A stretch of DNA of 13,507 bases, from IMG/VR virus record IMGVR_UViG_2534681663_000023, positions 1-13,507 of that record; one strand, written 5' to 3'. Made by a program: the position numbers and the translations under genes. The notes under the pieces are model-generated. The model was not told the DNA's origin. It worked only from the letters and a program-made list of their open reading frames with translations, and did not search any database. Origin of the DNA: a virus (Duplodnaviria > Heunggongvirae > Uroviricota > Caudoviricetes). This document shows positions 1 through 13,507 of the stretch, one piece after another (positions within the stretch are counted from its first letter, which is position 1; the number at the start of each line of letters is the position of its first letter).

Positions 1-213
1 TTAAATTGTGCGGACGGCTACTGAACCGCAGCCGGTATTGATGAGAGTGAAGCACTTGCCCTTTAGCTCAAAGATGTATGCGGTTGCGTCTTTCATGTCA
101 AGTAACAAAGACTTTGTTGGCAGTTCAGTGAGTATGGCTGCTGCCCCATCATCGTCAATTGAAATCGTATGTCCGACCTCAAGGGCGATCAAATTAGAAG
201 TTATTTTTTTCAT
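1..213 (-). CDS. Hypothetical small protein (70 aa), complete with stop at 1-3
   Basis: ORF track; ATG at 213-211 preceded on the minus strand by GGATGA about 8 nt upstream; stop TAA is the reverse complement of positions 1-3. No recognisable family. The overlapping plus-strand ORF 8-337 looks less protein-like. Confidence 0.35.
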   Translation of the reverse strand: MKKITSNLIALEVGHTISIDDDGAAAILTELPTKSLLLDMKDATAYIFELKGKCFTLINTGCGSVAVRTI

Positions 214-469
214 TTCATATCATCCAACTGAACACGTAAATACCTTGCAATACTACTACCTATTGTATCAATACGGAATACTTATGTATCAAATACAACT
301 TAGTTTTAAGTTCTTAAATGAGTTATTTTTTAGATAGTTGTCTATTAATGAAGCCTTTTGCGGTCAGTAAACCTATGTAAAAAAATAGATAAGTCTTTAC
401 AACACTAACCTTTGATGTAATATCAGTAAGCACTTACCAAATAAAATCAAAACACGCAGGTTGATAATT

Positions 470-859
470 ATGGCTACCAACGAAACAAAAGAAGCTAAAG
501 TAAGTCGCTACGCTGCTTACATTGACGCTTTAATCGCGATTTCTCCGAAAAGCCAGGCGACCATCGCGAAAGAAGCAGGCTATAAAAACCCTAACAATCT
601 TTCACTTATCAAGAGCGGCAAAATCCCGCTTCCGATCGACAAGGTCAGAGCGTTGGCTAAAGCATTGGATGCCGATTCGGTCCGATTGATGCTAATGGTG
701 CTGGAAGAGCGTCATCCAGAGCTGTTAGCGTTTTTTCGCGACGAAGGCACAGCCCCTCTGACTAAAGATGAAAAACTAGTTCTGGAAGCCTTCCGTCGAC
801 GTTTCGGTGACCAACGTGGTGCGTCGGAGCGGGTTGTTGAGGCAATCAAGTCGCTATGA
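470..859 (+). CDS. Putative HTH DNA-binding regulator (about 129 aa), convergent with the integrase
   Basis: ORF track 461-859 begins at TTG; the first ATG is at 470 with AGG about 9 nt upstream. The segment SQATIAKEAGYKNPNNLSLIKSGKIPLPIDKVRALAKAL reads like a helix-turn-helix of the XRE/phage regulator kind. Its 3' end overlaps the integrase 3' end by 6 bp. Confidence 0.5.
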   Translation: MATNETKEAKVSRYAAYIDALIAISPKSQATIAKEAGYKNPNNLSLIKSGKIPLPIDKVRALAKALDADSVRLMLMVLEERHPELLAFFRDEGTAPLTKDEKLVLEAFRRRFGDQRGASERVVEAIKSL

Positions 860-1957
860 GAAATTTACACGGATTAGCTCAGTAGCGAGTCGATCTCCCT
901 TGAACTTATGATCTATCTCCTCTAAATCCTGTTTCTCTACGATTGATGCGATGTACGCCGAAAAACTGTTTAAGGCGTCTCGCATCTCGTCTATATAATC
1001 GTGTCGATCGTATACTCGATCTATCCCCTCAAGACTGTGGTTCATAATTTTGCGGGATACCTCCTGACTTATGCCTAACGCGGGGAAGTAACTACGCGCA
1101 GTACGACGCAAATCTCGGGGAGTAAATGGCTCAAGCTCCATCAACTCTGGACGTTCTAAAATCCTTCTCAACGCCTGTGATATGGCCACCTTAGACATTG
1201 GCACATCCTCACCCTGTTTCTTGTTTGAAGGAACAAGCCACTGGCTGCCTTTTCCGTATTTGATCAGCTCCTCAACACATTTGCGCATTAGCGGGCTTAA
1301 TGGTAACGAGTGCTGGCGAGCCGATTTATTCCTCGTTCCTTGATTCCATAAATTATATTCGAGGTTGAATTCTGATCTTTTAGCTCGGAGCACTTCATCT
1401 GGTCGTCTGGCCGCTACAAGGCATAATCTGGCCGCCCACTTTGTACCCTCACATACGTTGAAGTAGTCCCATACATTCCAAAAGACCCAGACCTCTGCGT
1501 CGGTCAGTTTGCGCTCGCGCGGCGTGGGCTTCGCGCCACCGGCTACTCTGTTAAGCGACATATCGTTCAATGGGGATGTATCAATTAAGCCCTGAAATGC
1601 ACACCAACTGAGAAACTGCTTCATCAGCGAGAACACACGTCTGCCCTGGACGATCTTGCCCTCAAGTATTAATGGGTTCACCAGCTGGTTGACTAAAACC
1701 CTACTAATATCACTTACTTTTACTTCACAGATATGCGGCATTACATGTATCAAAATACAATGAACAGCTATTTCAGGTCGACGTCTCGTTATCAGCAAAG
1801 ATAAGCGAGTGAATAACATGAATGCGGAAGAAAACGACATATCACCGTCGAAATTGGTGGTCGACACTGCTGACAAACCGGAAGCGCGTTCGAGATACTC
1901 GATGGCTTCTCTAGAGGTGTTTTCTGCTGCGCGTGCTTTATCAAAAGTGTTTTTCAT
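854..1957 (-). CDS. int: Tyrosine-type site-specific integrase, P4-like family; true start uncertain
   Basis: C-terminal catalytic region matches the phage integrase pattern: ARRPDEVLRAKRSEFNL (box I Arg), KSARQHSLPLSP, RDLRRTARSY, NHSLEGIDRVYDRHDY (catalytic Tyr). The first ~75 residues of the ORF do not look like the usual P4-type arm-binding domain, so the real start may be internal (for example the Met of MPHICEVKV). Confidence 0.8.
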   Translation of the reverse strand: MKNTFDKARAAENTSREAIEYLERASGLSAVSTTNFDGDMSFSSAFMLFTRLSLLITRRRPEIAVHCILIHVMPHICEVKVSDISRVLVNQLVNPLILEGKIVQGRRVFSLMKQFLSWCAFQGLIDTSPLNDMSLNRVAGGAKPTPRERKLTDAEVWVFWNVWDYFNVCEGTKWAARLCLVAARRPDEVLRAKRSEFNLEYNLWNQGTRNKSARQHSLPLSPLMRKCVEELIKYGKGSQWLVPSNKKQGEDVPMSKVAISQALRRILERPELMELEPFTPRDLRRTARSYFPALGISQEVSRKIMNHSLEGIDRVYDRHDYIDEMRDALNSFSAYIASIVEKQDLEEIDHKFKGDRLATELIRVNFS

Positions 1958-2054
1958 AGTCCACTCACTGAGTGAAGCCTGTTTTTACTGTATTTATAAA
2001 CAGTATGTTAGGCCTAAGTTTTGTATGATCAACAGTAAAATAGACTGTTTTTGA

Positions 2055-2089
2055 AAATGATTCCATACCTTACAAGTATGGAATCATTT
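2055..2089. repeat. Perfect 14-bp inverted repeat AAATGATTCCATAC / GTATGGAATCATTT with 7-bp spacer, about 100 bp upstream of the integrase start
   Basis: Read directly from the sequence; both arms contain the recurring motif ATGATTCCATAC. Candidate operator or recombinase binding site. Confidence 0.7.
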
Positions 2090-2256
2090 ATATAGCTTAC
2101 GTAAATTCTGAATAAATTATGTAGACAAACCATCTTAAACGCTAAATAGTAAAAAGCGCCTAATAACGCCAACTTTGGAATGCCATCTGAGCCAGATTGA
2201 TGAGAATGATTTGTTAGAAGAAAAAGAATGATGAAGAAGATGACGATCGCTAAAGT

Positions 2257-2673
2257 TCAGCTAGAATGGAAACCTTCTGCGACTTCAGCGAAGTAGCTGA
2301 GCAACCTAGTATCTCTTGCTGGCATACGATCGTGAGCTGGAGTGACTAGCCCCATCAGCAAAAAACGCCCGCTATCCCACATGTGCTCGGTATAAACGAG
2401 ATAGTGGTTTGAGGTTCGGTTGTAGTTCTCTTGCCTTGCGTTCCAGGTAAGCTGGAAATGCAAATTGACGTGAATATGCTGGACATTAGCATCAACGGCG
2501 AACGGCGGGAAGTCAAATGGCGCATCTCGTCCAAGAAGATTAGATGGTGCGCCAGTTGATTTGTAAGTAATGAACTCGGATTTGAGCTGACTTTCTAGGT
2601 CAGGGTAAACGACAAAAGTGGGCTGAAAAAAATCATCCCACGTAACTTGACTGTATTCAGCCGTTAATGCCAT
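2257..2673 (-). CDS. YafO-like type II toxin (putative ribosome-dependent mRNA interferase), 138 aa
   Basis: Blocks recalled from E. coli YafO appear in the same order: ITYKSTG...LLGRDAPFDFP, HIHVNLH, HYLVY, ARD. The start ATG overlaps the stop of the upstream gene (ATGGCATTAA). Identification is from memory and needs a profile search. Confidence 0.5.
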   Translation of the reverse strand: MALTAEYSQVTWDDFFQPTFVVYPDLESQLKSEFITYKSTGAPSNLLGRDAPFDFPPFAVDANVQHIHVNLHFQLTWNARQENYNRTSNHYLVYTEHMWDSGRFLLMGLVTPAHDRMPARDTRLLSYFAEVAEGFHSS

Positions 2674-3212
2674 TTAGCCGCAGCCTTGTTGCCAGTCTCT
2701 AATAGATGGTTCATGGCTAAAAGGTTGACACCAGAGTCACGCACTACAGAAGTGCGTGTAATCTGATCAATCAGATTGAGATAGTTTTTGGTCGCAATAC
2801 TGACCATTTTAATAGCCTTAAAAAACGCAAACTCAACAGTGTTTTTTTCGTAAGACATGATGACGTCTTTTTCAGGTAACATCAAAACAAAAGATTCTGC
2901 GATACCGGCTACATGAATAGTTTGATTCTTAATTTCTTCCGCTACTTTGATAGCAGCAAAGAAGTCAGTGTCAGCATAATGAGCAAGTTCAGCGCGGCTT
3001 GAACGCAGTTCTTTAGCCAATTCATTGAGAGCAGCTGTAAGATCACTGATGTCGGTTTTGTTGACTCTAGCGCCCATCTCATAAACCCGTTCTACAATCG
3101 TAGGCTGACACGCAACCGCTTTGGGTTGCGGCTGGATACTGGCAAGAACCAGTGCCACTGCTGCCTGCAAATGCTGGATTTTAAATTTCACGATAGACTC
3201 CATAATCGTCAT
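2664..3212 (-). CDS. Hypothetical protein (182 aa), translationally coupled upstream partner of the YafO-like toxin; possible atypical antitoxin
   Basis: ORF track; 8-nt overlap with the toxin start; no recognisable domain by eye; much larger than YafN or Phd-type antitoxins. Confidence 0.45.
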   Translation of the reverse strand: MTIMESIVKFKIQHLQAAVALVLASIQPQPKAVACQPTIVERVYEMGARVNKTDISDLTAALNELAKELRSSRAELAHYADTDFFAAIKVAEEIKNQTIHVAGIAESFVLMLPEKDVIMSYEKNTVEFAFFKAIKMVSIATKNYLNLIDQITRTSVVRDSGVNLLAMNHLLETGNKAAAKWH

Positions 3213-3293
3213 TTCTCGACGAAGCGTAGCATTCTACTACTGAACTTAACTATAAGCTAAAAAAAGTTGGTTGCATATGCGACTTGATAGCAA

Positions 3294-3320
3294 AAAGGGG
3301 CCGAAGCCCCTTTGGATTTT
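3294..3320. terminator. Bidirectional rho-independent terminator hairpin (GGGGC-CGAA-GCCCC) flanked by A/T runs
   Basis: On the minus strand the stem is followed by TTTTTG, which would terminate the tRNA-Asn transcript before the toxin module; on the plus strand it is followed by TTTGGATTTTG. Confidence 0.5.
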
Positions 3321-3387
3321 GCGCTGAAAAAAGTGTTGCTACGATGCTTAGAAGCAATGGTTAAAAAACGTCTGCCGTGTCTATCAC

Positions 3388-3462
3388 AGCGCTGAACGGT
3401 CTGGCGACATTTGCGGAGTCTTTCGTTCGGACGGTGGTGGCGAATCCAAACCGTTCAGCGCT
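3388..3462. repeat. Perfect 13-bp inverted repeat AGCGCTGAACGGT / ACCGTTCAGCGCT enclosing 49 bp, immediately 3' of the tRNA
   Basis: Read directly from the sequence. Lies between the tRNA 3' end (3467) and the terminator; could be a processing or structural element, or a small repeat element. Confidence 0.6.
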
Positions 3463-3466
3463 ATGT

Positions 3467-3541
3467 TGGCGATGGTGGGTGGACTCGAACCACCGACCAG
3501 TTGATTAACAGTCAACCGCTCTACCACTGAGCTACACCATC
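3467..3541 (-). tRNA. tRNA-Asn (anticodon GTT), 75 nt with encoded CCA
   Basis: Manual fold of the minus strand: acceptor GATGGTG/CACCATC, D-arm GCTC-AGTGGTA-GAGC, anticodon stem GTTGA/TCAAC with loop CTGTTAA (U33, GTT, A37), variable TGGTC, T-arm GGTGG-TTCGAGT-CCACC, discriminator G, CCA. Confidence 0.85.
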
Positions 3542-3704
3542 ATTTTCGCGGCGGTACTAGCTTATGGACAACCAGGCAGCCAGAAACTTTCCCGTAACTT
3601 GCACTTTACGTTAGTGCCAGACGAGGTATGTGGCTCGCTCATATGAGCGAAGATCTCGAATCTTTCTCGGTGGTTGATTGCCGTTAGATTCTTCGATCTT
3701 ATTG

Positions 3705-3719
3705 GATGTATGGAATCAT
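3705..3719. repeat. 15-bp direct repeat GATGTATGGAATCAT, copy 1 of 2 (second copy at 4725-4739)
   Basis: Exact 15-bp identity read from the sequence. Its reverse complement ATGATTCCATACATC carries the recurring motif. Copy 1 sits within the local palindrome ATGTATG-GAAT-CATACAT. Confidence 0.7.
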
Positions 3720-3790
3720 ACATGTTGTGAAGCCAGGGGCAATAAAGGCAACAATGTTTTCACTAGAGGGTTAATTAATCCTGCTTTCAC

Positions 3791-3900
3791 AACGTTGAGA
3801 TCACTGAACCGATTAATGTTCAACCCAACATATTGATCAGTCGCTACAGCTATGTGGAATCGCCTGTATGATTTTAAGAAAAATCAGTGATCTCAACGTT
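3791..3900. repeat. Perfect 17-bp inverted repeat AACGTTGAGATCACTGA / TCAGTGATCTCAACGTT separated by 76 bp, in an ORF-free region
   Basis: Read directly from the sequence; arms at 3791-3807 and 3884-3900. Candidate structured RNA or miniature inverted-repeat element. Confidence 0.65.
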
Positions 3901-4266
3901 ATGTGCTGACTAACCAAGTCAGCCGGGTTACGTCGCCGCTTTTAACCCAAGTATAAACGACATAAGTAATGGAAATGACGTAACAGAATGGACGGTCAGC
4001 TGAAACCGGGATGGGGGAATGGAATGATGAAACCAACCGCCCATTCTGTTACTTCATTGAATGGGGCATGGATGGTGCAATATGCCCTATTCTGCGTTCT
4101 GCAATCACACTCGCTCAGTGTGTCCCATTTTGGTGACGAGGCTGGAAACTGACCTCGCTGGTGTTTGGCTTCTTAGGCTACTGCCAGGTATGCATCTTCG
4201 TTTGCAGTTATATTTAACGTTCAAACAGTCGCATCTCAACGAAAACAAAGTGATCTTATACATATT

Positions 4267-4290
4267 AGATAAGTAAGTAAATACTTATCT
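4267..4290. terminator. Possible weak hairpin (AGATAAGTA / TACTTATCT, 6-nt loop) at the end of the small-ORF operon
   Basis: 9-bp AT-rich stem overlapping the stop of the 101-aa ORF; no strong U-run, so terminator function is uncertain. Confidence 0.25.
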
Positions 4291-4590
4291 ATCTGTGATG
4301 CGTTTAGTTGCTATCTTTTTGATCAGGCTCCCCTTTTGTTCCGAAGTTCTCATGATGATGGCGGTAAAACGCTTCGCTTGAATAGTGATAGTTTCGTTTT
4401 CCTTGAGTTCGCCGTAATGCGTCTCTAACAGGGACCCCAGACGCCACAGACCGTCGTCTATGCGTTTATGGCTGGCGAATCTGATCAGCAGTAGCTTTAC
4501 GATTAACTGACCAATGTAAAAGGCAAATCCGAAGCCGGCCGCCACAAGGTAGGTTGCCAGCCACCAGTCGAAGGAAGTCAAATTGCTCAT
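4285..4590 (-). CDS. Hypothetical small membrane protein (101 aa), last gene of the coupled small-ORF chain
   Basis: ORF track; N-terminal hydrophobic stretch WWLATYLVAAGFGFAFYIGQLIVKLLLI; its ATG overlaps the stop of the upstream 50-aa ORF (AAATGAGC). Confidence 0.45.
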   Translation of the reverse strand: MSNLTSFDWWLATYLVAAGFGFAFYIGQLIVKLLLIRFASHKRIDDGLWRLGSLLETHYGELKENETITIQAKRFTAIIMRTSEQKGSLIKKIATKRITDR

Positions 4591-4739
4591 TTTCGCACTC
4601 CCGTCTCGTGAACAACCCGATACACACGCTTACCGACACGAAGTGTTTTGGTTTGCAGTTCCTGCTGGACCAGGGCGCGGCAGATTGCGAGGCCGAGGCC
4701 CACGCCACCAGTAAAAGATAAAATGATGTATGGAATCAT
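4587..4739 (-). CDS. Small ORF (50 aa, below track cut-off): MIPYIILSFTGGVGLGLAICRALVQQELQTKTLRVGKRVYRVVHETGVRK; small membrane protein or relic of a sensor-kinase 3' end
   Basis: Translated by hand. Start ATG overlaps the stop of the 70-aa ORF (TGATG); stop overlaps the start of the 101-aa ORF. The GC-rich segment encodes GVGLGLAICRALV, reminiscent of the histidine-kinase G2 box. The start codon lies inside repeat copy 2. Confidence 0.35.
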   Translation of the reverse strand: MIPYIILSFTGGVGLGLAICRALVQQELQTKTLRVGKRVYRVVHETGVRK

Positions 4740-4951
4740 CAGTGCGCCCCCGCCTCAGTCAATTGCTGCAACAACAAATAACCTTTTTCAGTCAGTTGAT
4801 AGTTCTCAATACATCCCTTTGGAGAAACGTTGGCGACAAGATTCATGCGCTCCAGTTTGGCTCTGGTCTTCGGCTTCCAGTTGGCGTAGAACTCCTTCCA
4901 CTTGCTGATTTCACGCAGGGTTTCCTTCTCTCGTTTACTTAACATGCTCAT
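4739..4951 (-). CDS. Hypothetical small soluble protein (70 aa), possibly winged-helix-like
   Basis: ORF track; overlaps the 3' end of the 59-aa ORF and is coupled to the 50-aa ORF. Charged, helical-looking sequence (LSKREKETLREI ... LTEKGYLLLQQL). Confidence 0.45.
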   Translation of the reverse strand: MSMLSKREKETLREISKWKEFYANWKPKTRAKLERMNLVANVSPKGCIENYQLTEKGYLLLQQLTEAGAH

Positions 4952-5114
4952 CCTTAATCTCCTTCAGTGTGTCCGTGATATCTACTATGCGATAAATACG
5001 ACCTCGCCTTTGCATGACACCGGCTTTTACGTAATCGTGGATACAGCTGGACATAACCAGACTTCCGATAACAATGCCGACGACTAAAAATACAAACATC
5101 CAGCCGAGCATCAT
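4935..5114 (-). CDS. Small ORF (59 aa, below track cut-off): MMLGWMFVFLVVGIVIGSLVMSSCIHDYVKAGVMQRRGRIYRIVDITDTLKEIKDEHVK; predicted single-pass membrane peptide
   Basis: Translated by hand. Its ATG (5114-5112) overlaps the TGA (5113-5111) that ends the reconstructed native ligase frame (ATGA overlap). Confidence 0.4.
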   Translation of the reverse strand: MMLGWMFVFLVVGIVIGSLVMSSCIHDYVKAGVMQRRGRIYRIVDITDTLKEIKDEHVK

Positions 5115-5156
5115 TCTTTATCTCCAATACGATCTTCGGTATCTCGAAGACATTTA
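5111..5156 (-). other. Displaced native 3' end of the ligase gene (encodes ...CLRDTEDRLGDKE-stop), separated from the gene body by the transposon
   Basis: Joining the sequence right of the right-hand ATTTA to the sequence left of the left-hand ATTTA keeps the ligase frame open for 13 more codons and ends at TGA 5113-5111. Confidence 0.55.
5152..5156. repeat. Target-site duplication ATTTA, left copy (right copy at 10797-10801)
   Basis: Identical 5-bp sequence immediately outside each terminal inverted repeat; 5-bp duplications are typical of Tn3-family transposition. Confidence 0.8.
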
Positions 5157-5194
5157 GGGGAGCCCGCAGAATTCGGAAAAAATCGTACGCTAAG
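5157..5194 (+). repeat. Transposon terminal inverted repeat, tnpA-proximal (38 bp); contains the tnpA stop codon
   Basis: GGGG...ACGCTAAG architecture typical of Tn3-family ends; tnpA stop at 5190-5192 lies within it. Confidence 0.85.
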
Positions 5195-8156
5195 GTTTTC
5201 CGGGCATCCGTAAGGGCCGAAACTTCCCGTCTTCCAGTCTGCGGCTCTGCCGCCAGACGTAATCGCCGGTTAGGTTGATGTGCTCCCAGCCCAGCGGCGA
5301 CAGGAATTGCAGCAGCTCGCCGTCCACCGGCTTGCCGGCCTCGACCAACCCCTGGGTGGCGCGTTCCAGGTACACCGTGTTCCACAGCACGATAGCCGCC
5401 GTCACCAGGTTGAGGCCGCTGGCCCGGTAGCGCTGCTGCTCGAAGCTCCGATCCCTGATTTCCCCAAGGCGGTTGAAGAACACCGCCCTGGCCAGCGAGT
5501 TGCGCGCCTCACCTTTGTTCAGGCCGGCATGCACGCGGCGGCGCAGTTCAACACTTTGCAGCCAGTCCAGGATGAACAGCGTGCGCTCGATCCGGCCCAG
5601 CTCGCGCAGGGCCACGGCCAGTCCGTTCTGGCGCGGGTAGCTGCCGAGCTTGCGCAGCATCAGCGAGGCGGTGACGGTGCCCTGCTTGATCGAGCTGGCC
5701 AGGCGCAGGATGTCGTCCCAGTGGGCACGCACGTGCTTGATGTTCAGGGTGCCGCCGATCAGCGGGCGCAACGTCGGGTAGGCTTGCACGCCCTGCGGCA
5801 CGTACAGCTTGGTTTCGCCGAGGTCGCGGATGCGCGGCGCGAAGCGGAAGCCTAGCAGGTGCATCAGGGCAAAGACGTGATCGGTGAAGCCGGCCGTGTC
5901 GGTGTAGTGCTCCTCGATCCGCAGGTCGGACTCGTGGTACAGCAGGCCGTCGAGCACATAGGTGGAATCGCGGACGCCGACATTCACCACGCGGGTGCTG
6001 AACGGCGCGTACTGGTCGGAGATATGGGTATAGAACAGCCGTCCCGGCTCGCTACCGTACTTCGGGTTGACGTGCCCGGTGCTCTCGCCCCGGCCACCCG
6101 CGCGGAAGCGCTGGCCATCGGAGGATGAGGTCGTGCCGTCGCCCCAGTGGGCGGCAAAGGCGTGGCGATACTGGTGGTTGACCAGCTCGGCCAAGGCCGC
6201 CGAATAGGTTTCGTCGCGGATGTGCCAGGCTTGCAGCCAGGACAGCTTGGCGTAGGTCAGGCCGGGGCTCGACTCGGCCATCTTGGTCAGCCCGAGGTTG
6301 ATCGCATCACCGAGGATTGCGGACAGCAGCAACGTCCTGTCTTTGGCCTCGGCCCCGTCCTTCAAGTGGGTGAAGTGGCGGCTGAAGCCCGTCCAGTCGT
6401 CCACGTCCATCAGCAGTTCGGTGATCTTGATGCGCGGCAGTAACTGGCTGGTTTGGTCGATCAGCGCCTGCGCCCGATCCGGCACCGCCGCATCCAGCGG
6501 GGGGATTTTCAGCCCTGACTCGGTGAGGATGGCATCGGGCAGCTCGTTGTCCTTGGCCAGGCGGGTGACGGTGGCCAACTGCTCGTCCAGCAGCTGCAAA
6601 CGCTCTTCCAGGTACTGGTCGCTGTTCGGGTTGATCGCCAGGGGCAGGGCCTGCTCGCGCTTGAGTGCGGCGAACTTCTCGGCCGGCAGCAGGTAGTCGT
6701 CGAAGTCGCGGAACTGCCGCGAGCCCTTGACCCAGATGTCGCCGGAGCGCAGGGCGTTCTTCAGCTCGGACAGGGCGCAGATTTCGTAGAATTTCCGGTC
6801 GAGGCCTTCCGGGGTGATCACCAGCGGCTTCCAGCGCGGCTTGATGAAGGCCGTGGGTGCATCGGCCGGCACCTTGCGCAGGTTGTCGGCGTTCATCTCA
6901 CGCAGGGTCTGCACGGCTGCCAGCACGCCTTGCGCGGCCGGCGCGGCGCGCAGTTCCAGCACCTCCAGCAAGGCCGGCGTGTAACGGCGCAGGGTGGCGA
7001 AGTTCTCGCCGACCAGGTGCAGGTGGTCGAAGCCTTCCGGCCGGGCCAGCAGCTCGGCCTCGCTGACGCTCTCGGTGAACTCGTCCCAGGGAATCACCGC
7101 CTCGATGGCGGCATAGGGGTCGCTGCCGCTTTCCTTCGCTTCCAGCAGCGCCTGGCCGATCCTGGAGTACAGGCGCACCTTGTCGTTGATCGCCTTGCCC
7201 TGCTTCTGGAACTGCTGCTGATGCTTGTGCTTCGCGCCGCTGAACAGCTTGACCAGGATGCGGTCATGCAGATCGACCAGCTCATCGATCACGGTCGCGG
7301 TGCTCTCCAGCACCACGGCGGCCAGGGTCGCGTAGCGGCGCTGCGGCTCGAACTTACCGAGGGCTTTGGGCGTCATCTGCCCACCCTCGCGGGCCAGCTT
7401 GAGCAGGCGGTTCTGGTGGATGTGCCGGCCCAGGCCTTCGGGCAAGTCCACCAACTGAAATGTCTTCAGCCGCTCGATGTGTTCCAGCATGTGCCGAGAG
7501 TTGGGTTTCAGCGGTGCCTGGCGCAGCCAGGTCAACCAGGTGATGCTGCTGCCGGCCTTGAGCTTCAACAGCTCGTCCAGCTTGGCCCGATGCGAGTCCG
7601 TGAGTGGTTCGACCAGGGCGCGGTAGACCCGCCGATTGGCTCGCGCAATGGCTTCCGAGCAGGCCCGGTCAATCACGCTCAGCGCCGGCAGGATGCGTCG
7701 TTTCTGCCGTAGGCTCTCCAGGGCCTGACCGGCCAGCAGCAAGCCTTTGTCGGTCTGCTGGGCCAGCTCGGTTAGCTCGCGCACCAGGGCGCGGAAGTCG
7801 GACAGGCCGAACGGGGCCAGTTGCAGGTAGGTGCGCAGTTCCTGGGCATGCTCGCGACGGGTCACGTCGCGCTCGCCGTACTTTGCCCAGCTCGCCGGCT
7901 CGGCCTGGACTTGCTTCGCCACCCACAGGATGACCGGCTCGGGCAGCTCGCTGTCGGTTCCCAGCGCGTAACCGGGGTAGCGCAGCAGGCAGAGCTGCAC
8001 GGCGAAGCCGAGGCGGTTGGCGTCGCCGCGTCGCTGGCGGATCAGCGACAGGTCGGAGTCGTTGAAGGTGTAGTAGCGGATCAGGTCATCCTGGCTTTCC
8101 GGCAGCGCAAGCAGGGTGTCCCGCTCCGTGGCCGAGAGGATCAAGCGACGCGGCAT
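5190..8156 (-). CDS. tnpA: Tn3-family transposase TnpA (988 aa)
   Basis: Length and sequence ([44 protein letters not shown]...) match Tn21/Tn501-type TnpA as recalled; very GC-rich relative to its surroundings; terminates inside the terminal repeat. Confidence 0.95.
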
Positions 8157-8159
8157 GTG

Positions 8160-8720
8160 TCAGTCGTCCGTGCGGAGGTACTGGTAGAGGGTTTCCCGGC
8201 TGATGTTGAACTCGCGGGCAAGCTGCGCCTTGGGCTCGCCGGCCGTCGCTCGCTGCCGCAGGGTAGCAGCCTGCTCATCGGACAGGGCTTTCTTGCGGCC
8301 CCGGTACGCGCCACGCTGCTTGGCCAAGGCGATGCCCTCACGCTGCCGCTCGCGGATCAGGGCGCGCTCGAACTCAGCGAAGGCCCCCATCACCGACAGC
8401 ATCAGGTTGGCCATCGGCGAGTCCTCGCCAGTGAACACCAGGCCCTCCTTCAGGAACTCGATGCGCACGCCGCGCTGAGTCAGCTTCTGTACCAAGCGAC
8501 GCAGGTCATCGAGGTTGCGGGCCAGCCGATCCATGCTGTGCACCACCACTGTATCGCCTTCGCGGACGAAGCTCAGCAGCGCTTCGAGCTGGGGGCGCTG
8601 GGTGTCCTTGCCCGATGCCTTGTCGGTGAACACCTTGCTCACCTGGGTTTGTTCCAGCTGGCGTTCCGGGTTCTGGTCAAAGCTGCTGACCCGGACGTAG
8701 CCGATGCGGTGCCCCTGCAC
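8160..8720 (-). CDS. tnpR: Serine resolvase TnpR (186 aa)
   Basis: N-terminal serine-recombinase motif (IGYVRVSSFDQNPERQ), C-terminal HTH (ISRETLYQYLR); sits directly upstream of tnpA in the same orientation, as in the Tn21 subgroup. Confidence 0.95.
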   Translation of the reverse strand: MQGHRIGYVRVSSFDQNPERQLEQTQVSKVFTDKASGKDTQRPQLEALLSFVREGDTVVVHSMDRLARNLDDLRRLVQKLTQRGVRIEFLKEGLVFTGEDSPMANLMLSVMGAFAEFERALIRERQREGIALAKQRGAYRGRKKALSDEQAATLRQRATAGEPKAQLAREFNISRETLYQYLRTDD

Positions 8721-8724
8721 GATG

Positions 8725-8900
8725 TCTCCTTGGTTGAAGGCGGCTTAAGTGCACTTTCTGTTCCGTTGTGCCTCAAAGCCCATTTCTGTCAGGCTGAAAT
8801 CTATAACCTTCGCGGGCATGTGTCAAAAAATGGGAAAGCAGACTCTATTCTGACGAAGCGGCGCGGCCCTGCCTGACATCAAGTTAGGGTATAGCCTAGA
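8725..8900. promoter_or_regulatory. Putative res (resolution) site and tnpR promoter region
   Basis: Lies immediately upstream of tnpR and contains several TGTCA/TGACA half-site-like repeats (TGTCAGGCTGAAAT..., CATGTGTCA, CTGCCTGACATC). Exact subsite boundaries not determined. Confidence 0.5.
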
Positions 8901-9029
8901 TTGACATGCGCGATGCAACCCTTAACTTGCTTGCACCTATCGTTTCCATGCTAGCTTTATCGTAACGCTCAAGAAATTGGGCTTAATGCCGAAAACAATA
9001 AAATAAAACAGCCAACCCTTGAGGTTCTT

Positions 9030-10607
9030 ATGCGCCAGAATTTACCAGTGACGGGTCGAAACTTAGAACTCCCAAAAGATGCCAATATTCTTTCGACTAC
9101 CTCCCCTCAAAGCCATATCACGTACGTTAATCCTGACTTCATTAAAATCAGTGGTTTCACTGAGGAAGAACTATTAGGCCAGCCTCACAACATCGTAAGA
9201 CACCCAGATATGCCGCCTGCTGCATTTGAGCATATGTGGAGTACATTAAAATCTGGCCGCTCATGGATGGGGCTAGTAAAAAATCGCTGTAAAAATGGCG
9301 ACCACTATTGGGTAAGTGCTTATGTAACGCCAATAGCTAAGAATGGTTCGATTGTTGAATACCAGTCTGTAAGGACCAAGCCTGAACCTGAGCAGGTTTT
9401 GGCTGCGGAAAAATTATATGCTCAATTGAGAAGCGGGAAGGCCGCGAGGCCGAAATTGGCTGCTAGCTTTTCCGTGAAAATACTCTTGCTCATATGGGGT
9501 AGTATTATATCAAGCGCAATGGCTGCCGGCATGCTTACTGATACATCAATAAGCAGCTTATTGTTAGCCACTTTAATGTCAGGAAGCTTAAGCTCTGTTA
9601 GTGTTTTGGCTATTCTCTCTCCTCTTGGAAGACTGGTTGAAAGAGCCAGGAATATTTCCAATAACCCATTAAGTCAATCCCTCTACACTGGGCGCACCGA
9701 TGAGTTTGGCCAAATAGAGTTTGCTTTACGAATGATGCAAGCTGAAACAGGCGCCATAGTAGGTCGCATAGGTGATGCATCAAATCGGCTTAGCGAACAC
9801 ACCCGAGGCCTACTAAAGGATATTGAGTCAAGCAATGTACTTACAGTTGAGCAGCAGGCAGAGACAGATCAAATAGCAACGGCAGTAAACCAAATGGTGG
9901 CAAGCATTCAAGAGGTTGCGAGCAATGCACAGCATGCTGCAGATGCGGCCGGAAGAGCAGACACTGAGACGGCATCTGGCCAGCGTCTGGTAGCCCACAC
10001 AAGCCAGTCAATCACTGCCCTTGAAGGTGAAATTAGGCAAGCCACTCAGGTTATTCATGAGCTTGAAGGTCAAAGTAACGAGATATCAAAAGTTCTTGAC
10101 GTTATACGAGGGATCGCCGAGCAAACGAATTTGTTGGCACTCAACGCAGCAATTGAGGCCGCGCGTGCTGGTGAGCAGGGGCGTGGTTTTGCTGTTGTCG
10201 CCGATGAGGTTCGCAGTCTTGCTGCTCGCACACAGCAATCGACAACGGATATTCAAAGCATGATCAGCGCTCTACAAGAGCGAGCGCAATCCGCTGTTAC
10301 AGTCATGGAGCAAAGTAGTCGGCAAGCGCACACGAGTGTAGCTCACGCAGAGGAAGCAGCTACAGCTCTTGATGGAATTGGCCAACGCGTTAACGAAATT
10401 ACCGACATGAACGCGCAAATAGCGACTGCGGTCGAGCAGCAGGGAGCAGTAAGTGAAGACATAAACCGCAGTATTATCAATATACGCGATGCTGCTGATA
10501 CCAATGTACAGACCGGGCAGAATAATTTGCAAAGTGCGAAATCTGTCGCTCAGTTAACTAGCGCTCTGAGCGAACTGGCAAAACAGTTTTGGGAAAAACG
10601 AGGATAA
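9030..10607 (+). CDS. aer: Aer-like aerotaxis receptor (N-terminal PAS, membrane hairpin, methyl-accepting chemotaxis signalling domain), 525 aa; transposon passenger
   Basis: N-terminus closely resembles E. coli Aer PAS ([68 protein letters not shown]); hydrophobic hairpin near residues 150-195; conserved signalling core ([32 protein letters not shown]). Confidence 0.85.
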
Positions 10608-10626
10608 CGCTTTTCAGTATCTCGAC

Positions 10627-10661
10627 AGGGATAACTTACTTTACCATCGGTTATCCCTTTT
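10627..10661 (+). terminator. Rho-independent terminator after the chemoreceptor gene
   Basis: Hairpin AGGGATAAC-(14 nt)-GTTATCCCT followed by TTTT, about 20 bp after the stop codon. Confidence 0.5.
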
Positions 10662-10740
10662 AGCCGCACAAATTTTAGCCATGGCTTTTCAGGAAGTCAG
10701 GGCTATCAGAATGGCCTTAGAAAGCCTAGTCAAAGAGCTG

Positions 10741-12078
10741 TCACGAGAACACCGTTAGCTTAGCGTACGATTTTTTCCGAATTCTGCGGTTCCCCCATTT
10801 AGGCCACTTCAGACGTGGATGACGCAAGCTACCATCTGGCGTTTTCTCATGGCAGTGAACCTCAACGATGCGTCCACGATACTTCTCCTGATTGTTCCAG
10901 ATTTCATCCAGGTATTTATGCTTGATACCGCTGGCACGAACGATGACGCCGTTCTCCAGACGAATCACTATCTTGCCTAGCGTATGCGCAAATCCAGAAT
11001 CCGGATCGCCAGGCTCGAAGTCGATGATTTCACCGTCTTCTGAATCCTCGTCTTTCAGCTTCCACCAGCTGCGGGTACGTTTGAACTCGTAAACTGAATC
11101 CGGATCTTTGCCCATCTCTCCCTCTTCATTCTCGTCCAGTCGCTTCATGAAACGTTCGATGAAATCTTCGTGGCTATGGATGATGTAGAACGGATGAAGG
11201 TGGATATCTTGCGCATAATCTTCCACGCAAGTGTTGCGGAACAACGCCACCAGCATAGCCAGGCGCTCTTTCAGCTTCATACCGGTCTTCAGGTACTCTT
11301 TGCTTTTTGCTTGAGCACGCCACTCCGGTAAGAAGAAATCGAAAATGTGGTAAACGGCACCAATGGCTTTCACGTTCTTCTTACGAAGCGCCGACACTGA
11401 CTGGTTGAATGTACCTGCAGTGCCCTCTCCATCGAAGAAGATGTGATTGAAGCCGGAGAGTCTGCCCCGCTCCAGCATGGCTGGTTTAAGGTGATCGAGT
11501 GACGTAATCGGATTGCCGGTGCGCGTCAGGAAATTGACCTCACCCTCGTCCACGATGACTTCGCAGATAACCCGGAGACCATCGAGTTTGAGACTGCCGA
11601 TCATTGGCCACTTGGCCTTTGGATTTGGTTTAAATGGGTATTTGTCGCCTTTCTCCTTGTACGGAGACGCCAGCTGTACCTCAAACTTCGGAATTGGGTT
11701 TTCGAACACCTTGTTGCACAGGCTGATGCCGACACCGGCTTTCGGATCTTTCAGCAGGAAGCGACGAAACACGTCCTGCCCGTCAGCGCACATCGAGGCA
11801 ACGAGTGATTCGACAGCAGCAATAGCGATGTTCCCGGTCAGTTCGCGCGCTGCCAGCTTCTCCAGCAGATCTACTACCTTCTGGTCGCTGGGTACGGAAG
11901 TATCGAGTGGCTCGGCCACTTTGTACTTCTTCACACCGAATCGAATGAATGGATTGAGCATTAGCGAGACCATGCTCTGTTCAAATTCATCCAGATTGGC
12001 CAGCGCCTCTTTCTTGGCGTTGGTTCCCATCGTTTTAATAGCATCCAGCTTGTGCTTTAGGGCGATCAGTTTTTCCAT
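10741..12078 (-). CDS. T4-type ATP-dependent DNA ligase; 3' end interrupted by the transposon (last 18 codons of this ORF are read from the ATTTA duplication and terminal repeat)
   Basis: Nucleotidyltransferase motifs in order: I KLDGLR, III FFDGEG, IIIa YHIFDF, IV EGEMGKD, V WWKLK, VI LRHPRL. N-terminal region parallels T4 ligase as recalled (LTGNIAIAAV, ISLCNKVFENPIP, LASPYKEKG). GGAGG lies about 10 nt upstream of the ATG. Confidence 0.85.
   Translation of the reverse strand: MEKLIALKHKLDAIKTMGTNAKKEALANLDEFEQSMVSLMLNPFIRFGVKKYKVAEPLDTSVPSDQKVVDLLEKLAARELTGNIAIAAVESLVASMCADGQDVFRRFLLKDPKAGVGISLCNKVFENPIPKFEVQLASPYKEKGDKYPFKPNPKAKWPMIGSLKLDGLRVICEVIVDEGEVNFLTRTGNPITSLDHLKPAMLERGRLSGFNHIFFDGEGTAGTFNQSVSALRKKNVKAIGAVYHIFDFFLPEWRAQAKSKEYLKTGMKLKERLAMLVALFRNTCVEDYAQDIHLHPFYIIHSHEDFIERFMKRLDENEEGEMGKDPDSVYEFKRTRSWWKLKDEDSEDGEIIDFEPGDPDSGFAHTLGKIVIRLENGVIVRASGIKHKYLDEIWNNQEKYRGRIVEVHCHEKTPDGSLRHPRLKWPKWGNRRIRKKSYAKLTVFS
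10759..10796 (-). repeat. Transposon terminal inverted repeat, passenger-proximal (38 bp)
   Basis: Reverse complement matches the tnpA-proximal repeat at 35 of 38 positions; followed immediately by ATTTA. Confidence 0.85.
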
Positions 12079-12112
12079 TAGTGTTTAACCTCCATCGGTC
12101 GCTCGGGAGTTT

Positions 12113-12589
12113 TCATGTGTTTTCTTTGGTTGCTTCTTCAATGAGTGCCGCGTACACGTCAGTGACCGGCGCCAGTGAATCGGTGGGCTTGGTTTCGGAT
12201 TTAGCAGGTTCTGTTTTCTTCGTGCGATGAATAAGACTGTCAATTGTCGCGGTGTTTCGCTTCCGGGGGAGCGTTCTGGCATGGTCGTTTTGCTCTTCCA
12301 CTTCTTTGATAAGTGAAGACATATCGATGAAGTAGAGCTGTTCGTCTTTGCGGATCTCTTCGACCATCATTTTCAGTGCCTGACATTTACCAGCAGCAAT
12401 AGCCGCAGCGCAGGACTGGAACGATGTAGCCGGGAGACGTTTTTCTTTATAGGCGAGGATCGTGTGTTGGCAGACTGTATAGCTGCAATGAGCCTCATGG
12501 CCGTTGAGCTTCACTTCCGGGCAGCGCAGCGAATAACCGTTGTTTCCGGAGATAGACGGGATTTTCGACAAATCTGTTCTTGTGGACAT
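12113..12589 (-). CDS. Hypothetical Cys/His-rich protein (158 aa), possible zinc-binding; directly upstream of the ligase
   Basis: ORF track; cluster RCPEVKLNGHEAHCSYTVCQH...CAAAIAAGKC; 34-bp gap to the ligase start, same strand. No family recognised. Confidence 0.45.
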   Translation of the reverse strand: MSTRTDLSKIPSISGNNGYSLRCPEVKLNGHEAHCSYTVCQHTILAYKEKRLPATSFQSCAAAIAAGKCQALKMMVEEIRKDEQLYFIDMSSLIKEVEEQNDHARTLPRKRNTATIDSLIHRTKKTEPAKSETKPTDSLAPVTDVYAALIEEATKENT

Positions 12590-12636
12590 GCTTCTAACCG
12601 TAATCTTGTACTTACTTATTAATCGCAGTTTAAAGA

Positions 12637-12653
12637 AGCCCCACGAGGGGGCT
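12637..12653. other. Short GC hairpin (AGCCCC-ACGAG-GGGGCT) between the upstream gene and the 158-aa gene
   Basis: Read from the sequence; no convincing U-run on the minus strand, so it may be an attenuator or structural element rather than a terminator. Confidence 0.25.
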
Positions 12654-12670
12654 AAATGTTTTATCGAGGC

Positions 12671-13069
12671 TTACCAGGTCGCCCAGCCAGTCATTTTGTC
12701 CTGAGCAGCTTCGAACCGGTATGGGTCCAGTAAATCGTTGGTACGATGAACGGCGTAGGATTTGGCTTCTTGTTTAATCATGGGTAATTCGTTGGCCAGA
12801 CGAGCCACTTGCCCTGCAAAACTGGCGAGTACTCCGTCACATGCCTGACCCGCGTCGACAATGATGCGCACCAGGTCTAAGTCGCTGCGGCACATATCGC
12901 AGATAATGCCGTATTCCACCTCACGAATGCGCTCAACGGCTTTTTTGATATCGCCACTGACCACCAATTCCAGCAAACCAGGTGGAGTTGTCAGATCTGT
13001 TACGCGCTCGGTAACTTCAGACTGTTCGACAATACTCAGGAACGCCGCGATGGACGGGTCATCCGCCAC
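12671..13069 (-). CDS. Hypothetical protein, probably the C-terminal part of a larger gene truncated by the IS3-family insertion
   Basis: The annotated start is GTG with no clear RBS; the frame stays open for 19 more codons upstream (ERFEDIVDATLRTLKVRAG...) right up to the IS boundary at 13127. No family recognised. Confidence 0.4.
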   Translation of the reverse strand: MADDPSIAAFLSIVEQSEVTERVTDLTTPPGLLELVVSGDIKKAVERIREVEYGIICDMCRSDLDLVRIIVDAGQACDGVLASFAGQVARLANELPMIKQEAKSYAVHRTNDLLDPYRFEAAQDKMTGWATW

Positions 13070-13126
13070 ACCAGCTCTGACTTTGAGCGTGCGAAGAGTT
13101 GCGTCGACAATATCCTCAAACCGTTC

Positions 13127-13507
13127 TGAACCGCCCCGGAAATCCTGGAGACTAAACTCCCTGAGAAAGAGGTAAACAGGATGACTAAAAATACTCGTTT
13201 TTCCCCCGAAGTCCGTCAGCGGGCGATTCGTATGGTTCTGGAAAGTCAGGATGAATATGACTCACAGTGGGCGGCAATTTGTTCCATTGCCCCAAAGATT
13301 GGCTGTACGCCGGAGACTCTGCGTGTCTGGGTTCGCCAGCATGAGCGGGATACCGGGGGCGGTGATGGTGGGCTCACCAGCGCTGAACGTCAGCGTCTGA
13401 AAGAGCTGGAACGTGAAAATCGTGAACTGCGCCGCAGTAACGATATCCTTCGCCAGGCTTCCGCTTATTTTGCGAAGGCGGAGTTCGACCGCCTCTGGAA
13501 AAAATGA
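13127..13507 (+). mobile_element. IS3-family insertion sequence (IS629/IS1203-like), left end; continues beyond the window
   Basis: Terminal sequence TGAACCGCCCCGGAAATCCTGGAG... followed about 55 bp later by an OrfA-type gene; matches the IS629-like left end as recalled. Confidence 0.8.
13181..13507 (+). CDS. IS3-family transposase OrfA (108 aa, HTH plus leucine zipper)
   Basis: [23 protein letters not shown]...[34 protein letters not shown] is the typical IS3 OrfA; ends at an A6 run before TGA, consistent with the programmed -1 frameshift site into OrfB, which lies outside the window. Confidence 0.9.

What the first reader, a model, noticed from the sequence alone, without database searches (positions are those of the whole stretch)
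2055..4739. Recurrent motif ATGATTCCATAC(ATC) at three loci
The motif forms a perfect 14-bp palindrome upstream of the integrase (2055-2089), an exact 15-bp copy near the tRNA (3705-3719), and another exact copy at 4725-4739 where it supplies the start codon of the 50-aa ORF. The second and third copies are direct repeats about 1 kb apart bracketing the 101-aa and 50-aa ORFs. Possibilities: binding sites for the integrase or HTH protein, recombination sites flanking a small inserted segment, or repeated gene-start sequences from cassette shuffling.
Basis: seen in the sequence. Interest (0 to 1): 0.55.

Follow-up and report, generated by a model that had tools for sequence, protein, structure and literature searches.

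The report
Recombinase target site plus conserved half-sites
The repeated 12-base motif is very probably the recognition sequence of the neighbouring tyrosine recombinase of an SSU5-like phage-plasmid: the inverted pair is a lox-like crossover site used to keep the plasmid monomeric, and the single copies are extra half-sites kept by selection for a reason not yet known.

Summary
ATGATTCCATAC occurs four times exactly in the window. A complete 115-kb relative has five copies against 0.013 expected.

The window's left 5.2 kb is backbone of an SSU5-like phage-plasmid of E. coli.

The pair at 2055-2089 has 14-bp arms and a 7-bp spacer, 97 bp upstream of a tyrosine recombinase gene.
- All 80 close relatives keep the arms letter-perfect, with at least seven spacer sequences, always 7 bp.
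- In 63 distant loci, 60 have such a site. The arms switch to TGACTCCAGAC in step with the integrase clade.
- 55 of those loci lack the HTH gene, so the site belongs to the integrase.
- All 253 copies of the gene in complete E. coli genomes are on plasmids.

Best reading: a lox/dif-like multimer-resolution site.

The solitary 15-mers (3705-3719, 4725-4739, and one in dnaE outside the window) are invariant at wobble and non-coding positions, so they are selected as DNA or RNA. They occur only in this lineage and their role is unresolved.

The "mobile cassette" and "repeated gene start" ideas are not supported.

By-product: the conserved non-coding block at 3725-4284 is a structured tmRNA-like RNA encoding the tag ANEDAYLAVA.

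The parts
2055..2089 (.). Inverted repeat: arms AAATGATTCCATAC (2055-2068) and GTATGGAATCATTT (2076-2089), spacer CTTACAA (2069-2075). Proposed crossover (core) site of the adjacent recombinase.
   Evidence: One search gives the geometry; arms 100% invariant in 71 unique contexts, with spacer alleles that are always 7 bp; 60 of 63 distant loci have a site of the same design; homology between lineages stops at window 2088-2093.
854..1957 (-). Tyrosine recombinase ('integrase'), 367 aa, two-domain enzyme without an arm-binding domain.
   Evidence: Pfam PF00589 E 6.5e-9. PHROG integrase. AF2 model pLDDT 86.7, helical from residue 7. Best PDB fold matches are lambda Int core-binding plus catalytic domains, E 1.7e-7. 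R185, K211, R284, H307 and Y316 conserved.
3705..3719 (-). Solitary copy ATGATTCCATACATC in non-coding DNA, 3-6 nt after the closing helix of the tmRNA-like RNA and 164 nt before tRNA-Asn.
   Evidence: Invariant core with diverged flanks in 35 unique sequences. In K. michiganensis it reads GTGATTCCATACATC, matching that genome's arms.
4725..4739 (-). Solitary copy ATGATTCCATACATC forming the start codon and codons 2-5 (MIPYI) of the 50-aa ORF. It overlaps the stop codon of the 70-aa ORF.
   Evidence: Third-codon positions variable 0/5 inside the motif against 33/34 in the flanks, Fisher p 1e-5.
1340..1351 (+). Degenerate copy TTGATTCCATAA inside the integrase gene (antisense; encodes LWNQ). 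In other lineages it reads TTGATTCCATACATC.
   Evidence: It may be partly a by-product of the conserved W-N-Q-G peptide.
2090..3466 (-). Variable cargo interval between the inverted repeat and the tRNA. Here it holds a YafO-family toxin (2257-2673) and a 182-aa partner ORF (2664-3212).
   Evidence: Pfam YafO E 1e-19. The interval varies from about 1 to 7 kb with different genes in relatives.

Best explanation
The 12-mer (core TGATTCCATAC) is the DNA half-site recognised by the adjacent tyrosine recombinase.

The inverted pair at 2055-2089 is the enzyme's crossover site. Two monomers bind the arms and exchange strands across the 7-bp asymmetric, AT-rich spacer, as Cre does at loxP or lambda Int at its core site. 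With one gene and one site on a plasmid prophage, the job is to convert plasmid multimers back to monomers. It may also circularise incoming phage DNA. Different spacer alleles would keep different lineages from recombining with each other.

The solitary 15-mers (ATGATTCCATAC+ATC) carry the same half-site with no partner arm. They are held constant by selection on the nucleic acid itself. My preferred reading is that recombinase monomers bind them in a regulatory or architectural role. They are an add-on of the Enterobacteriaceae SSU5-like lineage, not part of the basic system.

Shown here: non-random occurrence, conservation, arm/enzyme co-variation, independence from the HTH gene, plasmid-only location, and an intact catalytic set.

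Inferred: binding, strand exchange, multimer resolution, and any role of the solitary copies.
For: Geometry: 14-bp perfect arms and a 7-bp spacer, 97 bp upstream of the gene.

Close relatives: all 80 loci (integrase 80-100% identical) have exact arms and a 7-bp spacer. At least seven spacer alleles were tallied in those loci and nine across 71 unique contexts.

Distant relatives: 60 of 63 loci from Yersinia, Kluyvera, Pantoea, Rahnella, Erwinia, Xenorhabdus, Morganella and others have the same design. There are two arm classes that follow the integrase clade, TGATTCCATAC at >=58% identity and TGACTCCAGAC at 45-50%. The changes are symmetric on both arms.

Ownership: 55 loci have the integrase, and nearly all of them the site, but no HTH gene and no 70-aa ORF.

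Location: 253 of 253 occurrences in 5,426 complete E. coli genomes are on plasmids.

Boundary: homology between lineages ends at the outer edge of the repeat, and the adjoining interval is the variable cargo region.

Enzyme: tyrosine recombinase fold nearest lambda Int, whose overlap region is also 7 bp (established knowledge). It has no arm-binding domain, and R185, K211, R284, H307 and Y316 are conserved.

Solitary copies:
- the 15-mer occurs 3 times against 0.0002 expected;
- wobble positions are fixed, dnaE 1/5 variable against 36/36 in the flanks (p 5e-5), ORF50 0/5 against 33/34 (p 1e-5);
- the dnaE copy imposes the peptide CMES in an otherwise hypervariable loop;
- the non-coding copy follows the arms' A-to-G change in K. 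michiganensis.
Against: No binding or recombination was tested.

Against a simple half-site reading of the solitary copies:
- They share three extra bases (ATC) that no inverted-repeat spacer has.
- They lie 1.6-6.3 kb from the core, which no known accessory site of a tyrosine recombinase does.
- All class II loci, including three with an SSU5-like backbone, and the non-SSU5-like class I Chimaeribacter loci have the core site with no solitary copies. The copies are therefore not needed by the enzyme.
- Integrase-less SSU5 and L160 still carry them. This is weak evidence, because SSU5 lost the module recently by a microhomology deletion.

Against full catalytic orthodoxy: the first His of the HxxR box is Arg in this family.

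A perfect palindrome upstream of a gene could also serve as an operator.
Confidence: 0.62

Rival explanations
1. RNA-level element. The 15-mer acts in transcripts, not in DNA. All genes here are transcribed on the minus strand. Two RNAs carry AUGAUUCCAUACAUC: the spacer after the tmRNA-like RNA, and the ORF50 start. The dnaE and integrase mRNAs, and the integrase leader hairpin if it is transcribed, carry the exact complement. Base pairing between them would regulate replication and recombinase genes. The 12 bases shared with the inverted repeat arise because the RNA evolved to match the integrase leader.
For: It explains why the solitary copies share 15 nt while the repeat arms share only 12. 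The strand pattern fits, with sense copies at 3705-3719 and 4725-4739 and complementary copies in dnaE and int. Solitary copies are found only in genomes that also have the tmRNA-like RNA. The motif lies unpaired just after the RNA's closing helix.
Against: There is no transcript data. The ORF50 copy has no role as a target. The model needs several coincidences, whereas the protein-site model needs one protein. In K. michiganensis the integrase-internal copy is mismatched at the position that co-varies elsewhere.
Confidence: 0.18
2. Operator only. The inverted repeat is a binding site through which the integrase, or another protein, represses the integrase promoter, and no strand exchange occurs there.
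For: The palindrome lies 97 bp upstream of the start codon. The neighbouring HTH protein is listed as a putative repressor in phage Cyrano (PMC9928086).
Against: The site persists with the integrase in 55 loci that lack the HTH gene. The spacing of 12-14-bp arms around 7 bp is that of recombinase cores. The spacer varies freely in sequence but never in length. Homology breaks at the site. The enzyme keeps its nucleophile and catalytic residues across 46 homologues.
Confidence: 0.08
3. attP for chromosomal integration. The inverted repeat is the phage attachment site, and the solitary copies are relics or secondary sites of integration next to tRNA or tmRNA genes, as for P4-type integrases.
For: Distant homologues are P4-type integrases with an arm-binding domain. 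IntA of CP4-57 aligns at 21.5% identity, E 5e-11. One solitary copy sits between a tmRNA-like gene and a tRNA gene.
Against: None of 253 copies in complete E. coli genomes is chromosomal. There is no arm-binding domain. The site is a perfect palindrome, not an imperfect attP core with arm sites. The resemblance of the motif to host ssrA is at chance level, 89 of 2000 shuffles.
Confidence: 0.04
4. Cassette ends. The direct repeats at 3705-3719 and 4725-4739 are recombination sites flanking a mobile 1-kb segment.
For: They are exact 15-bp direct repeats 1,020 bp apart. A shared ATC could support a first strand exchange.
Against: Both copies and the segment are present with near-constant spacing wherever both ends lie on the contig, and there are no empty sites. 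There is no partner arm, and the spacers differ after 3 nt. The segment holds conserved backbone genes and the tmRNA-like RNA.
Confidence: 0.03

Closest known systems
Cre/loxP of phage-plasmid P1, and the Cre-type systems Vika/vox, Dre/rox and YR1-12 (PMC10250229)
   Same: A single tyrosine recombinase of 300-400 aa without an arm-binding domain. One palindromic target with 13-15-bp arms lies within 1 kb of the gene, on a plasmid prophage. The role there is multimer resolution and cyclisation (P1 role as stated in PMC7969092).
   Different: The spacer is 7 bp, not 8. There is no detectable sequence similarity to Cre (no PDB hit at E 0.01). The fold is closer to lambda Int (E 1.7e-7) than to Cre (E about 1e-2). 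The published Cre-type search would have missed it, because it required tblastn similarity to Cre/Vika/Panto/Nigri and an 8-bp gap. P1 has no conserved solitary half-sites.
Lambda Int and P4-type integrases, core-type sites
   Same: Best structural match (core-binding plus catalytic domains). 7-bp overlap region. Distant sequence relatives are P4-type integrases.
   Different: No N-terminal arm-binding domain. No arm-type sites, Xis or IHF architecture identified. Perfect rather than imperfect inverted arms. Never found integrated in E. coli chromosomes.
Rci/sfx shufflon of plasmid R64 (from memory: 12-bp conserved arm plus 7-bp spacer, other arm not conserved)
   Same: The solitary copies resemble sfx sites in design: one conserved 12-bp arm next to a spacer, with no conserved partner arm.
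   Different: Only 3 of 7 spacer bases are shared. No inversion or rearrangement polymorphism was seen in more than 100 loci. The sites are kilobases apart inside essential or conserved genes.
Accessory same-motif repeats of tyrosine recombinases: DR1/DR2 of the TnpI resolution site of Tn4430, and the third 13-bp element of FRT (from memory)
   Same: Extra single copies of the recombinase's own half-site exist in addition to the inverted core pair.
   Different: Those accessory repeats lie within about 100 bp of the core. Here they are 1.6-6.3 kb away, on both sides.

Membership tests
Tyrosine recombinase superfamily (Pfam PF00589) | Catalytic-domain profile match above the curated threshold | tested here: met
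   PF00589 36.2 bits against a cut-off of 27.1, E 6.5e-9.
Tyrosine recombinase superfamily (Pfam PF00589) | Catalytic residues R-K-H-R-H/W-Y | tested here: met
   R185, K211, R284 and Y316 are invariant in 46 homologues; H307 is in 43 of 46. The first His of HxxR is Arg (R281) in this family and His in the P4-type outgroup. Five of six residues are canonical.
Cre-type simple recombinase/site systems | Enzyme of 300-400 aa with no arm-binding domain | tested here: met
   367 aa. AF2 model helical from residue 7. No PF13356 match, unlike the 28-33% homologues.
Cre-type simple recombinase/site systems | Palindromic target with 13-15-bp arms within 1 kb of the gene | tested here: met
   14-bp arms, 97 bp upstream. 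Present in 60 of 63 distant loci.
Cre-type simple recombinase/site systems | 8-bp spacer | tested here: not met
   The spacer is 7 bp in every one of more than 140 loci.
Cre-type simple recombinase/site systems | Sequence relationship to Cre, Vika, Panto or Nigri | tested here: not met
   phmmer against all PDB chains, which include Cre: no hit at E 0.01. Foldseek E for Cre is about 1e-2, against 1.7e-7 for lambda Int.
Cre-type simple recombinase/site systems | Recombines two copies of its site without accessory factors | not testable with these tools
   Needs an in vivo or in vitro recombination assay.
Lambda/P4-type integrative systems | N-terminal arm-binding domain and arm-type sites | tested here: not met
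   No PF13356 or PF09003 match. Helical N-terminus.
Lambda/P4-type integrative systems | Element found integrated in the host chromosome at a tRNA or tmRNA gene | tested here: not met
   0 chromosomal places out of 253 in 5,426 complete E. coli genomes.
Lambda/P4-type integrative systems | 7-bp overlap region between inverted core-type sites | tested here: met
   7-bp spacer throughout.
Plasmid multimer-resolution system (function class) | One recombinase gene with one cognate site, carried on a plasmid | tested here: met
   Exactly one inverted pair per locus. Plasmid-only in E. coli. Relatives occur on Pantoea, Erwinia and Rahnella plasmids and large contigs.
Plasmid multimer-resolution system (function class) | Loss of the gene or site raises multimer level and lowers stability | not testable with these tools
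   Genetic experiment needed.
Shufflon-type (Rci/sfx) multiple-inversion system | Several sites sharing arm and whole spacer, with inversion isomers among genomes | tested here: not met
   Only ATC of the spacer is shared. Order and orientation of all copies are constant in all loci.

The most novel reading that the evidence does not exclude
The dispersed half-sites form a second, lineage-specific layer built on the recombinase's specificity. There are three to four single 15-mers, all pointing towards the resolution site from both sides, written into a variable loop of DnaE, the first codons of a small membrane protein, and the 3' flank of a phage tmRNA-like RNA.

They could act in one of three ways:
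- as polar recombinase-bound landmarks, comparable to KOPS or Ter sites around dif;
- as single-strand-exchange sites;
- as the nodes of an RNA pairing network that couples the tmRNA-like transcript to replication and recombinase genes.

Any of these would be a new way of using a tyrosine-recombinase half-site.
Probability: 0.12. Interest if true: 0.75.

Novelty: new variant of a known kind. Interest (0 to 1): 0.5.

Why it matters
This integrase gene is in about 4.6% of complete E. coli genomes (251 of 5,426), and SSU5-like phage-plasmids often carry resistance transposons, as this window does. Knowing the maintenance site of these elements helps explain their stability and where cargo accumulates.

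The recombinase/site pair is not described in the searchable literature. It is unrelated in sequence to Cre, uses a 7-bp spacer, and comes with two natural arm specificities and many natural spacer alleles. That makes it a ready source of orthogonal tools for genome engineering.

The selected solitary half-sites are an unexplained feature that simple experiments can test. The neighbouring tmRNA-like RNA, missed by standard annotation, may be of wider interest for phage-host translation control.

Tried and rejected
- HTH protein as the binder. Rejected: 55 loci have the integrase and lack the HTH gene, and 52 of these keep the site.
- Mobile 1-kb cassette. Rejected: constant presence and spacing.
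- Chromosomal attP. Rejected for E. coli: 0 chromosomal copies.
- Motif as a piece of host ssrA or an attB relic. The similarity GGATGTAGGAATTT is at chance level, 89 of 2000 shuffles.
- Motif as a promoter -10 element. Two promoter-like hits overlap it, but the count of such hits equals the shuffle expectation, 7 against 5.2 +/- 2.2, and the upstream bases are not conserved.
- Motif as the T-arm or acceptor end of the tmRNA-like RNA. No conserved pairing or CCA.
- Long-range pairing of UUCCAU with AUGGGA, proposed by RNAalifold. Only 6 bp, with no double changes, and it disappeared in the cleaner alignment.
- A degenerate partner arm next to the solitary copies. None was found by eye or in the conservation profiles.
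- Scan of viral contigs for the 15-mer. Uninformative, because a 15-mer is expected by chance in a collection of that size.
- Ungapped flank comparison around the repeat. Uninformative because of indels; the BLAST end-points were used instead.
- SSU5 as a natural integrase-less test. Of little value, because the loss is a recent microhomology deletion.
- Literature searches for the arm sequences. Only unrelated primers turned up.
Full report
CONTEXT

Window 1-5158 is 99.8% identical to E. coli plasmid pEC21Z137-115K and about 30 similar plasmids of 100-115 kb. It is 77-90% identical in parts to Salmonella phage SSU5, Escherichia phage Cyrano and Klebsiella phage-plasmids. It is therefore backbone of an SSU5-like phage-plasmid.

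From 5156 the GC content jumps from about 0.45 to 0.65. That DNA is a Tn3-family (TnAs1/Tn1721-like) transposon with transposase, resolvase and a chemotaxis-protein gene. It interrupts the 3' end of the phage DNA ligase gene.

Gene order on the minus strand of the backbone is:
- four small ORFs of 59, 70, 50 and 101 aa, each a conserved phage family of unknown function;
- a 560-nt conserved non-coding block;
- tRNA-Asn at 3467-3541;
- a YafO toxin pair;
- the inverted repeat;
- the 367-aa integrase;
- a convergent HTH gene on the plus strand;
- a 70-aa ORF.

THE OBSERVATION

The motif is present exactly as described. It is far from chance. In the whole 115.2-kb relative there are 5 copies of the 12-mer against 0.013 expected, and 3 of the 15-mer against 0.0002 expected. 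All lie within 9 kb. The fifth copy is inside dnaE, outside the window.

THE INVERTED PAIR IS THE INTEGRASE'S SITE

1. Design. The arms are 14 bp and perfectly complementary. The spacer is 7 bp, asymmetric and AT-rich. The site lies 97 bp upstream of the gene.

2. Close relatives. All 80 viral contigs encoding an integrase 80-100% identical have exact ATGATTCCATAC arms and a 7-bp spacer. The spacer sequence takes at least seven forms in those loci and nine across 71 unique contexts. One form is the reverse complement of another. Fixed arms, a free spacer sequence and a fixed spacer length are what a tyrosine-recombinase core site looks like.

3. Distant relatives. Integrase homologues of 45-63% identity were fetched from metagenome and genome collections. 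Sixty of 63 genome loci, from Yersinia, Kluyvera, Buttiauxella, Chimaeribacter, Pantoea, Rahnella, Erwinia, Ewingella, Hafnia, Photorhabdus, Xenorhabdus and Morganella, have an inverted repeat with a 7-bp spacer 44-217 bp upstream of the gene.
   - The arms fall into two classes that follow the integrase clade: TGATTCCATAC at >=58% identity and TGACTCCAGAC at 45-50%.
   - The two substitutions appear symmetrically on both arms.

4. Ownership. In 55 of the 63 loci neither the HTH protein nor the 70-aa ORF is within 10 kb. The site therefore travels with the integrase alone.

5. Enzyme.
   - Pfam places it in the phage-integrase family.
   - The AlphaFold model (pLDDT 86.7) is helical from residue 7, with no beta-sheet arm-binding domain.
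   - Its best solved-structure matches are lambda Int core-binding plus catalytic domains, then Tn1549 Int, IntI and Xer proteins. Cre matches only weakly.
   - More distant homologues (28-33% identity) are P4-type integrases that do carry the arm-binding domain PF13356.
   - R185, K211, R284, H307 and Y316 are conserved. The first His of HxxR is Arg.

6. Biology.
   - All 253 copies of the gene in 5,426 complete E. coli genomes are on plasmids.
   - In a Pantoea megaplasmid the gene stands alone among unrelated genes.
   - BLAST homology between the window's lineage and the Cyrano-like lineage runs through the integrase and both arms and stops at window 2088-2093.
   - Beyond that point lies the interval whose length (1-7 kb) and gene content vary between genomes.

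Together these results point to a lox/dif-like site whose main role is multimer resolution of the plasmid prophage. That is a role the phage-plasmid literature expects of such recombinases (PMC7969092). Binding and catalysis remain untested.

THE SOLITARY COPIES

They occupy the same positions in E. coli, Salmonella, Klebsiella and Nissabacter-like relatives:
- just after the structured RNA;
- at the start of the 50-aa ORF;
- antisense in dnaE;
- as a near-copy inside the integrase gene.

Their flanks have diverged but the 12-15 nt have not. Codon third positions are variable at 36 of 36 flanking sites in dnaE but at only 1 of 5 inside the motif (p 5e-5). For ORF50 the figures are 33 of 34 against 0 of 5 (p 1e-5).

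In dnaE the motif dictates the peptide CMES within a loop that differs on both sides, and that is entirely different in genomes without the copy. In K. michiganensis the protein start MIPYI is kept while the DNA motif has decayed. The dnaE copy is absent there, and the non-coding copy reads GTGATTCCATACATC, matching that genome's GTGATTCCATAC arms.

Selection therefore acts on the nucleic acid, and the copies are tied to the arm sequence.

Several facts complicate the picture:
- No class II locus has solitary copies of its own arm, including the three with an SSU5-like backbone, nor do the Chimaeribacter class I loci, which are not SSU5-like. The copies are therefore a lineage-specific addition.
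- All of them point towards the inverted repeat from both sides.
- They share ATC after the arm, which no repeat spacer does.
- SSU5 lacks the integrase module but keeps the copies, one of them with a substitution. SSU5 lost the module by a deletion between an 8-nt microhomology, so this says little.

I favour monomer binding by the recombinase. An RNA-level role remains a serious rival (see the rival explanations).

REJECTED READINGS

- The 1-kb segment between the two direct copies is not a mobile cassette. It is present at constant spacing wherever both ends lie on the contig.
- The motif is not a repeated gene start.
- Resemblance to host ssrA is at chance level.
- No paper in the library contains these arm sequences in a relevant context.
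- The published search for Cre-type systems required similarity to Cre-like enzymes and an 8-bp gap. It would not have found this pair.

BY-PRODUCT

The non-coding block at 3725-4284 (minus strand) is more conserved than its neighbouring genes, and it folds with z = -7.7.

On 16 diverse sequences, 147 predicted pairs are 96% paired. Thirty-eight pairs show changes on both sides, against 16 +/- 2.3 in shuffles (0 of 500) and 8-14 when the partners are slid.

The block contains GCA AAC GAA GAT GCA TAC CTG GCA GTA GCC TAA, which reads ANEDAYLAVA-stop. Every lineage has a variant of AN[DE]xxYLAVA. This closely resembles the E. coli SsrA tag ANDENYALAA.

Rfam tmRNA models match this part only below threshold. 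ARAGORN does not call it, and RefSeq leaves it unannotated. No canonical tRNA-like domain was found.

A related element, with tag ANEEMYLAVA and a T-arm-like GGCGGTTCGACTCCGC, lies between Q and the holin gene of a lambdoid prophage. Phage tmRNAs listed in the 2014 survey are from mycobacteriophages and Bacillus phage G only (PMC4131195).

VERDICT

The motif is the half-site of a previously undescribed but conventional kind of recombinase/site pair, with an unusual set of selected solitary half-sites.

Noticed in passing
window 3725-4284 (minus strand): A conserved, strongly structured RNA-like element: 147 pairs, 38 with compensatory changes, against 16 in shuffles. It contains a tmRNA-style tag reading frame, GCA AAC ... 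TAA = ANEDAYLAVA*. Every relative has a variant of AN[DE]xxYLAVA*. ARAGORN does not call it, it scores below Rfam thresholds, RefSeq leaves it unannotated, and no canonical tRNA-like domain was found. It may be a new phage tmRNA-like RNA or a tmRNA mimic.
   Followed up: partly
L343 3915-4220 (E. coli ST12468 chromosome, lambdoid prophage, between antiterminator Q and holin): A related tmRNA-like element with tag ANEEMYLAVA* followed by a T-arm-like GGCGGTTCGACTCCGC. Sub-threshold Rfam tmRNA hits cover both parts. It is unannotated and has no copy of the motif.
   Followed up: partly
window 5156-about 8800 and beyond: A Tn3-family (TnAs1/Tn1721-like) transposon: terminal repeat GGGGAGCCCGCAGAATTCGG... 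at 5156, transposase at 5190-8156, resolvase at 8160-8720, a chemotaxis-protein gene at 9030-10607, GC 0.65. It is inserted about 45 bp into the 3' end of the phage DNA ligase gene. The same insertion is present in plasmid NZ_CP058356.1.
   Followed up: partly
window about 10-17 and about 3427-3434; L004 7998-8007: Phage SSU5 lacks the whole block of 70-aa ORF, HTH, integrase, inverted repeat and cargo. Its junction shows a deletion between copies of the microhomology CGGACGG. The type phage is therefore a recent deletion derivative lacking both the recombinase and the putative lysogeny repressor.
   Followed up: yes
window 2069-2075 and the same position in L010-L223: The spacer of the inverted repeat has many alleles: CTTACAA here, and in integrase orientation CTACTAT, TTGGTAG, CTATTAA, TTAATAG, TTATTAG, GTAGTTA and others. 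Both orientations of the same spacer occur relative to the gene. The loose consensus is YTNNTAR. Different alleles would make natural heterospecific sites.
   Followed up: partly
window 2090-3466: The cargo next to the site is a YafO-family toxin (2257-2673) overlapping a 182-aa ORF (2664-3212). Some close relatives lack about 440 bp here. Other lineages carry glutaredoxin, PhoH, extra tRNAs and other genes instead. In Cyrano the gene next to the site is expressed 723-fold above the prophage background in lysogens.
   Followed up: partly
pEC21Z137 21723-21737 (L001), outside the window: The fifth copy of the motif lies antisense in dnaE. It forces the peptide CMES into a loop that is otherwise hypervariable and is quite different in genomes without the copy.
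   Followed up: yes
L092 6238-6513: In a K. michiganensis relative, a tRNA-Pro and a further tRNA-like sequence ending in GGTTCGAATCCTGTGACGGGCGCCA lie between the tmRNA-like RNA and the solitary motif. The motif starts 13 nt after that CCA end.
   Followed up: no
window 3293-3315 and 3374-3390 (minus strand): Two terminator-like hairpins follow tRNA-Asn: GGGGCTTCGGCCCC+TTTTT and GCTGTGATAGACACGGC+T-run. No terminator separates the tmRNA-like RNA from the tRNA, so they are probably co-transcribed.
   Followed up: no

Follow-up and report, generated by a model that had tools for sequence, protein, structure and literature searches.

Gene organization of the locus

The stretch of DNA analyzed in the present study (the window, 13,507 nucleotides in full) contains two overlapping genes on its minus strand, located between a tyrosine recombinase gene (854-1957) and a tRNA-Asn(GTT) gene (3467-3541, minus strand), where the original prediction had placed them. 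The downstream gene (2257..2673, minus strand), recognized as an open reading frame with a Pfam match, encodes a YafO-family toxin of 138 aa. The upstream gene, referred to here as the partner gene (2664..3191, minus strand), encodes a putative antitoxin of 175 aa from an all-alpha orphan family when it is read from GTG 3191. The longest open reading frame of the partner extends further, up to the ATG at 3212 (2664-3212, minus strand, 182 aa). Minus-strand reading frames of 138 and 182 aa are thus present as claimed; however, the size of 182 aa probably does not hold for the protein itself. Translation most likely starts at GTG 3191, because a GGAG Shine-Dalgarno sequence (3198..3201, minus strand; read from the sequence and conserved in subfamily A) lies 6 nt 5' of this codon, the homologues have ATG, GTG, or TTG at the matching codon, and in the Klebsiella homologue an in-frame stop occurs shortly 5' of the equivalent codon. 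The ATGs 5' of GTG 3191 are not conserved among homologues, and the PGAP annotation of the reference plasmid (see below) likewise starts the partner at GTG 3191.

The two genes overlap by 10 nt (2664..2673, minus strand, ATGGCATTAA), with the toxin start codon located within the last partner codons (...AAATGGCATTAA), and the AAATGGCnnTAA/TGA junction recurs at most of the loci examined. The Shine-Dalgarno sequence of the toxin gene is weak. In this arrangement, translation of the toxin is coupled to that of the partner, as had been proposed for the pair. Upstream of the partner, a promoter-like element, TTAGCT-18 nt-TAGAAT (3231..3260, minus strand), is suggested by its conservation in the subfamily A loci of E. 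coli, Kluyvera, Enterobacter, Pantoea, Leclercia, Erwinia, and Klebsiella; its score was under the threshold in a consensus promoter scan. Just upstream of this element lies an imperfect palindrome, GTCGCATATGCAAC (3270..3283), a candidate operator that is conserved only partly among relatives. A terminator-like hairpin with a T-run (2155..2170, minus strand), about 90 nt 3' of the toxin stop codon, would mark the end of the bicistronic unit. Promoter-like sites inside both genes occur at chance frequency. An RNA antitoxin or known cis-acting RNA was also considered and rejected, with Rfam matching the tRNA alone, as was a small third open reading frame, the flanking gaps holding nothing conserved.

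Genomic setting

Over its first 4.3 kb, the window shares 99.9% identity with E. coli plasmids 105-115 kb in size. A search of 5,426 complete E. coli genomes gave 377 matching places, all of them on plasmids and none chromosomal. The reference plasmid carries genes for dnaE, a CobT-like protein, DNA ligase, a LAGLIDADG homing endonuclease, and phd/doc, and has a backbone that we take to be that of an SSU5/pHCM2-like phage-plasmid; the tRNA-Asn gene is carried by the phage-plasmid itself. From its position between the integrase and the tRNA, the pair had been thought to be a module that stabilizes a genomic island at a tRNA gene. Positions 1-4300 contain no direct repeat of the 3' end of the tRNA such as would be expected at an island border. 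Furthermore, in a Klebsiella phage-plasmid the same pair lies beside the same integrase with the tRNA absent, and the cassette also occurs on Enterobacter conjugative plasmids and in chromosomes, away from any integrase or tRNA. The plasmid-only distribution in E. coli, the lack of the repeat in this region, and the Klebsiella relative therefore leave the tRNA-island reading unsupported. The cassette is probably an accessory gene pair (a "moron") of the SSU5-like phage-plasmid.

The downstream gene product

The likeness of the 138-aa protein to YafO, on which the original prediction depended, was confirmed by profile search. The protein matched Pfam PF13957 (YafO_toxin) with E=1.1e-19 and 70.8 bits (gathering cut-off, 25), residues 36-136 covering profile positions 2-100 of 101, and phrog_1651 with E=2.7e-22. 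It shares 31% identity with E. coli K-12 YafO across 111 residues and keeps the residues invariant with K-12 YafO; eleven invariant residues are common to both. Against the NCBIfam equivalog NF007377, it scored 52.1 bits, below the cut-off of 153; therefore, it belongs to the YafO family without being orthologous to the E. coli protein. The predicted fold is of the RelE superfamily, RelE/HigB-like, with the order beta-alpha-alpha-beta4-alpha. K-12 YafO was experimentally shown to be a translation-dependent mRNA interferase that is neutralized by YafN (PMC2814082), and by homology the toxin of the window should cleave mRNA on translating ribosomes.

Co-occurrence of the two genes

A scan with the toxin profile of one genome per species (185,579 GTDB species) detected 11 loci, 10 of them in the subfamily, and at each of these 10 an intact partner gene lies directly 5' of the toxin gene. 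Both genes were found at 17 of 18 IMG/VR loci, the remaining locus being a toxin stub alone, and at every metagenome locus with enough sequence. Wherever enough flanking DNA was available, the two genes were either both present or both degraded, whether the locus was on a phage-plasmid, a conjugative plasmid, or a chromosome. Distant full-length partners (20-31% identity) were traced to their contigs, where each is followed by a YafO-family open reading frame, in most cases with the 10-nt overlap retained. The identities between partners and those between toxins are closely correlated (r=0.96; 14 pairs, 91 comparisons), the partner being the more diverged in 89 of the 91 comparisons.

Linkage by itself yields correlated divergence, and the two genes could thus be mere neighbours that are co-inherited on a mobile backbone and functionally unlinked. 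However, the pair recurs in unrelated contexts with no flanking gene in common: on phage-plasmids of E. coli, Klebsiella, and Kluyvera; on 83 Enterobacter plasmids, many of them conjugative; on an Erwinia chromosome, where a chemoreceptor gene and a Dak kinase gene flank it; and at a site between efflux genes. Furthermore, between the window and a Kluyvera locus (L023), the integrase is 91% identical, whereas the toxin and partner are only 44% and 29% identical, respectively; between L023 and a metagenomic element, the integrase is 54% identical and the toxin 73%. The cassette has therefore been swapped between backbones as a unit. With the overlapping stop and start codons retained and both genes decaying jointly, we consider it highly improbable that the neighbourhood is without functional meaning. 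In the SSU5-like Klebsiella element pJN2-26, the glutaredoxin-to-integrase slot that holds the cassette in the window is taken by a third type of pair. The overlap, the co-occurrence in unrelated contexts, and the correlated divergence thus bear out the earlier claim that the two genes form a coupled module, which is a conserved one.

Natural variants

Among the Escherichia plasmids in PLSDB, 43 match the partner and 31 match the toxin. The toxin-less PLSDB records among the matches listed have one common deletion boundary, by which the toxin gene and the last 11 partner codons are gone; because this boundary is common, these variants may come from a single event. Cases of partner loss are of other kinds. 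In two loci (L027 and L028), an IS fusion disrupts the partner and the toxin is 119 aa; in L030, both genes are present as decayed fragments; in L032, an ars insertion left a 104-aa stub; and in L038, only a toxin fragment (residues 32-138) is found and the partner is absent. Thus, wherever the partner is lost, the toxin is truncated or decayed as well, except for an Enterobacter contig (L025) that has a frameshifted partner and an intact toxin. The frameshift lies in a homopolymer (A8 versus A9), and plasmids 99.9% identical to L025 are one base longer in the same stretch, consistent with a missing A; therefore, it is probably a sequencing error, and we discounted this contig as a counter-example. 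The toxin is accordingly lost alone, whereas, L025 aside, the partner is not lost beside an intact toxin, an asymmetry that rests on a small number of independent events and fits the role of an antitoxin for the partner.

The partner family and its C-terminal module

The partner had been described as bearing no resemblance to YafN or Phd-type antitoxins, and this agrees with our searches. It had no significant match in Pfam, NCBIfam, PHROG, or PADLOC, and BLASTP aligned nothing with K-12 YafN at E<=100. In a scan of 16 diverse members, no Pfam family recurred and none was of the Phd/YefM type (E<=1). Profile matches in the PDB, which were to designed coiled coils and DARPins alone, were set aside as compositional. 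Searches with Pfam, NCBIfam, and the predicted fold revealed no DNA-binding domain, including the N-terminal alpha/beta DNA-binding dimerization domain of the Phd/YefM type; a weak RHH_1 match (E=0.07) falls within a long helix. Typical type II autoregulation is therefore unsupported. A word-based search found 39 relatives of the partner, all annotated as "hypothetical proteins" of Enterobacterales, and when 1.84 billion representatives were searched exhaustively with a profile, only 24 clusters were found, so that the orphan family is tiny.

The partner has a conserved C-terminal two-helix module (codons 122-175; 2667..2828, minus strand) with the pattern ...LIDQ...A-M-x-x-L-x-x-G-N-x-A-A-x-W-H. 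The six invariant columns in the alignment of diverse partners, at residues 126-167, fall within it, and we propose it as the toxin-binding region: the partner most likely binds the toxin through this module. From the comparative data, the partner is probably a neutralizer from an undescribed, all-helical antitoxin family. With regard to the earlier suggestion of a new antitoxin class, the part that stands is that the protein is unrelated to YafN and Phd and that its comparative genetics fit an antitoxin.

The module also extends beyond the core family. Phage-borne YafO toxins of a wider clade were found in HK639, in E. coli phage PhiR40_1, in Pseudomonas phage YMC11/02/R656, and in Klebsiella pJN2-26. 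Contigs bearing the PhiR40-type and Pseudomonas clusters number from hundreds to over 1,000. Each pair has a YafO toxin (27-31% identity) with an uncharacterized gene for a protein of 179-205 aa located 8-16 nt upstream (HK639_17/18; YMC11/02/R656 gp093/gp092; pJN2-26 0104/0105; PhiR40_1 "YafM/YafO"); these genes are adjacent, whereas those of the window overlap. When the partner family was aligned with the wider-clade partners by hhalign, they matched with a probability of 94.5% (E=8e-8) in columns 122-169 (48 columns), and the module common to core and wider-clade partners consists of two helices ending in (W/F)H. The name "YafM antitoxin" is an annotation label in one GenBank record, for which we found no publication in the literature searched. 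The HK639 pair lies in the tail region, a moron-like position, and adjoins another lipoprotein gene.

The N-terminus of the partner

The first 28 codons of the partner (3108..3191, minus strand) encode a signal-peptide-like segment, MKFKIQHLQAAVALVLASIQPQPKAVA|C, recognized by heuristic comparison, with a basic n-region, a hydrophobic core of 10-12 residues, a Pro-containing c-region, and A-V-A at -3/-1. Such an N-terminus is unexpected for an antitoxin. All of the 16 core-family members have a signal-like N-terminus of the Sec or lipoprotein type by these heuristics, with a short basic part, a uniformly hydrophobic core of 10-15 residues, and a polar stretch in which Ala, Gly, and Ser are abundant. 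In our own simple hydrophobicity heuristic, the 10-residue peak was 2.2-2.7 in the 16 members, compared with 1.9-2.8 in eight textbook signal peptides and 0.3-1.8 in six cytoplasmic antitoxins. Three other identities were rejected or judged unlikely for the window protein. It does not fit a lipoprotein, as Lys at -4 breaks the lipobox pattern (PROSITE PS00013-type); a transmembrane anchor is unlikely with a core of 10-12 residues and a 19-residue Kyte-Doolittle mean of 1.2 (0.9-1.6 in the family); and the pair is not a spanin, being a two-gene cassette found in chromosomes and plasmids with a toxin that has no lipobox.

One explanation of these N-termini is that the partner is truly exported, either into the periplasm or, for certain clades, as a lipoprotein, and serves a role in the envelope such as superinfection exclusion or envelope sensing, without neutralizing the toxin through binding in the cytoplasm; the toxin would be curbed otherwise, for example by very low coupled translation, and the pair would be an envelope-linked abortive-infection or exclusion module and not a classical toxin-antitoxin system. 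Apart from the occurrence of the signal-like segment in every core member, in the hydrophobicity range of known signal peptides, the first helix is uniformly hydrophobic and non-amphipathic, and the Pseudomonas phage homologue satisfies the lipoprotein pattern and is named "Lipoprotein" in UniProt. Likewise, the moron-like positions in prophages, with the HK639 pair beside a lipoprotein gene, the lack of a DNA-binding domain in the searches described above, and the weak Shine-Dalgarno sequence of a toxin gene that starts inside the last partner codons agree with this explanation. However, only two of the four wider-clade N-termini are signal- or lipoprotein-like (PhiR40, signal-like; Pseudomonas, with a lipobox); the N-terminal segment of HK639 is weak and that of pJN2-26 is basic and probably disordered, so that neither has a convincing signal, and yet both partners have kept the C-terminal module and the toxin. 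Moreover, barring L025, an intact toxin was never without its partner in the variants examined, and within subfamily A conservation is higher in the N-terminal 28 residues (79% identity) than in the remainder (65-69%), with synonymous changes present. A plain signal peptide would not usually be conserved in this way, and the segment may therefore have an additional role. We thus regard a purely envelope-directed partner as rather unlikely. Conversely, the signal-like N-termini count against the antitoxin role, as an exported protein could not simply sequester a cytoplasmic toxin.

The same conservation would fit a partner that acts in the cytoplasm as a type II antitoxin of the usual kind, from a new sequence family, in which the hydrophobic N-terminus is a buried or dimerization helix under stronger purifying selection. 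In the AlphaFold2 model, the segment is a helix (pLDDT 70-79). Exchange of partners is a familiar trait of toxin-antitoxin families. YafO toxins have been listed as paired with Phd and with unclassified antitoxins (Leplae et al. 2011, PMC3141249). However, between subfamilies only the n-h-c character of the segment is kept and not its sequence; among all predicted helices of the partner, it has the top hydrophobicity and the lowest amphipathic moment; and a low-confidence linker (pLDDT 58-65) divides it from the helical bundle. The N-termini also often close in Ala/Gly/Ser-rich, cleavage-like motifs, and one homologue, as noted, fits the lipoprotein pattern. A plain cytoplasmic antitoxin thus seems unlikely to us.

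Proposed function of the cassette

The reading that we favour, with somewhat better than even confidence, is that the two genes form a bicistronic toxin-antitoxin cassette in which a YafO toxin is combined with a new helical antitoxin family acting through its C-terminal module. The downstream YafO-family toxin, with its RelE fold, would cut mRNA on translating ribosomes, and the upstream 175-aa protein would neutralize it, most likely by binding through the C-terminal module. Such a cassette could stabilize the element that carries it through post-segregational killing and might also serve in abortive infection. In this cassette, the signal-like segment may send free partner to the translocon or the inner membrane; Sec targeting would then keep the cytoplasmic pool of the partner short-lived and replace the proteolytic lability of classical antitoxins. 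The cassette differs from textbook type II systems in this signal-like N-terminus and in the lack of a recognizable DNA-binding domain in the partner.

A broader and more speculative proposal, which we hold as possible but doubtful, is that a widespread clade of YafO toxins on prophages, phage-plasmids, and plasmids is kept under an antitoxin that is a Sec or lipoprotein substrate, so that release of the toxin depends on secretion or the state of the envelope together with continued synthesis of the antitoxin, and not on Lon or Clp. If the signal peptide is real, this would be, as far as the literature searched shows, the first RelE-type toxin under an exported protein, and plasmid addiction or phage defence would be tied to the secretion machinery; a cassette coupled to export in this way would follow a toxin-antitoxin or abortive-infection logic not previously described. 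If the partner is an antitoxin, it defines a family new among antitoxins, whose C-terminal toxin-binding module is portable.

Mobile elements thus carry a distinct clade of YafO, throughout which the toxin is accompanied by an unnamed partner family of its own. Among the carriers are SSU5-like phage-plasmids, which are clinically common in E. coli and Klebsiella, together with numerous Enterobacter plasmids and with prophages in both E. coli and P. aeruginosa. The literature searched contained no study of this pair, no experimental characterization of the wider-clade pairs, and no experiment on this family. In the survey of Leplae et al. (2011, PMC3141249), there was no YafO toxin on plasmids or phages at that time.

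Comparison with known toxin-antitoxin systems

To our knowledge, few RelE-type toxins have been studied as little as YafO, and the chromosomal yafNO locus is almost the sole source of what is known about it. The K-12 yafN-yafO pair likewise has a PF13957 toxin with a gene in the antitoxin position close upstream. However, YafN is a 97-aa protein of the Phd/YefM type, whereas the partner in the window has 175 aa, is all-helical with a signal-like N-terminus, and has no sequence similarity to YafN. The toxin of the window has an extra N-terminal strand-helix segment that is absent from K-12 YafO. Furthermore, K-12 yafNO is in the SOS-related dinB operon, whereas the pair described here is borne by plasmids or phages.

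The ribosome-dependent mRNA interferases RelE, HigB, YoeB, and YafQ have only 6-15% sequence identity to the toxin of the window, and their antitoxins, RelB, HigA, YefM, and DinJ, carry DNA-binding domains, whereas none was detected in the partner described here. A precedent for tying the stability of an antitoxin to components of an export pathway is offered by the toxin-antitoxin-chaperone (TAC) systems, which have a SecB-like chaperone (PMC5105189). The locus in the window has neither a third gene nor a SecB-like protein, and a link between the present cassette and export would run through the signal-like peptide of the partner itself.

Diversity of the cassette

At least three strongly diverged types of YafO/partner cassette, each a YafO-family toxin gene with its upstream partner, occupy a single slot adjoining the integrase gene in SSU5-like phage-plasmids (window 2257-3191; the Kluyvera locus L023, 2486-3417; L007, 2278-3209; and L053, 871-1908). 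Between the window and the Kluyvera locus, the integrases are 91% identical, yet the toxins share only 44% identity and the partners 29%, and this suggests allelic replacement of the cassette under diversifying pressure. In the divergent SSU5-like element represented by loci L007 and L008, the cassette lies directly downstream of genes matching the Pfam family Sequestin and, weakly, the Acb2/Tad1 hairpin family (L007, 1063-1499; L008, 1035-1471), and PhoH and glutaredoxin genes are likewise nearby. Sequestin and Acb2/Tad1 are anti-defence 'sponge' families.

Two variants affect the partner. The Enterobacter version of the gene has a homopolymer tract of nine A (A9); in one assembly (L025, an Enterobacter roggenkampii contig, 4290-4360) the tract is A8, which frameshifts the partner and leaves the downstream toxin gene intact. 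This frameshift is probably a sequencing error, with phase variation at the homopolymer a possible alternative source. The second, recurrent in the E. coli phage-plasmid, is a clean deletion of the toxin gene together with the last 11 codons of the partner, present in NZ_CP115313.1 (L031, 2501-2995) and in about 12 of the 43 PLSDB plasmids from Escherichia that match the partner. The deletion boundary is identical among the toxin-deleted records listed; thus, the variant probably goes back to one ancestral event.

Surroundings of the cassette

A perfect 14-nt inverted repeat with a 7-nt spacer (AAATGATTCCATAC / GTATGGAATCATTT, 2055-2089) is placed between the toxin terminator and the start of the integrase gene, and a related sequence, TGATTCCATA, occurs within the integrase gene at 1341-1355. 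The 14-nt repeat may serve as a site for a recombinase or for a regulator. Directly downstream of tRNA-Asn lies a 20-nt inverted repeat (3385-3465) whose arms are 90% complementary and separated by 41 nt. After it, near 3287-3306, comes a GC-rich hairpin carrying a T-run; these may be structures for tRNA processing or termination. The integrase gene converges with a plus-strand gene for a 132-aa HTH protein (461-859), their 3' ends overlapping by 6 nt; the protein matches the phrog_8 transcriptional regulator (E=1e-10) and, weakly, PADLOC capH (E=0.003).

A complete Tn3-family transposon, resembling Tn1722 (the core of Tn1721), lies at 5157-10796, with 38-bp terminal inverted repeats (beginning GGGGAGCCCGCAGAATTCGG) and, on either side, a copy of the duplicated 5-bp target ATTTA (5152-5156, 10797-10801). 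It carries tnpA (5190-8156), tnpR (8160-8720) and a methyl-accepting chemotaxis gene with a PAS domain (9030-10607), has a GC content of about 66% versus about 45% for the backbone, and has taken the place of the 3' end of the DNA ligase gene (10741-12078) of the phage-plasmid. An IS3-family transposase orfA (13181-13507) has its start at the window edge; past this point, the reference plasmid contains a fimbrial operon of the yehD type and copies of IS3 that are degraded.

Comparison with annotated homologues

In the GenBank record of E. coli phage PhiR40_1 (PV340560.1), the homologous partner (L054, 222-761) is annotated as 'YafM antitoxin'. This label is potentially misleading, because yafM of K-12 is an unrelated transposase-like gene.

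What the first reader, a model, noticed from the sequence alone, without database searches (positions are those of the whole stretch)
3791..3900. Perfect 17-bp inverted repeat flanking 76 bp in an ORF-free stretch
A 17-bp perfect inverted repeat is very unlikely by chance at this scale. The roughly 740-bp region between the tRNA and the small-ORF operon has no convincing ORF. This could be a structured small RNA, a miniature inverted-repeat element, or a regulatory site.
Basis: seen in the sequence. Interest (0 to 1): 0.4.

Follow-up and report, generated by a model that had tools for sequence, protein, structure and literature searches.

The report
Closing stem of phage tmRNA-like RNA
The inverted repeat is real and is best read as a conserved 19-20 base-pair RNA stem, inside a previously unannotated, highly structured RNA of an SSU5-type phage-plasmid that carries a tmRNA-style tag-coding segment (ANEDAYLAVA) next to a tRNA gene; it is not a mobile element or a DNA on/off switch.

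Summary
In detail: 3791-3807 and 3884-3900 are a perfect 17-bp inverted repeat, extending to 20 bp at 3788-3807/3884-3903. None of 300 shuffles gave one.

The window is an SSU5/pHCM2-type phage-plasmid. The "ORF-free" 740 bp is conserved in hundreds of plasmids and phages.

- **Strand.** The region folds much better on the minus strand, the strand of tRNA-Asn. The consensus fold is -130 versus -89 kcal/mol.
- **Helix.** The repeat arms show compensatory changes. Five pairs have one-sided changes that are G·U only on the minus strand.
- **Same stem elsewhere.** The stem type (outer CACAAC/GUUGUG, variable 43-240 nt insert) recurs in lambdoid phages and a large Klebsiella phage; Felix-O1-like phages have an analogous, differently sequenced stem.
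- **Upstream gene.** About 300 nt upstream lies a tmRNA-like tag frame, GCA…UAA = ANEDAYLAVA*. It is kept at the peptide level in all but 2 of 133 loci. No tRNA-like domain was found.
- **Inversion.** One locus of 77 carries the segment inverted. None of about 610 plasmids does, so it is not a phase switch.
- **Copy number.** There are no other copies, so it is not a MITE.

The likely role is a terminal structural or processing stem. That role is inferred, not shown.

The parts
3884..3903 (-). 5' strand of the stem in RNA sense, CAUAACGUUGAGAUCACUGA.
3788..3807 (-). 3' strand of the stem in RNA sense, UCAGUGAUCUCAACGUUGUG.
3808..3883 (-). Variable 76-nt insert closed by the stem. It is 58-86 nt in relatives. 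In this sequence it is predicted to form three hairpins. Conserved motifs are UUGGG and CACAGAG. It is found inverted in one relative, L127.
4173..4205 (-). tmRNA-like tag reading frame: resume codon GCA at 4205-4203, stop UAA at 4175-4173. It encodes ANEDAYLAVA*.
4206..4255 (-). 5' part of the RNA. It holds the family-wide GUUUUCGU box, a near-copy of the stem's 5' strand (CGUUGAGAU, 4238-4230), and the resume-codon context UAACU.
   Evidence: The start of the RNA is inferred from promoter-like sequence, not mapped.
4100..4172 (-). Hairpins and pseudoknot-like elements just after the tag frame. Stem 4158-4152/4142-4136 has a loop UUCCA that can pair with UGGGA. Next comes hairpin 4127-4117/4111-4100.
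   Evidence: The covariation CCAA/UUGG versus CCGA/UCGG in relatives was read from the alignment.
3974..4058 (-). Second long stem of about 25 bp (arms 4058-4032 and 4001-3974) closing an insert of about 30-39 nt. It shows compensatory changes.
3905..3965 (-). Candidate H-type pseudoknot (AUGUCG/CGACGU with GGGUU/AACCC, 3963-3925), followed by hairpin GCUGAC-UUGGUUA-GUCAGC (3923-3905) directly upstream of the stem.
   Evidence: The pseudoknot is my reading of the sequence and was not tested.
3467..3541 (-). tRNA-Asn (GUU), same strand, downstream of the structured RNA.
3385..3465 (-). Third long stem (20 bp, 41-nt insert) directly after tRNA-Asn. In some relatives this position holds a CACAAC…GUUGUG stem of the same class.
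3374..3390 (-). Terminator-like hairpin with a U run. It is the probable end of the transcription unit.

Best explanation
**Shown.**
- The inverted repeat is the DNA image of a 19-20 bp RNA helix on the minus strand, 3903-3884 pairing with 3807-3788. It closes a variable 58-86 nt insert.
- It belongs to a conserved, highly structured non-coding region of SSU5-type phage-plasmids. That region lies between a small-ORF operon and tRNA-Asn.
- The same region begins with a tmRNA-like mRNA segment, a resume codon GCA and the tag ANEDAYLAVA*, followed by pseudoknot-like hairpins.
- The stem is the SSU5-lineage version of a stem type found in related RNAs of lambdoid phages and a large Klebsiella phage (outer CACAAC/GUUGUG, inner CAYUG/CAGUG, freely variable tip); Felix-O1-like phages have an analogous long stem with a different sequence. 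It is the last element conserved across all SSU5-type groups before the downstream tRNA.

**Inferred.**
- The whole stretch is probably one transcript, running from a promoter near 4260 through tRNA-Asn to the terminator near 3380.
- The stem probably acts as a terminal stalk. It would be a double-stranded processing site (RNase III-type) and/or a 3' protective hairpin that separates and stabilises the tmRNA-like RNA from the tRNA precursor.
- The insert would be a tolerated expansion segment.
- The rare DNA inversion between the arms is a by-product of the repeat, not its function.

**Confidence.** About 0.8 that the repeat is a selected minus-strand RNA helix of this structured RNA, and about 0.35 for the specific processing or stabilising role. 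The overall figure given is a compromise between the two.
For: **Reality and conservation**
- The repeat is exact and beyond chance.
- The region is present in 246 of 5426 complete E. coli genomes, always on plasmids, and in 761 PLSDB plasmids of 9 genera.
- It is 90% identical in phage SSU5.

**RNA helix**
- On 20 distinct sequences all 19 pairs are kept and 98.9% of cells are paired.
- Three pairs changed on both sides.
- Five pairs changed on one side only, always to G·U or U·G in minus-strand sense. Those would be A·C mismatches on the plus strand.

**Strand**
- The consensus fold of 53 distinct sequences is -130.1 kcal/mol in minus-strand sense and -88.7 antisense.
- The neighbouring tRNA, ORFs and terminator are all on the minus strand.

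**Same stem in other phage groups**
- In 14 stems from the SSU5-type, a lambdoid phage, a large Klebsiella phage and post-tRNA positions, 9 of 19 pairs changed on both sides.
- 98.5% of cells are paired, and every measure exceeds 500 of 500 shuffles.

**Partner choice**
- The 3' strand covaries with the adjacent 5' strand, not with the look-alike sequence at 4238-4230.

**tmRNA-like context**
- The tag frame is kept at the peptide level with synonymous changes in all but 2 of 133 loci (AN[DE]xx[YF]LAVA).
- ARAGORN recognises the resume consensus at a relaxed threshold.
- The element sits in or next to tRNA genes in all groups.
Against: - There are no expression data. The one Y. pestis sRNA-seq study checked reports nothing at this locus, so transcription, ends and processing are inferred.
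- The outer 12 bp of the stem never vary within the SSU5 group. An RNA helix alone does not explain that; it hints at sequence-specific recognition by a protein or nuclease, or a DNA-level constraint.
- The G·U asymmetry is 5 pairs against 1 and is statistically weak on its own.
- The internal hairpins of the insert are only partly conserved.
- The cross-family stems were picked by requiring complementarity, which inflates the paired percentage.
- No tRNA-like domain was found, so "tmRNA-like" describes only part of the molecule.
Confidence: 0.6

Rival explanations
1. Programmed invertible DNA switch (inverton). A recombinase would flip the 76-bp segment between the repeats to redirect a promoter.
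For: - One IMG/VR locus (L127) carries the segment as the exact reverse complement of that in its closest relative (L005). The flanks are identical and the asymmetric inner base of the arms is swapped.
- A promoter-like pair of hexamers spans one arm and the segment.
Against: - The orientation is the same in 76 of 77 loci.
- No inverted allele was seen among about 610 plasmids probed with synthetic inverted queries: none at or above 90% identity for the window and SSU5 types, 0 of 192, 0 of 304 and 0 of 4.
- The -35 to -10 spacing varies from 13 to 17 bp between groups and the -10 is not conserved.
- The only recombinases in the window lie in accessory elements that SSU5 lacks: an island integrase and a Tn3-family resolvase.
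- 76 bp is very short for recombinase synapsis (established knowledge).
Confidence: 0.04
2. DNA-level protein-binding site. Each arm contains the 8-bp palindrome CAACGTTG, and the two copies lie 104 bp apart, about ten helical turns. That could be a pair of operators for a looping regulator, or part of a replication origin in the replication-gene module.
For: - The outer 12 bp of both arms are invariant in the SSU5 group while the inside varies.
- The locus lies among ligase, primase, helicase and polymerase genes.
- CAACGTTG occurs only 5 times in 100 kb of SSU5, two of them here.
Against: - One-sided changes are tolerated only when they give G·U on the minus strand. A duplex-DNA site would not care about that.
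- Lambdoid and other relatives keep the pairing but change the middle of the arms completely.
- The spacing between arms varies from 58 to 240 nt, which does not fit fixed helical phasing.
Confidence: 0.1
3. Mobile hairpin cassette or MITE-like element. The arms would be terminal repeats of a small element that inserts into, or is exchanged between, sites in phage RNA genes.
For: In lambdoid relatives the same insert type, a tRNA-like module with a T arm, is found in the hairpin upstream of the tag in one phage (L029) and in the downstream hairpin in another (L016). Inserts differ freely between close relatives.
Against: - There is a single copy per replicon.
- There is none on E. coli chromosomes.
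- No further copy was found in the window or in SSU5.
- No target-site duplication is visible.
- Within the SSU5 group the insert evolves by point changes and small indels at a fixed site.
Confidence: 0.1
4. Independent small RNA, about 110 nt, with its own promoter. It would act as a base-pairing regulator and be unrelated to the tag-coding RNA upstream.
For: - The isolated segment folds well: -44.5 kcal/mol, z = -5.1.
- The conserved loop motif UUGGG could be a seed.
Against: - There is no conserved promoter and no intrinsic terminator after the stem.
- The stem class always follows the tag-coding core or a tRNA in relatives.
- The insert is the least conserved part.
Confidence: 0.08

Closest known systems
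tmRNA (SsrA), including two-piece or permuted forms (Rfam RF00023, RF01849-51, RF04321)
   Same: - A short reading frame without a start codon that begins with GCA.
- U-A at positions -5/-4 before the resume codon.
- A hydrophobic Ala-rich end, a stop codon, and pseudoknot-like hairpins after it.
- The tag resembles the E. coli tag ANDENYALAA.
- The location is among tRNA genes.
   Different: - No acceptor stem, G3·U70, T arm or CCA was found in the window or in SSU5.
- Rfam scores (19.9 bits) are far below the gathering score (47).
- ARAGORN finds it only at 80% threshold, and then with a spurious tRNA domain.
- The tag ends LAVA, not LAA.
- The RNA carries long stems closing variable inserts.
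RNase III processing stems and intervening sequences of rRNA operons (for example the Salmonella 23S IVS)
   Same: A long, nearly perfect stem of about 20 bp with a conserved base and a variable tip, inside a polycistronic stable-RNA transcript next to tRNA. This comparison rests on established knowledge, not on a test here.
   Different: Cleavage has not been shown, there is no sequence relation, and the host RNA is not rRNA.
Large structured phage RNAs found next to tRNA genes (GOLLD RF01998, ROOL RF03087)
   Same: Several hundred nucleotides of conserved, highly structured non-coding RNA in phages, adjacent to tRNAs.
   Different: No Rfam match to either family even at E-value 10. Those RNAs have no tag reading frame.
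Invertons (fimS, hin and gut Bacteroides invertible promoters)
   Same: Inverted repeats of 10-30 bp flanking a short segment; one natural inverted allele was seen.
   Different: The orientation is essentially fixed. There is no conserved invertase nearby, no conserved promoter inside, and the segment is far shorter than known switches.

Membership tests
tmRNA | Tag reading frame with resume codon GCA, conserved upstream context, and a stop codon; conserved as a peptide | tested here: met
   - ANEDAYLAVA* at 4205-4173.
- ARAGORN resume consensus.
- All but 2 of 133 loci give AN[DE]xx[YF]LAVA, with synonymous changes.
tmRNA | tRNA-like domain: acceptor stem with G3·U70, T arm, 3' CCA | tested here: not met
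   - ARAGORN at default settings finds none.
- The relaxed "permuted" call places the tRNA domain inside ORF 4285-4590.
- Rfam finds only tRNA-Asn in the window and in 100 kb of SSU5.
- T-arm-like hairpins exist in some lambdoid relatives but without an Ala-type acceptor or CCA.
tmRNA | Reaches the Rfam gathering score | tested here: not met
   tmRNA_permuted scores 19.9 bits against a gathering score of 47; beta_tmRNA scores 14.7 against 84.
tmRNA | Pseudoknots flanking the tag frame | tested here: inconclusive
   A hairpin after the tag has a loop complementary to the downstream sequence. It covaries between groups (CCAA/UUGG, CCGA/UCGG, UUCCA/UGGGA), as read. This was not tested formally, and PK1 was not identified.
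tmRNA | Acts with SmpB in trans-translation | not testable with these tools
   No SmpB-like gene was seen among the window ORFs. Function needs experiments.
Inverton (invertible DNA switch) | Both orientations present in natural populations | tested here: not met
   1 of 77 loci is inverted; 0 of about 610 plasmids.
Inverton (invertible DNA switch) | Dedicated recombinase conserved with the repeats | tested here: not met
   The window integrase (854-1957) and resolvase (8160-8720) lie in an island and a Tn3-family transposon that SSU5 lacks, yet SSU5 has the repeat.
Inverton (invertible DNA switch) | Promoter or other polar signal inside the segment | tested here: inconclusive
   There is one 9-of-12 promoter-like match. 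Its spacing and -10 are not conserved between groups.
MITE | Multiple dispersed copies and target-site duplication | tested here: not met
   - There is one locus per replicon and none on chromosomes.
- There is no other copy in the window or in SSU5.
- No flanking direct repeat is seen in the sequence.
Intrinsic terminator | GC-rich hairpin followed by a U run | tested here: not met
   The stem is followed by GUGAAAGCAGG. The scan lists only the site at 3390-3374.
RNase III processing stem | About two turns of uninterrupted double-stranded RNA in a precursor of stable RNAs | tested here: met
   19-20 contiguous pairs are kept in all 20 distinct sequences.
RNase III processing stem | Cleavage by RNase III in vivo | not testable with these tools
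   Needs RNA end mapping in wild type and an rnc mutant.

The most novel reading that the evidence does not exclude
The stem would be the terminal stalk of a new, widespread class of phage-encoded tag-coding RNAs in enterobacterial phages: SSU5-type phage-plasmids including Y. pestis pMT1 and S. Typhi pHCM2, Felix-O1-like phages, lambdoid phages and large Klebsiella phages.

These RNAs keep the mRNA half of tmRNA, with a non-canonical …LAVA tag. They lack, or supply separately, the tRNA half. They carry exchangeable hairpin cassettes.

Phages would thereby re-programme ribosome rescue or protein tagging late in infection.
Probability: 0.3. Interest if true: 0.85.

Novelty: new variant of a known kind. 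Interest (0 to 1): 0.55.

Why it matters
The repeat on its own is a modest feature, a conserved RNA stem. Following it uncovered an RNA gene that standard annotation misses.

- **What annotation sees.** ARAGORN at default settings and Rfam find nothing. PGAP leaves the region blank. At least one genome announcement that includes Felixounavirus phages states that no tmRNAs were found.
- **Where the RNA occurs.** It is present in hundreds of clinically relevant plasmids, including pHCM2 of S. Typhi, pMT1 of Y. pestis, and Klebsiella and E. coli phage-plasmids, and in several unrelated phage groups.
- **Why that is notable.** A tag frame conserved at the peptide level without a recognisable tRNA-like domain has no described precedent in the literature I could search.
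- **What it would mean if it works in trans-translation.** Phages would be manipulating ribosome rescue and the fate of tagged proteins.
- **What it would mean if it does not.** Something else must then explain selection on the peptide.

Either way the question is directly testable in SSU5 or a lambdoid phage.

Tried and rejected
- **Inverton.** The one inverted allele (L127) prompted synthetic inverted queries for five sequence types against PLSDB and the E. coli genomes and a BLAST screen for opposite-strand segments. Only L127 is inverted, so this was rejected as a programmed switch.
- **Invertible promoter.** The hexamers are not conserved in spacing.
- **MITE.** No other copies exist.
- **Alternative long-range pairing.** The 3' arm can pair with the look-alike 5' region at 4238-4230. 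It is the best duplex partner in all but one of the nine representatives tested. But the arm covaries with the local 5' arm, not with that region, so the local helix is the selected one.
- **Terminal pairing of GUUUUCG with CGAAAAU just before tRNA-Asn.** It is present in only three closely related groups, so it was dropped.
- **Search for a tRNA-like domain.**
  - ARAGORN at lowered thresholds gave a spurious result.
  - Rfam E-value scans of the window and relatives gave nothing.
  - A T-arm regex over all groups was run.
  - A whole-SSU5 Rfam scan was run.
  - Comparison with E. coli ssrA gave only weak local similarities.
  - No convincing domain came out of any of these.
- **Y. pestis sRNA-seq tables.** sR082 and sR083 on pMT1 lie elsewhere.
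- **Genome-contig scan.** The 15-base pattern returned chance matches only among the 80 rows displayed, and the scan was wasted.
- **Supplements of the 2025 tmRNA database paper.** They hold no phage list.
- **Pfam and PHROGs on neighbouring small ORFs.** They gave no function.

Full report
**1. The observation**

The window carries AACGTTGAGATCACTGA at 3791-3807 and its exact reverse complement at 3884-3900, 76 bp apart. The repeat extends to 20 bp (3788-3807/3884-3903) with one mismatch.

With up to three mismatches the 17-mer occurs nowhere else in the window, against 0.04 expected. No perfect inverted repeat of 17 bp or more with a spacer of 200 bp or less arose in 300 shuffles; the analytic expectation is 1.6e-4.

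**2. Where we are**

The 779 bp between tRNA-Asn (3467-3541, minus strand) and the first small ORF (4285-4590, minus strand) match the following:
- 246 of 5426 complete E. coli genomes, always on plasmids of about 100-115 kb.
- Phage SSU5 at 90%.
- 761 PLSDB plasmids of Klebsiella, Escherichia, Enterobacter, Yersinia (pMT1), Salmonella (pHCM2 type) and others.

The window is therefore an SSU5-type phage-plasmid. Compared with SSU5 it carries two accessory insertions:
- An island with a tyrosine integrase and a YafO toxin module beside tRNA-Asn.
- A Tn3-family transposon with transposase, resolvase and a chemoreceptor-like passenger.

SSU5 has the repeat and lacks both insertions. Neither recombinase can therefore be the reason for the repeat.

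**3. The repeat is an RNA helix on the minus strand**

I aligned 20 distinct versions of the element. All 19 pairs of the stem are kept and 98.9% of cells are paired.
- Three pairs changed on both sides, for example GAGAUCAC, GAGGCCAC and GAGACCAC, each with the matching partner.
- Five pairs changed on one side only. In every case the change gives G·U or U·G in minus-strand sense, which would be an A·C mismatch on the plus strand.
- Only four cells are unpaired.

The consensus fold of 53 distinct sequences spanning the tag region through the stem and about 170 nt beyond it (635 nt each) is -130.1 kcal/mol in minus-strand sense and -88.7 kcal/mol antisense. Single-sequence folds are far below shuffles on both strands, as expected for inverted repeats. 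The tRNA, the ORFs and the only terminator-like site are all on the minus strand.

The insert closed by the stem varies from 58 to 86 nt and keeps only short motifs, UUGGG and CACAGAG. The region between the stem and the tRNA diverges strongly between groups. The stem is therefore the last element conserved throughout the SSU5-type family.

**4. What lies upstream: a tmRNA-like tag frame**

Weak Rfam hits to permuted tmRNA models led me to read the minus strand at 4205-4173. It reads GCA AAC GAA GAU GCA UAC CUG GCA GUA GCC UAA, which is ANEDAYLAVA*.

Homologues read ANEDTYLAVA, ANDNQYLAVA and ANEEVYLAVA, with synonymous third-base changes.

The same core of about 120 nt occurs in three other settings:
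- Felix-O1-like phages, inside the tRNA array, with tag ANDNVFLAVA.
- A lambdoid Enterobacter phage, between Q/PR' and the lysis genes, with tag ANDDQFLAVA.
- A 158-kb Klebsiella phage, with tag ANDNTFLAVA.

All but 2 of the 133 loci in hand encode AN[DE]xx[YF]LAVA. tRNA genes on the same strand are frequently adjacent.

ARAGORN recognises the resume consensus and the tag only at 80% threshold. It then places the "tRNA domain" inside a protein-coding ORF, which I regard as spurious.

After the tag there is a hairpin whose loop can pair with downstream sequence. The pairing covaries between groups (read).

I could not find a tRNA-like domain in the window, in relatives, or in 100 kb of SSU5. 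Some lambdoid relatives have T-arm-like hairpins inside inserts, but without an alanine-type acceptor or CCA.

On the literature:
- The 2014 census of tmRNA genes found none in enterobacterial phages or plasmids (PMC4131195).
- A genome announcement that includes Felixounavirus phages states that none of the genomes contained tmRNAs (PMC10508124).
- My searches found no description of this RNA.
- The library lacks most subscription journals, so prior description cannot be excluded.

**5. The stem belongs to a family-wide class**

In lambdoid relatives the RNA continues straight after the second pseudoknot-like element. The sequence runs GCRCACAAC-AGG-UAAGRGCAUUG, then an insert of 43-240 nt, then CAGUGCUCUU-UCC-GUUGUGG.
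- The outer six pairs (CACAAC/GUUGUG) and the inner end (CAYUG/CAGUG) are the same as in the window's stem, CACAUAACGUUGAGAUCACUG…CAGUGAUCUCAACGUUGUG.
- Only the middle differs, and it differs by paired changes.

I compared 14 stems from the SSU5-type, a lambdoid phage, the large Klebsiella phage and positions directly after tRNA-Asn.
- 9 of 19 pairs changed on both sides.
- 98.5% of cells are paired.
- All measures exceed 500 of 500 shuffles, and slid controls give 33-54% paired.

There is a caveat. I selected these stems by requiring complementarity, so the paired percentage is partly built in. The shared ends and shared position are not.

The window has two more long stems of this kind: 4058-4032/4001-3974, and 3465-3446/3404-3385 directly after tRNA-Asn.

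Inserts behave like exchangeable tips. One tRNA-like insert sits in the upstream hairpin of one lambdoid phage and in the downstream hairpin of another.

**6. The inversion**

The loci were oriented by the tag pattern. One of them (L127, IMG/VR) carries the 76-bp segment as the exact reverse complement of that in its nearest relative (L005). The flanks are identical and the asymmetric inner base of the arms is swapped. This is a true inversion by exchange within the arms.

It is the only one among 77 loci. Synthetic inverted queries found none among plasmids of the following types:
- The window and SSU5 types, with no hit at or above 90% identity.
- The E. coli 73% type, 0 of 192.
- The Klebsiella type, 0 of 304.
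- The L005 type, 0 of 4.

The other two long repeats show no inversion. A phase switch would show mixed orientations, so I treat the inversion as a rare by-product of a 20-bp inverted repeat.

**7. Other readings**

- **MITE.** This is excluded by copy number.
- **Promoter in the segment.** This is not supported because hexamer spacing varies from 13 to 17 bp.
- **DNA-binding site.** Each arm contains the palindrome CAACGTTG, and the invariance of the outer 12 bp is not explained by pairing alone. But strand-specific wobble tolerance, variable spacing and complete turnover of the arm middle in relatives argue for RNA.
- **Alternative pairing.** The 3' arm can also pair with a look-alike of the 5' arm near the RNA's 5' end (4238-4230), at about -21 kcal/mol. 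The arm's variable positions follow the adjacent 5' arm, not that region.

**8. Mechanism, with what is shown and what is inferred**

Shown:
- A conserved minus-strand RNA helix closes a variable insert.
- It is part of a conserved structured region with a peptide-constrained tmRNA-like tag frame.
- It lies upstream of tRNA-Asn.

Inferred:
- There is one transcript from a promoter near 4260 to the terminator at about 3380.
- RNase P releases the tRNA.
- The 20-bp stem serves as a double-stranded processing site and/or 3' protective hairpin that defines and stabilises the tag-coding RNA.

Whether the tag frame is translated, and how this could happen without a tRNA-like domain, is open.

**9. 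Verdict**

The repeat is real, non-random and functional-looking. It is best explained as an RNA stem.

The surrounding tmRNA-like RNA is the more important result, and I could not find it described. I rate the finding as a new variant of a known kind, a tmRNA-related stable RNA, with moderate to high interest that depends on experimental confirmation.

Noticed in passing
window 4085-4255 (minus strand); also L010 1440-1680, L011 1440-1740, L012 1440-1740: An unannotated tmRNA-like tag-coding RNA core: the GUUUUCGU box, resume codon GCA, tag AN[DE]xx[YF]LAVA, a stop codon and pseudoknot-like hairpins. It is shared by SSU5-type phage-plasmids, Felix-O1-like phages (inside the tRNA array), lambdoid phages (after Q/PR') and a 158-kb Klebsiella phage. 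ARAGORN at default settings and Rfam at gathering thresholds miss it, and no tRNA-like domain was found.
   Followed up: partly
L127 about 7638-7749 versus L005: One natural allele has the 76-bp segment between the repeats inverted, with exchange inside the arms. It is the only case in 77 loci, and none was found among about 610 plasmids.
   Followed up: yes
window 1-3300 (integrase 854-1957, YafO toxin 2257-2673, partner ORF 2664-3212): A block of about 3.5 kb lies on the 3' side of tRNA-Asn. It holds a tyrosine integrase, a regulator-like ORF and a YafO toxin module, and SSU5 lacks it: there the cobT-like gene follows the tRNA directly. It looks like an island integrated at the phage-plasmid's own tRNA gene. 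No att repeat was identified within the window.
   Followed up: partly
window 5190-10607: A Tn3-family transposon is inserted between the small-ORF operon and the DNA ligase gene (10741-12078). It carries a transposase (5190-8156), a resolvase (8160-8720) and a PAS/HAMP/MCP chemoreceptor-like passenger (9030-10607). SSU5 and some E. coli relatives do not have it.
   Followed up: partly
window 3974-4058 and 3385-3465: There are two further long near-perfect stems on the minus strand, about 25 bp and 20 bp, closing 30-41 nt inserts. The second follows tRNA-Asn directly. In relatives L019, L071, L106 and L124 that position holds a CACAACGGUAAG…CUUACCGUUGUG stem of the lambdoid type.
   Followed up: partly
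L029 and L016: In lambdoid relatives, hairpin tips behave like exchangeable cassettes between conserved boundaries (UAAGRGCAUU…AGUGCUCUUU). The same tRNA-like insert with a T arm (…GGUAGAGGGUUCGAAUCCCUAC…) is upstream of the tag in L029 and downstream of it in L016.
   Followed up: no
L012 1788-1855 (minus strand): A 68-nt tRNA-like element without an anticodon arm (GGCGAGG…UGUGGUUCGAUUCCACAUCCUCGCCA) lies about 130 nt upstream of the tag-coding core in Klebsiella phage Bullseye. ARAGORN does not call it, and it gives only a weak tRNA-Sec model hit.
   Followed up: no
window 4230-4238 versus 3890-3898: The 9-mer CGUUGAGAU (RNA sense) occurs twice: near the 5' end of the RNA and in the 5' strand of the stem. 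The stem's 3' strand is therefore the best duplex partner of the 5' region in all but one of the nine representatives tested (about -21 kcal/mol). Covariation favours the local helix, and the meaning of the duplication is unexplained.
   Followed up: partly
window 4266-4291: A perfect 10-bp palindrome, TAGATAAGTA-N6-TACTTATCTA, overlaps the promoter-like sequence just upstream of the RNA. Its core is conserved in all SSU5-type groups. It could be an operator.
   Followed up: no
L004 (Y. pestis pG8786 / pMT1) 900-1100: In Y. pestis pMT1 the homology to this region starts about 20 bp before the stem and abuts caf1R, the F1 capsule regulator. The capsule locus has replaced the tRNA side, while the stem and the tag-coding RNA are retained.
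   Followed up: no

Follow-up and report, generated by a model that had tools for sequence, protein, structure and literature searches.

A probable segment of the SSU5/pHCM2-type phage-plasmid replication cluster, interrupted by a transposon and an insertion sequence

Introduction

SSU5-like elements are an established supergroup of phage-plasmids (PMC7969092). Those of the SSU5/pHCM2 type are temperate siphoviruses of ~100–115 kb that are kept as plasmids in Enterobacteriaceae. In Salmonella phage SSU5, the genes SSU5_042–SSU5_048 (NC_018843 38241–41776) form a block that is also found in pHCM2-like, pKpn-like and pMT1-like phage-plasmids and in Escherichia phage Cyrano (pLF82), and both SSU5 and Cyrano possess ParA, endolysin, spanin and tail-fibre genes. 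In SSU5-like phage-plasmids, resistance genes are reported to have inserted mainly at a single locus, and the DNA ligase is among the neighbours listed for it (PMC9600943). ATP-dependent ligases of this general kind are exemplified by gp30 of phage T4, in which motif VI, with residues such as R465, D467 and K468, is brought to the active site for adenylation of the lysine (PMC6212786).

Here, we describe a window, that is, the whole stretch of viral DNA analysed (13,507 nt), whose minus strand was originally predicted to encode an undescribed module centred on a DNA ligase. The minus-strand block at 4285–13126 is very probably a slice of the DNA-replication gene cluster of an SSU5/pHCM2-type phage-plasmid, damaged by a transposon and an insertion sequence (IS) (Table 1). 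It is already sequenced and known as phage-plasmid backbone, and constitutes no new defence or repair module.

Table 1. Features of the window, with positions counted from its first nucleotide
Feature	Position	Strand	Basis or remark
tRNA-Asn	3467–3541		
Unannotated conserved structured RNA-like element	about 3760–4284	-	between 101-aa gene and tRNA-Asn; adjoins the block, outside it
101-aa protein, N-terminal hydrophobic segment, SSU5_048 homologue	4285–4590	-	phrog_4507; 62–91% identity
50-aa protein, N-terminal hydrophobic segment, SSU5_047 homologue	4587–4739	-	phrog_6302; 70–80% identity
70-aa soluble basic protein, SSU5_046 homologue	4739–4951	-	phrog_4054; 71–93% identity
58/59-aa protein, SSU5_045 homologue	4935–5114	-	phrog_4381, E 1e-38
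Displaced ligase 3' end, last 13 codons CLRDTEDRIGDKE + stop	5111–5156	-	comparison with intact gene L001 8961–10283
Tn1721/Tn1722-type Tn3-family transposon, 5640 bp	5157–10796	.	inverted repeats, target duplication, annotated matches
tnpA, 988 aa	5190–8156	-	matches annotated 'Tn3-like element TnAs1 family transposase'
tnpR, 186 aa	8160–8720	-	matches annotated 'recombinase family protein'
PAS/methyl-accepting chemotaxis-like gene	9030–10607	+	matches annotated 'PAS domain-containing methyl-accepting chemotaxis protein'
T4-type ATP-dependent DNA ligase, SSU5_044 homologue	10741–12078	-	PF01068, phrog_114, PDB matches
158-aa Cys protein, SSU5_043 homologue	12113–12589	-	phrog_5055, related to phrog_4558
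3' remnant, C-terminal 151 codons of 264–270-aa gene	12671–13126	-	SSU5_042 homologue, phrog_4248, cut by IS
IS1203/IS629 (IS3 family) left end, orfA start	13127–13507	+	terminal repeat TGAACCGCCCCGG...; element leaves window

Gene order and agreement with intact plasmids

Positions 1–5158 and 10796–13126 of the window are collinear with the uninterrupted plasmid pEC21Z137-115K at 99.8–100% identity, and this collinearity stops at 13126, the IS junction. The intact E. coli plasmids that match at 99.8–100% are complete circular records of 105–115 kb, and SSU5 itself shows 93% DNA identity over 2331 nt of the region. Because no phage structural or plasmid-maintenance genes lie within the 13.5-kb window, its assignment to the phage-plasmids rests on near-identity to these complete records. 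SSU5 has all seven genes, arranged and oriented as in the window and with proteins 80–98% identical to those encoded there, and it has the same neighbours, with primase and helicase genes upstream and tRNA-Asn, CobT/CobS-like genes and a polymerase gene downstream. The window copy differs from that of SSU5 in having a Tn1721/Tn1722-type transposon in the 3' end of the ligase gene and IS1203 in the first gene.

The minus-strand order proposed for the locus once both mobile elements are removed (a truncated gene, a 158-aa protein, the ligase, then proteins of 59, 70, 50 and 101 aa) agrees with the open reading frames (ORFs) and with the collinear intact plasmid. The four small coupled ORFs are present as described, except that annotators start the 59-aa gene one codon later (58 aa); coordinates and annotation alike give overlaps of 1–17 nt between the coupled ORFs. 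All seven proteins fall into PHROG families, in line with the suggestion that the genes are phage-derived. On the other hand, the arrangement is not undescribed, nor is it a stand-alone cassette wired around a ligase. SSU5, Cyrano and Klebsiella pJN2-26 all keep this order of seven genes, with 43–98% protein identity, and in each the block is flanked by primase/helicase genes on one side and CobT/CobS-like and DNA polymerase genes on the other. The order in the intact element is helicase, primase, a variable slot, the seven genes, tRNA-Asn, a second variable slot, CobT/CobS-like genes and DNA polymerase, so that the seven genes are the middle part of a long co-directional replication cluster. 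The original prediction had named two outcomes that would speak against it, namely that homologues of these genes do not co-occur elsewhere, or that the locus is an ordinary prophage replication region with well-annotated homologues. The homologues do co-occur elsewhere and in the same order; the second description fits the locus for the most part, although its neighbours are annotated as no more than hypothetical proteins.

A single leftward transcription unit is predicted to run from the DnaB-like helicase through the four small proteins and tRNA-Asn to the CobT/CobS-like genes and DNA polymerase. Scans of the locus for sigma-70 promoters and terminators gave results at chance level. For the Cys protein, the 270-aa protein and the small ORFs, it is gene position that suggests a role in replication, no family, fold or literature annotation being available for them, and small membrane proteins are not expected among the parts of a replisome.

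These membrane proteins bear on another reading, in which the block is a self-contained defence or anti-defence cassette (anti-restriction, for example) carried as accessory cargo in a hotspot; the ligase would then repair or counteract nuclease damage, with the membrane proteins and Cys protein in the part of sensors or effectors. Defence and exclusion systems often use small membrane proteins as effectors, most partners of the ligase lack a known function, and the two plastic regions on either side of the block contain genes for toxin-antitoxin systems, an integrase, fimbriae and resistance. However, a search of PADLOC-DB v2 gave no match for any of the seven proteins at E ≤ 0.01, leaving the predicted defence or anti-restriction role unsupported. 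The block is backbone in its conservation, its order being kept in SSU5, Cyrano and pJN2-26 and the relative position of the ligase and Cys genes in distant phages, in every case with primase on one side and the genes after the ligase on the other, and insertions land in it rather than bring it. Since distant relatives retain the ligase but lack the 270-aa gene and the four small ORFs, these five genes do not make up a conserved multi-gene system with the ligase. We therefore consider a defence cassette highly improbable.

The DNA ligase

The identification of a T4-type ATP-dependent ligase was correct. The nucleotidyltransferase (NTase) domain PF01068 is matched at 47.2 bits (gathering score 26.2) and phrog_114 at E 6e-124, and the closest solved relative is T4 ligase (6DT1, E 2.5e-24), T7 ligase (1A0I) being matched as well. 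Like T4 gp30 (6DT1; PMC6212786), the enzyme is ATP-dependent, and the match covers the DNA-binding, NTase and OB regions. Residues 13–205 align to residues 28–221 of the 6DT1 chain, and residues 12–125 to the isolated T4 DNA-binding-domain chain 5WFY (E 1.7e-5), which places an N-terminal alpha-helical DNA-binding domain in the protein. Motif I, with the lysine that is adenylylated in the KxDG signature, is present as K164-LDG, followed by motifs III (FFDGE), IV (EGEMGK), V (WWKLK) and VI (418–435); the intact homologue of the window ligase shares all five with T4 gp30, its motif VI, LRHPRLKWPKCLRDTEDR, aligning to '...IRLREDK' of T4. Pairwise tblastn identity between T4-like phage ligases and the window ligase is about 25–34%, and residues ~205–305 are unaligned to T4, where the T4 enzyme has its unique gp45-clamp-binding loop. 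Judged by family membership, the protein would be the phage's own enzyme for sealing nicks and Okazaki fragments.

In the window, the ligase ORF is chimeric. Residues 1–427 are native (10797–12078), whereas the last 13 are replaced by 18 residues encoded by the transposon end. The transposon was inserted 39 nt ahead of the ligase stop codon and removed half of motif VI, a motif required for self-adenylylation. R430, D434 and R435 are among the residues lost, and the missing segment is the one that aligns to 'IRLREDK' of T4. Because the last 13 residues, and with them the second half of this motif, are gone, the ligase allele of the window is probably inactive.

A conserved cysteine protein beside the ligase

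The gene upstream of the ligase was described as encoding a Cys/His-rich protein, and the product does contain 5 Cys and 5 His in 158 aa. The cysteine part of this label holds across the family: an alignment of 20 sequences (mean column identity 26%) has four invariant cysteines, C23, C40, C60 and C69, and none of the His residues is invariant. The protein, here called Cys4, consists of an N-terminal domain of ~100 aa, a variable linker and a short conserved C-terminal motif. A profile search retrieved 197 representatives, and comparison with gp054 of Pseudomonas phage ZY21 by hhalign gave a probability of 96.6% (E 5.7e-10). No match was found in Pfam, NCBIfam or the PDB, also with a profile of 20 diverse members, or in PADLOC, and no domain fusions were found among the longer relatives. 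For zinc binding there are thus four invariant cysteines, no Pfam or PDB family, and an AF2 model (16-sequence alignment) whose pLDDT of 50 makes it unreliable and too poor for a fold search; the cysteines may form two disulfides as an alternative to serving as metal ligands.

Distant Cys4 loci came from tblastn searches of phage records and from contig look-ups. Five genomes or contigs of ~80–112 kb were examined, namely Pseudomonas Nickievirus ZY21, Stenotrophomonas BUCTxx99 and three metagenomic contigs of 79–107 kb. Each of the five has its Cys4 gene between primase and ligase: in three the gene directly precedes the ligase, and in the other two a single small gene intervenes. These clusters run from helicase and primase to ligase, then to CobT/CobS-like and PolIII-alpha genes where the fetched locus extends that far. 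The Nickievirus (ZY21 gp045–gp060) and Stenotrophomonas BUCTxx99/ANB28 phages share the order helicase-primase-Cys4-ligase-CobT-CobS-PolIII alpha, with one unrelated gene separating primase from Cys4 in ZY21, and their ligase is homologous to that of the window (E 4e-18). They differ from the window in that their Cys4 proteins are longer (about 200–220 aa) and have an extra C-terminal motif, and homologues of the 270-aa protein and the small ORFs were not detected in them; their record titles carry no plasmid designation. The original prediction had wired the ligase to membrane peptides and a zinc-binding-like protein, but only Cys4 is linked to it beyond the SSU5 supergroup, and Cys4 is the only neighbour that stays close to the ligase across very distant phages.

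Judging from the position of its gene, Cys4 is most likely a metal-binding protein that assists the phage replisome or ligase. One possibility is a zinc-binding adaptor that brings the ligase to the replication fork or the sliding clamp of the host; if so, Cys4 would stand in for the clamp-binding loop that is built into T4 ligase. The proposed Cys4 clade would comprise a wide range of ~80–115 kb siphoviruses with DnaB-like helicase, DnaG-like primase, ATP ligase and PolIII-alpha.

The conserved pairing of Cys4 and ligase would also be expected of a two-gene DNA-repair or end-joining unit that is only physically embedded among replication genes. Such a unit might seal nicks made by host nucleases, or those that arise while linear virion DNA is packaged and circularised. 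The SSU5 record is linear (103 kb) and the related plasmids are circular, from which it follows that the ends are presumably joined after infection, and the ligase has a weak match, far below cut-off, to the NHEJ-type ligase family TIGR02779 (E 8.5e-12). Yet it is most closely related to the replicative ligases of phages T4 and T7, there is no Ku and no polymerase/nuclease partner for NHEJ, and the place of ligase and Cys4 between primase and polymerase is invariant. A dedicated repair unit is for these reasons unlikely, although repair and Okazaki-fragment sealing are not mutually exclusive and the sequence tools used cannot separate them.

The 270-aa gene and the four small ORFs

In contrast to ligase and Cys4, which reach much further, the 270-aa protein and the small ORFs, which encode three single-pass membrane proteins and a 70-aa basic protein, occur only within the SSU5 supergroup and are lineage-specific genes of it. 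Within the window, the N-terminal 119 codons of the 270-aa gene are absent, and a 132-aa GTG ORF at 12671–13069 (minus strand) is part of its 151-codon remnant. The 58/59-aa gene, whose start overlaps the ligase stop in the intact locus, encodes a protein that is 69–88% identical in SSU5, Cyrano and pJN2-26 and has one N-terminal hydrophobic segment (residues 7–25; maximum 19-aa Kyte-Doolittle mean 2.57). Membrane peptides had been predicted here, and the 59-, 50- and 101-aa proteins do have one N-terminal hydrophobic segment each, but the 70-aa protein is soluble. The latter has no significant Pfam or PDB match; its homologue in phage Cyrano is annotated 'putative transcriptional regulator', a function for which we found a weak, sub-threshold NCBIfam match and none in the PDB. 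Similarly, nothing was found in support of the inherited label 'C-type natriuretic protein' for the 101-aa protein, which has no Pfam or NCBIfam match, and paralogy of the 59- and 50-aa proteins is not claimed on a weak match (E 0.002, 18% identity).

The four small ORFs could form a separate early-gene set that merely shares a transcript with the ligase and might serve host takeover, superinfection exclusion or lysis timing. Their confinement to the SSU5 supergroup, set against the far wider range of ligase and Cys4, is consistent with this, as are the hydrophobic N-termini of three of the four, their faster divergence (62–93% identity vs 85–98% for the ligase) and the different small ORFs that fill the same slot in distant relatives. 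Against it, homology to characterised exclusion, holin or takeover proteins was not found in Pfam, PHROG, PADLOC, NCBIfam or the PDB, and the holin, endolysin and spanin genes of SSU5 and Cyrano lie elsewhere. We consider a separate set possible but less likely than not; it is compatible with the replication-cluster explanation and refines it rather than competing with it.

Mobile elements and the insertion hotspot

Both mobile elements that had been proposed in the locus are borne out, the transposon by its repeats and target duplication and the IS end by sequence identity. The transposon has 38-bp inverted repeats (5157–5194 and 10759–10796; 92% complementary), a 5-bp target duplication, ATTTA (5152–5156 and 10797–10801; junctions compared with the empty site), and tnpA and tnpR genes, which together place it in the Tn3 family. 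Its GC content is 65–67%, against ~47–50% in the flanks. We take it to be of the Tn1721/Tn1722 type from its repeat sequence and the chemotaxis-like gene. Over its 381 nt, the IS end shows 100% identity to copies annotated 'IS3-like element IS1203 family transposase'; the right end of the element and its 3-bp duplication fall outside the window.

At least three different Tn1721-family insertion points occur at the locus, and related plasmids hold CTX-M-27/dfrA17/aadA5 or sil genes at the ligase-side spot. Together with the published locus near the ligase (PMC9600943), this upholds the view of the region as an insertion hotspot. The SSU5_pHCM2-group locus of Pfeifer et al. 2022 (PMC9600943, Fig. 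2 legend) has PhoH, hypothetical proteins and DNA ligase as neighbours; here too, Tn3-like and IS elements gather beside or inside the ligase gene. Unlike that resistance-gene locus, the transposon of the window contains tnpA, tnpR and the chemotaxis-like gene and no resistance gene.

The transposon thus interrupts the ligase gene within motif VI, and IS1203 splits the 270-aa gene. As a result, the ligase is probably inactive, the four downstream ORFs are presumably severed from their native upstream transcription, and the element, although still maintained as a plasmid, has probably suffered in its function as a phage. Plasmids with insertions at the ligase locus persist, and the genes are therefore dispensable for plasmid life, an argument that does not address the lytic cycle.

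A structured RNA-like element beside the block

Adjoining the block is an unannotated, highly conserved element of ~500 nt with 110 local pairs (98.8% of cells paired), 11 of which show compensatory change, compared with 5.0 ± 1.4 in shuffles. A minus-strand RNA is favoured because 160 G.U cells are seen against 4 A.C cells. The element occurs in 773 plasmids, among them Yersinia pestis pMT1 and plasmids of the Salmonella Typhi pHCM2 type, and matches no Rfam family. A small protein gene was rejected, as relatives differ by 1–2-nt indels and variable sites show no third-position bias; so was a tmRNA, for which the Rfam hits stayed below threshold (14.7 and 19.9 bits; gathering scores 84 and 47) and ARAGORN found none. 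The element could be a new phage-plasmid non-coding RNA. We put this forward tentatively and hold it to be rather doubtful, as we do the separate proposition that Cys4 is an unrecognised ancient accessory factor of the ligase or replisome.

Implications for SSU5-like phage-plasmids

Two leads emerge from the locus: a deeply conserved Cys4 protein at the primase–ligase position, adjoining the ligase in three of five distant lineages, and an unannotated structured RNA common to more than 700 sequenced plasmids. The window also adds one more documented case of insertion at the hotspot beside the ligase, in which resistance genes accumulate in SSU5-like phage-plasmids. To judge from its sequence, insertions in this hotspot could knock out the phage ligase, and an inducible phage-plasmid may thereby become a plain plasmid.

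Gene order and its interruption by two mobile elements

The minus strand of the window had been proposed to carry, once two mobile elements are removed, a series of a truncated gene, a Cys/His-rich 158-aa protein (below, the Cys4 protein), a DNA ligase and four small open reading frames (ORFs). ORF listing in all six frames and an uninterrupted relative confirm this series: the E. coli plasmid pEC21Z137-115K has neither insertion and is collinear with window positions 1-5158 at 99.8% and 10796-13126 at 99.96%. Dozens of E. coli and E. fergusonii plasmids of 105-115 kb give matches of 99.4-100%, and the DNA of Salmonella phage SSU5 is a 93% match. Where no transposon intervenes, the 58/59-aa gene starts in overlap with the ligase stop codon, and the genes that follow overlap by 1-17 nt, so the suggested coupling of the four small ORFs is real.

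The block between the ligase and the 59-aa ORF has a GC content of 65-67%, against 45-53% in the flanks, and holds ORFs of 988 and 186 aa on the minus strand and of 525 aa on the plus strand. It is a Tn3-family transposon, which we take to be of the Tn1721/Tn1722 type, bounded by 38-bp terminal inverted repeats and a 5-bp target duplication, ATTTA; a related plasmid retains the empty target, GAAGACATTTAGGCCACTTCAG. Matching records label its genes as a TnAs1-family Tn3-like transposase, a recombinase and a PAS/methyl-accepting chemotaxis protein. The second element, IS1203/IS629, of which 381 nt are 100% identical to annotated copies, parts the first 119 codons of a 264-270-aa gene from the C-terminal 151 codons. 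In those E. coli elements that are nearest to the window, residues 101-112 of the intact 270-aa gene (L001, the pEC21Z137-115K locus, 10876-11688) are a tandem duplication of 6 aa (VYTNQT VYTNQT), which accounts for the length of 270 rather than 264 aa; this stretch lies beyond the insertion sequence, outside the window.

Table. Positions of genes, repeats and RNA features in the window
Feature	Position	Strand	Remark
Variable slot	461-3212		several genes, between tRNA-Asn and CobT-like gene
XRE-type 132-aa gene	461-859	plus	variable slot
Tyrosine integrase	854-1957	minus	variable slot
YafO-family toxin	2257-2673	minus	variable slot
182-aa gene	2664-3212	minus	variable slot; upstream of and overlapping the toxin gene, may be its antitoxin
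20-nt inverted repeat	3385-3404 / 3446-3465		90% complementary, 41 nt apart; adjoins 3' end of tRNA-Asn
tRNA-Asn	3467-3541	minus	
Structured RNA-like element	3760-4284	minus	unannotated, between 101-aa gene and tRNA-Asn
Long hairpins of the element	about 3788-3903, 3974-4058, 4059-4092		
Ultra-conserved block of the element	about 4100-4260		
101-aa ORF	4285-4590	minus	six-frame listing
50-aa ORF	4587-4739	minus	six-frame listing
70-aa ORF	4739-4951	minus	six-frame listing
59-aa ORF	4935-5114	minus	six-frame listing
Displaced ligase 3' end	5111-5156		
ATTTA duplication	5152-5156 and 10797-10801		
Transposon terminal repeats	5157-5194 and 10759-10796		
445-aa ligase ORF	10741-12078	minus	chimeric with transposon end
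158-aa ORF (Cys4 protein)	12113-12589	minus	six-frame listing
132-aa ORF	12671-13069	minus	part of C-terminal 151 codons of 264-270-aa gene
IS1203/IS629 left end	from 13127		

A slice of the SSU5-type replication cluster

The annotations of SSU5, Escherichia phage Cyrano (pLF82) and Klebsiella phage pJN2-26 supply the gene context. All three share the order ParA, several hypothetical genes, DnaB-like helicase, primase, a variable slot, the 270-aa gene, the 158-aa gene and the ligase, continued by the four small genes, tRNA-Asn (joined in Cyrano by tRNA-Ser and tRNA-Thr), a second variable slot, two CobT/CobS-like genes and DNA polymerase. The second slot contains an integrase, a repressor, toxin-antitoxin genes, PhoH or glutaredoxin. 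All seven proteins are kept in the three elements, with protein identities of 85-98% for the ligase, 65-92% for the Cys4 protein, 43-87% for the 270-aa protein and 62-93% for the small ORFs. SSU5-like elements form the largest described supergroup of phage-plasmids (PMC7969092), and Cyrano is itself a phage-plasmid, inducible by ciprofloxacin and present at about 5.5 copies per cell (PMC9928086). Given this common context within a known supergroup, the 'ligase-centred operon' forms one segment of an extended replication cluster and is no stand-alone cassette.

The locus is already known, both as sequence and as SSU5-type phage-plasmid backbone, and its proteins other than the ligase are uncharacterised. 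PHROG families cover all seven, with a function assigned to the ligase family only, and a collection of 5.8 billion proteins yields homologues for the 158-aa and the 270-aa product almost exclusively on enterobacterial contigs of about 100-116 kb, every one named 'hypothetical'. PADLOC defence models match none of the seven proteins. Of the original prediction, the phage derivation and the accessory hotspot stand, and the gene order is conserved; the undescribed module does not stand, nor does a part in a defence system. The residual novelty is the conserved pair of Cys4 protein and ligase, together with a neighbouring structured RNA.

The slot between tRNA-Asn and the CobT-like gene is occupied in other SSU5-like elements by PhoH, glutaredoxin or other genes. 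The 20-nt inverted repeat near tRNA-Asn might be a terminator or, because Cyrano has three tRNAs there, the leftover of another tRNA.

The ligase and its truncated allele

The label 'T4-type ATP-dependent ligase' is a fair one. The intact 440-aa protein contains the Pfam ATP-ligase NTase domain above threshold, its closest solved structures are T4 ligase (6DT1, E 2.5e-24), the ATP-dependent ligase chains of about 430-440 residues in 6RAU, 6RAR and 6RAS (E ~1e-23) and T7 ligase, and the alignment with the T4 enzyme includes the DNA-binding region at the N-terminus as well as the NTase and OB domains. The protein has motifs I (K164-LDG), III, IV, V and VI. Beyond the SSU5 group, pairwise identity by tblastn is about 22-37%.

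The transposon lies inside the ligase gene, 39 nt short of the stop codon, so that residues 1-427 of the window's ligase are native and the last 13 (CLRDTEDRIGDKE) are swapped for 18 residues read from the transposon end. The missing segment aligns with 'IRLREDK' of T4 ligase. In that enzyme, lysine adenylation involves the presentation of motif VI residues, R465, D467 and K468 among them, to the active site (PMC6212786). Because the lost segment corresponds to this motif VI region, we infer from the alignment that the window's allele would be unable to charge itself with AMP.

A hotspot for insertion

That two mobile elements had struck the locus was taken as the mark of an accessory hotspot, rightly so: in SSU5-like phage-plasmids, insertions of resistance genes concentrate in one locus, whose neighbours according to a figure legend (Fig. 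2) are PhoH, hypotheticals and DNA ligase (PMC9600943). Tn1721-type terminal repeats are joined to the backbone at three distinct points. The first is the window site (10796/10797); the second, found in plasmid p1 of E. coli cM2a (L010, about 9195), sits 21 nt deeper in the ligase, and there the transposon remnant now carries CTX-M-27, dfrA17, aadA5 and IS26; the third, at about window position 4086 within the spacer RNA element, is found in pLAO59 (L011, about 9198) and adjoins a sil operon. Since plasmids with such insertions persist, plasmid life can do without the ligase region.

Small proteins and a structured RNA-like spacer element

Three of the four small products, those of 59, 50 and 101 aa, carry a single hydrophobic segment near the N-terminus that exceeds the customary transmembrane threshold. 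The fourth, of 70 aa, is basic and soluble, is annotated in Cyrano as a putative regulator and gave no significant family or structure match. The four genes look like lineage-specific early genes on a shared transcript. Nothing supports the name 'C-type natriuretic protein' given to the 101-aa gene. In both the 59-aa and the 50-aa membrane proteins a basic tail containing R(I/V)YR(I/V)V comes after the hydrophobic segment, a common layout that hints at an old duplication, but the two match weakly (E 0.002, 18% identity).

The spacer between the 101-aa gene and tRNA-Asn is 740 nt long and ORF-poor. Among four phage-plasmids, its 161-column conserved block is 85% invariant, against 67% for the ligase genes and 76% for their best 160-nt window. 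Relatives differ by 1-2-nt indels and the variable sites of the block have no codon-position bias, which rules out coding sequence. In an alignment of 12 sequences (E. coli, Salmonella Typhi, Enterobacter, Y. pestis pMT1, Cronobacter, E. albertii and Klebsiella), 110 local pairs are 98.8% paired, and 11 pairs show compensatory change, versus 5.0+-1.4 in shuffles and 0-4 in slid controls. The element is supported by this covariation and by a strong excess of G.U over A.C cells (160 versus 4). The excess, a count biased by predicting the structure on the minus strand, points to an RNA of operon sense. The element occurs in 773 plasmid records of the SSU5 supergroup, including Y. pestis pMT1 and S. 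Typhi pHCM2-type plasmids, and is annotated in none; Rfam families gave no match to it. Its role could be that of a non-coding RNA or, given its place upstream of the tRNA genes, of a platform for processing.

The Cys4 protein and its deep link to the ligase

A profile of the 158-aa family retrieved 197 proteins from 1.84 billion representatives. The distant relatives are 180-220 aa long, belong to phrog_4558 and contain no Pfam domain. Across 20 diverse members (mean column identity 26%), N17, C23, Y37, C40, C60, C69 and E78 (window numbering) are invariant; they lie in an N-terminal domain of about 100 aa, after which come a variable linker and a brief stretch of conservation, YAxxINxAxKE (DVYAALIEEATKE in the window). 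Modelling of the 158-aa protein with AF2 gave a poor structure (pLDDT 50).

By tblastn, members were found in Pseudomonas Nickievirus and Stenotrophomonas phages of 108-112 kb. In ZY21 the order is PhoH, helicase, primase, hypothetical, Cys4 protein, ligase, small ORF, CobT, CobS, hypothetical and PolIII alpha; BUCTxx99 is the same minus the hypothetical between primase and Cys4 protein, and its ligase, labelled 'hypothetical', was confirmed by tblastn (E 5e-26). Three metagenomic contigs of 79-107 kb encode DnaB_C, DNAG_N, one or two unrelated genes, the Cys4 protein and DNA ligase, the last two directly adjacent in one contig and separated by one small gene in the others; CobT follows inside the fetched region in two of the three. 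Homology is supported for the Cys4 proteins by hhalign (96.6%, E 5.7e-10) and for the ligases by BLASTP (E 4e-18). In ZY21, BUCTxx99 and the metagenomic contigs alike, homologues were detected neither for the 270-aa protein nor for any of the four small ORFs, and the sole deep linkage is therefore that of Cys4 protein and ligase, always within a replication cluster.

The two genes overlap by 1-17 nt in Cyrano, pJN2-26, ZY21, BUCTxx99 and one metagenomic contig. From conserved adjacency and apparent translational coupling, we infer that the Cys4 protein probably serves the phage ligase or replisome as a metal-binding accessory. In general, a replicative ligase has to be tethered to the clamp, which T4 ligase achieves with a loop that no other ligase has (PMC6212786); a role as adaptor would therefore be plausible. 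At their C-terminal end the 200-220-aa relatives carry a conserved motif of helix-like character, (G)MSLLE(I/L)AR (columns 295-310 of the 20-member alignment), which the window protein lacks. The form GMSLLEIAR resembles the beta-clamp-binding motif QMSLL of E. coli MutS, a likeness to be taken as a lead only.

SSU5-type phage-plasmids and Pseudomonas/Stenotrophomonas phages of about 80-112 kb (L005-L009, metagenomic loci included) have a replication cluster in common, ordered PhoH, hypothetical, (Hfq-like), DnaB-like helicase, primase, Cys4 protein, ligase, CobT/CobS-like and PolIII alpha; some lineages have further, unrelated genes in between. Comparison of these loci points to a wide phage clade that would have a common replisome.

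Follow-up and report, generated by a model that had tools for sequence, protein, structure and literature searches.

Sequence comparison shows that four small, overlapping genes in the 13,507-nt viral stretch analyzed here (the window) make up the conserved distal end of a replication gene array (helicase, primase, and ligase) in a phage-plasmid of the SSU5/pHCM2/pMT1 type. As the best explanation of these genes, to which we give a probability of roughly 35%, we propose that three of their products, the predicted membrane proteins A, C, and D, could assemble into a membrane complex that is produced, alongside the replication enzymes, during the lytic cycle, a mechanism that we infer from context only.

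Four overlapping genes form one operon

All four ORFs that the initial annotation had placed at positions 4285 to 5114 are present there, on the minus strand. ORF A extends from 5114 to 4935 if its first ATG is used (59 amino acids [aa]); since the SSU5 clade has CTGATG at this site, it is the second ATG (position 5111) that represents the conserved start, giving a protein of 58 aa. It is followed by ORF B (4951 to 4739; 70 aa), ORF C (4739 to 4587; 50 aa), and ORF D (4590 to 4285; 101 aa). As described previously, A and B overlap by 17 nt (4935 to 4951), and C and D share the 4 nt of an ATGA. The TGATG junction reported between B and C, with 1 nt shared, occurs in the window and in its own clade, whereas the E. 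coli/Cyrano clade has a 4-nt overlap at this place. A Shine-Dalgarno sequence (GGAG, AAGGAG, GAGG, or GGGAG) precedes every start, at positions -8 to -16, and a consensus scan of the chain detected nothing resembling a terminator, while its promoter-like matches were all weak. By the start/stop overlaps, the Shine-Dalgarno sequence of each gene, and the lack of an internal terminator-like site, A to D form one operon, and their description as tightly packed, translationally coupled small genes, three of which encode predicted membrane peptides, is upheld.

The same chain, with identical spacing, was found in 61 distinct sequences, drawn from 67 IMG/VR loci together with SSU5 and Cyrano and extending down to an amino acid identity of about 65 to 70%. 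The in-frame dN/dS was 0.14 for A, 0.08 for B, 0.24 for C, and 0.09 for D, compared to values of 0.6 to 2.1 in the other two frames. Each protein matched a PHROG profile over its full length, namely, phrog_4381 for A (E value of 1.1e-38), phrog_4054 for B (2.8e-44), phrog_6302 for C (1.3e-32), and phrog_4507 for D (5e-58). On these sequence comparisons, the four ORFs are more than chance and are real conserved coding genes.

With E. coli phage-plasmids the region shares 99.8% identity, and with Salmonella phage SSU5 it shares 89.5%, which assigns the window, as judged from sequence, to the SSU5/pHCM2/pMT1 type. ORFs A to D correspond to SSU5_045, SSU5_046, SSU5_047, and SSU5_048, which directly follow the ATP-dependent DNA ligase SSU5_044 in an array whose helicase, primase, ligase, tRNA, and polymerase genes all share one orientation. 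B, C, and D correspond also to CYRAN_37, CYRAN_38, and CYRAN_39, respectively, of Escherichia phage Cyrano. These direct orthologs, with amino acid identities of 70 to 93%, share with the window ORFs the gene order, the overlaps, and the position after the ligase; the annotation of Cyrano omits A, though the ORF is present in its sequence. The four genes are already annotated, as hypotheticals, and their four PHROGs carry no assigned function.

All four gene families are confined to the SSU5/pHCM2/pMT1 phage-plasmid supergroup, and among the plasmid records of PLSDB, A occurs in 532, B in 637, C in 682, and D in 659. A word-indexed search that covered 5.8 billion proteins, its queries being B, D, and a profile of C, returned Enterobacterales SSU5-like relatives only. 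An exhaustive HMM search of 1.84 billion representatives with the D profile gave 19 matches, two of which are long proteins of 808 and 1181 aa (E values of 2.9e-6 and 3.6e-4); among the others, those inspected proved to be fragments or SSU5-like relatives, and three distant matches whose loci were retrieved all lie within SSU5-like replication arrays. Scans of the four proteins against Pfam, NCBIfam, and PADLOC produced chance-level matches only.

The NCBI name for D, "C-type natriuretic protein," is a misnomer. A literature search on this name in combination with "plasmid," and on the pMT1 locus tags, found nothing, and the paper on the Klebsiella p2 makes no mention of the A to D genes.

Core and accessory members

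A relationship that was missed in the initial annotation is that between A and C, which align with an hhalign probability of 94.7% (E value of 6e-8 over 46 ungapped columns), so that, by profile comparison, A is a paralog of C. D was considered as a further relative and rejected, its hhalign probabilities being 0.3% and 2.9% with A and C, respectively. In the most distant relatives (loci L074 and L080), the ligase gene is followed by a C-like gene and then by a D-like gene, and A and B are absent. In 13 loci, a precise deletion bounded by two 16-nt junction repeats has removed A, and deletions of the whole region also exist, joining the N terminus of the ligase to B or D. By the gene content of these lineages, C and D are the core pair, and A and B are accessory members, lost in some lineages. 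It follows from the natural dispensability of A and B and from the whole-region deletions that none of the four genes is needed for plasmid maintenance and that B is not an obligatory partner of C and D. In pMT1 of Yersinia pestis, A to D are all intact and adjoin the caf1 operon, and the ligase is apparently truncated by IS100.

A transposon separates the operon from the ligase in the window

The coupling of A to the native stop codon of the ligase, also proposed in the initial annotation, holds in one part: the TGA at 5113 to 5111 does overlap the start of A (AATGATG), but the ligase gene is not intact in the window, different from its counterparts in SSU5 and Cyrano. What adjoins A is the orphaned 3' end of that gene (5111 to 5156, minus strand), with its last 13 codons (CLRDTEDRIGDKE) and stop codon (5152 to 5111). 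A transposon of the Tn3 family and of the Tn1722/Tn1721 type (5157 to 10796; 5,640 bp with 38-bp inverted repeats) has been inserted 42 nt before the ligase stop codon and is flanked by a 5-bp target duplication, ATTTA, at 5152 to 5156 and 10797 to 10801. The rest of the gene for the ATP-dependent DNA ligase (PF01068, phrog_114), its 5' part, lies at 12078 to 10797 on the minus strand, and its ORF continues into the transposon repeat, to position 10741. Within the transposon are tnpA (8156 to 5190, minus strand), which reads toward ORF A, tnpR (8720 to 8160, minus strand), and a gene encoding an MCP-like protein (9030 to 10607, plus strand). In the window element, the transposon has severed the chain from both the ligase and the chain's native promoter.

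Downstream of D, the next conserved gene is a tRNA-Asn(GTT) gene (3467 to 3541, minus strand). The untranslated interval between the two contains a pair of conserved long hairpins within positions 3788 to 4058 on the minus strand, one with arms at 3974 to 3996 and 4036 to 4058 and the other with arms at 3788 to 3807 and 3884 to 3903. Both are probably RNA structures formed at the operon's 3' end; in the region from 3200 to 5200, Rfam recognized no family besides the tRNA.

Predicted membrane proteins A, C, and D

The N-terminal hydrophobic segments initially ascribed to three of the ORFs are found at residues 7 to 25 of A, 2 to 20 of C, and about 12 to 36 of D, and B has none. A, C, and D each contain one hydrophobic 19-mer (Kyte-Doolittle values of 1.8 to 2.6), with no Lys or Arg before the helix and three or four such residues among the 15 that follow it. 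The positive-inside rule, which is the sole basis for the orientation, predicts single-pass proteins with the N terminus outside and a basic tail in the cytoplasm, the periplasmic parts comprising 1 to 11 residues and the tails 25 to 65 residues. A lipobox is absent from all three. One database ortholog of A is labeled a lipoprotein, an assignment that we rejected in view of an uncharged N terminus, a poor MSSC box, and a Cys that is unconserved, being missing from the Cronobacter ortholog; the Cys of C is likewise missing from distant C-like proteins.

In the alignments, small-xxx-small motifs are conserved in the helices of all three proteins. In particular, A has an invariant G12xxxG16 in its transmembrane segment and the motif RRGRIYRIV in its tail, and C begins with MIPYI, conserves G12 and G16, and carries KQELKTxxxRxGxRVYRVV in its tail. 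The helix of D contains G19xxxA23xxxG27 followed by Q28, a Gln conserved within the membrane, and is accompanied by the invariant juxtamembrane motif VKLLL..FA..KRIDD.LW.LG. A beta hairpin is predicted at residues 67 to 80 of D, in a structure model of only moderate confidence (pLDDT of 68.5). A Foldseek comparison of this moderately confident model with viral structures gave nothing below an E value of 0.18, and a PDB sequence search with the profiles of B and D gave nothing below 0.19.

ORF B encodes a minimal winged-helix protein

The structure model of B, a soluble and basic protein, displays the H1-S1-(H2)-H3-wing arrangement of the winged-helix fold, a feature that the initial annotation had missed, and the first helix of the helix-turn-helix looks reduced in this model. 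The closest known systems are the winged-helix domains of MarR-type regulators, and also of TubR and STIV F93; however, B corresponds to a bare domain of 70 aa, devoid of the dimerization helices that MarR proper (about 140 aa) bears at its N and C termini. As regards membership in the MarR family, no Pfam or NCBIfam model matched B at the cutoff, and the matches of its profile to PDB entries had E values above 0.2. B is a minimal winged-helix protein with putative DNA-binding activity. The palindrome CAACGTTG in a hairpin arm was considered as a repeated operator for B and was discarded, since the window holds a single exact copy.

Expression in the plasmid state

Normalized read counts are available for Cyrano in the plasmid state in E. 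coli LF82, where the values were 5.9 for the ligase and 6.4, 5.0, and 7.6 for the homologs of B, C, and D, next to 7.1 for the terminase and 8.6 for the holin, which are late genes at floor level, and 96 for the repressor and 50 for ParA, which are expressed (PMC9928086). Unlike the homologs of B to D, the toxin-antitoxin genes that the element carries are highly expressed in LF82. In this one strain, the homologs of B, C, and D are silent in the plasmid state, as are the ligase and late genes, and such silence in lysogeny suggests that A to D would be expressed in the lytic phase; it also implies that they cannot protect a lysogen.

A possible membrane complex in lytic replication

According to the explanation that we favor, A, C, and D would insert in the inner membrane, with a few N-terminal residues outside and the basic C-terminal tails on the cytoplasmic side. 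Packing of their helices into a homo- or hetero-oligomer would be enabled by the conserved small-xxx-small motifs, which are GxxxG in A and in C and G19xxxA23xxxG27 together with Q28 in D. The start/stop overlap would tie the synthesis of A to D to that of the ligase; they would be made only once the lytic replication genes are switched on, and the complex would act from the cytoplasmic face of the membrane, possibly with B as an accessory DNA-binding partner. Our preferred guess is that such a complex tethers or organizes replicating phage DNA, or the replisome, at the membrane, in the manner of p1 and p16.7 of phage phi29, which are early membrane proteins anchoring the replication machinery to the membrane (PMC4974454). 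Like A, C, and D, these proteins are small, have one membrane-anchoring segment and a cytoplasmic part, and are encoded among early replication genes; an N-terminal membrane anchor in an early replication gene context, as in p16.7, is found here too. However, phi29 replicates by protein priming and in a Gram-positive host, different from an SSU5-type phage-plasmid, and PDB sequence and fold searches detected no similarity to p16.7 or p1, nor to any solved structure except for the generic winged helix of B. The likeness is therefore one of context and architecture only, and the binding of DNA or of the replisome by A, C, and D is putative. Among the observations that count against the proposed complex, natural lineages can do without A and B, and pMT1, which retains A to D intact alongside an apparently truncated ligase, is hard to reconcile with a function bound strictly to that enzyme. 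In its most specific form, in which C, D, and A constitute a new phage-plasmid-specific inner-membrane complex whose beta-hairpin tails recruit DNA or the replisome, possibly via B, the proposal is a tentative one that we consider rather unlikely; it would amount to a Gram-negative equivalent of the membrane-organized replication of phi29, assembled from unrelated proteins. Alternatively, the SSU5/pHCM2/pMT1 supergroup would possess a new early family of its own, of peptides that resemble viroporins or bind a host target.

Alternative explanations

The initial annotation had likened these peptides to holin/spanin-like lysis genes, small toxins, or membrane effectors. As to the first likeness, the holins and spanins known from lambdoid and T-even phages are likewise small proteins that combine a single transmembrane helix with a charged tail and are encoded by tightly packed overlapping genes, and A, C, and D do have the combination of at least one transmembrane helix and a charged C terminus expected of a holin. 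Glycine-zipper or GxxxG motifs and in-membrane Gln residues are linked to pore formation, and those of the present proteins, including the Gln of D, resemble pore-forming helices. SSU5 and Cyrano, however, have a complete holin-endolysin-Rz/Rz1 cassette elsewhere, after the tail-fiber genes (SSU5_026 to SSU5_030 and CYRAN_22 to CYRAN_25), about 10 kb from the cluster, which itself follows the ligase and has no adjoining endolysin. Holin and spanin family models in Pfam, PHROGs, and NCBIfam gave no match for A to D; the lipobox Cys of an o-spanin is absent from A, C, and D, and their predicted topology is opposite to that of an i-spanin, which has the N terminus inside, the C terminus outside, and a long periplasmic coiled coil. 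Moreover, A to D are co-expressed with replication genes, and their translational coupling to an early/middle replication enzyme means that a hole-former would be made too early. A to D are not the lysis genes of the phage, and we consider it extremely unlikely that they represent an extra set of holin, antiholin, pinholin, or spanin genes or a viroporin-like pore depolarizing the membrane. A module acting in the plasmid state, for toxin-antitoxin function, maintenance, regulation, or conversion, in which B would serve as a repressor and the membrane peptides would be toxins or effectors of benefit to the plasmid and not to the phage, would agree with the intact A to D beside the caf1 operon of pMT1 despite the apparently truncated ligase, with the fold of B, which is typical of small repressors, and with the size and hydrophobicity of C, which resemble those of type I toxins. 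We nevertheless regard it as very improbable: the suggestion of small toxins finds no toxin, toxin-antitoxin, or defense model matching the proteins, and the homologs of B to D are at the read-count floor in the LF82 lysogen, where the toxin-antitoxin, par, and repressor genes of the element reach levels 10- to 1000-fold higher. The plasmid-state expression and the antisense RNA or antitoxin that mark a type I or small toxin were thus not seen, as far as expression in one strain (LF82) tells; there is no conserved antisense ORF and no strong promoter, including on the antisense strand. In addition, the four genes are co-oriented and overlapping with the replication operon and are often deleted in plasmid lineages.

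The idea of membrane effectors is too vague to be refuted and deserves more weight, and it is possible, if doubtful, that A to D serve host takeover or exclusion, either by binding and inhibiting a host inner-membrane machine (for example, the divisome, FtsH, or a transporter or receptor that incoming phage DNA exploits) or by blocking a superinfecting phage early in the lytic cycle. Models for such effectors are T4 Imm and Sp and SPO1 gp56, which are of similar size, have a single or few transmembrane helices, and are expressed early or in the middle of infection. A, C, and D are small, single-pass, basic members of lineage-specific families, apparently expressed in the lytic cycle; their short periplasmic N termini (MLGWM, MIPYI, and LTSFDWW) and transmembrane motifs are highly conserved, which would suit helix-helix binding to a membrane target, and the individual gain and loss of members is typical of accessory takeover genes. 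On the other hand, Imm, Sp, and gp56 are not homologous to A to D and have functional periplasmic or larger domains, whereas the periplasmic parts of A, C, and D (1 to 11 residues) offer little surface to meet an incoming phage. No match to the Imm, Sp, or Cor families was obtained, and the PADLOC defense and exclusion models gave a single chance-level match (E value of 0.048). A Cor exclusion protein is already annotated elsewhere in SSU5, and genes silent in the plasmid state give a lysogen no protection.

Significance

Phage replication operons commonly end in small overlapping hypothetical genes, and the finding, concerning genes already annotated, is ordinary as it stands. Its useful results are the exclusion of a lysis function, the identification of C-D as the conserved core, the paralogy of A and C, the winged helix of B, and the cutting off of the operon by a transposon in the window element. 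SSU5-like phage-plasmids are among the commonest large nonconjugative plasmids of E. coli, Klebsiella, Enterobacter, and Salmonella, and the group includes pHCM2 of S. Typhi and pMT1 of Y. pestis. A defined role for C and D would therefore annotate hundreds of "hypothetical" genes, including those misnamed after a natriuretic protein, and could show how a Gram-negative siphophage uses the membrane in replication or host takeover.

Organization and conservation of the chain

Downstream of the phage DNA ligase gene, four small open reading frames (ORFs) follow each other on the minus strand, which we call A (5114..4935, 59 aa), B (4951..4739, 70 aa), C (4739..4587, 50 aa), and D (4590..4285, 101 aa). 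The overlaps described for them in the initial annotation were confirmed at every junction, with 17 nt common to A and B, the A of TGATG common to B and C, and ATGA common to C and D; likewise, the ligase stop TGA (5113..5111) overlaps the start of A within AATGATG at 5115..5109. A Shine-Dalgarno-like sequence lies 8 to 16 nt 5' of every start (GGAG, AAGGAG, GAGG/GGGGG, and GGGAG). When the interior of the chain was scanned against consensus sequences, nothing resembling a terminator appeared, and the matches to promoters were only weak. We thus take the chain for a single polycistronic unit with translational coupling. Around the stop codon of D, at 4266-4291, lies an AT-rich inverted repeat with perfect 10-bp arms (TAGATAAGTA and TACTTATCTA) and a 6-nt loop; since it has no T-tract, it is not a typical intrinsic terminator.

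For comparison, 67 IMG/VR loci carrying D were fetched. Conservation in homologous loci had been named as a check of the ORFs and their overlaps, and the same offsets relative to the D start (-524/-521, -361, -149, and 0) were indeed kept in 61 distinct sequences, down to about 65 to 70% amino acid identity. For A, the start that is conserved is the second ATG (58 aa), as the clade of Salmonella phage SSU5 has CTGATG at this place. In diverged pairs, the Nei-Gojobori dN/dS was 0.14 for A, 0.08 for B, 0.24 for C, and 0.09 for D in frame, and 0.6 to 2.1 in the other two frames. Furthermore, A to D gave full-length matches (E 1e-32 to 5e-58) to phrog_4381, 4054, 6302, and 4507, respectively, all of them families of unknown function. 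Judging from these comparisons, A to D are genuine genes that encode proteins and are kept by purifying selection.

Over the 961 bases surrounding the chain, identity is 99.8% to Escherichia coli plasmids of 106 to 115 kb, 89.5% to SSU5, and about 75% to Escherichia phage Cyrano, and 463 PLSDB records match. The source element is a phage-plasmid of the SSU5 supergroup. This supergroup comprises the SSU5_pHCM2, pKpn, pSLy3, and pMT1 groups (PMC7969092). In SSU5, the counterparts of the four ORFs (SSU5_045-048) lie directly 3' of the DNA ligase SSU5_044, within a co-oriented array of a DnaB-like helicase, primase, two unknown genes, ligase, the four small genes, tRNA-Asn, CobT/CobS-like genes, and DNA polymerase; the gene layout of Cyrano is the same. 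The exact protein sequences already occur many times at NCBI as 'hypothetical protein'. The name 'C-type natriuretic protein' has been propagated there for D, and one database entry labels an A ortholog 'Lipoprotein' (the entries concerned by the two names are P0048-P0078 and P0185); neither name found support in family searches or sequence features.

Predicted features of the proteins

The N-terminal hydrophobic helix that had been noticed in three of the ORFs was recovered as a single segment near the N terminus of A (residues 7-25), C (2-20), and D (about 12-36). No positive charge precedes it, and 3 to 4 Lys/Arg occur among the 15 residues behind it, so that by the positive-inside rule A, C, and D are predicted to be N-out/C-in bitopic inner-membrane proteins; a lipobox was found in none of the three. 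Their external N termini are short and vary hardly at all (MLGWM in A, MIPYI in C, and LTSFDWW in D). A small-xxx-small motif, G12xxxG16, is conserved in the transmembrane helix of both A and C, and the helix of D features the conserved G19xxxA23xxxG27 followed by an invariant Q28. Such motifs usually mediate helix-helix packing, and from their conservation we infer that the helices may oligomerize.

On the predicted cytoplasmic side, the tails of A, C, and D are basic. In particular, A and C share the motif K.GV..R.GR(I/V)YR(I/V)V, and their profile alignment over 46 ungapped columns (diverse C profile; hhalign probability, 94.7%; E 6e-8) indicates that they are paralogs. Profile comparison rejected D as a relative of either. 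In D, the juxtamembrane stretch VKLLL..FA..KRIDD.LW.LG is invariant, and the tail was modeled as a helix with a beta hairpin behind it (ETITI / RFTAI), at a pLDDT of 68.5. For B, modeling indicates a winged-helix fold.

Core and accessory members

Thirteen loci, all from a single E. coli lineage (L029, L035-38, L041, L042, L044-46, L065, L067, and L068), lack A precisely, and B there stands ATGA-coupled to the ligase. A 16-nt imperfect direct repeat occurs at the ligase end/A start (GGAGATAAAGAATGAT, 5106-5121) and at the A end/B start (GGAGATTAAGGATGAT, 4946-4961), and the breakpoint falls between the two; recombination between these copies is evidently how A was removed exactly in the 13 loci. 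Variants seen at single loci are an A with a frameshift, a B that is split, and a fusion of B with C. One Klebsiella plasmid has lost the ligase, A, and most of B, of which an 82-aa fusion of the ligase N terminus with the B C terminus is left; C and D remain intact and keep their overlap. Further deletions join the ligase N terminus to B or D (P0026 and P0099), and in plasmid lineages the stretch from the ligase to D seems to be especially prone to deletion. Several of the deletions are independent (L071, 2107-2355; P0026; P0099), with the first ~30 to 65 ligase codons joined to mid-B, the B end, or mid-D.

The most divergent relatives of D in an exhaustive HMM search lie in SSU5-like replication arrays and take two forms, either the ligase followed by a 55-aa C-like gene and a D-like gene, with A and B absent, or a lone D-like gene with the ligase missing. 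By tblastn, A was counted in 532 PLSDB records, B in 637, C in 682, and D in 659. Taken with the locus variants, these observations identify C and D as the core pair and A and B as accessory, A being a duplicate of C. The three families searched, B, C, and D, are confined to SSU5-like elements of Enterobacterales. All four genes are intact, at about 92% identity, in Yersinia pestis pMT1 (L073, NC_017266.1 71020-71846), immediately beside caf1R and the F1 capsule (caf1) operon, and the 5' end of the ligase there appears to have been removed by IS100.

Transposon insertion and neighboring features

A Tn3-family transposon of 5,640 bp (5157-10796), which we take to be the Tn1722 core of Tn1721, carries 38-bp inverted repeats, tnpA, tnpR, and an MCP-like gene, and is flanked by a 5-bp target duplication, ATTTA (5152-5156 and 10797-10801). 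As it is inserted 42 nt 5' of the ligase stop codon, the ligase lacks its 13 C-terminal residues and its frame continues into the transposon repeat, and A to D are cut off from the native promoter and from coupling to full-length ligase. tnpA is co-oriented with A to D and points toward A, and its read-through may now supply their transcription. The transposon/ligase junction was found in none of the 5,000 PLSDB matches listed.

Between D and tRNA-Asn, a 740-nt untranslated stretch contains two long minus-strand hairpins (3788-3903 and 3974-4058; arms of 20 and 23 nt), with RNA folding energies of -44.5 and -37.4 kcal/mol (z -5.1 and -7.4). Throughout the supergroup, the arms are conserved and the loops vary; the coding-strand RNA shows 3 and 2 compensatory pairs plus several G-U pairs. 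The hairpins match no Rfam family and may serve as sites for RNase III or processing, or as structures that stabilize the 3' end. Between tRNA-Asn and the integrase lie a YafO-type toxin gene (2257-2673, minus strand; PF13957, E 1e-19) and, upstream with a 10-nt overlap, a 182-aa ORF (2664-3212, minus strand) without a family match, which may be its antitoxin; the pair may be cargo, since the examined SSU5 region has CobT/CobS-like genes after the tRNA instead. A repressor-like gene (461-859, plus strand; phrog_8, transcriptional regulator) and a tyrosine integrase gene (854-1957, minus strand) meet tail to tail with a 6-nt overlap. These two genes are arranged alike in Cyrano (CYRAN_45 and CYRAN_44), whose repressor belongs to the few genes with expression in the plasmid state.

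Putative role of the chain

The likeness to holin/spanin lysis genes suggested in the initial annotation was not borne out. Cyrano has a full cassette of holin, endolysin, Rz, and Rz1 after the tail fiber (CYRAN_22-25, 26.7-28.2 kb), and the same cassette is present in SSU5 (SSU5_026-030), where a Cor exclusion protein is also annotated (SSU5_025). The chain lies about 10 kb away, amid replication genes and with no endolysin next to it; A to D match no holin or spanin family, and the absence of a lipobox and the predicted C-in topology are unsuited to spanins. Some lysis-related or pore-forming role is thus very improbable. The small-toxin reading was not supported either. The only expression data found are transcriptomes of Cyrano in E. 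coli LF82 from overnight LB cultures (PMC9928086, S1 Table). Normalized counts for the ligase (5.9), B (6.4), C (5.0), and D (7.6) were indistinguishable from those of the lytic genes (terminase, 7.1; holin, 8.6; endolysin, 5.4), and expressed genes reached 96 (repressor), 50 (ParA), 344 (KacT), and 7084 (CYRAN_43). The B to D homologs are therefore silent in the plasmid state in LF82, like lytic genes, which argues against a toxin-antitoxin, lysogenic-conversion, or lysogen-protecting role.

That A to D are conserved genes at the ligase end of the replication array of SSU5-supergroup phage-plasmids can be stated with high confidence. The mechanism we propose starts from their conserved coding, the ligase coupling, one helix each in A, C, and D with its packing motifs, the A-C paralogy, the B winged helix, and the silence in lysogeny. 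A to D would be made in fixed proportion to the replication enzymes during lytic growth; A, C, and D would insert N-out/C-in, and C and D, with or without A, would assemble into a membrane oligomer acting at the cytoplasmic face, with B as an optional DNA-binding partner. Our preferred guess is that this complex tethers or organizes replicating DNA or the replisome at the membrane. The only characterized precedent is that of phi29 p1 and p16.7, small early membrane proteins encoded with replication genes (PMC4974454). Such tethering is tentative, and it is nearly as likely that the peptides target a membrane machine of the host, in takeover or exclusion. Taking the identity of the genes and the tethering mechanism together, we put the overall probability at roughly one in three.

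The four-ORF observation is correct and the genes are real. Annotations of them as hypotheticals exist already, in a phage-plasmid family that is very common, and their arrangement is ordinary for phage operons. What is added here is the C-D core, A as a paralog of C, the predicted winged-helix fold of B, the repeat-mediated loss of A, the expression class, and the transposon disruption.

Follow-up and report, generated by a model that had tools for sequence, protein, structure and literature searches.

SSU5-type phage-plasmids are common in clinical Enterobacteriaceae. Among the proteins encoded by such elements are SSU5_047, pJN226_0096 and CYRAN_38, uncharacterised 50-aa proteins whose genes occupy the same position as the open reading frame (ORF) described here. 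The family is already known, as PHROG 6302 / SSU5_047, and a literature search found no paper on these genes. MgrB and SafA, both small (~50 aa) single-helix proteins, assemble with a larger membrane partner, PhoQ; they are chromosomal regulators whose working parts are periplasmic. The phage phi29 proteins p16.7 and p1, whose genes adjoin replication genes, are small replication organisers with an N-terminal membrane anchor and a basic part in the cytoplasm. Many small toxic or lysis peptides of phages and plasmids are also ~50 aa long, with a hydrophobic N-terminal helix and a basic tail.

The window analysed here is a stretch of 13,507 nucleotides (positions 1 to 13,507 of IMG/VR record IMGVR_UViG_2534681663_000023). 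It derives from an SSU5-like E. coli phage-plasmid, with stretches 98-100% identical to E. coli phage-plasmids, and the region under study is 90% identical to phage SSU5. SSU5-type elements occur in 246 of 5,426 complete E. coli genomes. An ORF of 50 codons at 4587..4739 on the (-) strand had drawn attention because part of its translation resembles the G2 box in the ATP lid of sensor histidine kinases, and the original prediction offered two readings: either a remnant of a kinase had been recruited as a small gene, or the resemblance was due to chance. Is the ORF, then, a fragment of a kinase? We conclude that it very probably encodes a real small membrane protein and is not a kinase relic.

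Results

A conserved small gene of SSU5-type phage-plasmids

The ORF begins with ATG, translates as MIPYIILSFTGGVGLGLAICRALVQQELQTKTLRVGKRVYRVVHETGVRK and is the orthologue of SSU5_047. It matches PHROG 6302 over its whole length (E 1.3e-32; residues 1-50 on profile positions 1-50 of 50). The gene is annotated as a CDS in SSU5 (SSU5_047, YP_006906679.1), pJN2-26 (pJN226_0096) and Cyrano (CYRAN_38), and in these genomes, as in the IMG/VR loci, it lies between genes for a 70-aa and a 101-aa protein, downstream of a ligase gene. The precise coupling to both neighbours that had been proposed is evident in the letters: base 4739 is common to the TGA of the 70-aa gene and the ATG of the ORF (TGATG), and the ORF's own TGA overlaps the ATG of the 101-aa gene (ATGA at 4587-4590). 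The string GAGGCGGGGG (4747..4756, (-) strand), 8-17 nt 5' of the ATG and within the 3' end of the 70-aa gene, may be a Shine-Dalgarno-like site for the ORF. The segment is also locally GC-rich, as first noted, with 61.3% GC for 4600-4710, 68.9% for 4650-4710 and 76% for codons 11-24, against 48% in the four-gene block and 44.5% in the backbone. This GC-rich patch contains no RNA structure signal (fold z -0.44) and no terminator, and promoter-like sites are no more frequent than chance.

An ORF of a mere 50 codons, to which the NCBI pipeline gives no annotation in some plasmids (e.g., NZ_CP101235.1), could be taken for a non-coding spacer that is open by accident. We give this reading practically no credence, and the comparative data already refute it. 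Of 85 related loci, 83 encode a protein of exactly 50 aa, and 50 codons are kept among alleles down to 69-73% nucleotide identity. Third positions dominate the variation, with 27, 17 and 40 variable columns at codon positions 1, 2 and 3, respectively. The overall dN/dS ratio is 0.21, with 0.37 for the helix and 0.105 for the tail, and the substitution pattern bears the mark of purifying selection on the gene. In all 46 distinct nucleotide versions the sense frame alone is open; the five others, including those of overlapping 80-aa, 55-aa and 43-aa ORFs in other frames or on the opposite strand, are closed in relatives. The overlapping start and stop signals are conserved as well, with the 70-aa gene in 83 of 83 loci and with the 101-aa gene (ATGA) in 82 of 82. 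More broadly, homologues fall into 21 clusters of 48-85 aa, of which 14 are exactly 50 aa and none has a Pfam domain. Searches for defence systems (PADLOC) and against NCBIfam and Pfam returned nothing significant for any of the four small proteins. The original prediction had proposed looking for a 50-aa ORF in homologous loci, and they do keep one; judged by this comparative record, the ORF is a true small gene, conserved in the backbone of SSU5 / pHCM2-type phage-plasmids.

A predicted membrane helix and a conserved basic tail

Codons 2-24 (4668..4736, (-) strand) are predicted to encode a transmembrane helix with a G12xxxG16 motif, based on hydrophobicity, charge, AlphaFold and weak matches to the anchor of UPF0154. 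The hydrophobic helix suspected at the N-terminus has a Kyte-Doolittle 19-residue mean of 1.83 at residues 2-20, and the values in relatives are 1.84-2.28. With the membrane threshold set at ~1.6 over ~19 residues or more, the window protein and its relatives each have a single hydrophobic stretch above it. In all members checked, the flanking charge is 0 to +1 on the N-terminal side (0 for the window helix) and +3 to +8 on the C-terminal side. Hydrophobicity and charge asymmetry are conserved while the helix sequence varies, and both are clear in the predicted 50-aa protein, whose helix is membrane-like. By the positive-inside rule, the protein would be a single-pass inner-membrane protein with N-out/C-in topology. 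AlphaFold predicts a continuous helix over residues 3-46 (mean pLDDT 76), with pLDDT of 79-89 over residues 1-30 and low confidence (66-67) for the tail helix.

The basic tail, codons 25-50 (4590..4667, (-) strand), has the family consensus QELKTKTLRIGKRVYRVVHETG and is the most constrained part of the protein. Its residues K31, G36, R38, Y40, R41, V43, H44, E45 and T46 are invariant in the family. The parts conserved family-wide are the MIPYI start, G12 and the tail segment GKRVYRVVHET, and the R-Y-R-V..T core of the tail is common to a 59-aa paralogue and to distant single-copy members. Throughout the superfamily, G12 does not vary. G16 is kept in both the 50-aa and the 59-aa clades (the pair being G13/G17 in the latter) and is lost in the homologues P0083 and P0089. 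These are the most distant members, so their lack of G16 weakens the idea of GxxxG packing.

Gene neighbourhood and a probable paralogue

Related elements preserve the order ligase / 59 / 70 / 50 / 101 aa, and the ligase is ATP-dependent. The 59-aa ORF (PHROG 4381; 4935..5114, (-) strand) encodes an N-terminal membrane helix with G13xxxG17 and the tail RGRIYRIVDIT. In an hhalign comparison, the 50-aa and 59-aa families align without gaps (residues 1-50 on 2-51, probability 94.5%, E 7.6e-8), with the caution that scores between short membrane proteins at Neff 1.7 can be inflated. Their invariant residues coincide in this alignment, and four sequences (P0080, P0081, P0083 and P0089) bridge the two families. 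The 50-aa gene is probably a tandem duplicate, or paralogue, of the upstream 59-aa gene. The two proteins share the same architecture, the invariant glycine, the GxxxG spacing and an R-x-Y-R-[VI]-[VI]..T core, but have only 18% pairwise identity; the 59-aa protein extends further at its C-terminus, with an acidic stretch (LKEIKDEHVK), and its helix is the more hydrophobic of the two (2.57 versus 1.83). In two distant elements (L087 and L089), a single small gene separates the ligase gene from one for an 84-aa homologue of the 101-aa protein.

Between the two paralogues lies the gene for a soluble basic 70-aa protein (PHROG 4054; 4739..4951, (-) strand), which is absent from the same two distant elements. 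Its homologue in phage Cyrano is annotated as a ‘putative transcriptional regulator’. The protein has a weak, non-significant MarR-like match in the PDB (2rdp_A, E 0.31) and is possibly winged-helix-like. The constant downstream gene encodes a 101-aa membrane-anchored protein (PHROG 4507; 4285..4590, (-) strand), for which AlphaFold gives a long helix at the N-terminus (6-59), followed by a beta-hairpin (67-80) and a helix at the C-terminus (mean pLDDT 70.9, pTM 0.31). Its RefSeq name, ‘C-type natriuretic protein’, is a misnomer, and a literature search found the term in no phage paper. Genes for this 84-101-aa membrane protein are always coupled to the small gene, as the 82 conserved ATGA overlaps attest. 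Because the distant elements, with one small gene only, keep this arrangement, the small protein and the 84-101-aa protein appear to form a conserved unit, and the latter is probably the partner of the 50-aa protein.

Resemblance to the histidine kinase G2 box

Residues 12-24 of the ORF (4668..4706 of the window, (-) strand) read GVGLGLAICRALV, and the likeness of this string to the ATP-lid G2 box is measurable, though every match is sub-threshold. The Pfam profile HATPase_c (PF02518) scores 16.7 bits (E 0.01), against a gathering threshold of 26.4, with residues 10-36 on profile positions 70-100 of 111. It matches 4 of 22 family members, and the remaining 18 have no match even at E <= 10. E values of 0.015-0.11 are obtained with kinase models of NCBIfam (KdpD, RppB, TorS and others), and the KdpD structure 6lgq_C in the PDB shares 11 consecutive identical residues (GVGLGLAICRA, E 0.25). 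Match levels of this kind are the chance expectation for a membrane helix rich in glycine, leucine and alanine, and with 95 ORFs of at least 40 aa in the window, there were many motifs that a reader might have noticed. The peak of the helix spans residues 2-20, which places the motif inside the hydrophobic helix and not after it.

Other hallmarks of a kinase are missing. The protein, at 50 aa against the ~110-150 residues of a HATPase_c domain, lacks the N, G1 (DxGxG) and F boxes; the motif is preceded by nine residues (MIPYIILSF), and the protein encoded upstream, of 70 aa, is separate and in another frame. No Bergerat alpha/beta fold with an ATP lid is predicted, as AlphaFold gives one continuous helix. 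Searched with the family profile, the PDB yielded 0 matches at E <= 10. A set of 1.84 billion representative proteins (E <= 0.001) yielded 17, comprising 16 ORFs of 32-78 aa and one 238-aa repeat protein, with no kinases among them. Kinase ancestry at the level of the family was rejected on these grounds.

The G2-like string is also limited to the window lineage. The SSU5 counterpart is GVALGFSICRDLV, other relatives diverge further, and GVGLGLAICRAL of the window allele corresponds to GVALGFSICRDL in SSU5. Four replacements, A14G, F17L, S18A and D22A, are specific to this lineage, and G14 and L17 were each found only in the window's allele. The family consensus at this helix is G-x-x-L-G-x-x-I-C-R-x-L-V, and distant members have GGFVIGAG, VGFAIGAL, GGVLGSAY or IGATVASS at the motif position.

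At the nucleotide level, residues 844-856 of E. coli KdpD match the ORF at 11 of 11 residues and at 1 of 13 third-codon positions, and blastn against the 5,426 complete E. coli genomes gave 0 chromosomal matches, which led us to reject gene conversion from the host kdpD. A scan of 241 million metagenome records for the exact 27-mer gave 5 occurrences, always in the same 50-aa ORF, and no donor kinase in these records carries it. Kinase matches in the plasmid blastn were 24-35 nt long (E 0.9-3) and fell in the G2-box DNA of high-GC kinases. Thus the nucleotide search against kinase genes suggested by the original prediction produced no significant match in the E. coli genomes, plasmids and metagenome records covered (best E 0.9-3). 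With the ORF also conserved as an independent gene, the idea that a kinase remnant was recruited here fails, and the alternative offered with it, chance resemblance, is favoured by the absence of the string from every other lineage of the family. On the evidence of these alleles, the likeness to the kinase G2 box is a lineage-specific coincidence in a glycine-rich membrane helix. It would have arisen as four lineage-specific replacements landed on a Gly/Leu-rich helix that already read as the family consensus.

Discussion

Overall, a conserved gene for a small single-pass membrane protein, with a coincidental likeness to kinases, is the best explanation of this locus, and we hold it with considerable confidence. 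Paralogy, the constant coupled neighbour and the confinement of the motif to one lineage are shown by sequence comparison; we infer the topology, the complex with a neighbour and the role of the tail. Residues ~2-24 would form an inner-membrane helix, with an N-terminus too short to project beyond the periplasmic face and a strongly basic 26-residue tail on the cytoplasmic side. The protein would be made by translational coupling in an operon running from ligase through the 59-, 70-, 50- and 101-aa genes. The helix would anchor the protein and assemble it with membrane partners, namely the downstream protein and possibly the 59-aa paralogue, perhaps via the G12xxxG16 face. The tail segment GKRVYRVVHET would be the working surface at the cytoplasmic side of the membrane. 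We advance this specific partner-complex mechanism tentatively. Candidate roles are support of replication or plasmid maintenance at the membrane, and host takeover or exclusion.

Could kinase DNA nevertheless have contributed to the motif? One route is a micro-conversion, by template switching or patch repair across microhomology, in which a 27-40-nt tract from the G2-box region of a GC-rich sensor-kinase gene overwrote codons ~14-22 of an already existing small membrane-protein gene, in this lineage alone. The patch at 4662-4701 does include the most divergent 27-nt window relative to SSU5 in an 874-nt block (8-9 differences versus a mean of ~3; top 0.9% of windows), and 6-8 of its changes are derived in the window lineage when polarised by outgroups. 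These are mostly toward G/C and include one synonymous change (TGT->TGC), and no intermediate alleles were seen among the 85 loci. Such peak divergence and G/C-ward change make a clustered event, as opposed to independent point changes, possible. The patch agrees with G2-box DNA of a Sphingobium PAS kinase in 26 of 29 nt, also at third positions, and with a kinase-like gene of Streptomyces in 29 of 35 nt. However, kinase DNA matches at E 0.9-3 are at chance level, and such weak matches to high-GC kinases arise because both genes encode the same 9-11 residues with GC-preferred codons. By our own count across allele sequences (n=29 nt), identity to the Sphingobium string rises stepwise, from 18 in Cyrano through 19 in Klebsiella and 22 in SSU5 to 26 in the window. 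GC-rich third positions are older than the motif, as the SSU5 and L039 alleles have them (0.79 and 0.86, respectively) without it. The exact 27-mer was in no kinase among the metagenome records, and fast evolution of the helix (dN/dS 0.37) is general in the family. The coincidence of patch and motif is also partly circular, since the motif drew notice precisely through being derived. We consider a micro-conversion very unlikely, and the boldest reading, a ~30-nt kinase-gene micro-conversion at ~4662-4701 with, separately, an undescribed membrane module that the small protein and its 84-101-aa neighbour might form, a faint prospect. An ancient origin, in which all of PHROG 6302 descends from a captured kinase C-terminal ATP lid (G2 box, helix, beta-hairpin), is already disfavoured and barely credible. 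The family consensus does resemble the G2 box, and a K/R-rich stretch with a G-K turn follows it, loosely like the order of G2 box, helix and GxG hairpin. Yet the family profile finds no kinase in either protein collection, HATPase_c is absent from most members, and in the 59-aa paralogue and the distant members this part is a plain membrane helix with no G2 pattern. There is also no N, G1 or F box and no in-frame coding sequence upstream, and the segment is hydrophobic enough to span the membrane.

The small membrane protein that we favour might instead damage membranes on its own, without a complex, like a Hok-like type I toxin, a holin or antiholin, or a cell-division ‘kil’ peptide. Its size, helix and basic tail are those of many such peptides, and a YafO toxin gene lies close by on the phage-plasmid. 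But the gene is internal to an operon of four tightly coupled genes that follows a ligase gene in the replication region, and it lies outside the lysis module. A Hok-like type I toxin is encoded by a stand-alone cassette with its own promoter and an overlapping antisense RNA. The gene here is no such cassette: both neighbours overlap the ORF, promoter and terminator signals are not above chance and there is no RNA structure. PADLOC and Pfam gave no toxin match for the 50-aa protein, and the strongest constraint is on the cytoplasmic tail, not on the helix. We regard a lone-acting toxin as improbable.

The conserved gene for a small membrane protein has little import for kinase biology, because its motif is a look-alike. 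It does provide a caution: membrane helices rich in glycine, leucine and alanine can mimic the G2 box, here over 11 identical residues, and draw sub-threshold HATPase_c matches. By-products of the analysis are a real gene that the NCBI pipeline skips in some plasmids, with a paralogue two genes upstream, and a conserved pair of uncharacterised membrane-protein genes within the replication region of SSU5-type phage-plasmids. The ‘RVYRVV’ protein and the 84-101-aa membrane protein might be an undescribed membrane module that tethers, for example, replication or maintenance functions. Were the micro-conversion true, it would be a rare visible case of a tiny cross-gene patch transfer that creates a protein motif.

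How does the protein compare with known systems? With the G2 box of HATPase_c it shares GVGLGLAICRA, identical to KdpD over 11 residues, and profile matches below threshold. It differs in lacking the N, G1 and F boxes, in scoring below the cut-off and in carrying a motif that lies in a membrane helix and is not conserved in the family. At the DNA level, there is no synonymous-site similarity between kdpD and the 50-aa gene. MgrB and SafA resemble the protein in size class, in the single helix and in an expected action by protein contacts within or at the membrane. They have no sequence relationship to it, and their working parts are periplasmic, whereas the conserved part here is predicted to be cytoplasmic; the kinase-motif likeness has no bearing on binding kinases. 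The proteins p16.7 and p1 offer an analogy only, with no detectable homology, and p16.7 is much longer (~130 aa). Pfam UPF0154 (PF03672), a family of small membrane proteins with an N-terminal anchor, weakly matches 12 of 22 family members of PHROG 6302 (best E 4.5e-4) through a G-x-A-L-G-F-x-I helix. That likeness does not extend beyond the anchor: there is no relationship between the tails, the window allele has no match, and we claim no membership. Among the closest counterparts, the PHROG 6302 orthologues, that in SSU5 has 80% amino-acid identity to the window protein, whose G2-like string is created by four replacements in the helix.

A conserved small gene of phage-plasmids

The 50-aa ORF (4587..4739, minus strand) begins with ATG and carries GVGLGLAICRALV at residues 12-24, the string in which the original prediction saw a histidine-kinase G2-box-like motif. 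The accompanying description of the locus holds in full. The segment 4600-4710 has 61% GC and codons 11-24 have 76%, compared with 48% for the four small genes, and the ORF is tightly coupled to both neighbours, with one base common to the upstream stop and the ATG (TGATG) and its own stop overlapping the next ATG (ATGA). A hydrophobic stretch of 20-24 residues opens the protein (Kyte-Doolittle 1.83), and the motif therefore lies inside the hydrophobic helix.

The ORF is a real and conserved gene, and its product is already on record as a phage-plasmid protein without characterisation. The product aligns with PHROG 6302 over its full length (E 1.3e-32), and a search of 5.8 billion proteins returned 21 homologue clusters of 48-85 aa, mostly exactly 50 aa, with a Pfam domain in none of them. 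Whether homologous loci keep a 50-aa ORF is answered by 85 related loci fetched for comparison: 83 encode exactly 50 aa, another encodes 53 aa, and in the last the start is missing. The overlap with the downstream gene is the ATGA in 82 of 82 loci, and the upstream overlap is present in 83 of 83. Across 46 distinct nucleotide versions, with identity down to 69%, the sense frame alone stays open, and the other five frames average 1.4-3.7 stops. Variable columns number 27, 17 and 40 at codon positions 1, 2 and 3. By pairwise Nei-Gojobori comparison the gene as a whole has a dN/dS of 0.21, with 0.37 in codons 1-24 and 0.105 in codons 25-50. A literature search on these genes found no paper.

The sole related locus without the MIPYI start is L082 (IMG/VR 2841023034_000004), where 2501-2620 matches residues 11-50 only. 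In 10 fetched IMG/VR loci, the first ligase codons (MEKLIALKHKL...) are fused to the final codons at the end of the 70-aa gene (...LLEQLIEAGEYS) to give an 82-aa chimera; the deletion removed most of the ligase gene and the 59-aa gene, leaving the 50-aa ORF and its downstream partner intact.

Origin of the kinase-like motif

Likeness to the kinase G2 box is measurable, but every match is below threshold. Pfam HATPase_c scores 16.7 bits (E 0.01) against a cut-off of 26.4, NCBIfam kinase models give E 0.015-0.11, and KdpD in the PDB shares a run of 11 identical residues at E 0.25; the family profile retrieved nothing from the PDB at E <= 10. Exhaustive HMMER searching of 1.84 billion representative proteins yielded 17 matches, none of them kinases: 16 ORFs of 32-78 aa and one 238-aa repeat protein. 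The latter, P0092, has three copies of 'AKTLEVGTRVYRLVRAF' and matches the family tail motif weakly (E 6.5e-4), probably as a translated repeat or by chance.

At the nucleotide level, blastn (E <= 10) against 5,426 complete E. coli genomes placed the ORF at 247 sites, all plasmid-borne, with no chromosomal match. In 241 million metagenome records, the exact 27-mer of codons 14-22 has five occurrences, each one within this same ORF. E. coli K-12 kdpD was rejected as a source: the 13 shared codons agree at 26/39 bases but at only 1/13 third positions. The proposed comparison with sensor-kinase genes produced, among PLSDB plasmids, no kinase matches other than 24-35-nt ones at E 0.9-3, from high-GC organisms (for example a Sphingobium PAS kinase, 26/29 nt), and such matches arise because identical residues are written in GC-preferred codons. 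By our own count, SSU5 matches the Sphingobium string at 22/29, Klebsiella at 19/29 and Cyrano at 18/29; judged from these sequences, similarity across alleles is a gradient with no jump. Third positions in the stretch are also GC-rich in motif-less alleles (0.79 in SSU5, 0.86 in the related locus L039), so the GC patch did not arrive together with the motif. The GC richness of first and second positions comes from the encoded Gly, Ala, Leu and Arg.

Family alignment identifies M1, P3, Y4, I5, G12, K31, G36, R38, Y40, R41, V43, H44, E45 and T46 as invariant, and residues 11-24 differ lineage by lineage: GGVGLGLAICRALV in the window's lineage, GGVALGFSICRDLV in SSU5, GGVALGFIICHDLI in Klebsiella elements, GGFLIGFGICRDLI in the Cyrano type and VGASLGFIAHRHLV in the type of related locus L084. 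The G2-like motif is thus not conserved. The Cyrano type is the commonest E. coli allele (identity to the window is just 60-80% for 211 of 246 records), and the simple G2 pattern occurs in the window's allele only. HATPase_c matches just 4 of 22 members, all window-type; 12 others give weak UPF0154 membrane-anchor matches. The alleles are collinear and gapless in DNA, the motif having been made by GCC to GGC, TTC to CTC, AGT to GCA and GAT to GCC.

The original prediction had offered a kinase relic or a chance resemblance. No kinase ancestry was found in the PDB, the 1.84 billion representative proteins or the nucleotide searches, which leaves the relic unsupported; with the motif confined to the window's lineage and every kinase match sub-threshold, the likeness is a lineage-specific coincidence.

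The divergence of the motif's DNA fits less neatly. The patch at 4662-4701 is the most divergent 27-nt window relative to SSU5 within the 874-nt four-gene block, with 8-9 differences where the average window has ~3; just 0.9% of windows have 8 or more. Outgroup polarisation makes 6-8 of the changes derived in the window's lineage, mostly toward G/C, and no alleles intermediate between the window and SSU5 types were seen. These features would suit a clustered event, and exchange with an unsampled allele or micro-conversion is conceivable; micro-conversion from a kinase gene, however, is very improbable. The helix evolves fast anyway, with the highest dN/dS in the gene, and the patch is compatible with that. 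Its coincidence with the motif is also partly circular, because the motif drew attention through being derived.

Element, neighbourhood and transposon insertion

Window positions 3500-5158 share 98-100% identity with many E. coli plasmids roughly 105-115 kb in size, and 90% with Salmonella phage SSU5; the relatives are SSU5/pHCM2-type phage-plasmids. In annotated relatives the minus-strand order is ATP-dependent DNA ligase, 59-aa, 70-aa, 50-aa and 96-101-aa genes, then tRNA-Asn. The 50-aa gene is annotated in SSU5 (SSU5_047), pJN2-26 (pJN226_0096) and Cyrano (CYRAN_38), but was left unannotated by the NCBI pipeline in L001 (NZ_CP101235.1; locus 4088-4240) and some other E. coli phage-plasmids. 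The 101-aa neighbour (4285-4590, minus strand) is a membrane-anchored phage-plasmid protein of PHROG 4507 with no Pfam match. Its name in SSU5 and many RefSeq records, 'C-type natriuretic protein', found no support, is absent from the phage literature searched and looks like a propagated misannotation.

The region beside tRNA-Asn is a variable accessory region. Here, and in E. coli relatives, genes for a tyrosine integrase, a YafO-family toxin and an overlapping 182-aa protein, probably the antitoxin, replace the porphyrin-biosynthesis-annotated genes that flank tRNA-Asn in SSU5 (minus strand; region of 854-1957, 2257-2673, 2664-3212 and 3467-3541).

A complete 5,640-bp Tn3-family transposon (5157-10796) with 38-bp inverted repeats (5157-5194 and 10759-10796) is flanked by a 5-bp target duplication, ATTTA, at 5152-5156 and 10797-10801. 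It encodes tnpA (5190..8156, minus strand, 988 aa), tnpR (8160..8720, minus strand) and a PAS-HAMP-MCP chemoreceptor-like gene (9030..10607, plus strand), and has 63-69% GC against 44-50% in the backbone. From gene content and inverted-repeat sequence we take it to resemble Tn1722/Tn1721. The insertion lies in the 3' end of the phage-plasmid ligase gene (10741-12078, minus strand; 5114-5156). The ligase ORF is now 445 aa, its last 18 codons coming from the transposon end, compared with 440 aa in intact relatives; the 13 codons that originally ended the gene have been left behind at about 5117-5156. The four small genes are thereby parted from the ligase gene. Their immediate upstream neighbour is now tnpA, in the same orientation, which means that in this element they may rely on transposon read-through to be expressed.

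Architecture and possible role

Hydrophobicity of the first ~20 residues is kept (1.83-2.28) although the sequence varies. The N-terminal flank has no charge and the C-terminal flank +3 to +8, an asymmetry from which the positive-inside rule predicts N-out/C-in, placing three or four N-terminal residues at the periplasmic face and a 26-residue basic tail in the cytoplasm. AlphaFold, given the family alignment, models residues 3-46 as a single helix (pLDDT 79-89 up to residue 30, 66-67 in the tail).

The 59-aa protein, two genes upstream, has the same build. The two families align without gaps, 1-50 to 2-51 (hhalign probability 94.5%, E 7.6e-8), with coinciding invariant residues G12/G13, G16/G17, R38/R39, Y40/Y41, R41/R42 and T46/T47, and are bridged by distant members from the exhaustive search (P0080, P0081, P0083 and P0089). 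The 110-kb contigs of these distant members have one small gene overlapping the ligase stop; next comes the gene for an 83-84-aa membrane protein, a homologue of the 101-aa one (hhalign E 2.6e-5). The ancestral unit therefore paired one small 'RVYRVV' membrane protein with a membrane protein of 84-101 aa; duplication of the small gene probably took place in the SSU5 clade, where the 70-aa gene lies between the copies.

The helix may serve as both anchor and assembly element, with a packing face that could form from invariant G12, plus G16 in most members, and the tail, the most constrained part, would be the working surface on the inner membrane's cytoplasmic side. The downstream membrane protein is modelled by AlphaFold, at low confidence, as a long helix then a beta-hairpin; the strict coupling to it suggests joint synthesis and action as a complex, a mechanism we put forward tentatively. 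That the protein instead damages membranes as a stand-alone peptide is unlikely; family searches gave no defence, toxin or other family match. Since the gene follows the ligase gene in the replication region, its product may support replication or maintenance at the membrane, or may act early on the host. The 50-aa protein shows none of the testable features that define the HATPase_c family. Its likeness to small single-pass membrane subunits and regulators is one of kind and does not reflect relationship.

Follow-up and report, generated by a model that had tools for sequence, protein, structure and literature searches.

We identified a complete Tn1722-type unit transposon inserted within the gene for a T4-like ATP-dependent DNA ligase, in the backbone of an SSU5/pHCM2-type phage-plasmid of E. 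coli, by analysing a 13,507-nucleotide stretch of DNA (hereafter the window). The boundaries of the element, its identity, the duplication of its target site and the corresponding empty site in relatives could each be shown, as could the three-domain, T4-like nature of the ligase, and no evidence contradicts the insertion itself. For the account as a whole, including the consequences that we propose below for the ligase and for the genes downstream of it, we estimate a probability of about 93%. Descriptions already exist of the element, of the phage-plasmid backbone and of the locus as one prone to insertions, and the event is an ordinary one rather than a novel one.

Boundaries and identity of the inserted element

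An initial annotation of the window had proposed a transposon with 38-bp terminal repeats and a 5-bp ATTTA duplication in the last codons of a ligase gene. Both features were located and directly abut each other, delimiting an element with the following organization:

5152-5156: ATTTA, left copy of the 5-bp target-site duplication, abutting the repeat at 5157-5194
5157-10796: complete Tn1722-type unit transposon (Tn3 family; "TnAs1 family" in PGAP labelling), 5,640 bp
5157-5194, plus strand: terminal inverted repeat, tnpA end, IRR-I type, 38 bp, GGGGAGCCC...
5190-8156, minus strand: tnpA, 988-aa Tn3-family DDE transposase (Pfam DDE_Tnp_Tn3, PF01526, E 3e-155; DUF4158, E 1e-53)
8160-8720, minus strand: tnpR, 186-aa serine resolvase (Pfam Resolvase, PF00239, E 3e-39, and HTH_7)
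8721-9029: tnpR-mcp intergenic region, with the presumed res site and divergent promoters
9030-10607, plus strand: passenger gene orfI/mcp, 525-aa PAS-HAMP methyl-accepting chemotaxis-like protein (Pfam MCPsignal, E 7e-44, PAS_3 and HAMP)
10759-10796, minus strand: terminal inverted repeat, mcp end, IRL type, 38 bp, GGGGGAACC...
10797-10801: ATTTA, right copy of the target-site duplication, abutting the repeat at 10759-10796

The two repeats, the first of which includes the stop codon of tnpA, agree at 35 of their 38 positions, with the IRL deviating at three, and no other inverted-repeat pair in the window comes close to them in length or quality. Both begin with GGGG and have the length of about 38 bp required of Tn3-family elements of the Tn1721 type. 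The GC content of the element (approximately 0.65-0.67) is set off from that of its flanks (approximately 0.45-0.50). The tnpR-mcp spacer at 8721-9029 has the position in which res is expected in Tn3-family elements, and it is on this basis that we presume the site to lie there; the same spacer contains promoter-like hexamers at 8826-8798 (minus strand) and 8873-8902 (plus strand), from a scan whose counts did not exceed those of shuffled controls.

Tn1722 and Tn1721 are known to have 38-bp repeats, to generate 5-bp duplications and to carry an IRL that is mutated relative to IRRI and IRRII (PMC5736529). The element in the window is like Tn1722 in its length, its repeats with a divergent IRL, its 5-bp duplication and its gene set of tnpA, tnpR and orfI/mcp. 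Furthermore, it is 100% identical across all 5,640 bp to at least 25 annotated plasmid copies among the matches listed. In PLSDB, 80% or more of its length occurs in one place in 365 records. Based on these sequence comparisons, the element is Tn1722, the 5.6-kb "minor transposon" of Tn1721, from which it shows no difference of its own, the insertion site alone being particular to this strain. With all of its parts intact, it would be expected to have transposition activity.

Reconstruction of the interrupted ligase gene

The insertion splits the ligase gene after codon 427 of 440 and leaves the following arrangement:

4285-5114, minus strand: four small overlapping ORFs of 59, 70, 50 and 101 aa (PHROGs 4381, 4054, 6302 and 4507)
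5111-5156, minus strand: orphaned 3' end of the ligase gene, encoding CLRDTEDRIGDKE, the RxDK half of motif VI
10741-12078, minus strand: chimeric ligase ORF, 445 aa

The chimeric ORF comprises 427 native codons followed by 18 that run through the duplication and the IRL and then 15 nt further into the transposon, in agreement with the 18 transposon-encoded residues noticed earlier. It scores 46.2 bits with DNA_ligase_A_M (PF01068), for which the cut-off is 26.2, and matches PHROG 114, ATP-dependent DNA ligase, with an E-value of 2e-122. The orphaned segment opens with the duplicated 5 bp, which supply the T of codon 426, all of Lys427 and the initial base of codon 428, and continues with codons 428-440 and the TGA. 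The initial annotation had further held that deleting 5157-10801 restores the original gene exactly, and this is borne out: the deletion in silico yields a 440-aa ORF ending in ...RHPRLKWPKCLRDTEDRIGDKE, whose TGA stop (5113-5111, minus strand) runs into the ATGATG that opens the next ORF. Its rendering of the rebuilt tail requires correction at a single residue, the translation being ...DRIGDKE rather than ...DRLGDKE (ATT encodes Ile). We suggest annotating the ORF at 10741-12078 not as an intact ligase but as a ligase pseudogene or chimera disrupted by a transposon, and 5157-10796 as Tn1722. The locus is a clean, textbook case of a reconstructable insertion, and its importance beyond annotation is small.

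The uninterrupted locus, which the initial annotation had recommended seeking in related genomes, is carried with the same ligase end by many plasmids and by phage SSU5. Over 7,481 nt the rebuilt sequence runs collinear with the E. coli plasmid pEC21Z137-115K (NZ_CP101235.1), with 9 mismatches and no gaps (99.9% identity), and its gene order is common to several relatives. An exact copy of the 50-nt rebuilt junction is present in NZ_CP101235.1, whose annotation includes a 1,323-nt CDS for the same 440-aa ligase with its stop overlapping the next ATG; ATTTA, present in two copies flanking the transposon in the window, occurs once at the empty site in relatives. The rebuilt CDS is found in one piece (at least 80% of its length) in 399 of the 447 matching PLSDB records, phage SSU5 is 93% identical across 86% of the 2.7-kb ligase-side flank, and nine full-length homologues, ranging from 91% down to 54% identity, share the terminus ...CLRDxxDxxGDK(E/Q). 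Such agreement is far beyond chance. By its similarity and synteny with phage SSU5 and with IncFIB-typed, non-mobilizable plasmids of about 105-115 kb, the backbone is that of an SSU5/pHCM2-type phage-plasmid of E. coli.

The insertion itself was traced to a single record: the exact chimeric protein was found only on the 25-kb contig of the draft assembly GCA_000354975.1 from which the window derives. Searches with 500-nt queries recovered neither of the exact insertion junctions from PLSDB, nor the left junction from complete E. coli genomes. The sole full-length junction match, in cM2a p1, proved to be a different insertion located 22 bp away.

Two readings would deny that a ligase gene was interrupted at this point. 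One is that the continuity of the frame after excision is coincidental and that the ligase naturally ends elsewhere. We found no support for it, the 5-bp repeat and the open frame being the kind of observation that would count in its favor only if there were no relatives; it is refuted by the exact junction and the annotated 440-aa ligase of NZ_CP101235.1, by the 399 PLSDB records and by the tail common to the nine homologues, and we give it practically no credence. The other is that a repeated element was misassembled in a draft genome, for which one could point to the draft contig being the only record with the chimeric protein and to the junctions being unshared by complete plasmids or complete E. 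coli genomes. However, the transposon ends abut the two gene halves with a perfect 5-bp duplication and with nothing lost or gained, and misassembly is very improbable because a misjoin would not yield this; moreover, independent and equally clean Tn1722 insertions occur in closed plasmids, such as pAMPD1.

Proposed course of the insertion and fate of the downstream genes

We propose that Tn1722 entered the ligase gene of the phage-plasmid by the usual mechanism of its family, in which TnpA would have acted on both 38-bp repeats, with a 5-bp staggered cut at ATTTA, and the cointegrate thus formed would then have been resolved by TnpR at res. The ligase would have lost residues 428-440 and gained 18 unrelated basic residues in the process, with the NAD-dependent ligase of the host presumably covering the need for this activity. 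The insertion was probably tolerated because the gene lies within a known plastic, insertion-tolerant locus.

The four downstream ORFs retain the order seen in intact relatives and now lie 5.6 kb from the ligase, behind tnpA, as the initial annotation had noted. They are likely to have been uncoupled, in both transcription and translation, from the ligase operon. With tnpA running in the same direction as that operon, we posit that they could be expressed only via read-through from tnpR/tnpA, using their own ribosome-binding site, the GGAG at 5125-5122, which they have kept. A promoter and terminator scan of 4200-12700 detected no terminator-like site in the stretch from the tnpA stop (5190) to the ATG at 5114; its counts were not above those of shuffled controls, and it consequently says little on expression. 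An Rfam scan of the window recovered tRNA-Asn only. Besides Tn1722, the phage-plasmid carries an IS3-family insertion at 13127.

The ligase and the loss of part of motif VI

Among solved structures, the best sequence match of the rebuilt ligase is T4 DNA ligase (6dt1, E 4e-24); the match takes in the N-terminal DNA-binding domain of T4 ligase, with residues 13-203 aligned, and the isolated T4 DNA-binding domain (5wfy) gives an E-value of 2e-5. Motif I, with the pattern KxDGxR, is represented by KLDGLR at residues 164-169, where neither alignment shows variation at K164, D166 or G167, and R169 is invariant in one and nearly so in the other. An AlphaFold model of a protein 98% identical to the rebuilt ligase (P0001; pLDDT 88) displays helices across residues 2-124 and has as its best fold matches Pmar-Lig, the Rhizobium phage ligase and T4 ligase. 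Alignments and model together show the protein to be a three-domain T4-like ATP-dependent DNA ligase, and the earlier label "T4-type" is a reasonable one, given that T4 ligase is both the best sequence match and among the best fold matches. A compact N-terminal helical DNA-binding domain, an NTase domain with motif I and an OB domain ending in motif VI are common to it and to T4 ligase (gp30, 6DT1), Pmar-Lig (6RAR) and the Rhizobium phage ligase (9FZX). It differs from these ligases in showing only about 22-25% identity to them, and from T4 ligase in having a length of 440 aa as opposed to 487 aa and a motif VI that reads LRDTEDR at the extreme C-terminus where T4 reads RLREDK; the clamp-binding loop of T4 is not covered by the alignment.

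In T4 ligase, motif VI residues include Arg465, Asp467 and Lys468, and the motif is described as indispensable for step 1, the self-adenylylation of the ligase (PMC6212786, PMC4609770). Residues 430-435 of the rebuilt ligase align to T4 463-468, and the 13 residues lost (428-440) hold the RxDK part of motif VI, including Arg430, conserved without exception in 32 homologues with identities as low as 26%. Hence, while the initial annotation correctly positioned the insertion in the last codons, these do not specify a dispensable tail but carry the RxDK half of a catalytic motif. This half of motif VI is present in the rebuilt gene and in relatives and missing from the gene as it stands in the window, and in the alignment the chimera has no equivalent of the lost stretch. 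The version of the motif found in the SSU5 clade (LRDTEDR) is itself unusual, and its register against RxDK differs between the HMMER and MAFFT alignments. Because motif VI is needed for self-adenylylation, we propose that the chimeric ligase is probably dead or crippled, having lost step 1. Some residual activity is possible, in that the transposon-encoded tail (WGNRRIRKK...) is rich in Arg and Lys and places one Arg a single position from the lost Arg430.

Repeated disruption of the ligase gene in related phage-plasmids

Across relatives, six independent mobile-element disruptions map to the 1.3-kb ligase gene, at codons of approximately 70, 93, 109, 257, 419 and 427. The elements found to have broken it in relatives are Tn1722, a Tn1721-headed resistance region, IS100, an IS5-family element and IS26. 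Two of these are Tn1721-family insertions only 22 bp apart (codons ~419 and 427) and in the same orientation, and the closed plasmid pAMPD1 carries a clean, independent Tn1722 insertion with a TTTAA duplication. Frameshift and deletion alleles of the gene are also seen among relatives. This repeated loss suggests that the ligase is dispensable for plasmid maintenance in hosts with a ligase of their own. The three Tn1721-family insertions in the gene are oriented alike, and a nearby fourth end, in pKM69_DHA, is oriented oppositely; a bias of these elements in orientation or target site is unsupported by these three cases against one, which lack a denominator. DNA ligase and PhoH are among the gene families neighboring the single plastic locus reported for SSU5-like phage-plasmids (Pfeifer et al. 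2022, PMC9600943). The window shares with this plastic/resistance locus its backbone, the DNA-ligase neighborhood and the occurrence of Tn3-like and IS insertions, but contains a bare Tn1722, with no resistance gene, situated inside the ligase CDS and not beside it. It provides one more data point for the gathering of mobile elements around the ligase/PhoH locus in these phage-plasmids, and for the recurrent loss of their ligase.

Our reading of a probably crippled enzyme encoded in a permissive locus has to be weighed against two others, both of which we consider unlikely. The insertion might have been neutral for the ligase, with the enzyme active and only the gene order changed: merely 13 of 440 residues are replaced, the low pLDDT of the last 10 residues of the model (mean 58) fits a flexible tail, and the replacement tail resembles part of motif VI in being basic. 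Yet the replaced stretch is precisely the one that aligns with the motif VI residues of T4, it takes with it the family-invariant Arg430, and the motif is the one described as indispensable for adenylylation. Alternatively, the gene or its 3' flank might be an actively preferred target, or loss of the ligase positively selected, as could be argued from the six disruptions with two of them so close together, the common orientation of the three Tn1721-family insertions and the adjacent published plastic locus. However, four unrelated element types (of the Tn3, IS21, IS5 and IS6 families) are involved, at scattered codons, and frameshift and deletion alleles occur as well, a pattern that relaxed selection on a dispensable gene accommodates better than a sequence-specific target does; the count of disruptions comes without a denominator of insertions elsewhere in these backbones; and the end in pKM69_DHA runs counter to the others. 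Somewhat more doubtful still is the proposal that the gene is a preferred landing pad, or that its loss is selected, for example by locking the phage-plasmid into a plasmid-only lifestyle; if true, it would explain the six independent disruptions, including the Tn1721-family pair.

The IS100 case comes from Yersinia pestis pMT1/pFra, where the orthologous ligase (about 94% nucleotide identity) is broken at approximately codon 93; there the same small ORFs are closely followed, on their downstream side, by the foreign caf1 capsule locus. It differs from the insertion described here in the family of the element (IS21) and its position, and in being represented by about 43 matching Yersinia records as against a singleton.

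Tn1722 insertion in the ligase gene

Within the window, the segments 5157-5194 and 10759-10796 stand out as a single inverted-repeat pair (38 nt, 35/38 matching), the runner-up pairs being only 20-28 nt long and 71-95% matching, and ATTTA adjoins the outer side of both repeats (5152-5156 and 10797-10801), in agreement with the terminal repeats and 5-bp target duplication proposed in the initial annotation. The GC content is ~0.65-0.67 at 5500-8500 versus ~0.45-0.50 in the flanks. The inserted 5,640-bp transposon is a very common one, with 100% full-length identity to at least 25 plasmid copies from Escherichia, Klebsiella, Salmonella and Enterobacter, and at least 80% of it is found in one place in 365 records. 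Its anatomy is the same as that published for Tn1722, the "minor transposon" of Tn1721, which has 38-bp repeats and generates a 5-bp duplication (PMC5736529):

Coding features of the Tn1722 element
5190-8156, minus: Tn3-type DDE transposase (tnpA), 988 aa
8160-8720, minus: serine resolvase (tnpR), 186 aa
9030-10607, plus: divergent PAS-HAMP-MCP protein (mcp), 525 aa

The IRL of Tn1721 differs by mutations from IRRI/IRRII (PMC5736529); the mcp-side repeat (GGGGGAACC...) is of the IRL type and the tnpA-side repeat (GGGGAGCCC...) of the IRR type. As the duplicated target DNA directly adjoins IRR-I, it was Tn1722 by itself that moved, without the tet-carrying remainder of Tn1721.

The present ligase ORF (10741-12078, minus strand) encodes 445 aa. 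Because the five duplicated bases run from the last position of codon 426 through codon 427 to the first position of codon 428, this chimera retains 427 native residues followed by 18 new ones, derived, as initially noted, from the insertion (the duplication, the entire 38-bp repeat and 15 more bases). The window comes from contig AQDJ01000151.1 of the NCBI draft assembly GCA_000354975.1, the sole record with the exact chimeric protein; neither junction was found in any complete PLSDB plasmid, and the left junction is absent from the complete E. coli genomes searched.

Reconstruction of the uninterrupted gene

In-silico removal of 5157-10801 lets the frame run on from ...RHPRLKWPK into CLRDTEDRIGDKE and a stop, giving the anticipated protein of 440 aa, whose TGA (5113-5111) overlaps the ATGATG starting the next ORF; the tail originally written out was accurate but for one residue, Ile standing where Leu had been given. 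The E. coli plasmid pEC21Z137-115K (NZ_CP101235.1) is collinear with the rebuilt sequence over 7,481 nt (9 mismatches, 0 gaps), carries an exact copy of the 50-nt rebuilt junction, and has in its annotation a DNA ligase CDS of 1,323 nt that overlaps, at its stop, with a downstream CDS of 177 nt. Uninterrupted loci are widespread: the rebuilt CDS has matches in 447 PLSDB records, of which 399 contain 80% or more of it as a single segment and 36 match at 99% identity or more, while Salmonella phage SSU5 matches the 2.7-kb ligase-side flank at 93% identity over 86%. Nine homologous proteins of full length, with identities ranging from 91% to 54%, share the terminal CLRD..D..GDK(E/Q). Since both the rebuilt junction and the ligase end recur in relatives, the reconstruction is real and the continuity of the frame is not a coincidence.

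The rebuilt protein matches Pfam DNA_ligase_A_M (46.2 bits, cut-off 26.2) and PHROG 114, and its top sequence match among solved structures is T4 DNA ligase (6dt1, E 4e-24), N-terminal DNA-binding domain included, with Pmar-Lig (6rau/6rar) a close second. An AlphaFold model of P0001, a homologue 98% identical to the rebuilt ligase (pLDDT 88.2, pTM 0.71), has Pmar-Lig, a Rhizobium phage ligase and T4 ligase as top structural matches (E 1e-27 to 1e-30, TM ~0.57). Based on these matches, the architecture can fairly be called "T4-type", even if identity is only ~22-25%.

Probable consequences for the ligase and the downstream genes

The insertion does fall in the last codons of the ligase, as first described, but the content of the lost codons had been underestimated. 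HMMER aligns residues 423-435 (LKWPKCLRDTEDR) to the T4 stretch LFLPIAIRLREDK, which contains Arg465, Asp467 and Lys468, identified as motif VI residues in the T4 structure paper. Motif VI has been described as indispensable for the self-adenylylation step (step 1) of ligases (PMC6212786, PMC4609770). Across 32 homologues, the most distant at 26% identity, Arg430 never varies in our alignments, and the chimera lacks a counterpart of it. The RxDK register in the SSU5 clade is ambiguous, MAFFT and HMMER disagreeing, but whichever register is taken the candidate residues (430-435) all lie past the break. The break would thus appear not to lie within a dispensable tail and, with the motif VI candidates including Arg430 lost, we propose from the sequence that the chimera is probably (roughly three chances in four) incapable of self-adenylylation; the Arg/Lys-rich new tail may nevertheless allow some residual activity. 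In all other respects, the initial annotation was correct in both observation and interpretation.

In the window and all intact relatives, the ligase is followed by four small ORFs with overlapping stops and starts (PHROGs of the set, of unknown function: 4381, 4054, 6302, 4507):

Small ORFs 3' of the ligase
4935-5114: 59 aa
4739-4951: 70 aa
4587-4739: 50 aa
4285-4590: 101 aa

These now lie 5.6 kb from the ligase, as originally reported, with antisense mcp and co-directional tnpR and tnpA in between. From the tnpA stop (5190) to the downstream ATG (5114), a scan that did not exceed chance, and so is no proof, showed no terminator-like site, and GGAG is retained at 5125-5122; hence, read-through from the transposon could still express the four ORFs.

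Recurrent disruption of the ligase

Other members of the family carry ligase disruptions independent of that in the window:

Disruptions of the ligase gene in relatives
P0053 (fusion protein): IS26, codon ~70
Y. pestis pMT1: IS100, codon ~93
pAMPD1: Tn1722 with TTTAA duplication, codon ~109
pSTEC388_1: IS5-family element, codon ~257
E. coli cM2a p1: resistance region headed by the tet(A) end of Tn1721, codon ~419, 22 bp from the window's site

The Tn1722 of pAMPD1 (NZ_CP058356.1; locus L003, 6725-12374), a phage-plasmid ~80% identical, is complete and oriented as in the window. In cM2a p1 (NZ_JBYTPB010000002.1; loci L005, 8267-8309, and L007) the insertion flank is ATGAC, and the resistance region, seen from one end, holds IS26, IS6100, sul1, qacEdelta1 and qnrB6. 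The pMT1/pFra-type ligase (~94% nucleotide identity; ~43 Yersinia records match the ligase) is cut by IS100, with the rest elsewhere in the record (NZ_CP033692.1; L008, 4001-6915), and the pSTEC388_1 disruption lies in NZ_CP041426.1 (L009, 4001-5579). Further broken alleles among the homologues P0053, P0048, P0051, P0012, P0045 and P0007 comprise the IS26 transposase fusion (P0053, after codon ~70), a radical-SAM fusion, a fusion to an unrelated N-terminus, two frameshifts and one in-frame deletion. Together, the broken alleles suggest recurrent pseudogenisation of the ligase.

All resistance-gene insertions of SSU5-like phage-plasmids were reported to lie in one locus, with PhoH and DNA ligase among the adjoining families (Pfeifer et al. 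2022, PMC9600943), and pKM69_DHA carries a resistance region whose end lies ~590 bp beyond the stop codon of the ligase, on the downstream side. The window's insertion is another event at the edge of this plastic locus, i.e. an ordinary insertion into a region already recognised as insertion-tolerant, in a phage-plasmid family that is itself known. One could posit a specific target in the ligase, the cM2a p1 and window sites being only 22 bp apart; as the element types and positions are varied, a dispensable gene under relaxed selection fits better.

This plastic locus also harbours, in pMT1/pFra-type plasmids, the genes for the F1 capsule (caf1), which come directly after the counterparts of the four small ORFs. 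The closely related pJH51-3 (CP095457.1; L002, 488-2197) has an intact ligase; beside IS1, and ~3 kb from the region's integrase side, it retains just the mcp/IRL end of a Tn1722-type element, a further remnant of Tn1721-family activity.

Other features of the window

An IS3-family element of the IS1203/IS629 group (TGAACCGCCCCGG...) extends into the window with its left end, at 13127-13507; it matches copies in Stx2a-converting phages at 100% identity and carries a 108-aa orfA (13181-13507; Pfam HTH_Tnp_1 match recorded for the gene). It breaks a ~270-aa hypothetical gene intact in pEC21Z137-115K (L001, 7526-8338), leaving a truncated ORF (12671-13069). Backbone matches all end at 13126; the window ends inside this element and the draft contig probably does too.

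A tRNA-Asn (GTT) gene (3467-3541, minus) on the phage-plasmid backbone is flanked by short strong hairpins (3385-3465, 3788-3903, 3974-4058) in an ORF-poor stretch (3213-4284); in SSU5-like elements, Tn3-like insertions have been noted "near tRNA loci" (2025 preprint). The stretch 2257-3212 (minus) holds the gene for a YafO-family toxin of 138 aa and, overlapping it on the upstream side, an ORF of 182 aa that gave no Pfam or PHROG match and is possibly the antitoxin partner of the toxin. This pair is replaced by PhoH in pJH51-3 and by glutaredoxin and Gp49 in pAMPD1, showing how variable this integrase-to-ligase interval is.

Follow-up and report, generated by a model that had tools for sequence, protein, structure and literature searches.

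A predicted Aer-type receptor module within an intact Tn1722 in the ligase gene of an SSU5-type phage-plasmid

Architecture and identity of the element

The window analysed here is the whole 13,507-nucleotide stretch of the IMG/VR virus record IMGVR_UViG_2534681663_000023. Positions 5157–10796 hold a 5,640-bp unit with the order IR–tnpA–tnpR–res–mcp–IR, flanked by two copies of ATTTA, the left at 5152–5156 (read directly from the sequence) and the right at 10797–10801 (read directly and by comparison with an empty site). Pairing of the ends delimits two 38-bp terminal inverted repeats, one at the tnpA end (5157–5194, plus strand; GGGGAGCCCGC...CGCTAAG) that contains the tnpA stop codon, and one at the receptor end (10759–10796, minus strand). 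The two match at 35 of 38 positions, with mismatches at positions 5–7, and like other Tn3-family ends, which are 38–40 bp long, they begin with GGGG and finish with TAAG. The tnpA-end repeat is the same in the window, in plasmid pCERC5 and in a further element, L014; the variant repeat at the receptor end also lies 3′ of mcp in two other elements, L012 and L013. No third copy or remnant of the repeat was detected in the whole window at up to 13 mismatches.

The transposase gene tnpA (5190–8156, minus strand) is intact and encodes a 988-amino-acid Tn3-family DDE transposase with DUF4158 and DDE_Tnp_Tn3 domains (the latter with E = 3e-155), which scores 1287 bits against the NCBIfam equivalog transpos_Tn3 (cut-off of 500) and is of a type annotated by NCBI as ‘TnAs1 family’. 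It has no internal stops and differs from the pCERC5 copy by two amino acids (A265D and P552T), and the window copy would be expected to be capable of transposition. Next to it, tnpR (8160–8720, minus strand) encodes an intact 186-amino-acid serine resolvase (Resolvase and HTH_7 domains), with no differences from the pCERC5 protein. Three candidate res subsites at 8787–8906 were placed from invariant TGTCA/TGACG half-site motifs in a six-sequence alignment and named after PMC7765201 and PMC7157771; their approximate positions are from 8787 for III, 8821–8855 for II and 8874–8906 for I.

The only passenger, described by the initial annotation as an Aer-like PAS chemoreceptor, is a single 525-amino-acid PAS–HAMP–MCP reading frame, mcp (orfI of Tn1721; 9030–10607, plus strand; PAS_3, HAMP and MCPsignal domains), and the terminal repeats, tnpA, tnpR, res and target duplication of the complete Tn3-family unit claimed in the same annotation were all located. 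The receptor gene had also been credited with its own terminator. RNA folding recovers a hairpin there, with a 10-bp stem and a 12-nt loop followed by UUUU (10627–10661, plus strand). The hairpin itself, at 10627–10658, begins 20 nt past the mcp stop codon, and the 81-nt fold of 10600–10680 has an energy of −15.2 kcal/mol; however, only four U residues follow, and a consensus terminator scan made no call at this position. This detail is therefore weaker than the initial annotation stated: a terminator role for the hairpin is plausible only.

We identify the unit as an intact Tn1722, by comparison with the Tn1721 copy in pCERC5 and with published descriptions. The window unit and the Tn1722 part of pCERC5 differ at 2 of 5,640 nt, and the copy in pCERC5 shows the Tn1721 layout, with tetR(A)/tet(A) and a tnpA fragment of 1,044 bp beside it. 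In the parts of the literature consulted, Tn1722 is described as the 5.6-kb core of the tetracycline-resistance element Tn1721, called its ‘minor’ or basic transposon and belonging to the Tn21/Tn501 type in the Tn3 family, with the order IRL–tnpA–tnpR–res–mcp–IRR, 38-bp repeats of which one is a variant, and 5-bp direct repeats (Allmeier, Cresnar, Greck & Schmitt 1992, Gene 111:11–20; X61367 as cited in PMC7096625). The window copy shares the gene order, the repeats with one variant, the 5-bp duplication and the length of about 5.6 kb, and shows no structural difference; it is a bare Tn1722 without the tet extension, and what is new is where it has inserted, namely a phage-plasmid of the SSU5 type, in the ligase gene. 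The novelty implied by calling a chemoreceptor atypical cargo does not hold: Tn1722 was sequenced in 1992, its passenger is named in the title of that paper, and the present finding is correct but ordinary. Among the 5,000 best-scoring records, at least 364 plasmid records contain 80% or more of the unit, with 99.9% identity.

The likeness to the Tn21/Tn501 subgroup extends to co-directional tnpR and tnpA, a three-subsite res upstream of tnpR, 38-bp GGGG...TAAG ends, 5-bp duplications and hybrids at resI (as in L014), and tnpR of the window has about 83% nucleotide identity to tnpR of the Tn21 family. Members of that subgroup carry mer genes or an integron, whereas the cargo here is a chemoreceptor.

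The receptor, its selection and its carriers

The receptor protein, which has no differences from WP_001323889.1 as annotated in pCERC5, has a PAS_3 domain at residues 31–114, hydrophobic 19-mers solely within residues 142–197, HAMP at 194–239 and MCPsignal at 325–486, with no periplasmic domain. The Aer motifs GQPHNxVRHPDMP and KNGDHYWV are kept in its PAS domain, with RHPDMP at residues 57–62. We take the residues of the RHPDMP region to be FAD contacts in Escherichia coli Aer. Against ‘Aerotaxis receptor’ chains in the PDB, the protein matches with E = 2.8e-65 over its full length and 9e-41 for the PAS domain, and it shares with E. coli Aer (for example, 8dik) the conserved PAS motifs, the succession of N-terminal PAS, membrane hairpin, HAMP and MCP signalling domain, and the lack of a periplasmic domain. 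By contrast, alignment to Aer is poor in the middle of the protein, from the membrane segment through HAMP to the proximal signalling region. Its signalling domain favours Pseudomonas-type receptors, scoring 267 bits with CtpM and 168 bits with the PDB ‘aromatic acid chemoreceptor’, over E. coli Tsr or Tar (about 90–98 bits). All NCBIfam equivalogs stayed below their cut-offs; the top-scoring one was CtpM, for which the cut-off is 900 bits. Judged by these motifs and domains, the passenger is probably a receptor of the Aer type for energy taxis or aerotaxis, whose cytoplasmic PAS domain, of the FAD type, would bind FAD; it would mediate aerotaxis and, most likely, signal through the CheA/CheW arrays of its host.

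The receptor is under purifying selection, with dN/dS of about 0.05 (0.05 against a relative with 89% identity and 0.04 against one with 81%). Enterobacterial hosts have an aer gene of their own. In resistance plasmids the receptor gene is often truncated by other insertions, and many records begin at the position that corresponds to 9090 of the window; the gene is therefore dispensable in enterobacterial hosts. It is conceivable, although we consider it unlikely, that the receptor is a functionless hitch-hiker inside the repeats, selected in no host and slowly decaying. The frequent truncation and the resident aer gene agree with such a history, as does a dN/dS of about 1 for the closest pair of full-length variants compared (the window and L013), a value that rests on very few substitutions; in the literature examined, which cites the work at second hand, the sole phenotype reported for the Tn1721 receptor is a disturbance of chemotaxis on overexpression. 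Decay is at odds, however, with dN/dS of 0.04–0.05 over deep divergence, including a comparison of two transposon-borne copies (the window and L003), with an intact full-length reading frame, whose cluster at 90% identity or above holds 2,579 sequences, and with the retention of the gene by at least three distinct backbones of the Tn3 family.

Those backbones carry one receptor lineage, with 77–100% identity, dN/dS of about 0.05 and a GC content that is always below that of the carrier. The first is the Tn1722 lineage, including a sibling that has diverged by 23% in nucleotides; the second, in L013, is another backbone of the Tn21 subgroup, to which the receptor half is joined at resI. The third, represented by L008–L010 in Pseudomonas aeruginosa, is of the Tn5563/Tn5046 type and occupies three insertion sites, with an intact 5-bp duplication at one; its receptor is 77% identical. 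This backbone is unrelated to that of the window (TnpA 31% and resolvase 39% identical; 117-nt repeats) and has the PIN_3/RHH_6 toxin–antitoxin pair of the Tn5563/Tn5046 Tn3 subgroup (PMC7157771). Its genes run tnpR (minus strand), antitoxin, toxin and tnpA, with passengers downstream of tnpA as in Tn5046, where they are mer genes and not an Aer-like receptor. Elements of the Tn4653/Tn6603 type (pGRT1) have a methyl-accepting chemotaxis gene, mcpT, inside a Tn501-like transposon, and according to the cited paper this is a different receptor gene (PMC7765201, figure legend).

Exchange of halves at resI and the origin of the receptor

The initial annotation pointed to a contrast in GC content and proposed that the cargo had been added by a separate event. 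The contrast is pronounced: tnpA has 66.0% GC (88% at third codon positions, GC3) and tnpR 65.6% (GC3 of 86%), against 47.5% for the receptor gene (GC3 of 41%) and 46.6% for the res/intergenic stretch. A separate addition gains support from the place at which relatives of the element change partner. The receptor module sits between res subsite I and the far terminal repeat, and four independent mosaics switch partner exactly at the centre of resI, where we place the crossover at TA|TA, between 8891 and 8892.

To the left and right of this point, identity to the window is 100% and 37% for L014, in which a different right half of resI is followed by a class 1 integron, and 91% and 36% for L011, which has other cargo and its own related terminal repeat and is 93% identical up to 8895. 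The converse holds for L012, which has the resI–mcp–IR half alone (54% and 100%), and for L013 (72% and 99%), whose TnpA, TnpR and MCP proteins are 73%, 88% and 98% identical to those of the window. The same backbone exists with other cargo, as TnAs1 shows with its near-identical tnpA/tnpR half, and L011 has a related backbone with other cargo. TnAs1 (ISfinder; Aeromonas salmonicida 34mel, PMC5756416) differs in its passenger half, which is unrelated and consists of pWW0-like genes, and it agrees independently with modularity. These comparisons support separate histories for the receptor half and the tnpA/tnpR half, apparently joined at the resI crossover. A resolvase-type crossover at TA|TA would repeatedly have joined the resI–mcp–IR half to different tnpA/tnpR halves, and would likewise have brought other cargo to the tnpA/tnpR half of Tn1722.

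A lower-GC host is a plausible source of the receptor. Its closest relatives outside transposons lie in contexts of 49–56% GC, the best genomic match beyond any transposon has 65% identity, and no candidate donor gene with more than 81% identity was found among about 5.8 billion proteins or 185,579 species genomes. The absence of such a donor from these collections counts against a recent acquisition, in which the receptor would have been added from a low-GC donor to a ready-made high-GC Tn1722 shortly before its spread in Enterobacteriaceae. The abrupt change in GC between tnpR and res and the exchangeability of the halves at resI would fit that course of events, but the sibling element, at about 23% nucleotide divergence, already shares the gene order and the contrast (GC3 of 87% for tnpA and 41% for mcp), and we regard recent addition as improbable. 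The diverged sibling indicates instead that the association of receptor and backbone is old.

Insertion into the phage-plasmid and wider meaning

Removal of 5157–10801 (the element and one ATTTA) leaves a sequence that is contiguous and gap-free in the plasmid pEC21Z137-115K (NZ_CP101235.1), with a 116-nt exact match over the junction and 99.88% identity across 7,481 bp. This empty site has one ATTTA and an intact 440-amino-acid ligase, with no transposon and no receptor. As related plasmids have the exact empty site without transposon or receptor, the entire 5,640-bp unit came by transposition. That the repeats instead belong to different elements, with a tnpA–tnpR–res fragment lying beside a resident receptor gene and a stray repeat, is virtually excluded: the 3 mismatches in 38 positions and the very different GC of the two halves would suit such a composite, but the empty site lacks both halves, which already refutes it, the 5-bp duplication brackets the whole unit, the same unit with the same repeat pair and 99.9% identity occurs in many unrelated contexts, and, in the literature consulted, the repeat at the receptor end is a natural variant that differs from the other two repeats of Tn1721.

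The interrupted gene encodes an ATP-dependent DNA ligase (10797–12078, minus strand; recognized by comparison with a related plasmid). Its last 13 codons have been exchanged for 18 codons of the transposon end, giving a reading frame at 10741–12078, and the displaced 3′ end (13 codons and the stop) lies at 5111–5156 (minus strand), as transferred from L001 (CDS 5611–6933) through a gap-free alignment. Across tRNA-Asn and the ligase gene, the flanking DNA shares 90.5% identity with Salmonella phage SSU5. Following the established mechanism of the Tn3 family, TnpA acting at both 38-bp ends would have placed a copy of Tn1722 in the 3′ end of the ligase gene that an E. coli SSU5-family phage-plasmid carries, duplicating the ATTTA target, and the cointegrate would then have been resolved by TnpR at res. 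The window thus almost certainly contains an intact Tn1722 transposed into a phage-plasmid ligase gene, with a separately evolving, lower-GC Aer-type module as its passenger.

Tn1722 and Tn1721 are classical elements that are very abundant in Gram-negative resistance plasmids, and the object itself matters little. The local event, in which a pristine Tn1722 has entered the ligase gene carried by an SSU5-type phage-plasmid, is of some practical interest. The same junction is present in a related plasmid, E. coli cM2a p1, in which an IS26/ISEcp1-type blaCTX-M-27 region has overwritten the transposon; this plasmid illustrates how Tn1722 can seed resistance islands on phage-plasmids.

A broader proposition, which we put forward tentatively and hold to be rather doubtful, is that Aer-type receptors are a recurrent and selected cargo of Tn3-family transposons, beyond a one-off in Tn1721. 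The strong purifying selection and the several unrelated Tn3-family carriers make the role of the receptor in its hosts worth an experiment. If the proposition is true, taxis behaviour would be horizontally mobile and advantageous in some hosts.

The element and its identity

A discrete element of 5,640 bp occupies positions 5157–10796 of the window. It is bounded by 38-nt terminal inverted repeats (5157–5194 and 10759–10796) that match at 35 of 38 positions, with differences solely at positions 5–7, and both ends are directly flanked by ATTTA (5152–5156 and 10797–10801). Nowhere else in the window does the repeat recur, whether as a full copy or as a decayed remnant, even with 13 of 38 mismatches allowed. 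The element encodes an intact transposase of 988 amino acids (tnpA, 5190–8156, minus strand; DUF4158 and DDE_Tnp_Tn3 domains), which reaches 1287 bits with the NCBIfam equivalog for Tn3 transposases (cut-off of 500), and an intact resolvase of 186 amino acids (tnpR, 8160–8720, minus strand; Resolvase and HTH_7 domains). A res-containing intergenic region of 309 bp separates tnpR from an intact gene for a receptor of 525 amino acids (mcp, 9030–10607, plus strand; PAS_3, HAMP and MCPsignal domains). The initial annotation, which described a complete transposon unit with a PAS chemoreceptor as its passenger, is thus confirmed in its observation and supported in its interpretation. The contrast in base composition that it reported between backbone and cargo is real: GC content is 66.0% in tnpA and 65.6% in tnpR (GC3 of 88% and 86%, respectively), compared with 47.5% in the receptor gene (GC3 of 41%) and 46.6% in the intergenic region.

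At least 364 plasmid records, from Escherichia, Klebsiella, Salmonella, Pseudomonas, Aeromonas and others, contain the complete unit with 99.9% identity. The copy in plasmid pCERC5 differs from that in the window at 2 of 5,640 nt, both within tnpA, where they change residues 265 (A/D) and 552 (P/T) of TnpA; tetR(A)/tet(A) and a tnpA fragment of 1,044 bp directly adjoin this copy, which is the classical layout of Tn1721. In published descriptions that cite Allmeier 1992, Tn1722 is the basic or ‘minor’ transposon within Tn1721; its order is IRL–tnpA–tnpR–res–mcp–IRR, its repeats are 38 bp long (one a variant) and its direct repeats 5 bp (PMC5756416, PMC5736529, PMC7096625). By its near-identity to the pCERC5 copy and its agreement with these descriptions, our element is the long-known Tn1722, and its unusual passenger was already known too.

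Insertion into a phage-plasmid

Deletion of positions 5157–10801 yields a sequence that is contiguous in the Escherichia coli plasmid pEC21Z137-115K (NZ_CP101235.1), with an exact match of 116 nt spanning the junction and 99.88% gap-free identity over 7,481 bp. This plasmid has one ATTTA and an intact gene for a DNA ligase of 440 amino acids; in the window, the final 13 codons of this gene have given way to 18 codons read from the transposon end. The element is therefore a single inserted unit, and neither of the refuting possibilities named in the initial annotation holds: the left and right repeats are the two ends of one element, and relatives that lack the transposon at this site also lack the receptor.

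The flanks derive from an SSU5-family phage-plasmid, with 90.5% identity to Salmonella phage SSU5 over the tRNA-Asn and ligase genes. The host replicon (1–5151 and 10802–13126; 90.5% identical to SSU5 over 3428–5151) has many relatives among IncFIB plasmids of E. coli and E. fergusonii, which are about 106–115 kb in length, and encodes an integrase, a YafO toxin, the DNA ligase and tRNA-Asn (3467–3541, minus strand). Adjoining the tRNA gene is an ORF-poor stretch (3212–4285) with three well-matched inverted repeats (3385–3404/3446–3465, 3788–3807/3884–3903 and 3974–3996/4036–4058); an origin, regulatory RNAs and phage operators are all possibilities. The match to closely related plasmids ends at 13126, and the last 380 bp (13127–13507) differ, including an ORF start at 13181.

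Among 5,426 complete E. coli genomes, the junction between the ligase gene and Tn1722 occurs in only one, on plasmid p1 of strain cM2a (NZ_JBYTPB010000002.1, 2056–7256), so this insertion is rare. All that is left of the transposon there are receptor fragments, which adjoin IS26, IS903B, blaCTX-M-27, dfrA17 and aadA5. In this phage-plasmid lineage, the Tn1722 insertion seems to have offered a resistance island its landing pad. In a plasmid of the same family from E. coli strain I3 (NZ_CP195970.1), a TnAs1-family transposase adjoins the same ligase gene in a two-piece match, which may represent an independent Tn1722 insertion nearby in the other orientation.

Exchange of modules at resI

Matches to a probe across the res junction (8300–9500) have recurrent breakpoints near 8883–8897. 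Alignment of the res regions of representatives revealed conserved TGTCA/TGACG half-sites that define three putative subsites between 8787 and 8906, and identity to the window switches exactly at TA|TA (8891|8892), the midpoint of resI, the outermost of the subsites and the crossover point (PMC7157771). Two loci retain the left side. The Cronobacter sakazakii plasmid pCrono589-1 (L014) is 100% identical to the window left of 8891 and 37% identical right of 8892, where a different right half of resI and a class 1 integron follow; in L011 the values are 91% and 36%, and the other cargo ends in a related terminal repeat. The right side is retained in an Aeromonas caviae plasmid (L012; 54% left, 100% right), which carries the resI–mcp–IR half alone, and in L013 (72% left, 99% right), in which TnpA, TnpR and MCP are 73%, 88% and 98% identical, respectively, and the receptor-side repeat is identical.

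The switch in these four loci shows that the element consists of two distinct modules, a receptor half and a transposition half, which site-specific recombination swaps at resI. The suggestion that the cargo was added by a separate event is thereby supported, and the published TnAs1 has the same backbone with other cargo (PMC5756416). The initial annotation had proposed a search for a recombination scar between res and the receptor gene. No extra or degenerate terminal repeat lies there or after the receptor gene (13 of 38 mismatches allowed); the ‘scar’ is instead the resI crossover itself. Plasmid pCrono589-1 also carries an unrelated methyl-accepting chemotaxis gene (448–2103) just outside its Tn1722-derived tnpA end, with a short 78% match to window positions 10135–10215, inside the conserved signalling domain.

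The receptor and its recurrence as cargo

Receptor residues 7–476 match PDB chains deposited as ‘Aerotaxis receptor’ (E = 2.8e-65; PAS domain, E = 9e-41), with extensive identity in the PAS domain that includes GQPHNxVRHPDMP and KNGDHYWV. Hydrophobic 19-mers are confined to residues 142–197, which indicates a membrane anchor and no periplasmic domain. By sequence, the receptor is Aer-like. No NCBIfam equivalog reached its cut-off, so no equivalog-level name applies; the signalling domain scores highest against Pseudomonas-type receptors. A heptad class (36H or 40H) was not assigned, as the local alignments were mutually inconsistent in length. Our literature search found no paper joining Tn1721 with aerotaxis. 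As for the terminator attributed to the receptor gene, a hairpin with a 10-bp stem followed by UUUU does lie 20 nt 3′ of the stop codon, but a consensus terminator scan did not call it. Counts from the consensus promoter and terminator scan did not exceed those in shuffled sequence, and a sigma-70-like match overlapping resI (8873–8902) was therefore rejected as evidence.

A sibling element, about 23% diverged (approximately 77% nucleotide identity along its full length), is present in four metagenome contigs (L003–L006) and a Pseudomonas sp. UBA2684 metagenome-assembled genome (L016). As it shares the gene order, a related 38-bp terminal repeat and the same GC contrast (GC3 of 87% in tnpA and 41% in mcp), with an MCP 89% identical in protein, the association of receptor and backbone is old. 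Two of the contigs, L003 and L006, have a tnpA broken into two ORFs. For the receptor, comparison with the 89% relative gives a dN/dS of 0.05, and comparison with an 81% relative gives 0.04. Between the closest full-length variants (window 9030–10607 and L013 6244–7821; 98% protein identity), dN/dS is about 1 from few substitutions, which could reflect noise or a recent relaxation of selection.

The 76%, 72% and 69% relatives are surrounded by ordinary chromosomal genes, none of them of Tn3 type, in contexts of 49–56% GC, and the 81% relative (L007) matches known plasmids solely through IS elements. A search of 185,579 species genomes for a donor gave a best match outside transposons of 65%, in a Pseudomonas. 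Origin from a lower-GC source, as proposed initially, is plausible but unproven. Conserved synteny based on a GGDEF–EAL gene upstream of the 81% and 76% relatives was rejected because the two proteins are 31% identical over one domain only and the intergenic regions are unrelated.

A 77% relative of the receptor resides in an unrelated Tn3-family element of 6,883 bp in Pseudomonas aeruginosa (L008–L010, from GCA_017693575.1, GCA_030714835.1 and GCA_053010685.1; L008 3037–9919). Its homology to the window is limited to the receptor coding sequence, with TnpA (997 amino acids) and resolvase (309 amino acids) 31% and 39% identical, respectively. The gene order is tnpR (minus strand), RHH_6 antitoxin, PIN_3 toxin, tnpA and mcp, between terminal repeats of 117 nt that start with GGGG. 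A 5-bp duplication, GGCTT, surrounds the L008 copy, and the three right-hand flanks all differ, so the element occupies three sites. The backbone type corresponds to the Tn5563/Tn5046 group, for which passengers downstream of tnpA have been noted in a paper that does not mention chemotaxis genes (PMC7157771); we found no paper describing the Aer-like cargo of this element. Tn4653-type elements carry mcpT, according to a further source (PMC7765201). Taken together with mcpT, chemoreceptors are an uncommon but not unique cargo of Tn3-family transposons, and this receptor apparently recurs as Tn3-family cargo.

Follow-up and report, generated by a model that had tools for sequence, protein, structure and literature searches.

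The segment at positions 8721-9029 of the window (the whole stretch of 13,507 nucleotides that was analysed, IMG/VR virus record IMGVR_UViG_2534681663_000023) is the res-mcp intergenic region, that is the cis-acting hub, of a complete and canonical Tn1722, the 5.6-kb core of Tn1721. Taking all results jointly, it is very probable that the segment combines this Tn1722 hub with a res I site at which arms have been swapped by TnpR, the join of a high-GC module and a low-GC module, and an mcp cassette provided with a FliA-type promoter. The backbone is canonical, long characterised and already known, and what is mildly new is confined to where the mcp cassette begins and ends, the apparent FliA promoter that it carries, and the fact that unrelated transposons repeatedly have it as cargo. 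No new biology is needed to account for the segment: the segment, res-orfI, comes from a transposon that is among the most widespread of the resistance-associated ones, and the exchange of arms at res I is a textbook way in which mosaic Tn21-subgroup elements arise.

Identity and boundaries of the element

A complete transposon of the Tn3 family (Tn21/Tn501 subgroup), 5,640 bp long, occupies positions 5157-10796 of the window (Table 1). Its terminal inverted repeats have the length (about 38 bp) and the GGGG start that characterise the subgroup. TnpA has the corresponding size of about 990 aa and scores 1287 bits against the NCBIfam model transpos_Tn3 (NF033527; cut-off 500), and tnpR lies directly upstream of tnpA in the same orientation, with conserved res blocks (8787-8909) upstream of tnpR. 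The initial annotation had described a Tn21-subgroup transposon with a res site and a passenger chemoreceptor, and this description is borne out by the inverted repeats, the Tn3 transposase, the serine resolvase, the res blocks and the MCP. When the two flanks were joined with a single copy of ATTTA, the resulting 700 bp were 100% identical to uninterrupted E. coli plasmids (~113 kb). Since the empty site exists elsewhere at 100% identity, the element is a clean simple insertion; the host DNA around it is that of an SSU5-like phage-plasmid.

Searches with region 8600-9150 returned sequences that are 100% identical and contiguous in 25 of 25 records among the matches listed; 2893 records were at least 99% identical over at least part of the region, and 498 covered at least 80% of it. 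Full-length matches include pFBAOT6, a documented carrier of a Tn1721-based transposon. The segment 8721-9029 lies within this region and thus aligns contiguously, at 100%, with the Tn1722/Tn1721 backbone, the very outcome that the initial annotation had named as refuting its reading. On the left side, the window is 99.9% identical to locus L003 over 5155-8897 and to locus L009 over 5155-8975; the TnpA and TnpR of these two loci (WP_001138014.1, WP_001161490.1) bear the PGAP label TnAs1-family transposase.

Tn1722 is the minor transposon of Tn1721 and has the layout IR-tnpA-tnpR-res-mcp-IR (PMC7096625, citing Allmeier et al. 1992, X61367). The element of the window shares with the 5.6-kb Tn1722 its gene order, 38-bp inverted repeats and 5-bp duplication, and no difference was found in the region examined. 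Unlike Tn1721, it stands alone, without the tet half, its left flank being phage-plasmid DNA rather than tetR/tetA. At gathering thresholds, Rfam reported only a tRNA (3470-3541) and no structured RNA in the intergenic region.

Table 1. Features of the Tn1722 element and of its res-mcp region (coordinates refer to the window)
Feature	Position	Strand	Remarks
Target duplication ATTTA	5152..5156 and 10797..10801	both flanks	5 bp, perfect
38-bp terminal inverted repeat, tnpA end	5157..5194	+	92% complementary to 10759-10796
tnpA, Tn3-family DDE transposase	5190..8156	-	988 aa; Pfam DDE_Tnp_Tn3 (PF01526) 3.4e-155 and DUF4158
tnpR, serine resolvase	8160..8720	-	186 aa, GTG start; Pfam Resolvase 2.9e-39 and HTH_7
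tnpR leader	8721..8786	-	holds the best GC change-point (8721-8744)
res subsite III (approximate)	8787..8812	.	conserved TGTCAGGNTGAAATCTATNACC; adjoins tnpR
sigma-70-like tnpR promoter (candidate)	8798..8826	-	-35 TTGACA (8826-8821), 17-nt spacer, -10 TAGATT (8803-8798)
res subsite II (approximate)	8821..8855	.	TGTCAA...ATTCTGACG dyad, conserved block
Variable spacer between res II and res I	8856..8872	.	lineage-specific; GC-rich in the Tn1721 type
res subsite I	8873..8909	.	26-bp dyad core TCAAGTTAGGGTA|TAGCCTAGATTGA at 8879-8904
Central AT of res I, putative resolvase crossover and module boundary	8891..8892	.	overlap of the recombinant intervals
Arm-specific spacer	8910..8968	.	59 bp; not common to L094 or the m2 arms
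sigma-28 (FliA)-type promoter candidate	8969..8995	+	TCAA-N15-GCCGAAAA; also left edge of the cassette
Shine-Dalgarno GAGG	9021..9024	+	5 nt before the mcp ATG; conserved in L011 and L094
mcp (orfI), Aer-like PAS-HAMP-MCP chemoreceptor	9030..10607	+	525 aa; Pfam MCPsignal 6.9e-44, PAS_3, HAMP
3' untranslated part of the cassette	10608..10744	+	common to the Tn7-like context; homology to L094 ends at 10744
38-bp terminal inverted repeat, mcp end	10759..10796	-	92% complementary to 5157-5194

Anatomy of the res site

The res region of the window was aligned with that of eight relatives whose tnpR is 79-89% identical, namely two of Tn21 type (L092, L001), two of TnAs3 type (L004, L008), a mer-carrying (L006) and a cad/lspA-carrying element (L007), a 91%-identical one (L005) and an IR-res element (L011). 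Three dyad blocks are conserved in the diverged relatives (~8787-8812, 8821-8855 and 8873-8909), and the subsite limits of Table 1, drawn from conservation and dyad symmetry, are approximate. Site III is known to adjoin tnpR (PMC7157771) and crossover to occur in the middle of site I (PMC13367494, PMC7157771).

A sigma-70 scan gave a tnpR promoter candidate with 10 of 12 matches, which overlaps res II and res III; both of its hexamers are kept wherever a relative has tnpR, and in L011, which is without tnpR, they are degraded. A promoter placed inside res II/III is what would be expected if tnpR regulates itself.

Counted on the sequence, 10 of the 13 pairs of the res I dyad are symmetric, and the dyad is centred between A8891 and T8892. 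Its left side (8873-8892) is nearly invariant, with at most 4 positions differing between lineages. On the right, TTGACATGCG (8901-8910) forms the outermost part of the half-site: arms with urf2M/integron, mer, cad and a different mcp have retained a GACA/GACG core at its position, with TGAC in all but L007 and L011. Since this core is kept across unrelated cargo, it is a feature of the resolvase site. An inverted repeat at 8880-8889 / 8920-8929 was also considered; by our own estimate, chance would give about 0.6 such pairs in this stretch, the repeat is not conserved in the second type of mcp arm (m2, defined below), and it is probably fortuitous.

Compared with the res of Tn21 and Tn501 (tnpR ~84% identical), the order of the subsites (III next to tnpR, I distal), the half-site cores and the 26-bp dyad with central AT are the same. 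The differences are an unrelated res II-res I spacer, an extra block of ~45 bp in the tnpR leader (~8741-8785), which was found only in the Tn1721-type lineage and in L005, and the right half-site with everything beyond it (a urf2M/integron/mer arm, against the mcp arm here). The res sites of Tn21 and Tn1721 are interchangeable in nature, as both reciprocal hybrids exist.

Limits of the passenger cassette and promoter candidates of mcp

The window MCP belongs to a 100%-identity cluster (P0001) of 2579 member sequences, and pFBAOT6, L002 and L008 carry it as WP_001323889.1. In L094 (91% aa identity) the gene immediately follows tnsC/tniQ/tnsE-type genes belonging to a Tn7-like element, in DNA whose composition matches it (45-46% GC), and in L099/L100 (77% aa) it lies downstream of tnpA in a Tn3-family element with an RHH/PIN toxin-antitoxin pair, while L095 and L096 are Tn1722 siblings with an m2 arm. 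In L098 and L102 (81% and 76% aa) it is preceded by GGDEF-EAL genes, in apparently chromosomal settings, and no chromosomal donor closer than 76-81% aa was found among the relatives searched.

L094 aligns with 8971-10744 of the window at 89.8% nucleotide identity, and the edges of this homology are sharp (~88% identity over 8969-10744, near background outside). The passenger cassette can thus be delimited at about 1.78 kb (~8969-10744) and would comprise the sigma-28-type promoter candidate, mcp and the 3' untranslated part; it is separated from res I by the 59-bp spacer and from the inverted repeat by 14 bp. As a functional-looking res I half-site opens the arm on the right-hand side of 8892, 8892|8893 cannot be the entry point of mcp, and the passenger DNA proper starts ~77 bp farther to the right, near 8969. 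BLAST of 8893-9029 against plasmids returned only a full-length class and a class cut at 8975, the latter being a known Tn1722-based blaKPC-2 unit transposon.

At the left edge of the cassette, TCAAGAAATTGGGCTTAATGCCGAAAA (8969-8995) matches the sigma-28 consensus TAAA-N15-GCCGATAA at 10 of 12 positions with the correct spacing. Alone, this motif is not significant (2 matches window-wide, 0.9 expected). Four mobile contexts, among them the Tn7-like copy, the m2 arms and the Tn3-family element with toxin-antitoxin pair, retain the motif while nearby sequence diverges; its variants are TAAAGAAAC...GCCGAAAA in L094, TAAAGAAAC...GCCGATAT in the m2 arms and TTAAGAAAC...GCCGATTA in L099. A score of at least 10/12 was reached by 25 of the 78 regions upstream of homologues, against 24 of 1600 shuffled sequences and none of 80 intragenic controls, and the matches lie mostly 55-71 bp before the ATG (61 bp in the window). 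Those chromosome-like homologues that are closest (L098, L102, L012-L026) lack the motif upstream of the gene.

The candidate resembles class 3 flagellar chemoreceptor promoters such as those of E. coli tsr and aer (PMC4183435) by its TCAA/TAAA -35, its 15-nt spacing, its GCCGA(A/T)AA element and its location upstream of an MCP gene. Among the FliA-bound promoters of E. coli (PMC4183435), tsr (TAAA-N15-GCCGAAAA) has an identical -10 and modA (TCAA-N15-GCCGATAT) an identical -35. Unlike these promoters, the candidate is borne by a transposon and its surrounding sequence is not homologous to theirs. No link between Tn1721 and FliA appeared among the 15 best-ranked of 1,990 literature matches.

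It is unlikely, although compatible with the preferred joint reading, that TTGACA at 8901-8906 serves instead as the -35 of a sigma-70 promoter of mcp, possibly repressed by TnpR at res I. The hexamer is a perfect -35 and Tn3-family res sites do carry promoters (PMC7157771), but its best -10 candidate, TAACTT located 16 nt downstream, matches at only 3 of 6 positions and does not qualify in the sigma-70 scan (at least 4/6, 16-18 nt downstream), which listed a second sigma-70-like pair, CTGACA-18-TAGATT, at 8873-8902. The hexamer is moreover not more frequent in the window than by chance (5 occurrences, 7.1 expected), the GACA/GACG core kept in the mer, cad and urf2M arms fits a resolvase half-site and not an mcp promoter, and the Tn7-like copy keeps the sigma-28 motif without having the TTGACA region. 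The initial annotation had pointed to TTGACATGCG as promoter-like: TTGACA is indeed present there, as part of the res I half-site and without an acceptable -10, so that its assignment as a promoter is doubtful. The sigma-28-type motif at 8969-8995 appears to be the better mcp promoter candidate, and we infer from the sequence comparisons that FliA drives mcp.

Exchange of arms at res I

Joints were mapped by ungapped comparison across the res I dyad. Homology to Tn21/Tn501-type elements breaks at 8892|8893, where the dyad has its central AT (8891-8892). A module boundary had been placed near 8880-8900 in the initial annotation, and the alignment with Tn21/Tn1721-type res regions that it had proposed, carried out on relatives, confirms this boundary and gives 8892|8893 as the exact point of divergence. 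A BLAST end-point at 8897 for Tn1721/Tn21 hybrids was discarded as the artefact of a 1-nt gap, ungapped divergence starting at 8893.

The left modules were classified as A (Tn1721 type: window, L003, L009, L090), B (Tn21 type: L092, L001, L002), C (TnAs3 type: L008) and D (IR-res: L011, L091), and the right arms as m1 (Tn1721 mcp), t (Tn21 urf2M) and m2 (an mcp arm 82% identical in nucleotides). The combinations A+m1, A+t, B+t, B+m1, C+m1, D+m1 and D+m2 were seen. Four further left modules have the same joint, with m1 (L093) or m2 (L095, L096, L097), so that at least 8 left modules and 3 right arms meet at res I. Both reciprocal products of Tn21 and Tn1721 exist: in L003, which joins a Tn1721 left module to the Tn21 arm, divergence begins at 8893, and in L001/L002, where a Tn21 left module is joined to the mcp arm, the last difference is at 8879. 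L008 has tnpA/tnpR only 75.9% identical to those of the window and is 99.95% identical over 8873-10797, with one mismatch (8882). L091 is of L011 type on the left through 8890 and has the window-type arm thereafter, L011 and L091 differing from 8896 onwards.

Most single comparisons bound the crossover to 10-13 bp only, the left half of res I being nearly invariant across lineages, and the 2-bp resolution rests on the combination of two independent recombinants. The first bound is 8880-8892, modules A and B differing last at 8879 and arms m1 and t first at 8893 (L003 and L001/L002, compared with L092). The second, from L091, is 8891-8895, modules D and A differing at 8890 and arms m1 and m2 first at 8896. 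As these intervals overlap at 8891-8892, the crossover would be located at the central AT. Positions 8891-8892 are the coordinate to be used for calling Tn1721 hybrids.

TnpR would resolve cointegrates by crossover at this central AT, and, res I being common to related transposons, the same reaction between elements would swap arms composed of the res I right half, the cargo and the inverted repeat. Homology to Tn21/Tn501-type elements would stop at 8892|8893 because whole arms have been swapped there. Exchange between transposons at the AT of site I has been described for Tn5501/TnTsp1/Tn4662a (PMC7157771), and this mechanism explains the Tn1721/Tn21 hybrid transposons already found in the literature, such as Tn7714 (PMC11332342; see also PMC12955435). 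In these systems as here, homology breaks at the central AT of site I and whole passenger arms are exchanged; the arm differs, being here a chemoreceptor and not a toxin-antitoxin pair or resistance genes. The partners also include here IR-res elements devoid of tnpR and tnpA (L011, L091, L093), which are TIME-like; the inverted repeat of L011 had no match in the supplements of the TIME244 paper.

We infer that resolvase made the joints, and 8892|8893 would consequently be an arm-exchange point of a known process. The initial annotation had read the junction as the place where the passenger was acquired, a role that the start of the cassette near 8969 excludes. A production of the arm swaps by RecA-dependent homologous recombination within the conserved 20 bp of the res I left half, and not by resolvase, appears quite improbable: a short stretch of identity is available there (8873-8892, with at most 4 differing positions between lineages), and most single comparisons are compatible with a joint anywhere in 8880-8892, but such a tract is very short for RecA. 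Far longer tracts are offered by tnpR and tnpA (76-91% identity), and yet 11 of the 11 arm-exchange loci (L001-L003, L008, L011, L091, L093, L095-L097 and the native Tn21-type L092) are joined at res I. The L091 joint (8891-8895) in addition spans the centre of the dyad, both reciprocal products exist, and a mechanism that exchanges arms at the site I AT is documented (PMC7157771), all of which argue for resolvase.

Composition step

The G + C content is 66.0% in tnpA, 65.6% in tnpR and 47.5% in mcp (GC3 of 0.88, 0.86 and 0.41, respectively). This step from 66% to 47% is real, a single change-point being better than none by 53.7 log-likelihood units, and its best position is after 8721-8744, that is at the tnpR start codon and leader. 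A change-point set at 8892 or 8900 gains 45.0 or 44.7 units, about 9 units worse. The composition switch reported at 8880-8900 in the initial annotation therefore reflects a genuine contrast placed at the wrong position, and its res-like side (8721-8892) is not GC-rich, with an intermediate value of 50%. What looks like a switch at 8880-8900 is due to a patch of 60% GC in the 8840-8899 windows, which takes in the lineage-specific res II-res I spacer, a spacer that is AT-rich in other lineages. Because the res DNA, which is non-coding, already has an intermediate GC value, the step coincides with the end of the tnpR coding sequence.

The composition step would arise from the union of two parts, a transposition module of high GC and a passenger of low GC. 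That it might express only the functional AT-richness of regulatory DNA, without separate origins of the two sides, is suggested by the change-point at the tnpR coding/non-coding boundary and by the constrained sequence of res sites; this explanation is very improbable as a whole, since the low GC runs on through 1.6 kb of mcp coding sequence (GC3 of 0.41 against 0.86-0.88), the mcp cassette is also found in the Tn7-like context of 45-46% GC, and the step is repeated in L011. For the mcp gene it is contradicted, and it fairly describes no more than 8721-8892.

When Tn1721-derived resistance regions are annotated, the GC step, the crossover and the cassette edge should be kept apart as three boundaries, and the same caution covers the Tn1722-based blaKPC-2 platforms that break at 8975.

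Integron ends and insertions in res

The initial annotation had proposed a check for integron or Tn402-like ends; the 25-bp IRi of class 1 integrons/Tn402 (TGTCGTTTTCAGAAGACGGCTGCAC), searched for over the whole window with up to 3 mismatches allowed, gave no match. Exact copies were found in the relatives L003, L004, L005, L011 and L090. Copies follow the equivalent of window position 8854 in L004, where homology to the window stops, and that of 8885 in L005, and one lies ~350 bp beyond res I in L003. Res hunters thus do target this region in relatives, and Tn5053 inserts in the res I-res II region of Tn1721 (PMC7765201). Even so, it is extremely unlikely that the switch at 8880-8900 is the scar left in res by an incoming mobile element, whether an integron, a Tn402-like res hunter or the passenger. 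The IRi search of the window was negative at the tolerance given above, and the canonical backbone runs on without interruption through 8600-9150. Rightward of 8892, the arm opens with a proper res I right half-site, which an insertion would not supply, and DNA common to non-Tn3 contexts begins only at ~8969.

Recurrence of the cassette

It can be proposed, tentatively and at somewhat less than an even chance, that the Aer-like mcp is a self-contained cassette which, itself or through close relatives, has been recruited repeatedly by unrelated backbones and shuffled by resolvase among at least 8 left modules. If so, a transposon-borne energy-taxis receptor would plug directly into the flagellar regulon of the host, and the mcp cassette would itself be under selection instead of being a passive hitch-hiker of tet(A). 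Why transposons repeatedly carry an Aer-like receptor that seems to have a FliA promoter is a modest question. The backbones concerned are of the Tn21 subgroup (through the res I arm), Tn7-like, and of the Tn3 family with a toxin-antitoxin pair.

Non-autonomous elements related to Tn1722

Three relatives (L011, 3710-3885; L091, ~7245-7420; L093, 401-580) have a Tn21-subgroup terminal inverted repeat (IR) at a distance of 9 bp from res III. The order in all three is IR, res III, res II and res I, followed by an mcp arm (res I right half-site, cargo and IR), and both tnpR and tnpA are missing. All three are non-autonomous elements of the form IR-res-cargo and recall TIME244 (PMC13367494). In L011 and L091, the terminal repeat IRi of class 1 integrons is found 245 bp outside this IR.

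The res II/III segment, which includes the putative tnpR promoter, was compared between L011 (3757-3825) and the window (8787-8855). Both putative promoter hexamers have decayed in L011, which lacks tnpR (TGTCAA to CGTCAG and AATCTA to GCCCTA), and the resolvase half-site cores were kept despite this decay, a pattern that fits a loss of selection on the putative tnpR promoter only. The tnpR leader of the Tn1721 lineage and of L005, a 91%-identical relative, contains a block of ~45 bp (window ~8741-8785) that relatives of the Tn21, TnAs3, mer and cad types lack; the edge of this block coincides with the second-ranked GC change-point (8744).

The mcp arm and its chemoreceptor

The L091 arm (7534-9109), on a P. 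aeruginosa megaplasmid, is 98.9% identical, and its mcp reading frame is interrupted, leaving ORFs of 102 and 402 aa. Its mcp promoter region carries 2 substitutions, both inside the sigma-28 motif (TCAA to TAAA; GCCGAAAA to GCCGAATA).

The res I left half-site core, CAAGTTAGGG (window 8880-8889), is matched at 9/10 positions by an inverted copy, CCTTAACTTG (8920-8929), located 30 bp downstream within the arm-specific spacer. As ~0.6 such pairs are expected and the pair is not conserved in m2 arms (82% nucleotide identity), it is probably due to chance; CCTTAACTTG may instead be what is left of an earlier res I half-site.

The Tn1722 chemoreceptor also has close relatives (77-91% aa) among the cargo of unrelated mobile elements (L094, 1-6729; L099/L100, 77-6578; L095/L096).

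Phage-plasmid host of the transposon

The DNA flanking the transposon (window 1-5156 and 10797-13507) is an SSU5-like phage-plasmid: window 3428-5155 is 90.5% identical to Salmonella phage SSU5, and the empty insertion site occurs at 100% identity in ~113-kb IncFIB plasmids of E. coli. Between the insertion point and the 3' end of the DNA ligase gene of the phage-plasmid there are ~46 bp, and as a result the ligase ORF now runs into the transposon IR.

Chemoreceptor-carrying elements and features of the phage-plasmid DNA
Feature	Window position	Strand	Remark
Tn7-like element			Chemoreceptor relative immediately behind tnsC/tniQ/tnsE-type genes
P. aeruginosa Tn3-family element			Chemoreceptor relative as cargo; RHH/PIN toxin-antitoxin pair also present
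Tn1722 siblings			Chemoreceptor relative as cargo
DNA ligase ORF (phage-plasmid)	10741-12078	minus	Extends into transposon IR
tRNA	3470-3541	minus

What the first reader, a model, noticed from the sequence alone, without database searches (positions are those of the whole stretch)
12113..12589. Cys/His-rich 158-aa protein immediately upstream of the ligase
A cluster of Cys and His residues (C-x8-H-x2-H-C-x4-C-x-H, then two further Cys) suggests a metal-binding fold. I cannot assign it to a known family, and I know of no canonical partner of T4-type ligases resembling it.
Basis: inference. Interest (0 to 1): 0.5.

Follow-up and report, generated by a model that had tools for sequence, protein, structure and literature searches.

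The report
Conserved four-cysteine protein paired with phage ligase
The ORF is a real, strongly conserved small protein of SSU5-type phage-plasmids with four invariant cysteines, a confidently predicted fold that matches no solved structure, and a gene almost always found directly in front of a DNA ligase gene; its function is still unknown.

Summary
The 158-aa ORF (12113-12589, minus strand) is real. It lies 34 nt upstream of a T4-type ATP-dependent ligase and equals SSU5_043 of Salmonella phage SSU5. It is under purifying selection (dN/dS about 0.15).

H31, H34 and C35 lie in a clade-specific 5-residue insertion, and H42 is kept in about 55% of relatives. The real signature is four invariant cysteines (C23, C40, C60, C69) plus E78, seen in 147 diverse relatives.

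In 34 lineages of about 100-120 kb phages and phage-plasmids, 30 have the gene plus a ligase, 3 have neither, 1 has the gene alone and none has the ligase alone. The genes often overlap by 4 nt. Two lineages carry an NAD-dependent LigA in the same slot.

Best guess, at low confidence: a metal-binding adaptor of the nick-sealing part of the replication module. This is an uncharacterised family of moderate interest.

The parts
12113..12589 (-). Complete ORF of the four-cysteine protein (158 aa plus stop); orthologue of SSU5_043; member of PHROG 5055 and the wider PHROG 4558
   Evidence: dN/dS about 0.15
12272..12556 (-). Folded N-terminal Cys4 domain (residues 12-106). It consists of a beta-hairpin (20-28/31-36) and helices 37-48, 58-66, 70-81 and 90-106. 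It contains the near-invariant S12, N17, Y37, A71, M74 and G82, and the invariant E78.
   Evidence: AlphaFold2 model with a 147-sequence alignment, pLDDT 94-98 over this stretch; conservation
12521..12523 (-). Codon of invariant Cys23 (in beta-strand 1)
12470..12472 (-). Codon of invariant Cys40 (first turn of helix 1); H42, two residues on, is only about 55% conserved
12410..12412 (-). Codon of invariant Cys60 (first turn of helix 2)
12383..12385 (-). Codon of invariant Cys69 (N-cap of helix 3; followed by Pro in about half of the family)
12485..12499 (-). SSU5-clade-specific 5-residue insertion region (about N29-A33, containing H31, with H34/C35 adjacent).
   Evidence: Gapped in about 125 of 133 relatives
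12164..12271 (-). Variable, basic, low-complexity linker (residues 107-142), rich in A/K/E/S/P across the family
   Evidence: pLDDT 64-73; composition and charge; relaxed selection, omega 0.26-0.6
12122..12163 (-). Conserved C-terminal amphipathic helix motif (TDVYAALIEEATKE; family consensus [GDN][DN][YFM]A[DA][AV][IV]N); candidate docking motif
   Evidence: the same motif ends a neighbouring ORF in L028
12079..12112 (-). 34-nt spacer between the ORF stop and the ligase start, with a GGAGG Shine-Dalgarno sequence at 12089-12093. In many relatives the two genes overlap by 4 nt instead.
10741..12078 (-). T4-type ATP-dependent DNA ligase, the conserved downstream partner gene. In this window its last codons are replaced by transposon-end sequence.
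12671..13069 (-). Remnant (132-aa GTG ORF; homology runs to about 13100) of the conserved upstream neighbour, the SSU5_042 family, which ends in a ...GWATW C-terminal tail. It is 5'-truncated here by an IS3 insertion.
12637..12653 (.). GC-rich hairpin (AGCCCC-ACGAG-GGGGCT) between the upstream gene's stop and the ORF's start; terminator-like

Best explanation
The ORF encodes a small accessory protein of the phage replication module that works in the same process as the DNA ligase encoded directly downstream, namely sealing of nicks and Okazaki fragments.

Proposed mechanism. A roughly 95-residue N-terminal domain is held together by a metal centre liganded by four invariant cysteines (Zn2+ or an Fe-S cluster). 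This domain recognises a partner or DNA. A flexible basic linker and a short conserved amphipathic helix act as tethers or docking motifs. Together they connect ligation to other replication proteins, including the WGR-domain or SSU5_042-type proteins encoded just upstream.

Shown: the gene is real and under purifying selection; it has the Cys4 signature; a compact fold is confidently predicted; it has no relatives of known function; and it is linked to a ligase gene by strong co-occurrence and frequent gene overlap, consistent with translational coupling.

Inferred: metal binding, the adaptor role, and any physical or functional link with the ligase.
For: 1. Co-occurrence. In a primase-anchored sample of 34 evaluable lineages (primases clustered at 70% identity), 30 have the 4-Cys gene plus a ligase, 3 have neither (primase is followed directly by CobT/CobS/DnaE), 1 has the 4-Cys gene alone and 0 have the ligase alone. 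My own Fisher test gives p of about 7e-4, not corrected for phylogeny.

2. Adjacency. The ligase start lies within 35 nt of the 4-Cys stop in about 19 of 30 lineages, often as a 4-nt ATGA-type overlap.

3. Linkage to the ligase rather than the primase. In a Vibrio element, 4 kb of cargo genes separate the primase from the WGR/4-Cys/ligase trio, and the trio stays intact.

4. The pairing survives a change of ligase type. Two lineages (L014/L015/L139 and L029) have an NAD-dependent LigA-type ligase in the same slot, 2-10 nt after the 4-Cys stop.

5. Neighbourhood. The upstream neighbour is a WGR-domain protein in several lineages. WGR is the DNA-break-sensing domain of PARPs (established knowledge).

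6. Architecture. The protein has a high-confidence folded domain, a disordered basic linker and conserved short helices. The C-terminal motif recurs on a different adjacent protein in L028, as expected for a portable docking motif.

7. Four invariant Cys in 147 sequences.
Against: - The whole helicase, primase, 4-Cys, ligase, CobT/CobS, DnaE block is syntenic across the lineage. Adjacency may therefore reflect inherited gene order rather than function.
- The 4-Cys protein keeps all its motifs when an ATP ligase is replaced by a structurally different LigA. This argues against a specific ligase-binding surface.
- One lineage (L028) has the gene with no ligase within 4.6 kb.
- T4-type ligases work alone in T4 and T7 (established knowledge), and about 1500 phage records carry them, most without this protein.
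- No complex prediction, metal analysis or DNA-binding evidence is available.
- The model's coordinates could not be inspected, so the clustering of the four Cys is inferred from secondary-structure positions only.
Confidence: 0.35

Rival explanations
1. It is a general replisome or primosome organiser (a hub protein) that is not specific to ligation. It would dock several replication proteins, for example those with the shared [W/Y/F]-G-x-[W/F] C-terminal tails, SSB, helicase or DnaE. It would sit next to the ligase only because the operon order is conserved.
For: - It always lies between the helicase-primase genes and the ligase.
- The proteins encoded just upstream almost always end in a common aromatic tail. 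SSU5_076, in a different DNA-metabolism cluster, has the same tail.
- Its motifs are unchanged after the ATP-to-NAD ligase swap.
- It persists without a nearby ligase in L028.
Against: - The gene is lost together with the ligase in three lineages that keep helicase, primase, CobT/S and DnaE.
- It stays with the ligase, not the primase, when cargo is inserted.
- It is present in lineages with no tail-bearing upstream ORF (L010, L014, L016).
Confidence: 0.25
2. It is a sequence-specific DNA-binding regulator or origin-binding protein (a zinc-finger-like transcription or replication-initiation factor) for the replication module.
For: The domain is small, Cys-rich and net basic (median charge +3), with a basic linker. 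Many small phage Cys4 proteins, such as Ogr/Delta and Com, are regulators (established knowledge).
Against: - It has no CxxC knuckles and no HTH.
- It has no Pfam or fold similarity to any DNA-binding domain.
- Nothing links it to a conserved DNA site.
- Overlapping genes with an enzyme gene (implied translational coupling) are unusual for a regulator.
Confidence: 0.12
3. It is an anti-defence or host-takeover protein, for example an inhibitor of a host nuclease, of an NAD-depleting system or of a host replication protein. It would simply reside in the early/replication region.
For: Small lineage-restricted phage proteins of unknown fold are often anti-defence factors (established knowledge). 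The adjacent WGR and ligase genes could counter nicking-type defences.
Against: - It has been conserved at a fixed position from Enterobacteriaceae to Pseudomonas, Vibrio and Rhizobium phages. This is unlike fast-turnover anti-defence genes.
- Purifying selection on the N-domain is strong.
- There is no PADLOC match.
Confidence: 0.08
4. It is a chance ORF, or the Cys/His pattern has no functional meaning.
For: The ATG has only a weak Shine-Dalgarno sequence. The His-rich part of the motif is not conserved.
Against: There are 191 representative homologues at E<=1e-3. dN/dS is about 0.15. The AlphaFold model reaches pLDDT 86. Four Cys are invariant. The exact protein is seen on 223 contigs.
Confidence: 0.01

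Closest known systems
PHROG 5055 / PHROG 4558 (phage protein families, 'unknown function'); SSU5_043, Pseudomonas phage nickie gp107, Rhizobium phage RHph_N1_10 EVB77_073
   Same: Direct sequence membership (E=4.5e-92 and 1.7e-7). The position between primase and ligase is the same.
   Different: These entries carry no functional annotation, so membership says nothing about function.
PARP-type zinc finger (PF00645) of DNA ligase III and PARP1, together with the PARP WGR domain, as DNA-nick sensors
   Same: A small Cys-rich, presumably metal-binding module, a WGR-domain protein and a DNA ligase occur together as consecutive genes. This resembles the domain combination of eukaryotic nick-sensing and nick-sealing proteins, so it may work like them.
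   Different: - The CxxC...HxxC motif is absent.
- There is no Pfam hit and no fold match.
- The components are separate polypeptides.
- In SSU5 itself the upstream protein is not recognisably WGR.
C-terminal-tail docking systems of replisomes (E. coli SSB ...DDDIPF; T7 gp2.5 and gp4 acidic tails ending in Phe)
   Same: The protein has a folded domain plus a flexible linker plus a short conserved terminal motif. Neighbouring proteins share a C-terminal aromatic tail, [WYF]-G-x-[WF].
   Different: There is no OB fold, the motifs are different, and no interaction has been demonstrated.
Small phage or bacterial Cys4 zinc proteins (DksA/TraR, Ogr/Delta, Com, YacG) and WhiB-like Fe-S proteins
   Same: Small size and four conserved cysteines.
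   Different: Those families use paired CxxC or CxxC-x5-C knuckles. Here the four Cys are spaced C-x(11-16)-C-x(17-19)-C-x8-C, each on a different secondary-structure element. There is no sequence or fold similarity.
T4 gp30 / T7 gp1.3 ATP-dependent ligases
   Same: The downstream gene is a T4-type ligase, about 26% identical to T4 ligase over 90% of its length.
   Different: Those ligases have no such upstream partner and act alone (established knowledge).

Membership tests
PHROG 5055 / 4558 (uncharacterised phage family) | Significant full-length match to the family profile | tested here: met
   phrog_5055 E=4.5e-92 over residues 1-158; phrog_4558 E=1.7e-7 over residues 12-100; 60-61 of 61 diverse relatives hit both
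PHROG 5055 / 4558 (uncharacterised phage family) | Four-cysteine signature C-x(11-16)-C-x(17-19)-C-x8-C plus the M-x3-E (E78) motif and a C-terminal YAxxIN-type helix (signature derived here) | tested here: met
   C23, C40, C60, C69 and E78 are present; DVYAALIEE at residues 144-152
PARP-type zinc finger (zf-PARP, PF00645; nick sensor of Lig3/PARP1) | C-x2-C-x(28-30)-H-x2-C zinc ligands and a match to the Pfam profile | tested here: not met
   No CxxC or HxxC pair in the sequence. No Pfam hit for the window protein or for 61 relatives.
PARP-type zinc finger (zf-PARP, PF00645; nick sensor of Lig3/PARP1) | zf-PARP fold | tested here: not met
DksA/TraR-type C4 zinc finger | CxxC-x17-CxxC motif and profile match | tested here: not met
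   Motif absent. No Pfam or NCBIfam hit for this ORF. The weak DksA-like hit belongs to the upstream remnant ORF and is far below the cut-off.
WhiB-like [4Fe-4S] proteins | C-x(14-22)-C-x2-C-x5-C motif and profile match | tested here: not met
   Spacing differs; no Pfam hit
Metal-binding protein in general (Zn or Fe-S) | Bound metal; four ligands converging in space | not testable with these tools
   The four Cys are invariant and lie in a strand or at helix N-termini.
Ligase accessory factor (functional class) | Genomic co-occurrence and operon linkage with a ligase | tested here: met
   30 both, 3 neither, 1 4-Cys only, 0 ligase only among 34 lineages; overlapping or closely spaced genes
Ligase accessory factor (functional class) | Physical interaction with, or stimulation of, the ligase | not testable with these tools
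   No multimer prediction or assay was available. Retention across the ATP/NAD ligase swap argues against a ligase-type-specific interface.
ATP-dependent DNA ligase (downstream neighbour, context only) | Nucleotidyltransferase domain with KxDG motif I | tested here: met
   PF01068 E=5.7e-12; phrog_114 E=1.6e-122; 'SLKLDGLRV' present

The most novel reading that the evidence does not exclude
The 4-Cys protein is the founding member of a new class of ligase-coupled replication hub. An Fe-S or Zn domain of novel fold would read the shared [W/Y/F]-G-x-[W/F]-COOH tails of WGR-type break-binding proteins, and through its own docking helices would deliver a ligase of either cofactor type to nicks. 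This would be a split, phage-encoded functional analogue of the eukaryotic PARP/Lig3 nick-sensing apparatus.
Probability: 0.15. Interest if true: 0.75.

Novelty: categorically new. Interest (0 to 1): 0.45.

Why it matters
SSU5-type phage-plasmids are common in clinical E. coli, Salmonella and Klebsiella and carry resistance genes. Their replication machinery (DnaE, CobT/CobS-like ATPases, DnaB, DnaG, ligase) is poorly understood.

A strictly conserved Cys4 protein of unmatched fold that travels with the ligase, even when the ligase type is exchanged, points to an unrecognised component of lagging-strand or nick processing in a large phage lineage. It also gives a small, tractable target for biochemistry.

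If the link to WGR-domain proteins and the shared aromatic C-terminal tails holds, it would reveal a new protein-docking code in phage replisomes. If not, this remains one of many conserved phage proteins of unknown function.

Tried and rejected
- **Family and sequence searches.** Pfam, NCBIfam and PADLOC scans of the protein and of 61 relatives gave nothing consistent. PDB sequence searches with two profiles gave 0 hits at E<=10.
- **First structure model.** AlphaFold with only 20 close homologues was poor (pLDDT 45) and was discarded in favour of the 147-sequence model.
- **Locus retrieval.** The search for related loci with the very diverse alignment failed for lack of a conserved stretch; sub-alignments worked. 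Genome and metagenome scans added few loci.
- **WGR versus SSU5_042.** A profile-profile comparison of WGR-type and SSU5_042-type upstream proteins showed no detectable homology.
- **Domain fusions.** Longer family members show none.
- **Literature.** Searches for SSU5, nickie, RHEph10 and WGR plus ligase found no paper that discusses this protein. All database names are "hypothetical protein".
- **Beta-clamp-binding motif.** I considered reading 'QLYF' (residues 84-87) as one. It lies inside the confidently folded domain, so I rejected it.
- **Apparent ligase-only loci.** L141, L145 and L149 turned out on inspection to have a diverged 4-Cys gene that the first HMM missed.

Full report
**Observation.** The window carries part of an SSU5/pHCM2-type phage-plasmid of E. 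coli. The region 10796-13100 is 99-100% identical to many E. coli plasmids of about 85-325 kb, most around 100-115 kb. The gene neighbourhood matches Salmonella phage SSU5. The ORF at 12113-12589 on the minus strand encodes 158 aa and is the orthologue of SSU5_043, at 92% identity. It lies 34 nt upstream of a 445-aa T4-type ATP-dependent ligase at 10741-12078, which has a PF01068 match and a KLDG motif and is about 26% identical to T4 ligase over 90% of its length. The Cys/His positions are C23, H31, H34, C35, C40, H42, C60 and C69.

**Is it real?** Yes.
- Close homologues are abundant; the exact protein is seen on 223 contigs.
- An exhaustive profile search found 191 representatives at E<=1e-3.
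- dN/dS against SSU5-like homologues is about 0.15, falling to 0.05-0.12 for residues 1-100 and rising to 0.26-0.6 for the tail.

**What is conserved.** I aligned 133-147 diverse relatives with a mean column identity of 14%.
- The invariant positions are C23, C40, C60, C69 and E78.
- S12, N17, Y37, A71, M74 and G82 are nearly invariant.
- H31, H34 and C35 sit in a 5-residue insertion found only in the SSU5 clade.
- H42 is His in only 74 of 133 sequences.
- The true signature is therefore Cys4 with spacing C-x(11-16)-C-x(17-19)-C-x8-C and no CxxC knuckles.

After the N-terminal domain comes a variable, A/K/E/S/P-rich, net-basic linker. A conserved amphipathic helix follows (DVYAALIEE here; family consensus [GDN][DN][YFM]A[DA][AV][IV]N). 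Longer relatives add a YxRGW motif and a basic C-terminal ...EMARRM... helix.

**Structure.** With 20 close homologues AlphaFold2 gave pLDDT 45. With the 147-sequence alignment it gave pLDDT 86.4 and pTM 0.65, with residues 11-100 at 94-98. The model has a beta-hairpin (20-28/31-36) followed by helices 37-48, 58-66, 70-81 and 90-106. C23 lies in the first strand. C40 and C60 lie in the first turns of helices 1 and 2, and C69 caps helix 3. These placements are typical of metal ligands. I could not inspect coordinates, so convergence of the four thiols is an inference. Whether the metal is Zn or an Fe-S cluster cannot be decided. The wide spacing and the frequent Cys-Pro after C69 are at most weak hints towards Fe-S.

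**Comparison with known families.**
- There is no Pfam, NCBIfam or PADLOC match for the protein or for 61 relatives.
- There is no PDB sequence match with two profiles.
- The family equals PHROG 5055 plus PHROG 4558, both labelled "unknown function".
- Every source calls it a hypothetical protein, and I found no paper that discusses it.

**Genomic context.** The order DnaB-like helicase, DnaG-like primase, one or more small proteins, the 4-Cys protein, ligase, then CobT/CobS-like ATPases and DnaE is shared by:
- SSU5;
- Pseudomonas phage nickie, gp107 before ligase gp106;
- Rhizobium phage RHph_N1_10, where EVB77_073 is a diverged member scoring 33 bits against the family HMM;
- Vibrio and Xenorhabdus elements;
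- many IMG/VR contigs.

Among 110 loci found through the 4-Cys protein (20 clusters at 60% identity), a ligase follows directly, or after one small ORF, in 18 of 19 evaluable clusters.

I then took an independent sample anchored on the primase. Three apparent "ligase-only" loci turned out on manual inspection to contain a diverged 4-Cys gene. After that correction, the 34 evaluable primase clusters divide as follows:

| State | Primase clusters |
|---|---|
| 4-Cys gene plus ligase | 30 |
| Neither (primase runs straight into CobT/CobS/DnaE) | 3 |
| 4-Cys gene alone (L028, where Rep3/ParA genes occupy the slot) | 1 |
| Ligase alone | 0 |

The three "neither" loci are L140, L151 and L163, and L028 is described. 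The association gives a Fisher p of about 7e-4 by my own calculation from these counts, but the lineages are not independent.

Three further details matter.
- The two genes overlap by 4 nt or lie within 35 nt of each other in about 19 of 30 clusters.
- In a Vibrio element, 4 kb of cargo genes separate the primase from the WGR/4-Cys/ligase trio, and the trio stays contiguous with overlapping stops and starts.
- In two lineages the gene that follows is an NAD-dependent LigA-type ligase (PF01653, PF03120, HhH, BRCT) rather than an ATP-dependent ligase. It starts 2-10 nt after the 4-Cys stop.

So the pairing is with "a ligase", not with one ligase family. Conversely, T4-type ligases occur in about 1500 phage records, whereas my three family queries matched only 27: 11 SSU5-like, 6 nickie-like and 10 Rhizobium phages. 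This is a lineage-specific partner, not a general one.

**Upstream neighbours.** The gene or genes between the primase and the 4-Cys gene vary. Some lineages have a roughly 260-aa protein (SSU5_042 type). Others have WGR-domain proteins of about 150-180 aa (PF05406, E=4.7e-13 in L024; annotated as WGR in the Rhizobium phage; a weak WGR hit in Vibrio). The two types are not detectably homologous. Even so, nearly all of them end in the same C-terminal tail, [W/Y/F]-G/A-x-[W/F]-COOH. Examples are WGSW, WGAW, WGMF, FGRF and, in SSU5, GWATW. One contig has four consecutive ORFs with this tail. SSU5_076, which lies beside SbcCD-like and RNase H-like genes, has the same ...TWATW end. This looks like a docking code comparable to SSB or T7 gp2.5 tails. 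That comparison rests on established knowledge of those systems, and the receptor here is unknown.

**Interpretation.** The most economical reading is that the 4-Cys protein is a metal-stabilised accessory or adaptor protein of the nick-sealing part of this lineage's replication module. A folded domain would recognise DNA or a partner, and flexible motif-bearing tails would provide tethering. The gene is co-expressed with the ligase and is gained or lost with it.

The combination of a WGR protein, a Cys-rich module and a ligase recalls the PARP/Lig3 nick-sensing logic. Membership of the zf-PARP family was tested and not met, in motif, profile and fold.

The main counter-arguments are these:
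- The block may simply be inherited in this order.
- The protein's motifs are indifferent to the ATP/NAD ligase swap.
- L028 has the gene with no nearby ligase.

I therefore give the ligase-accessory model 0.35 and a more general replisome-hub model 0.25. A regulator model gets 0.12, an anti-defence model 0.08 and a chance ORF 0.01.

**Novelty and interest.** No known family or fold could be assigned, so at the family level the protein lies outside every characterised kind. Conserved phage proteins of unknown function are common, however, and nothing here is mechanistically demonstrated. Interest is moderate (0.45). It comes mainly from the robust ligase coupling across cofactor types, the unmatched but confidently predicted fold, and the associated C-terminal-tail motif network.

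**State of the locus in this window.** The 4-Cys gene is intact, but both neighbours are damaged by mobile elements. A Tn3-family (Tn1721/Tn1722-like) transposon with 38-bp inverted repeats at 5157-5194 and 10759-10796 replaces the last codons of the ligase. An IS3 copy, whose orfA starts at 13181, truncates the SSU5_042 homologue.

Noticed in passing
window 5157-10796: A Tn3-family transposon resembling Tn1721/Tn1722. It carries tnpA (5190-8156, minus), a resolvase (8160-8720, minus) and a PAS-HAMP-MCP chemoreceptor-like gene (9030-10607, plus), bounded by 38-bp inverted repeats at 5157-5194 and 10759-10796. It is inserted in the 3' end of the ligase gene, so the ligase ends ...[22 protein letters not shown] instead of ...KWPKCLRDTEDRIGDKD as in SSU5.
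   Followed up: partly
window 12671-13507: An IS3 copy (orfA at 13181-13507, plus) truncates the 5' part of the SSU5_042 homologue. Only the C-terminal half or so remains (homology from about 13100; 132-aa GTG ORF at 12671-13069).
   Followed up: partly
L002 7125-7919, L110 3484-4295, L120 8113-10518 and other loci; SSU5_076 at NC_018843 66436-67182: The proteins encoded between the primase and the 4-Cys gene are unrelated in sequence (WGR-domain or SSU5_042 type). Nearly all end in a shared C-terminal tail, [W/Y/F]-G/A-x-[W/F]-COOH (WGSW, WGAW, WGMF, FGRF, GWATW). One contig has four such ORFs in a row. SSU5_076, in another DNA-metabolism cluster, has the same tail. This may be a docking motif for an unknown hub.
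   Followed up: partly
L014/L015 6582-8450, L139 8720-10588, L029 5611-7518: In two lineages of the same phage group the ATP-dependent ligase is replaced, in the same slot, by an NAD-dependent LigA-type ligase of about 620 aa (adenylation, OB, HhH and BRCT domains).
   Followed up: yes
L140, L151, L163 (downstream of the primase): Three related contigs lack the whole tail-protein/4-Cys/ligase cassette. The primase is followed directly by CobT-like, CobS-like and DnaE genes. A roughly 190-aa Cys-rich ORF precedes DnaE in L140 and L151.
   Followed up: partly
L028 5117-5860 (C-terminal part): The ORF after the 4-Cys gene in this high-GC contig ends with almost the same helix motif as the 4-Cys protein itself (AGIDLGSLINQQLQE versus AGIDLGSLINQELEG). 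This suggests the motif is portable. The contig has Rep3- and ParA-type plasmid genes where the ligase normally sits.
   Followed up: no
window 12637-12653: A GC-rich hairpin (6-bp stem, 5 G-C pairs) lies between the stop of the upstream gene and the start of the 4-Cys ORF. It could be a terminator or attenuator separating the two genes.
   Followed up: no
window 3467-3541 and 854-1957: A tRNA-Asn (GTT) gene lies on the minus strand and a tyrosine-recombinase ORF lies downstream of the replication genes, as in other SSU5-like plasmids.
   Followed up: no
NC_018843 (SSU5) proteins 043, 052, 057, 073: Several SSU5 replication and repair proteins end in similar acidic amphipathic helices: the 4-Cys protein, DnaE, the annotated SSB and the metallophosphoesterase (...VYAALIEEA, ...LEAILAEVAE, ...LDDLLAELDAL, ...CQEILTEAES). 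This may be coincidence or a second shared docking motif.
   Followed up: no
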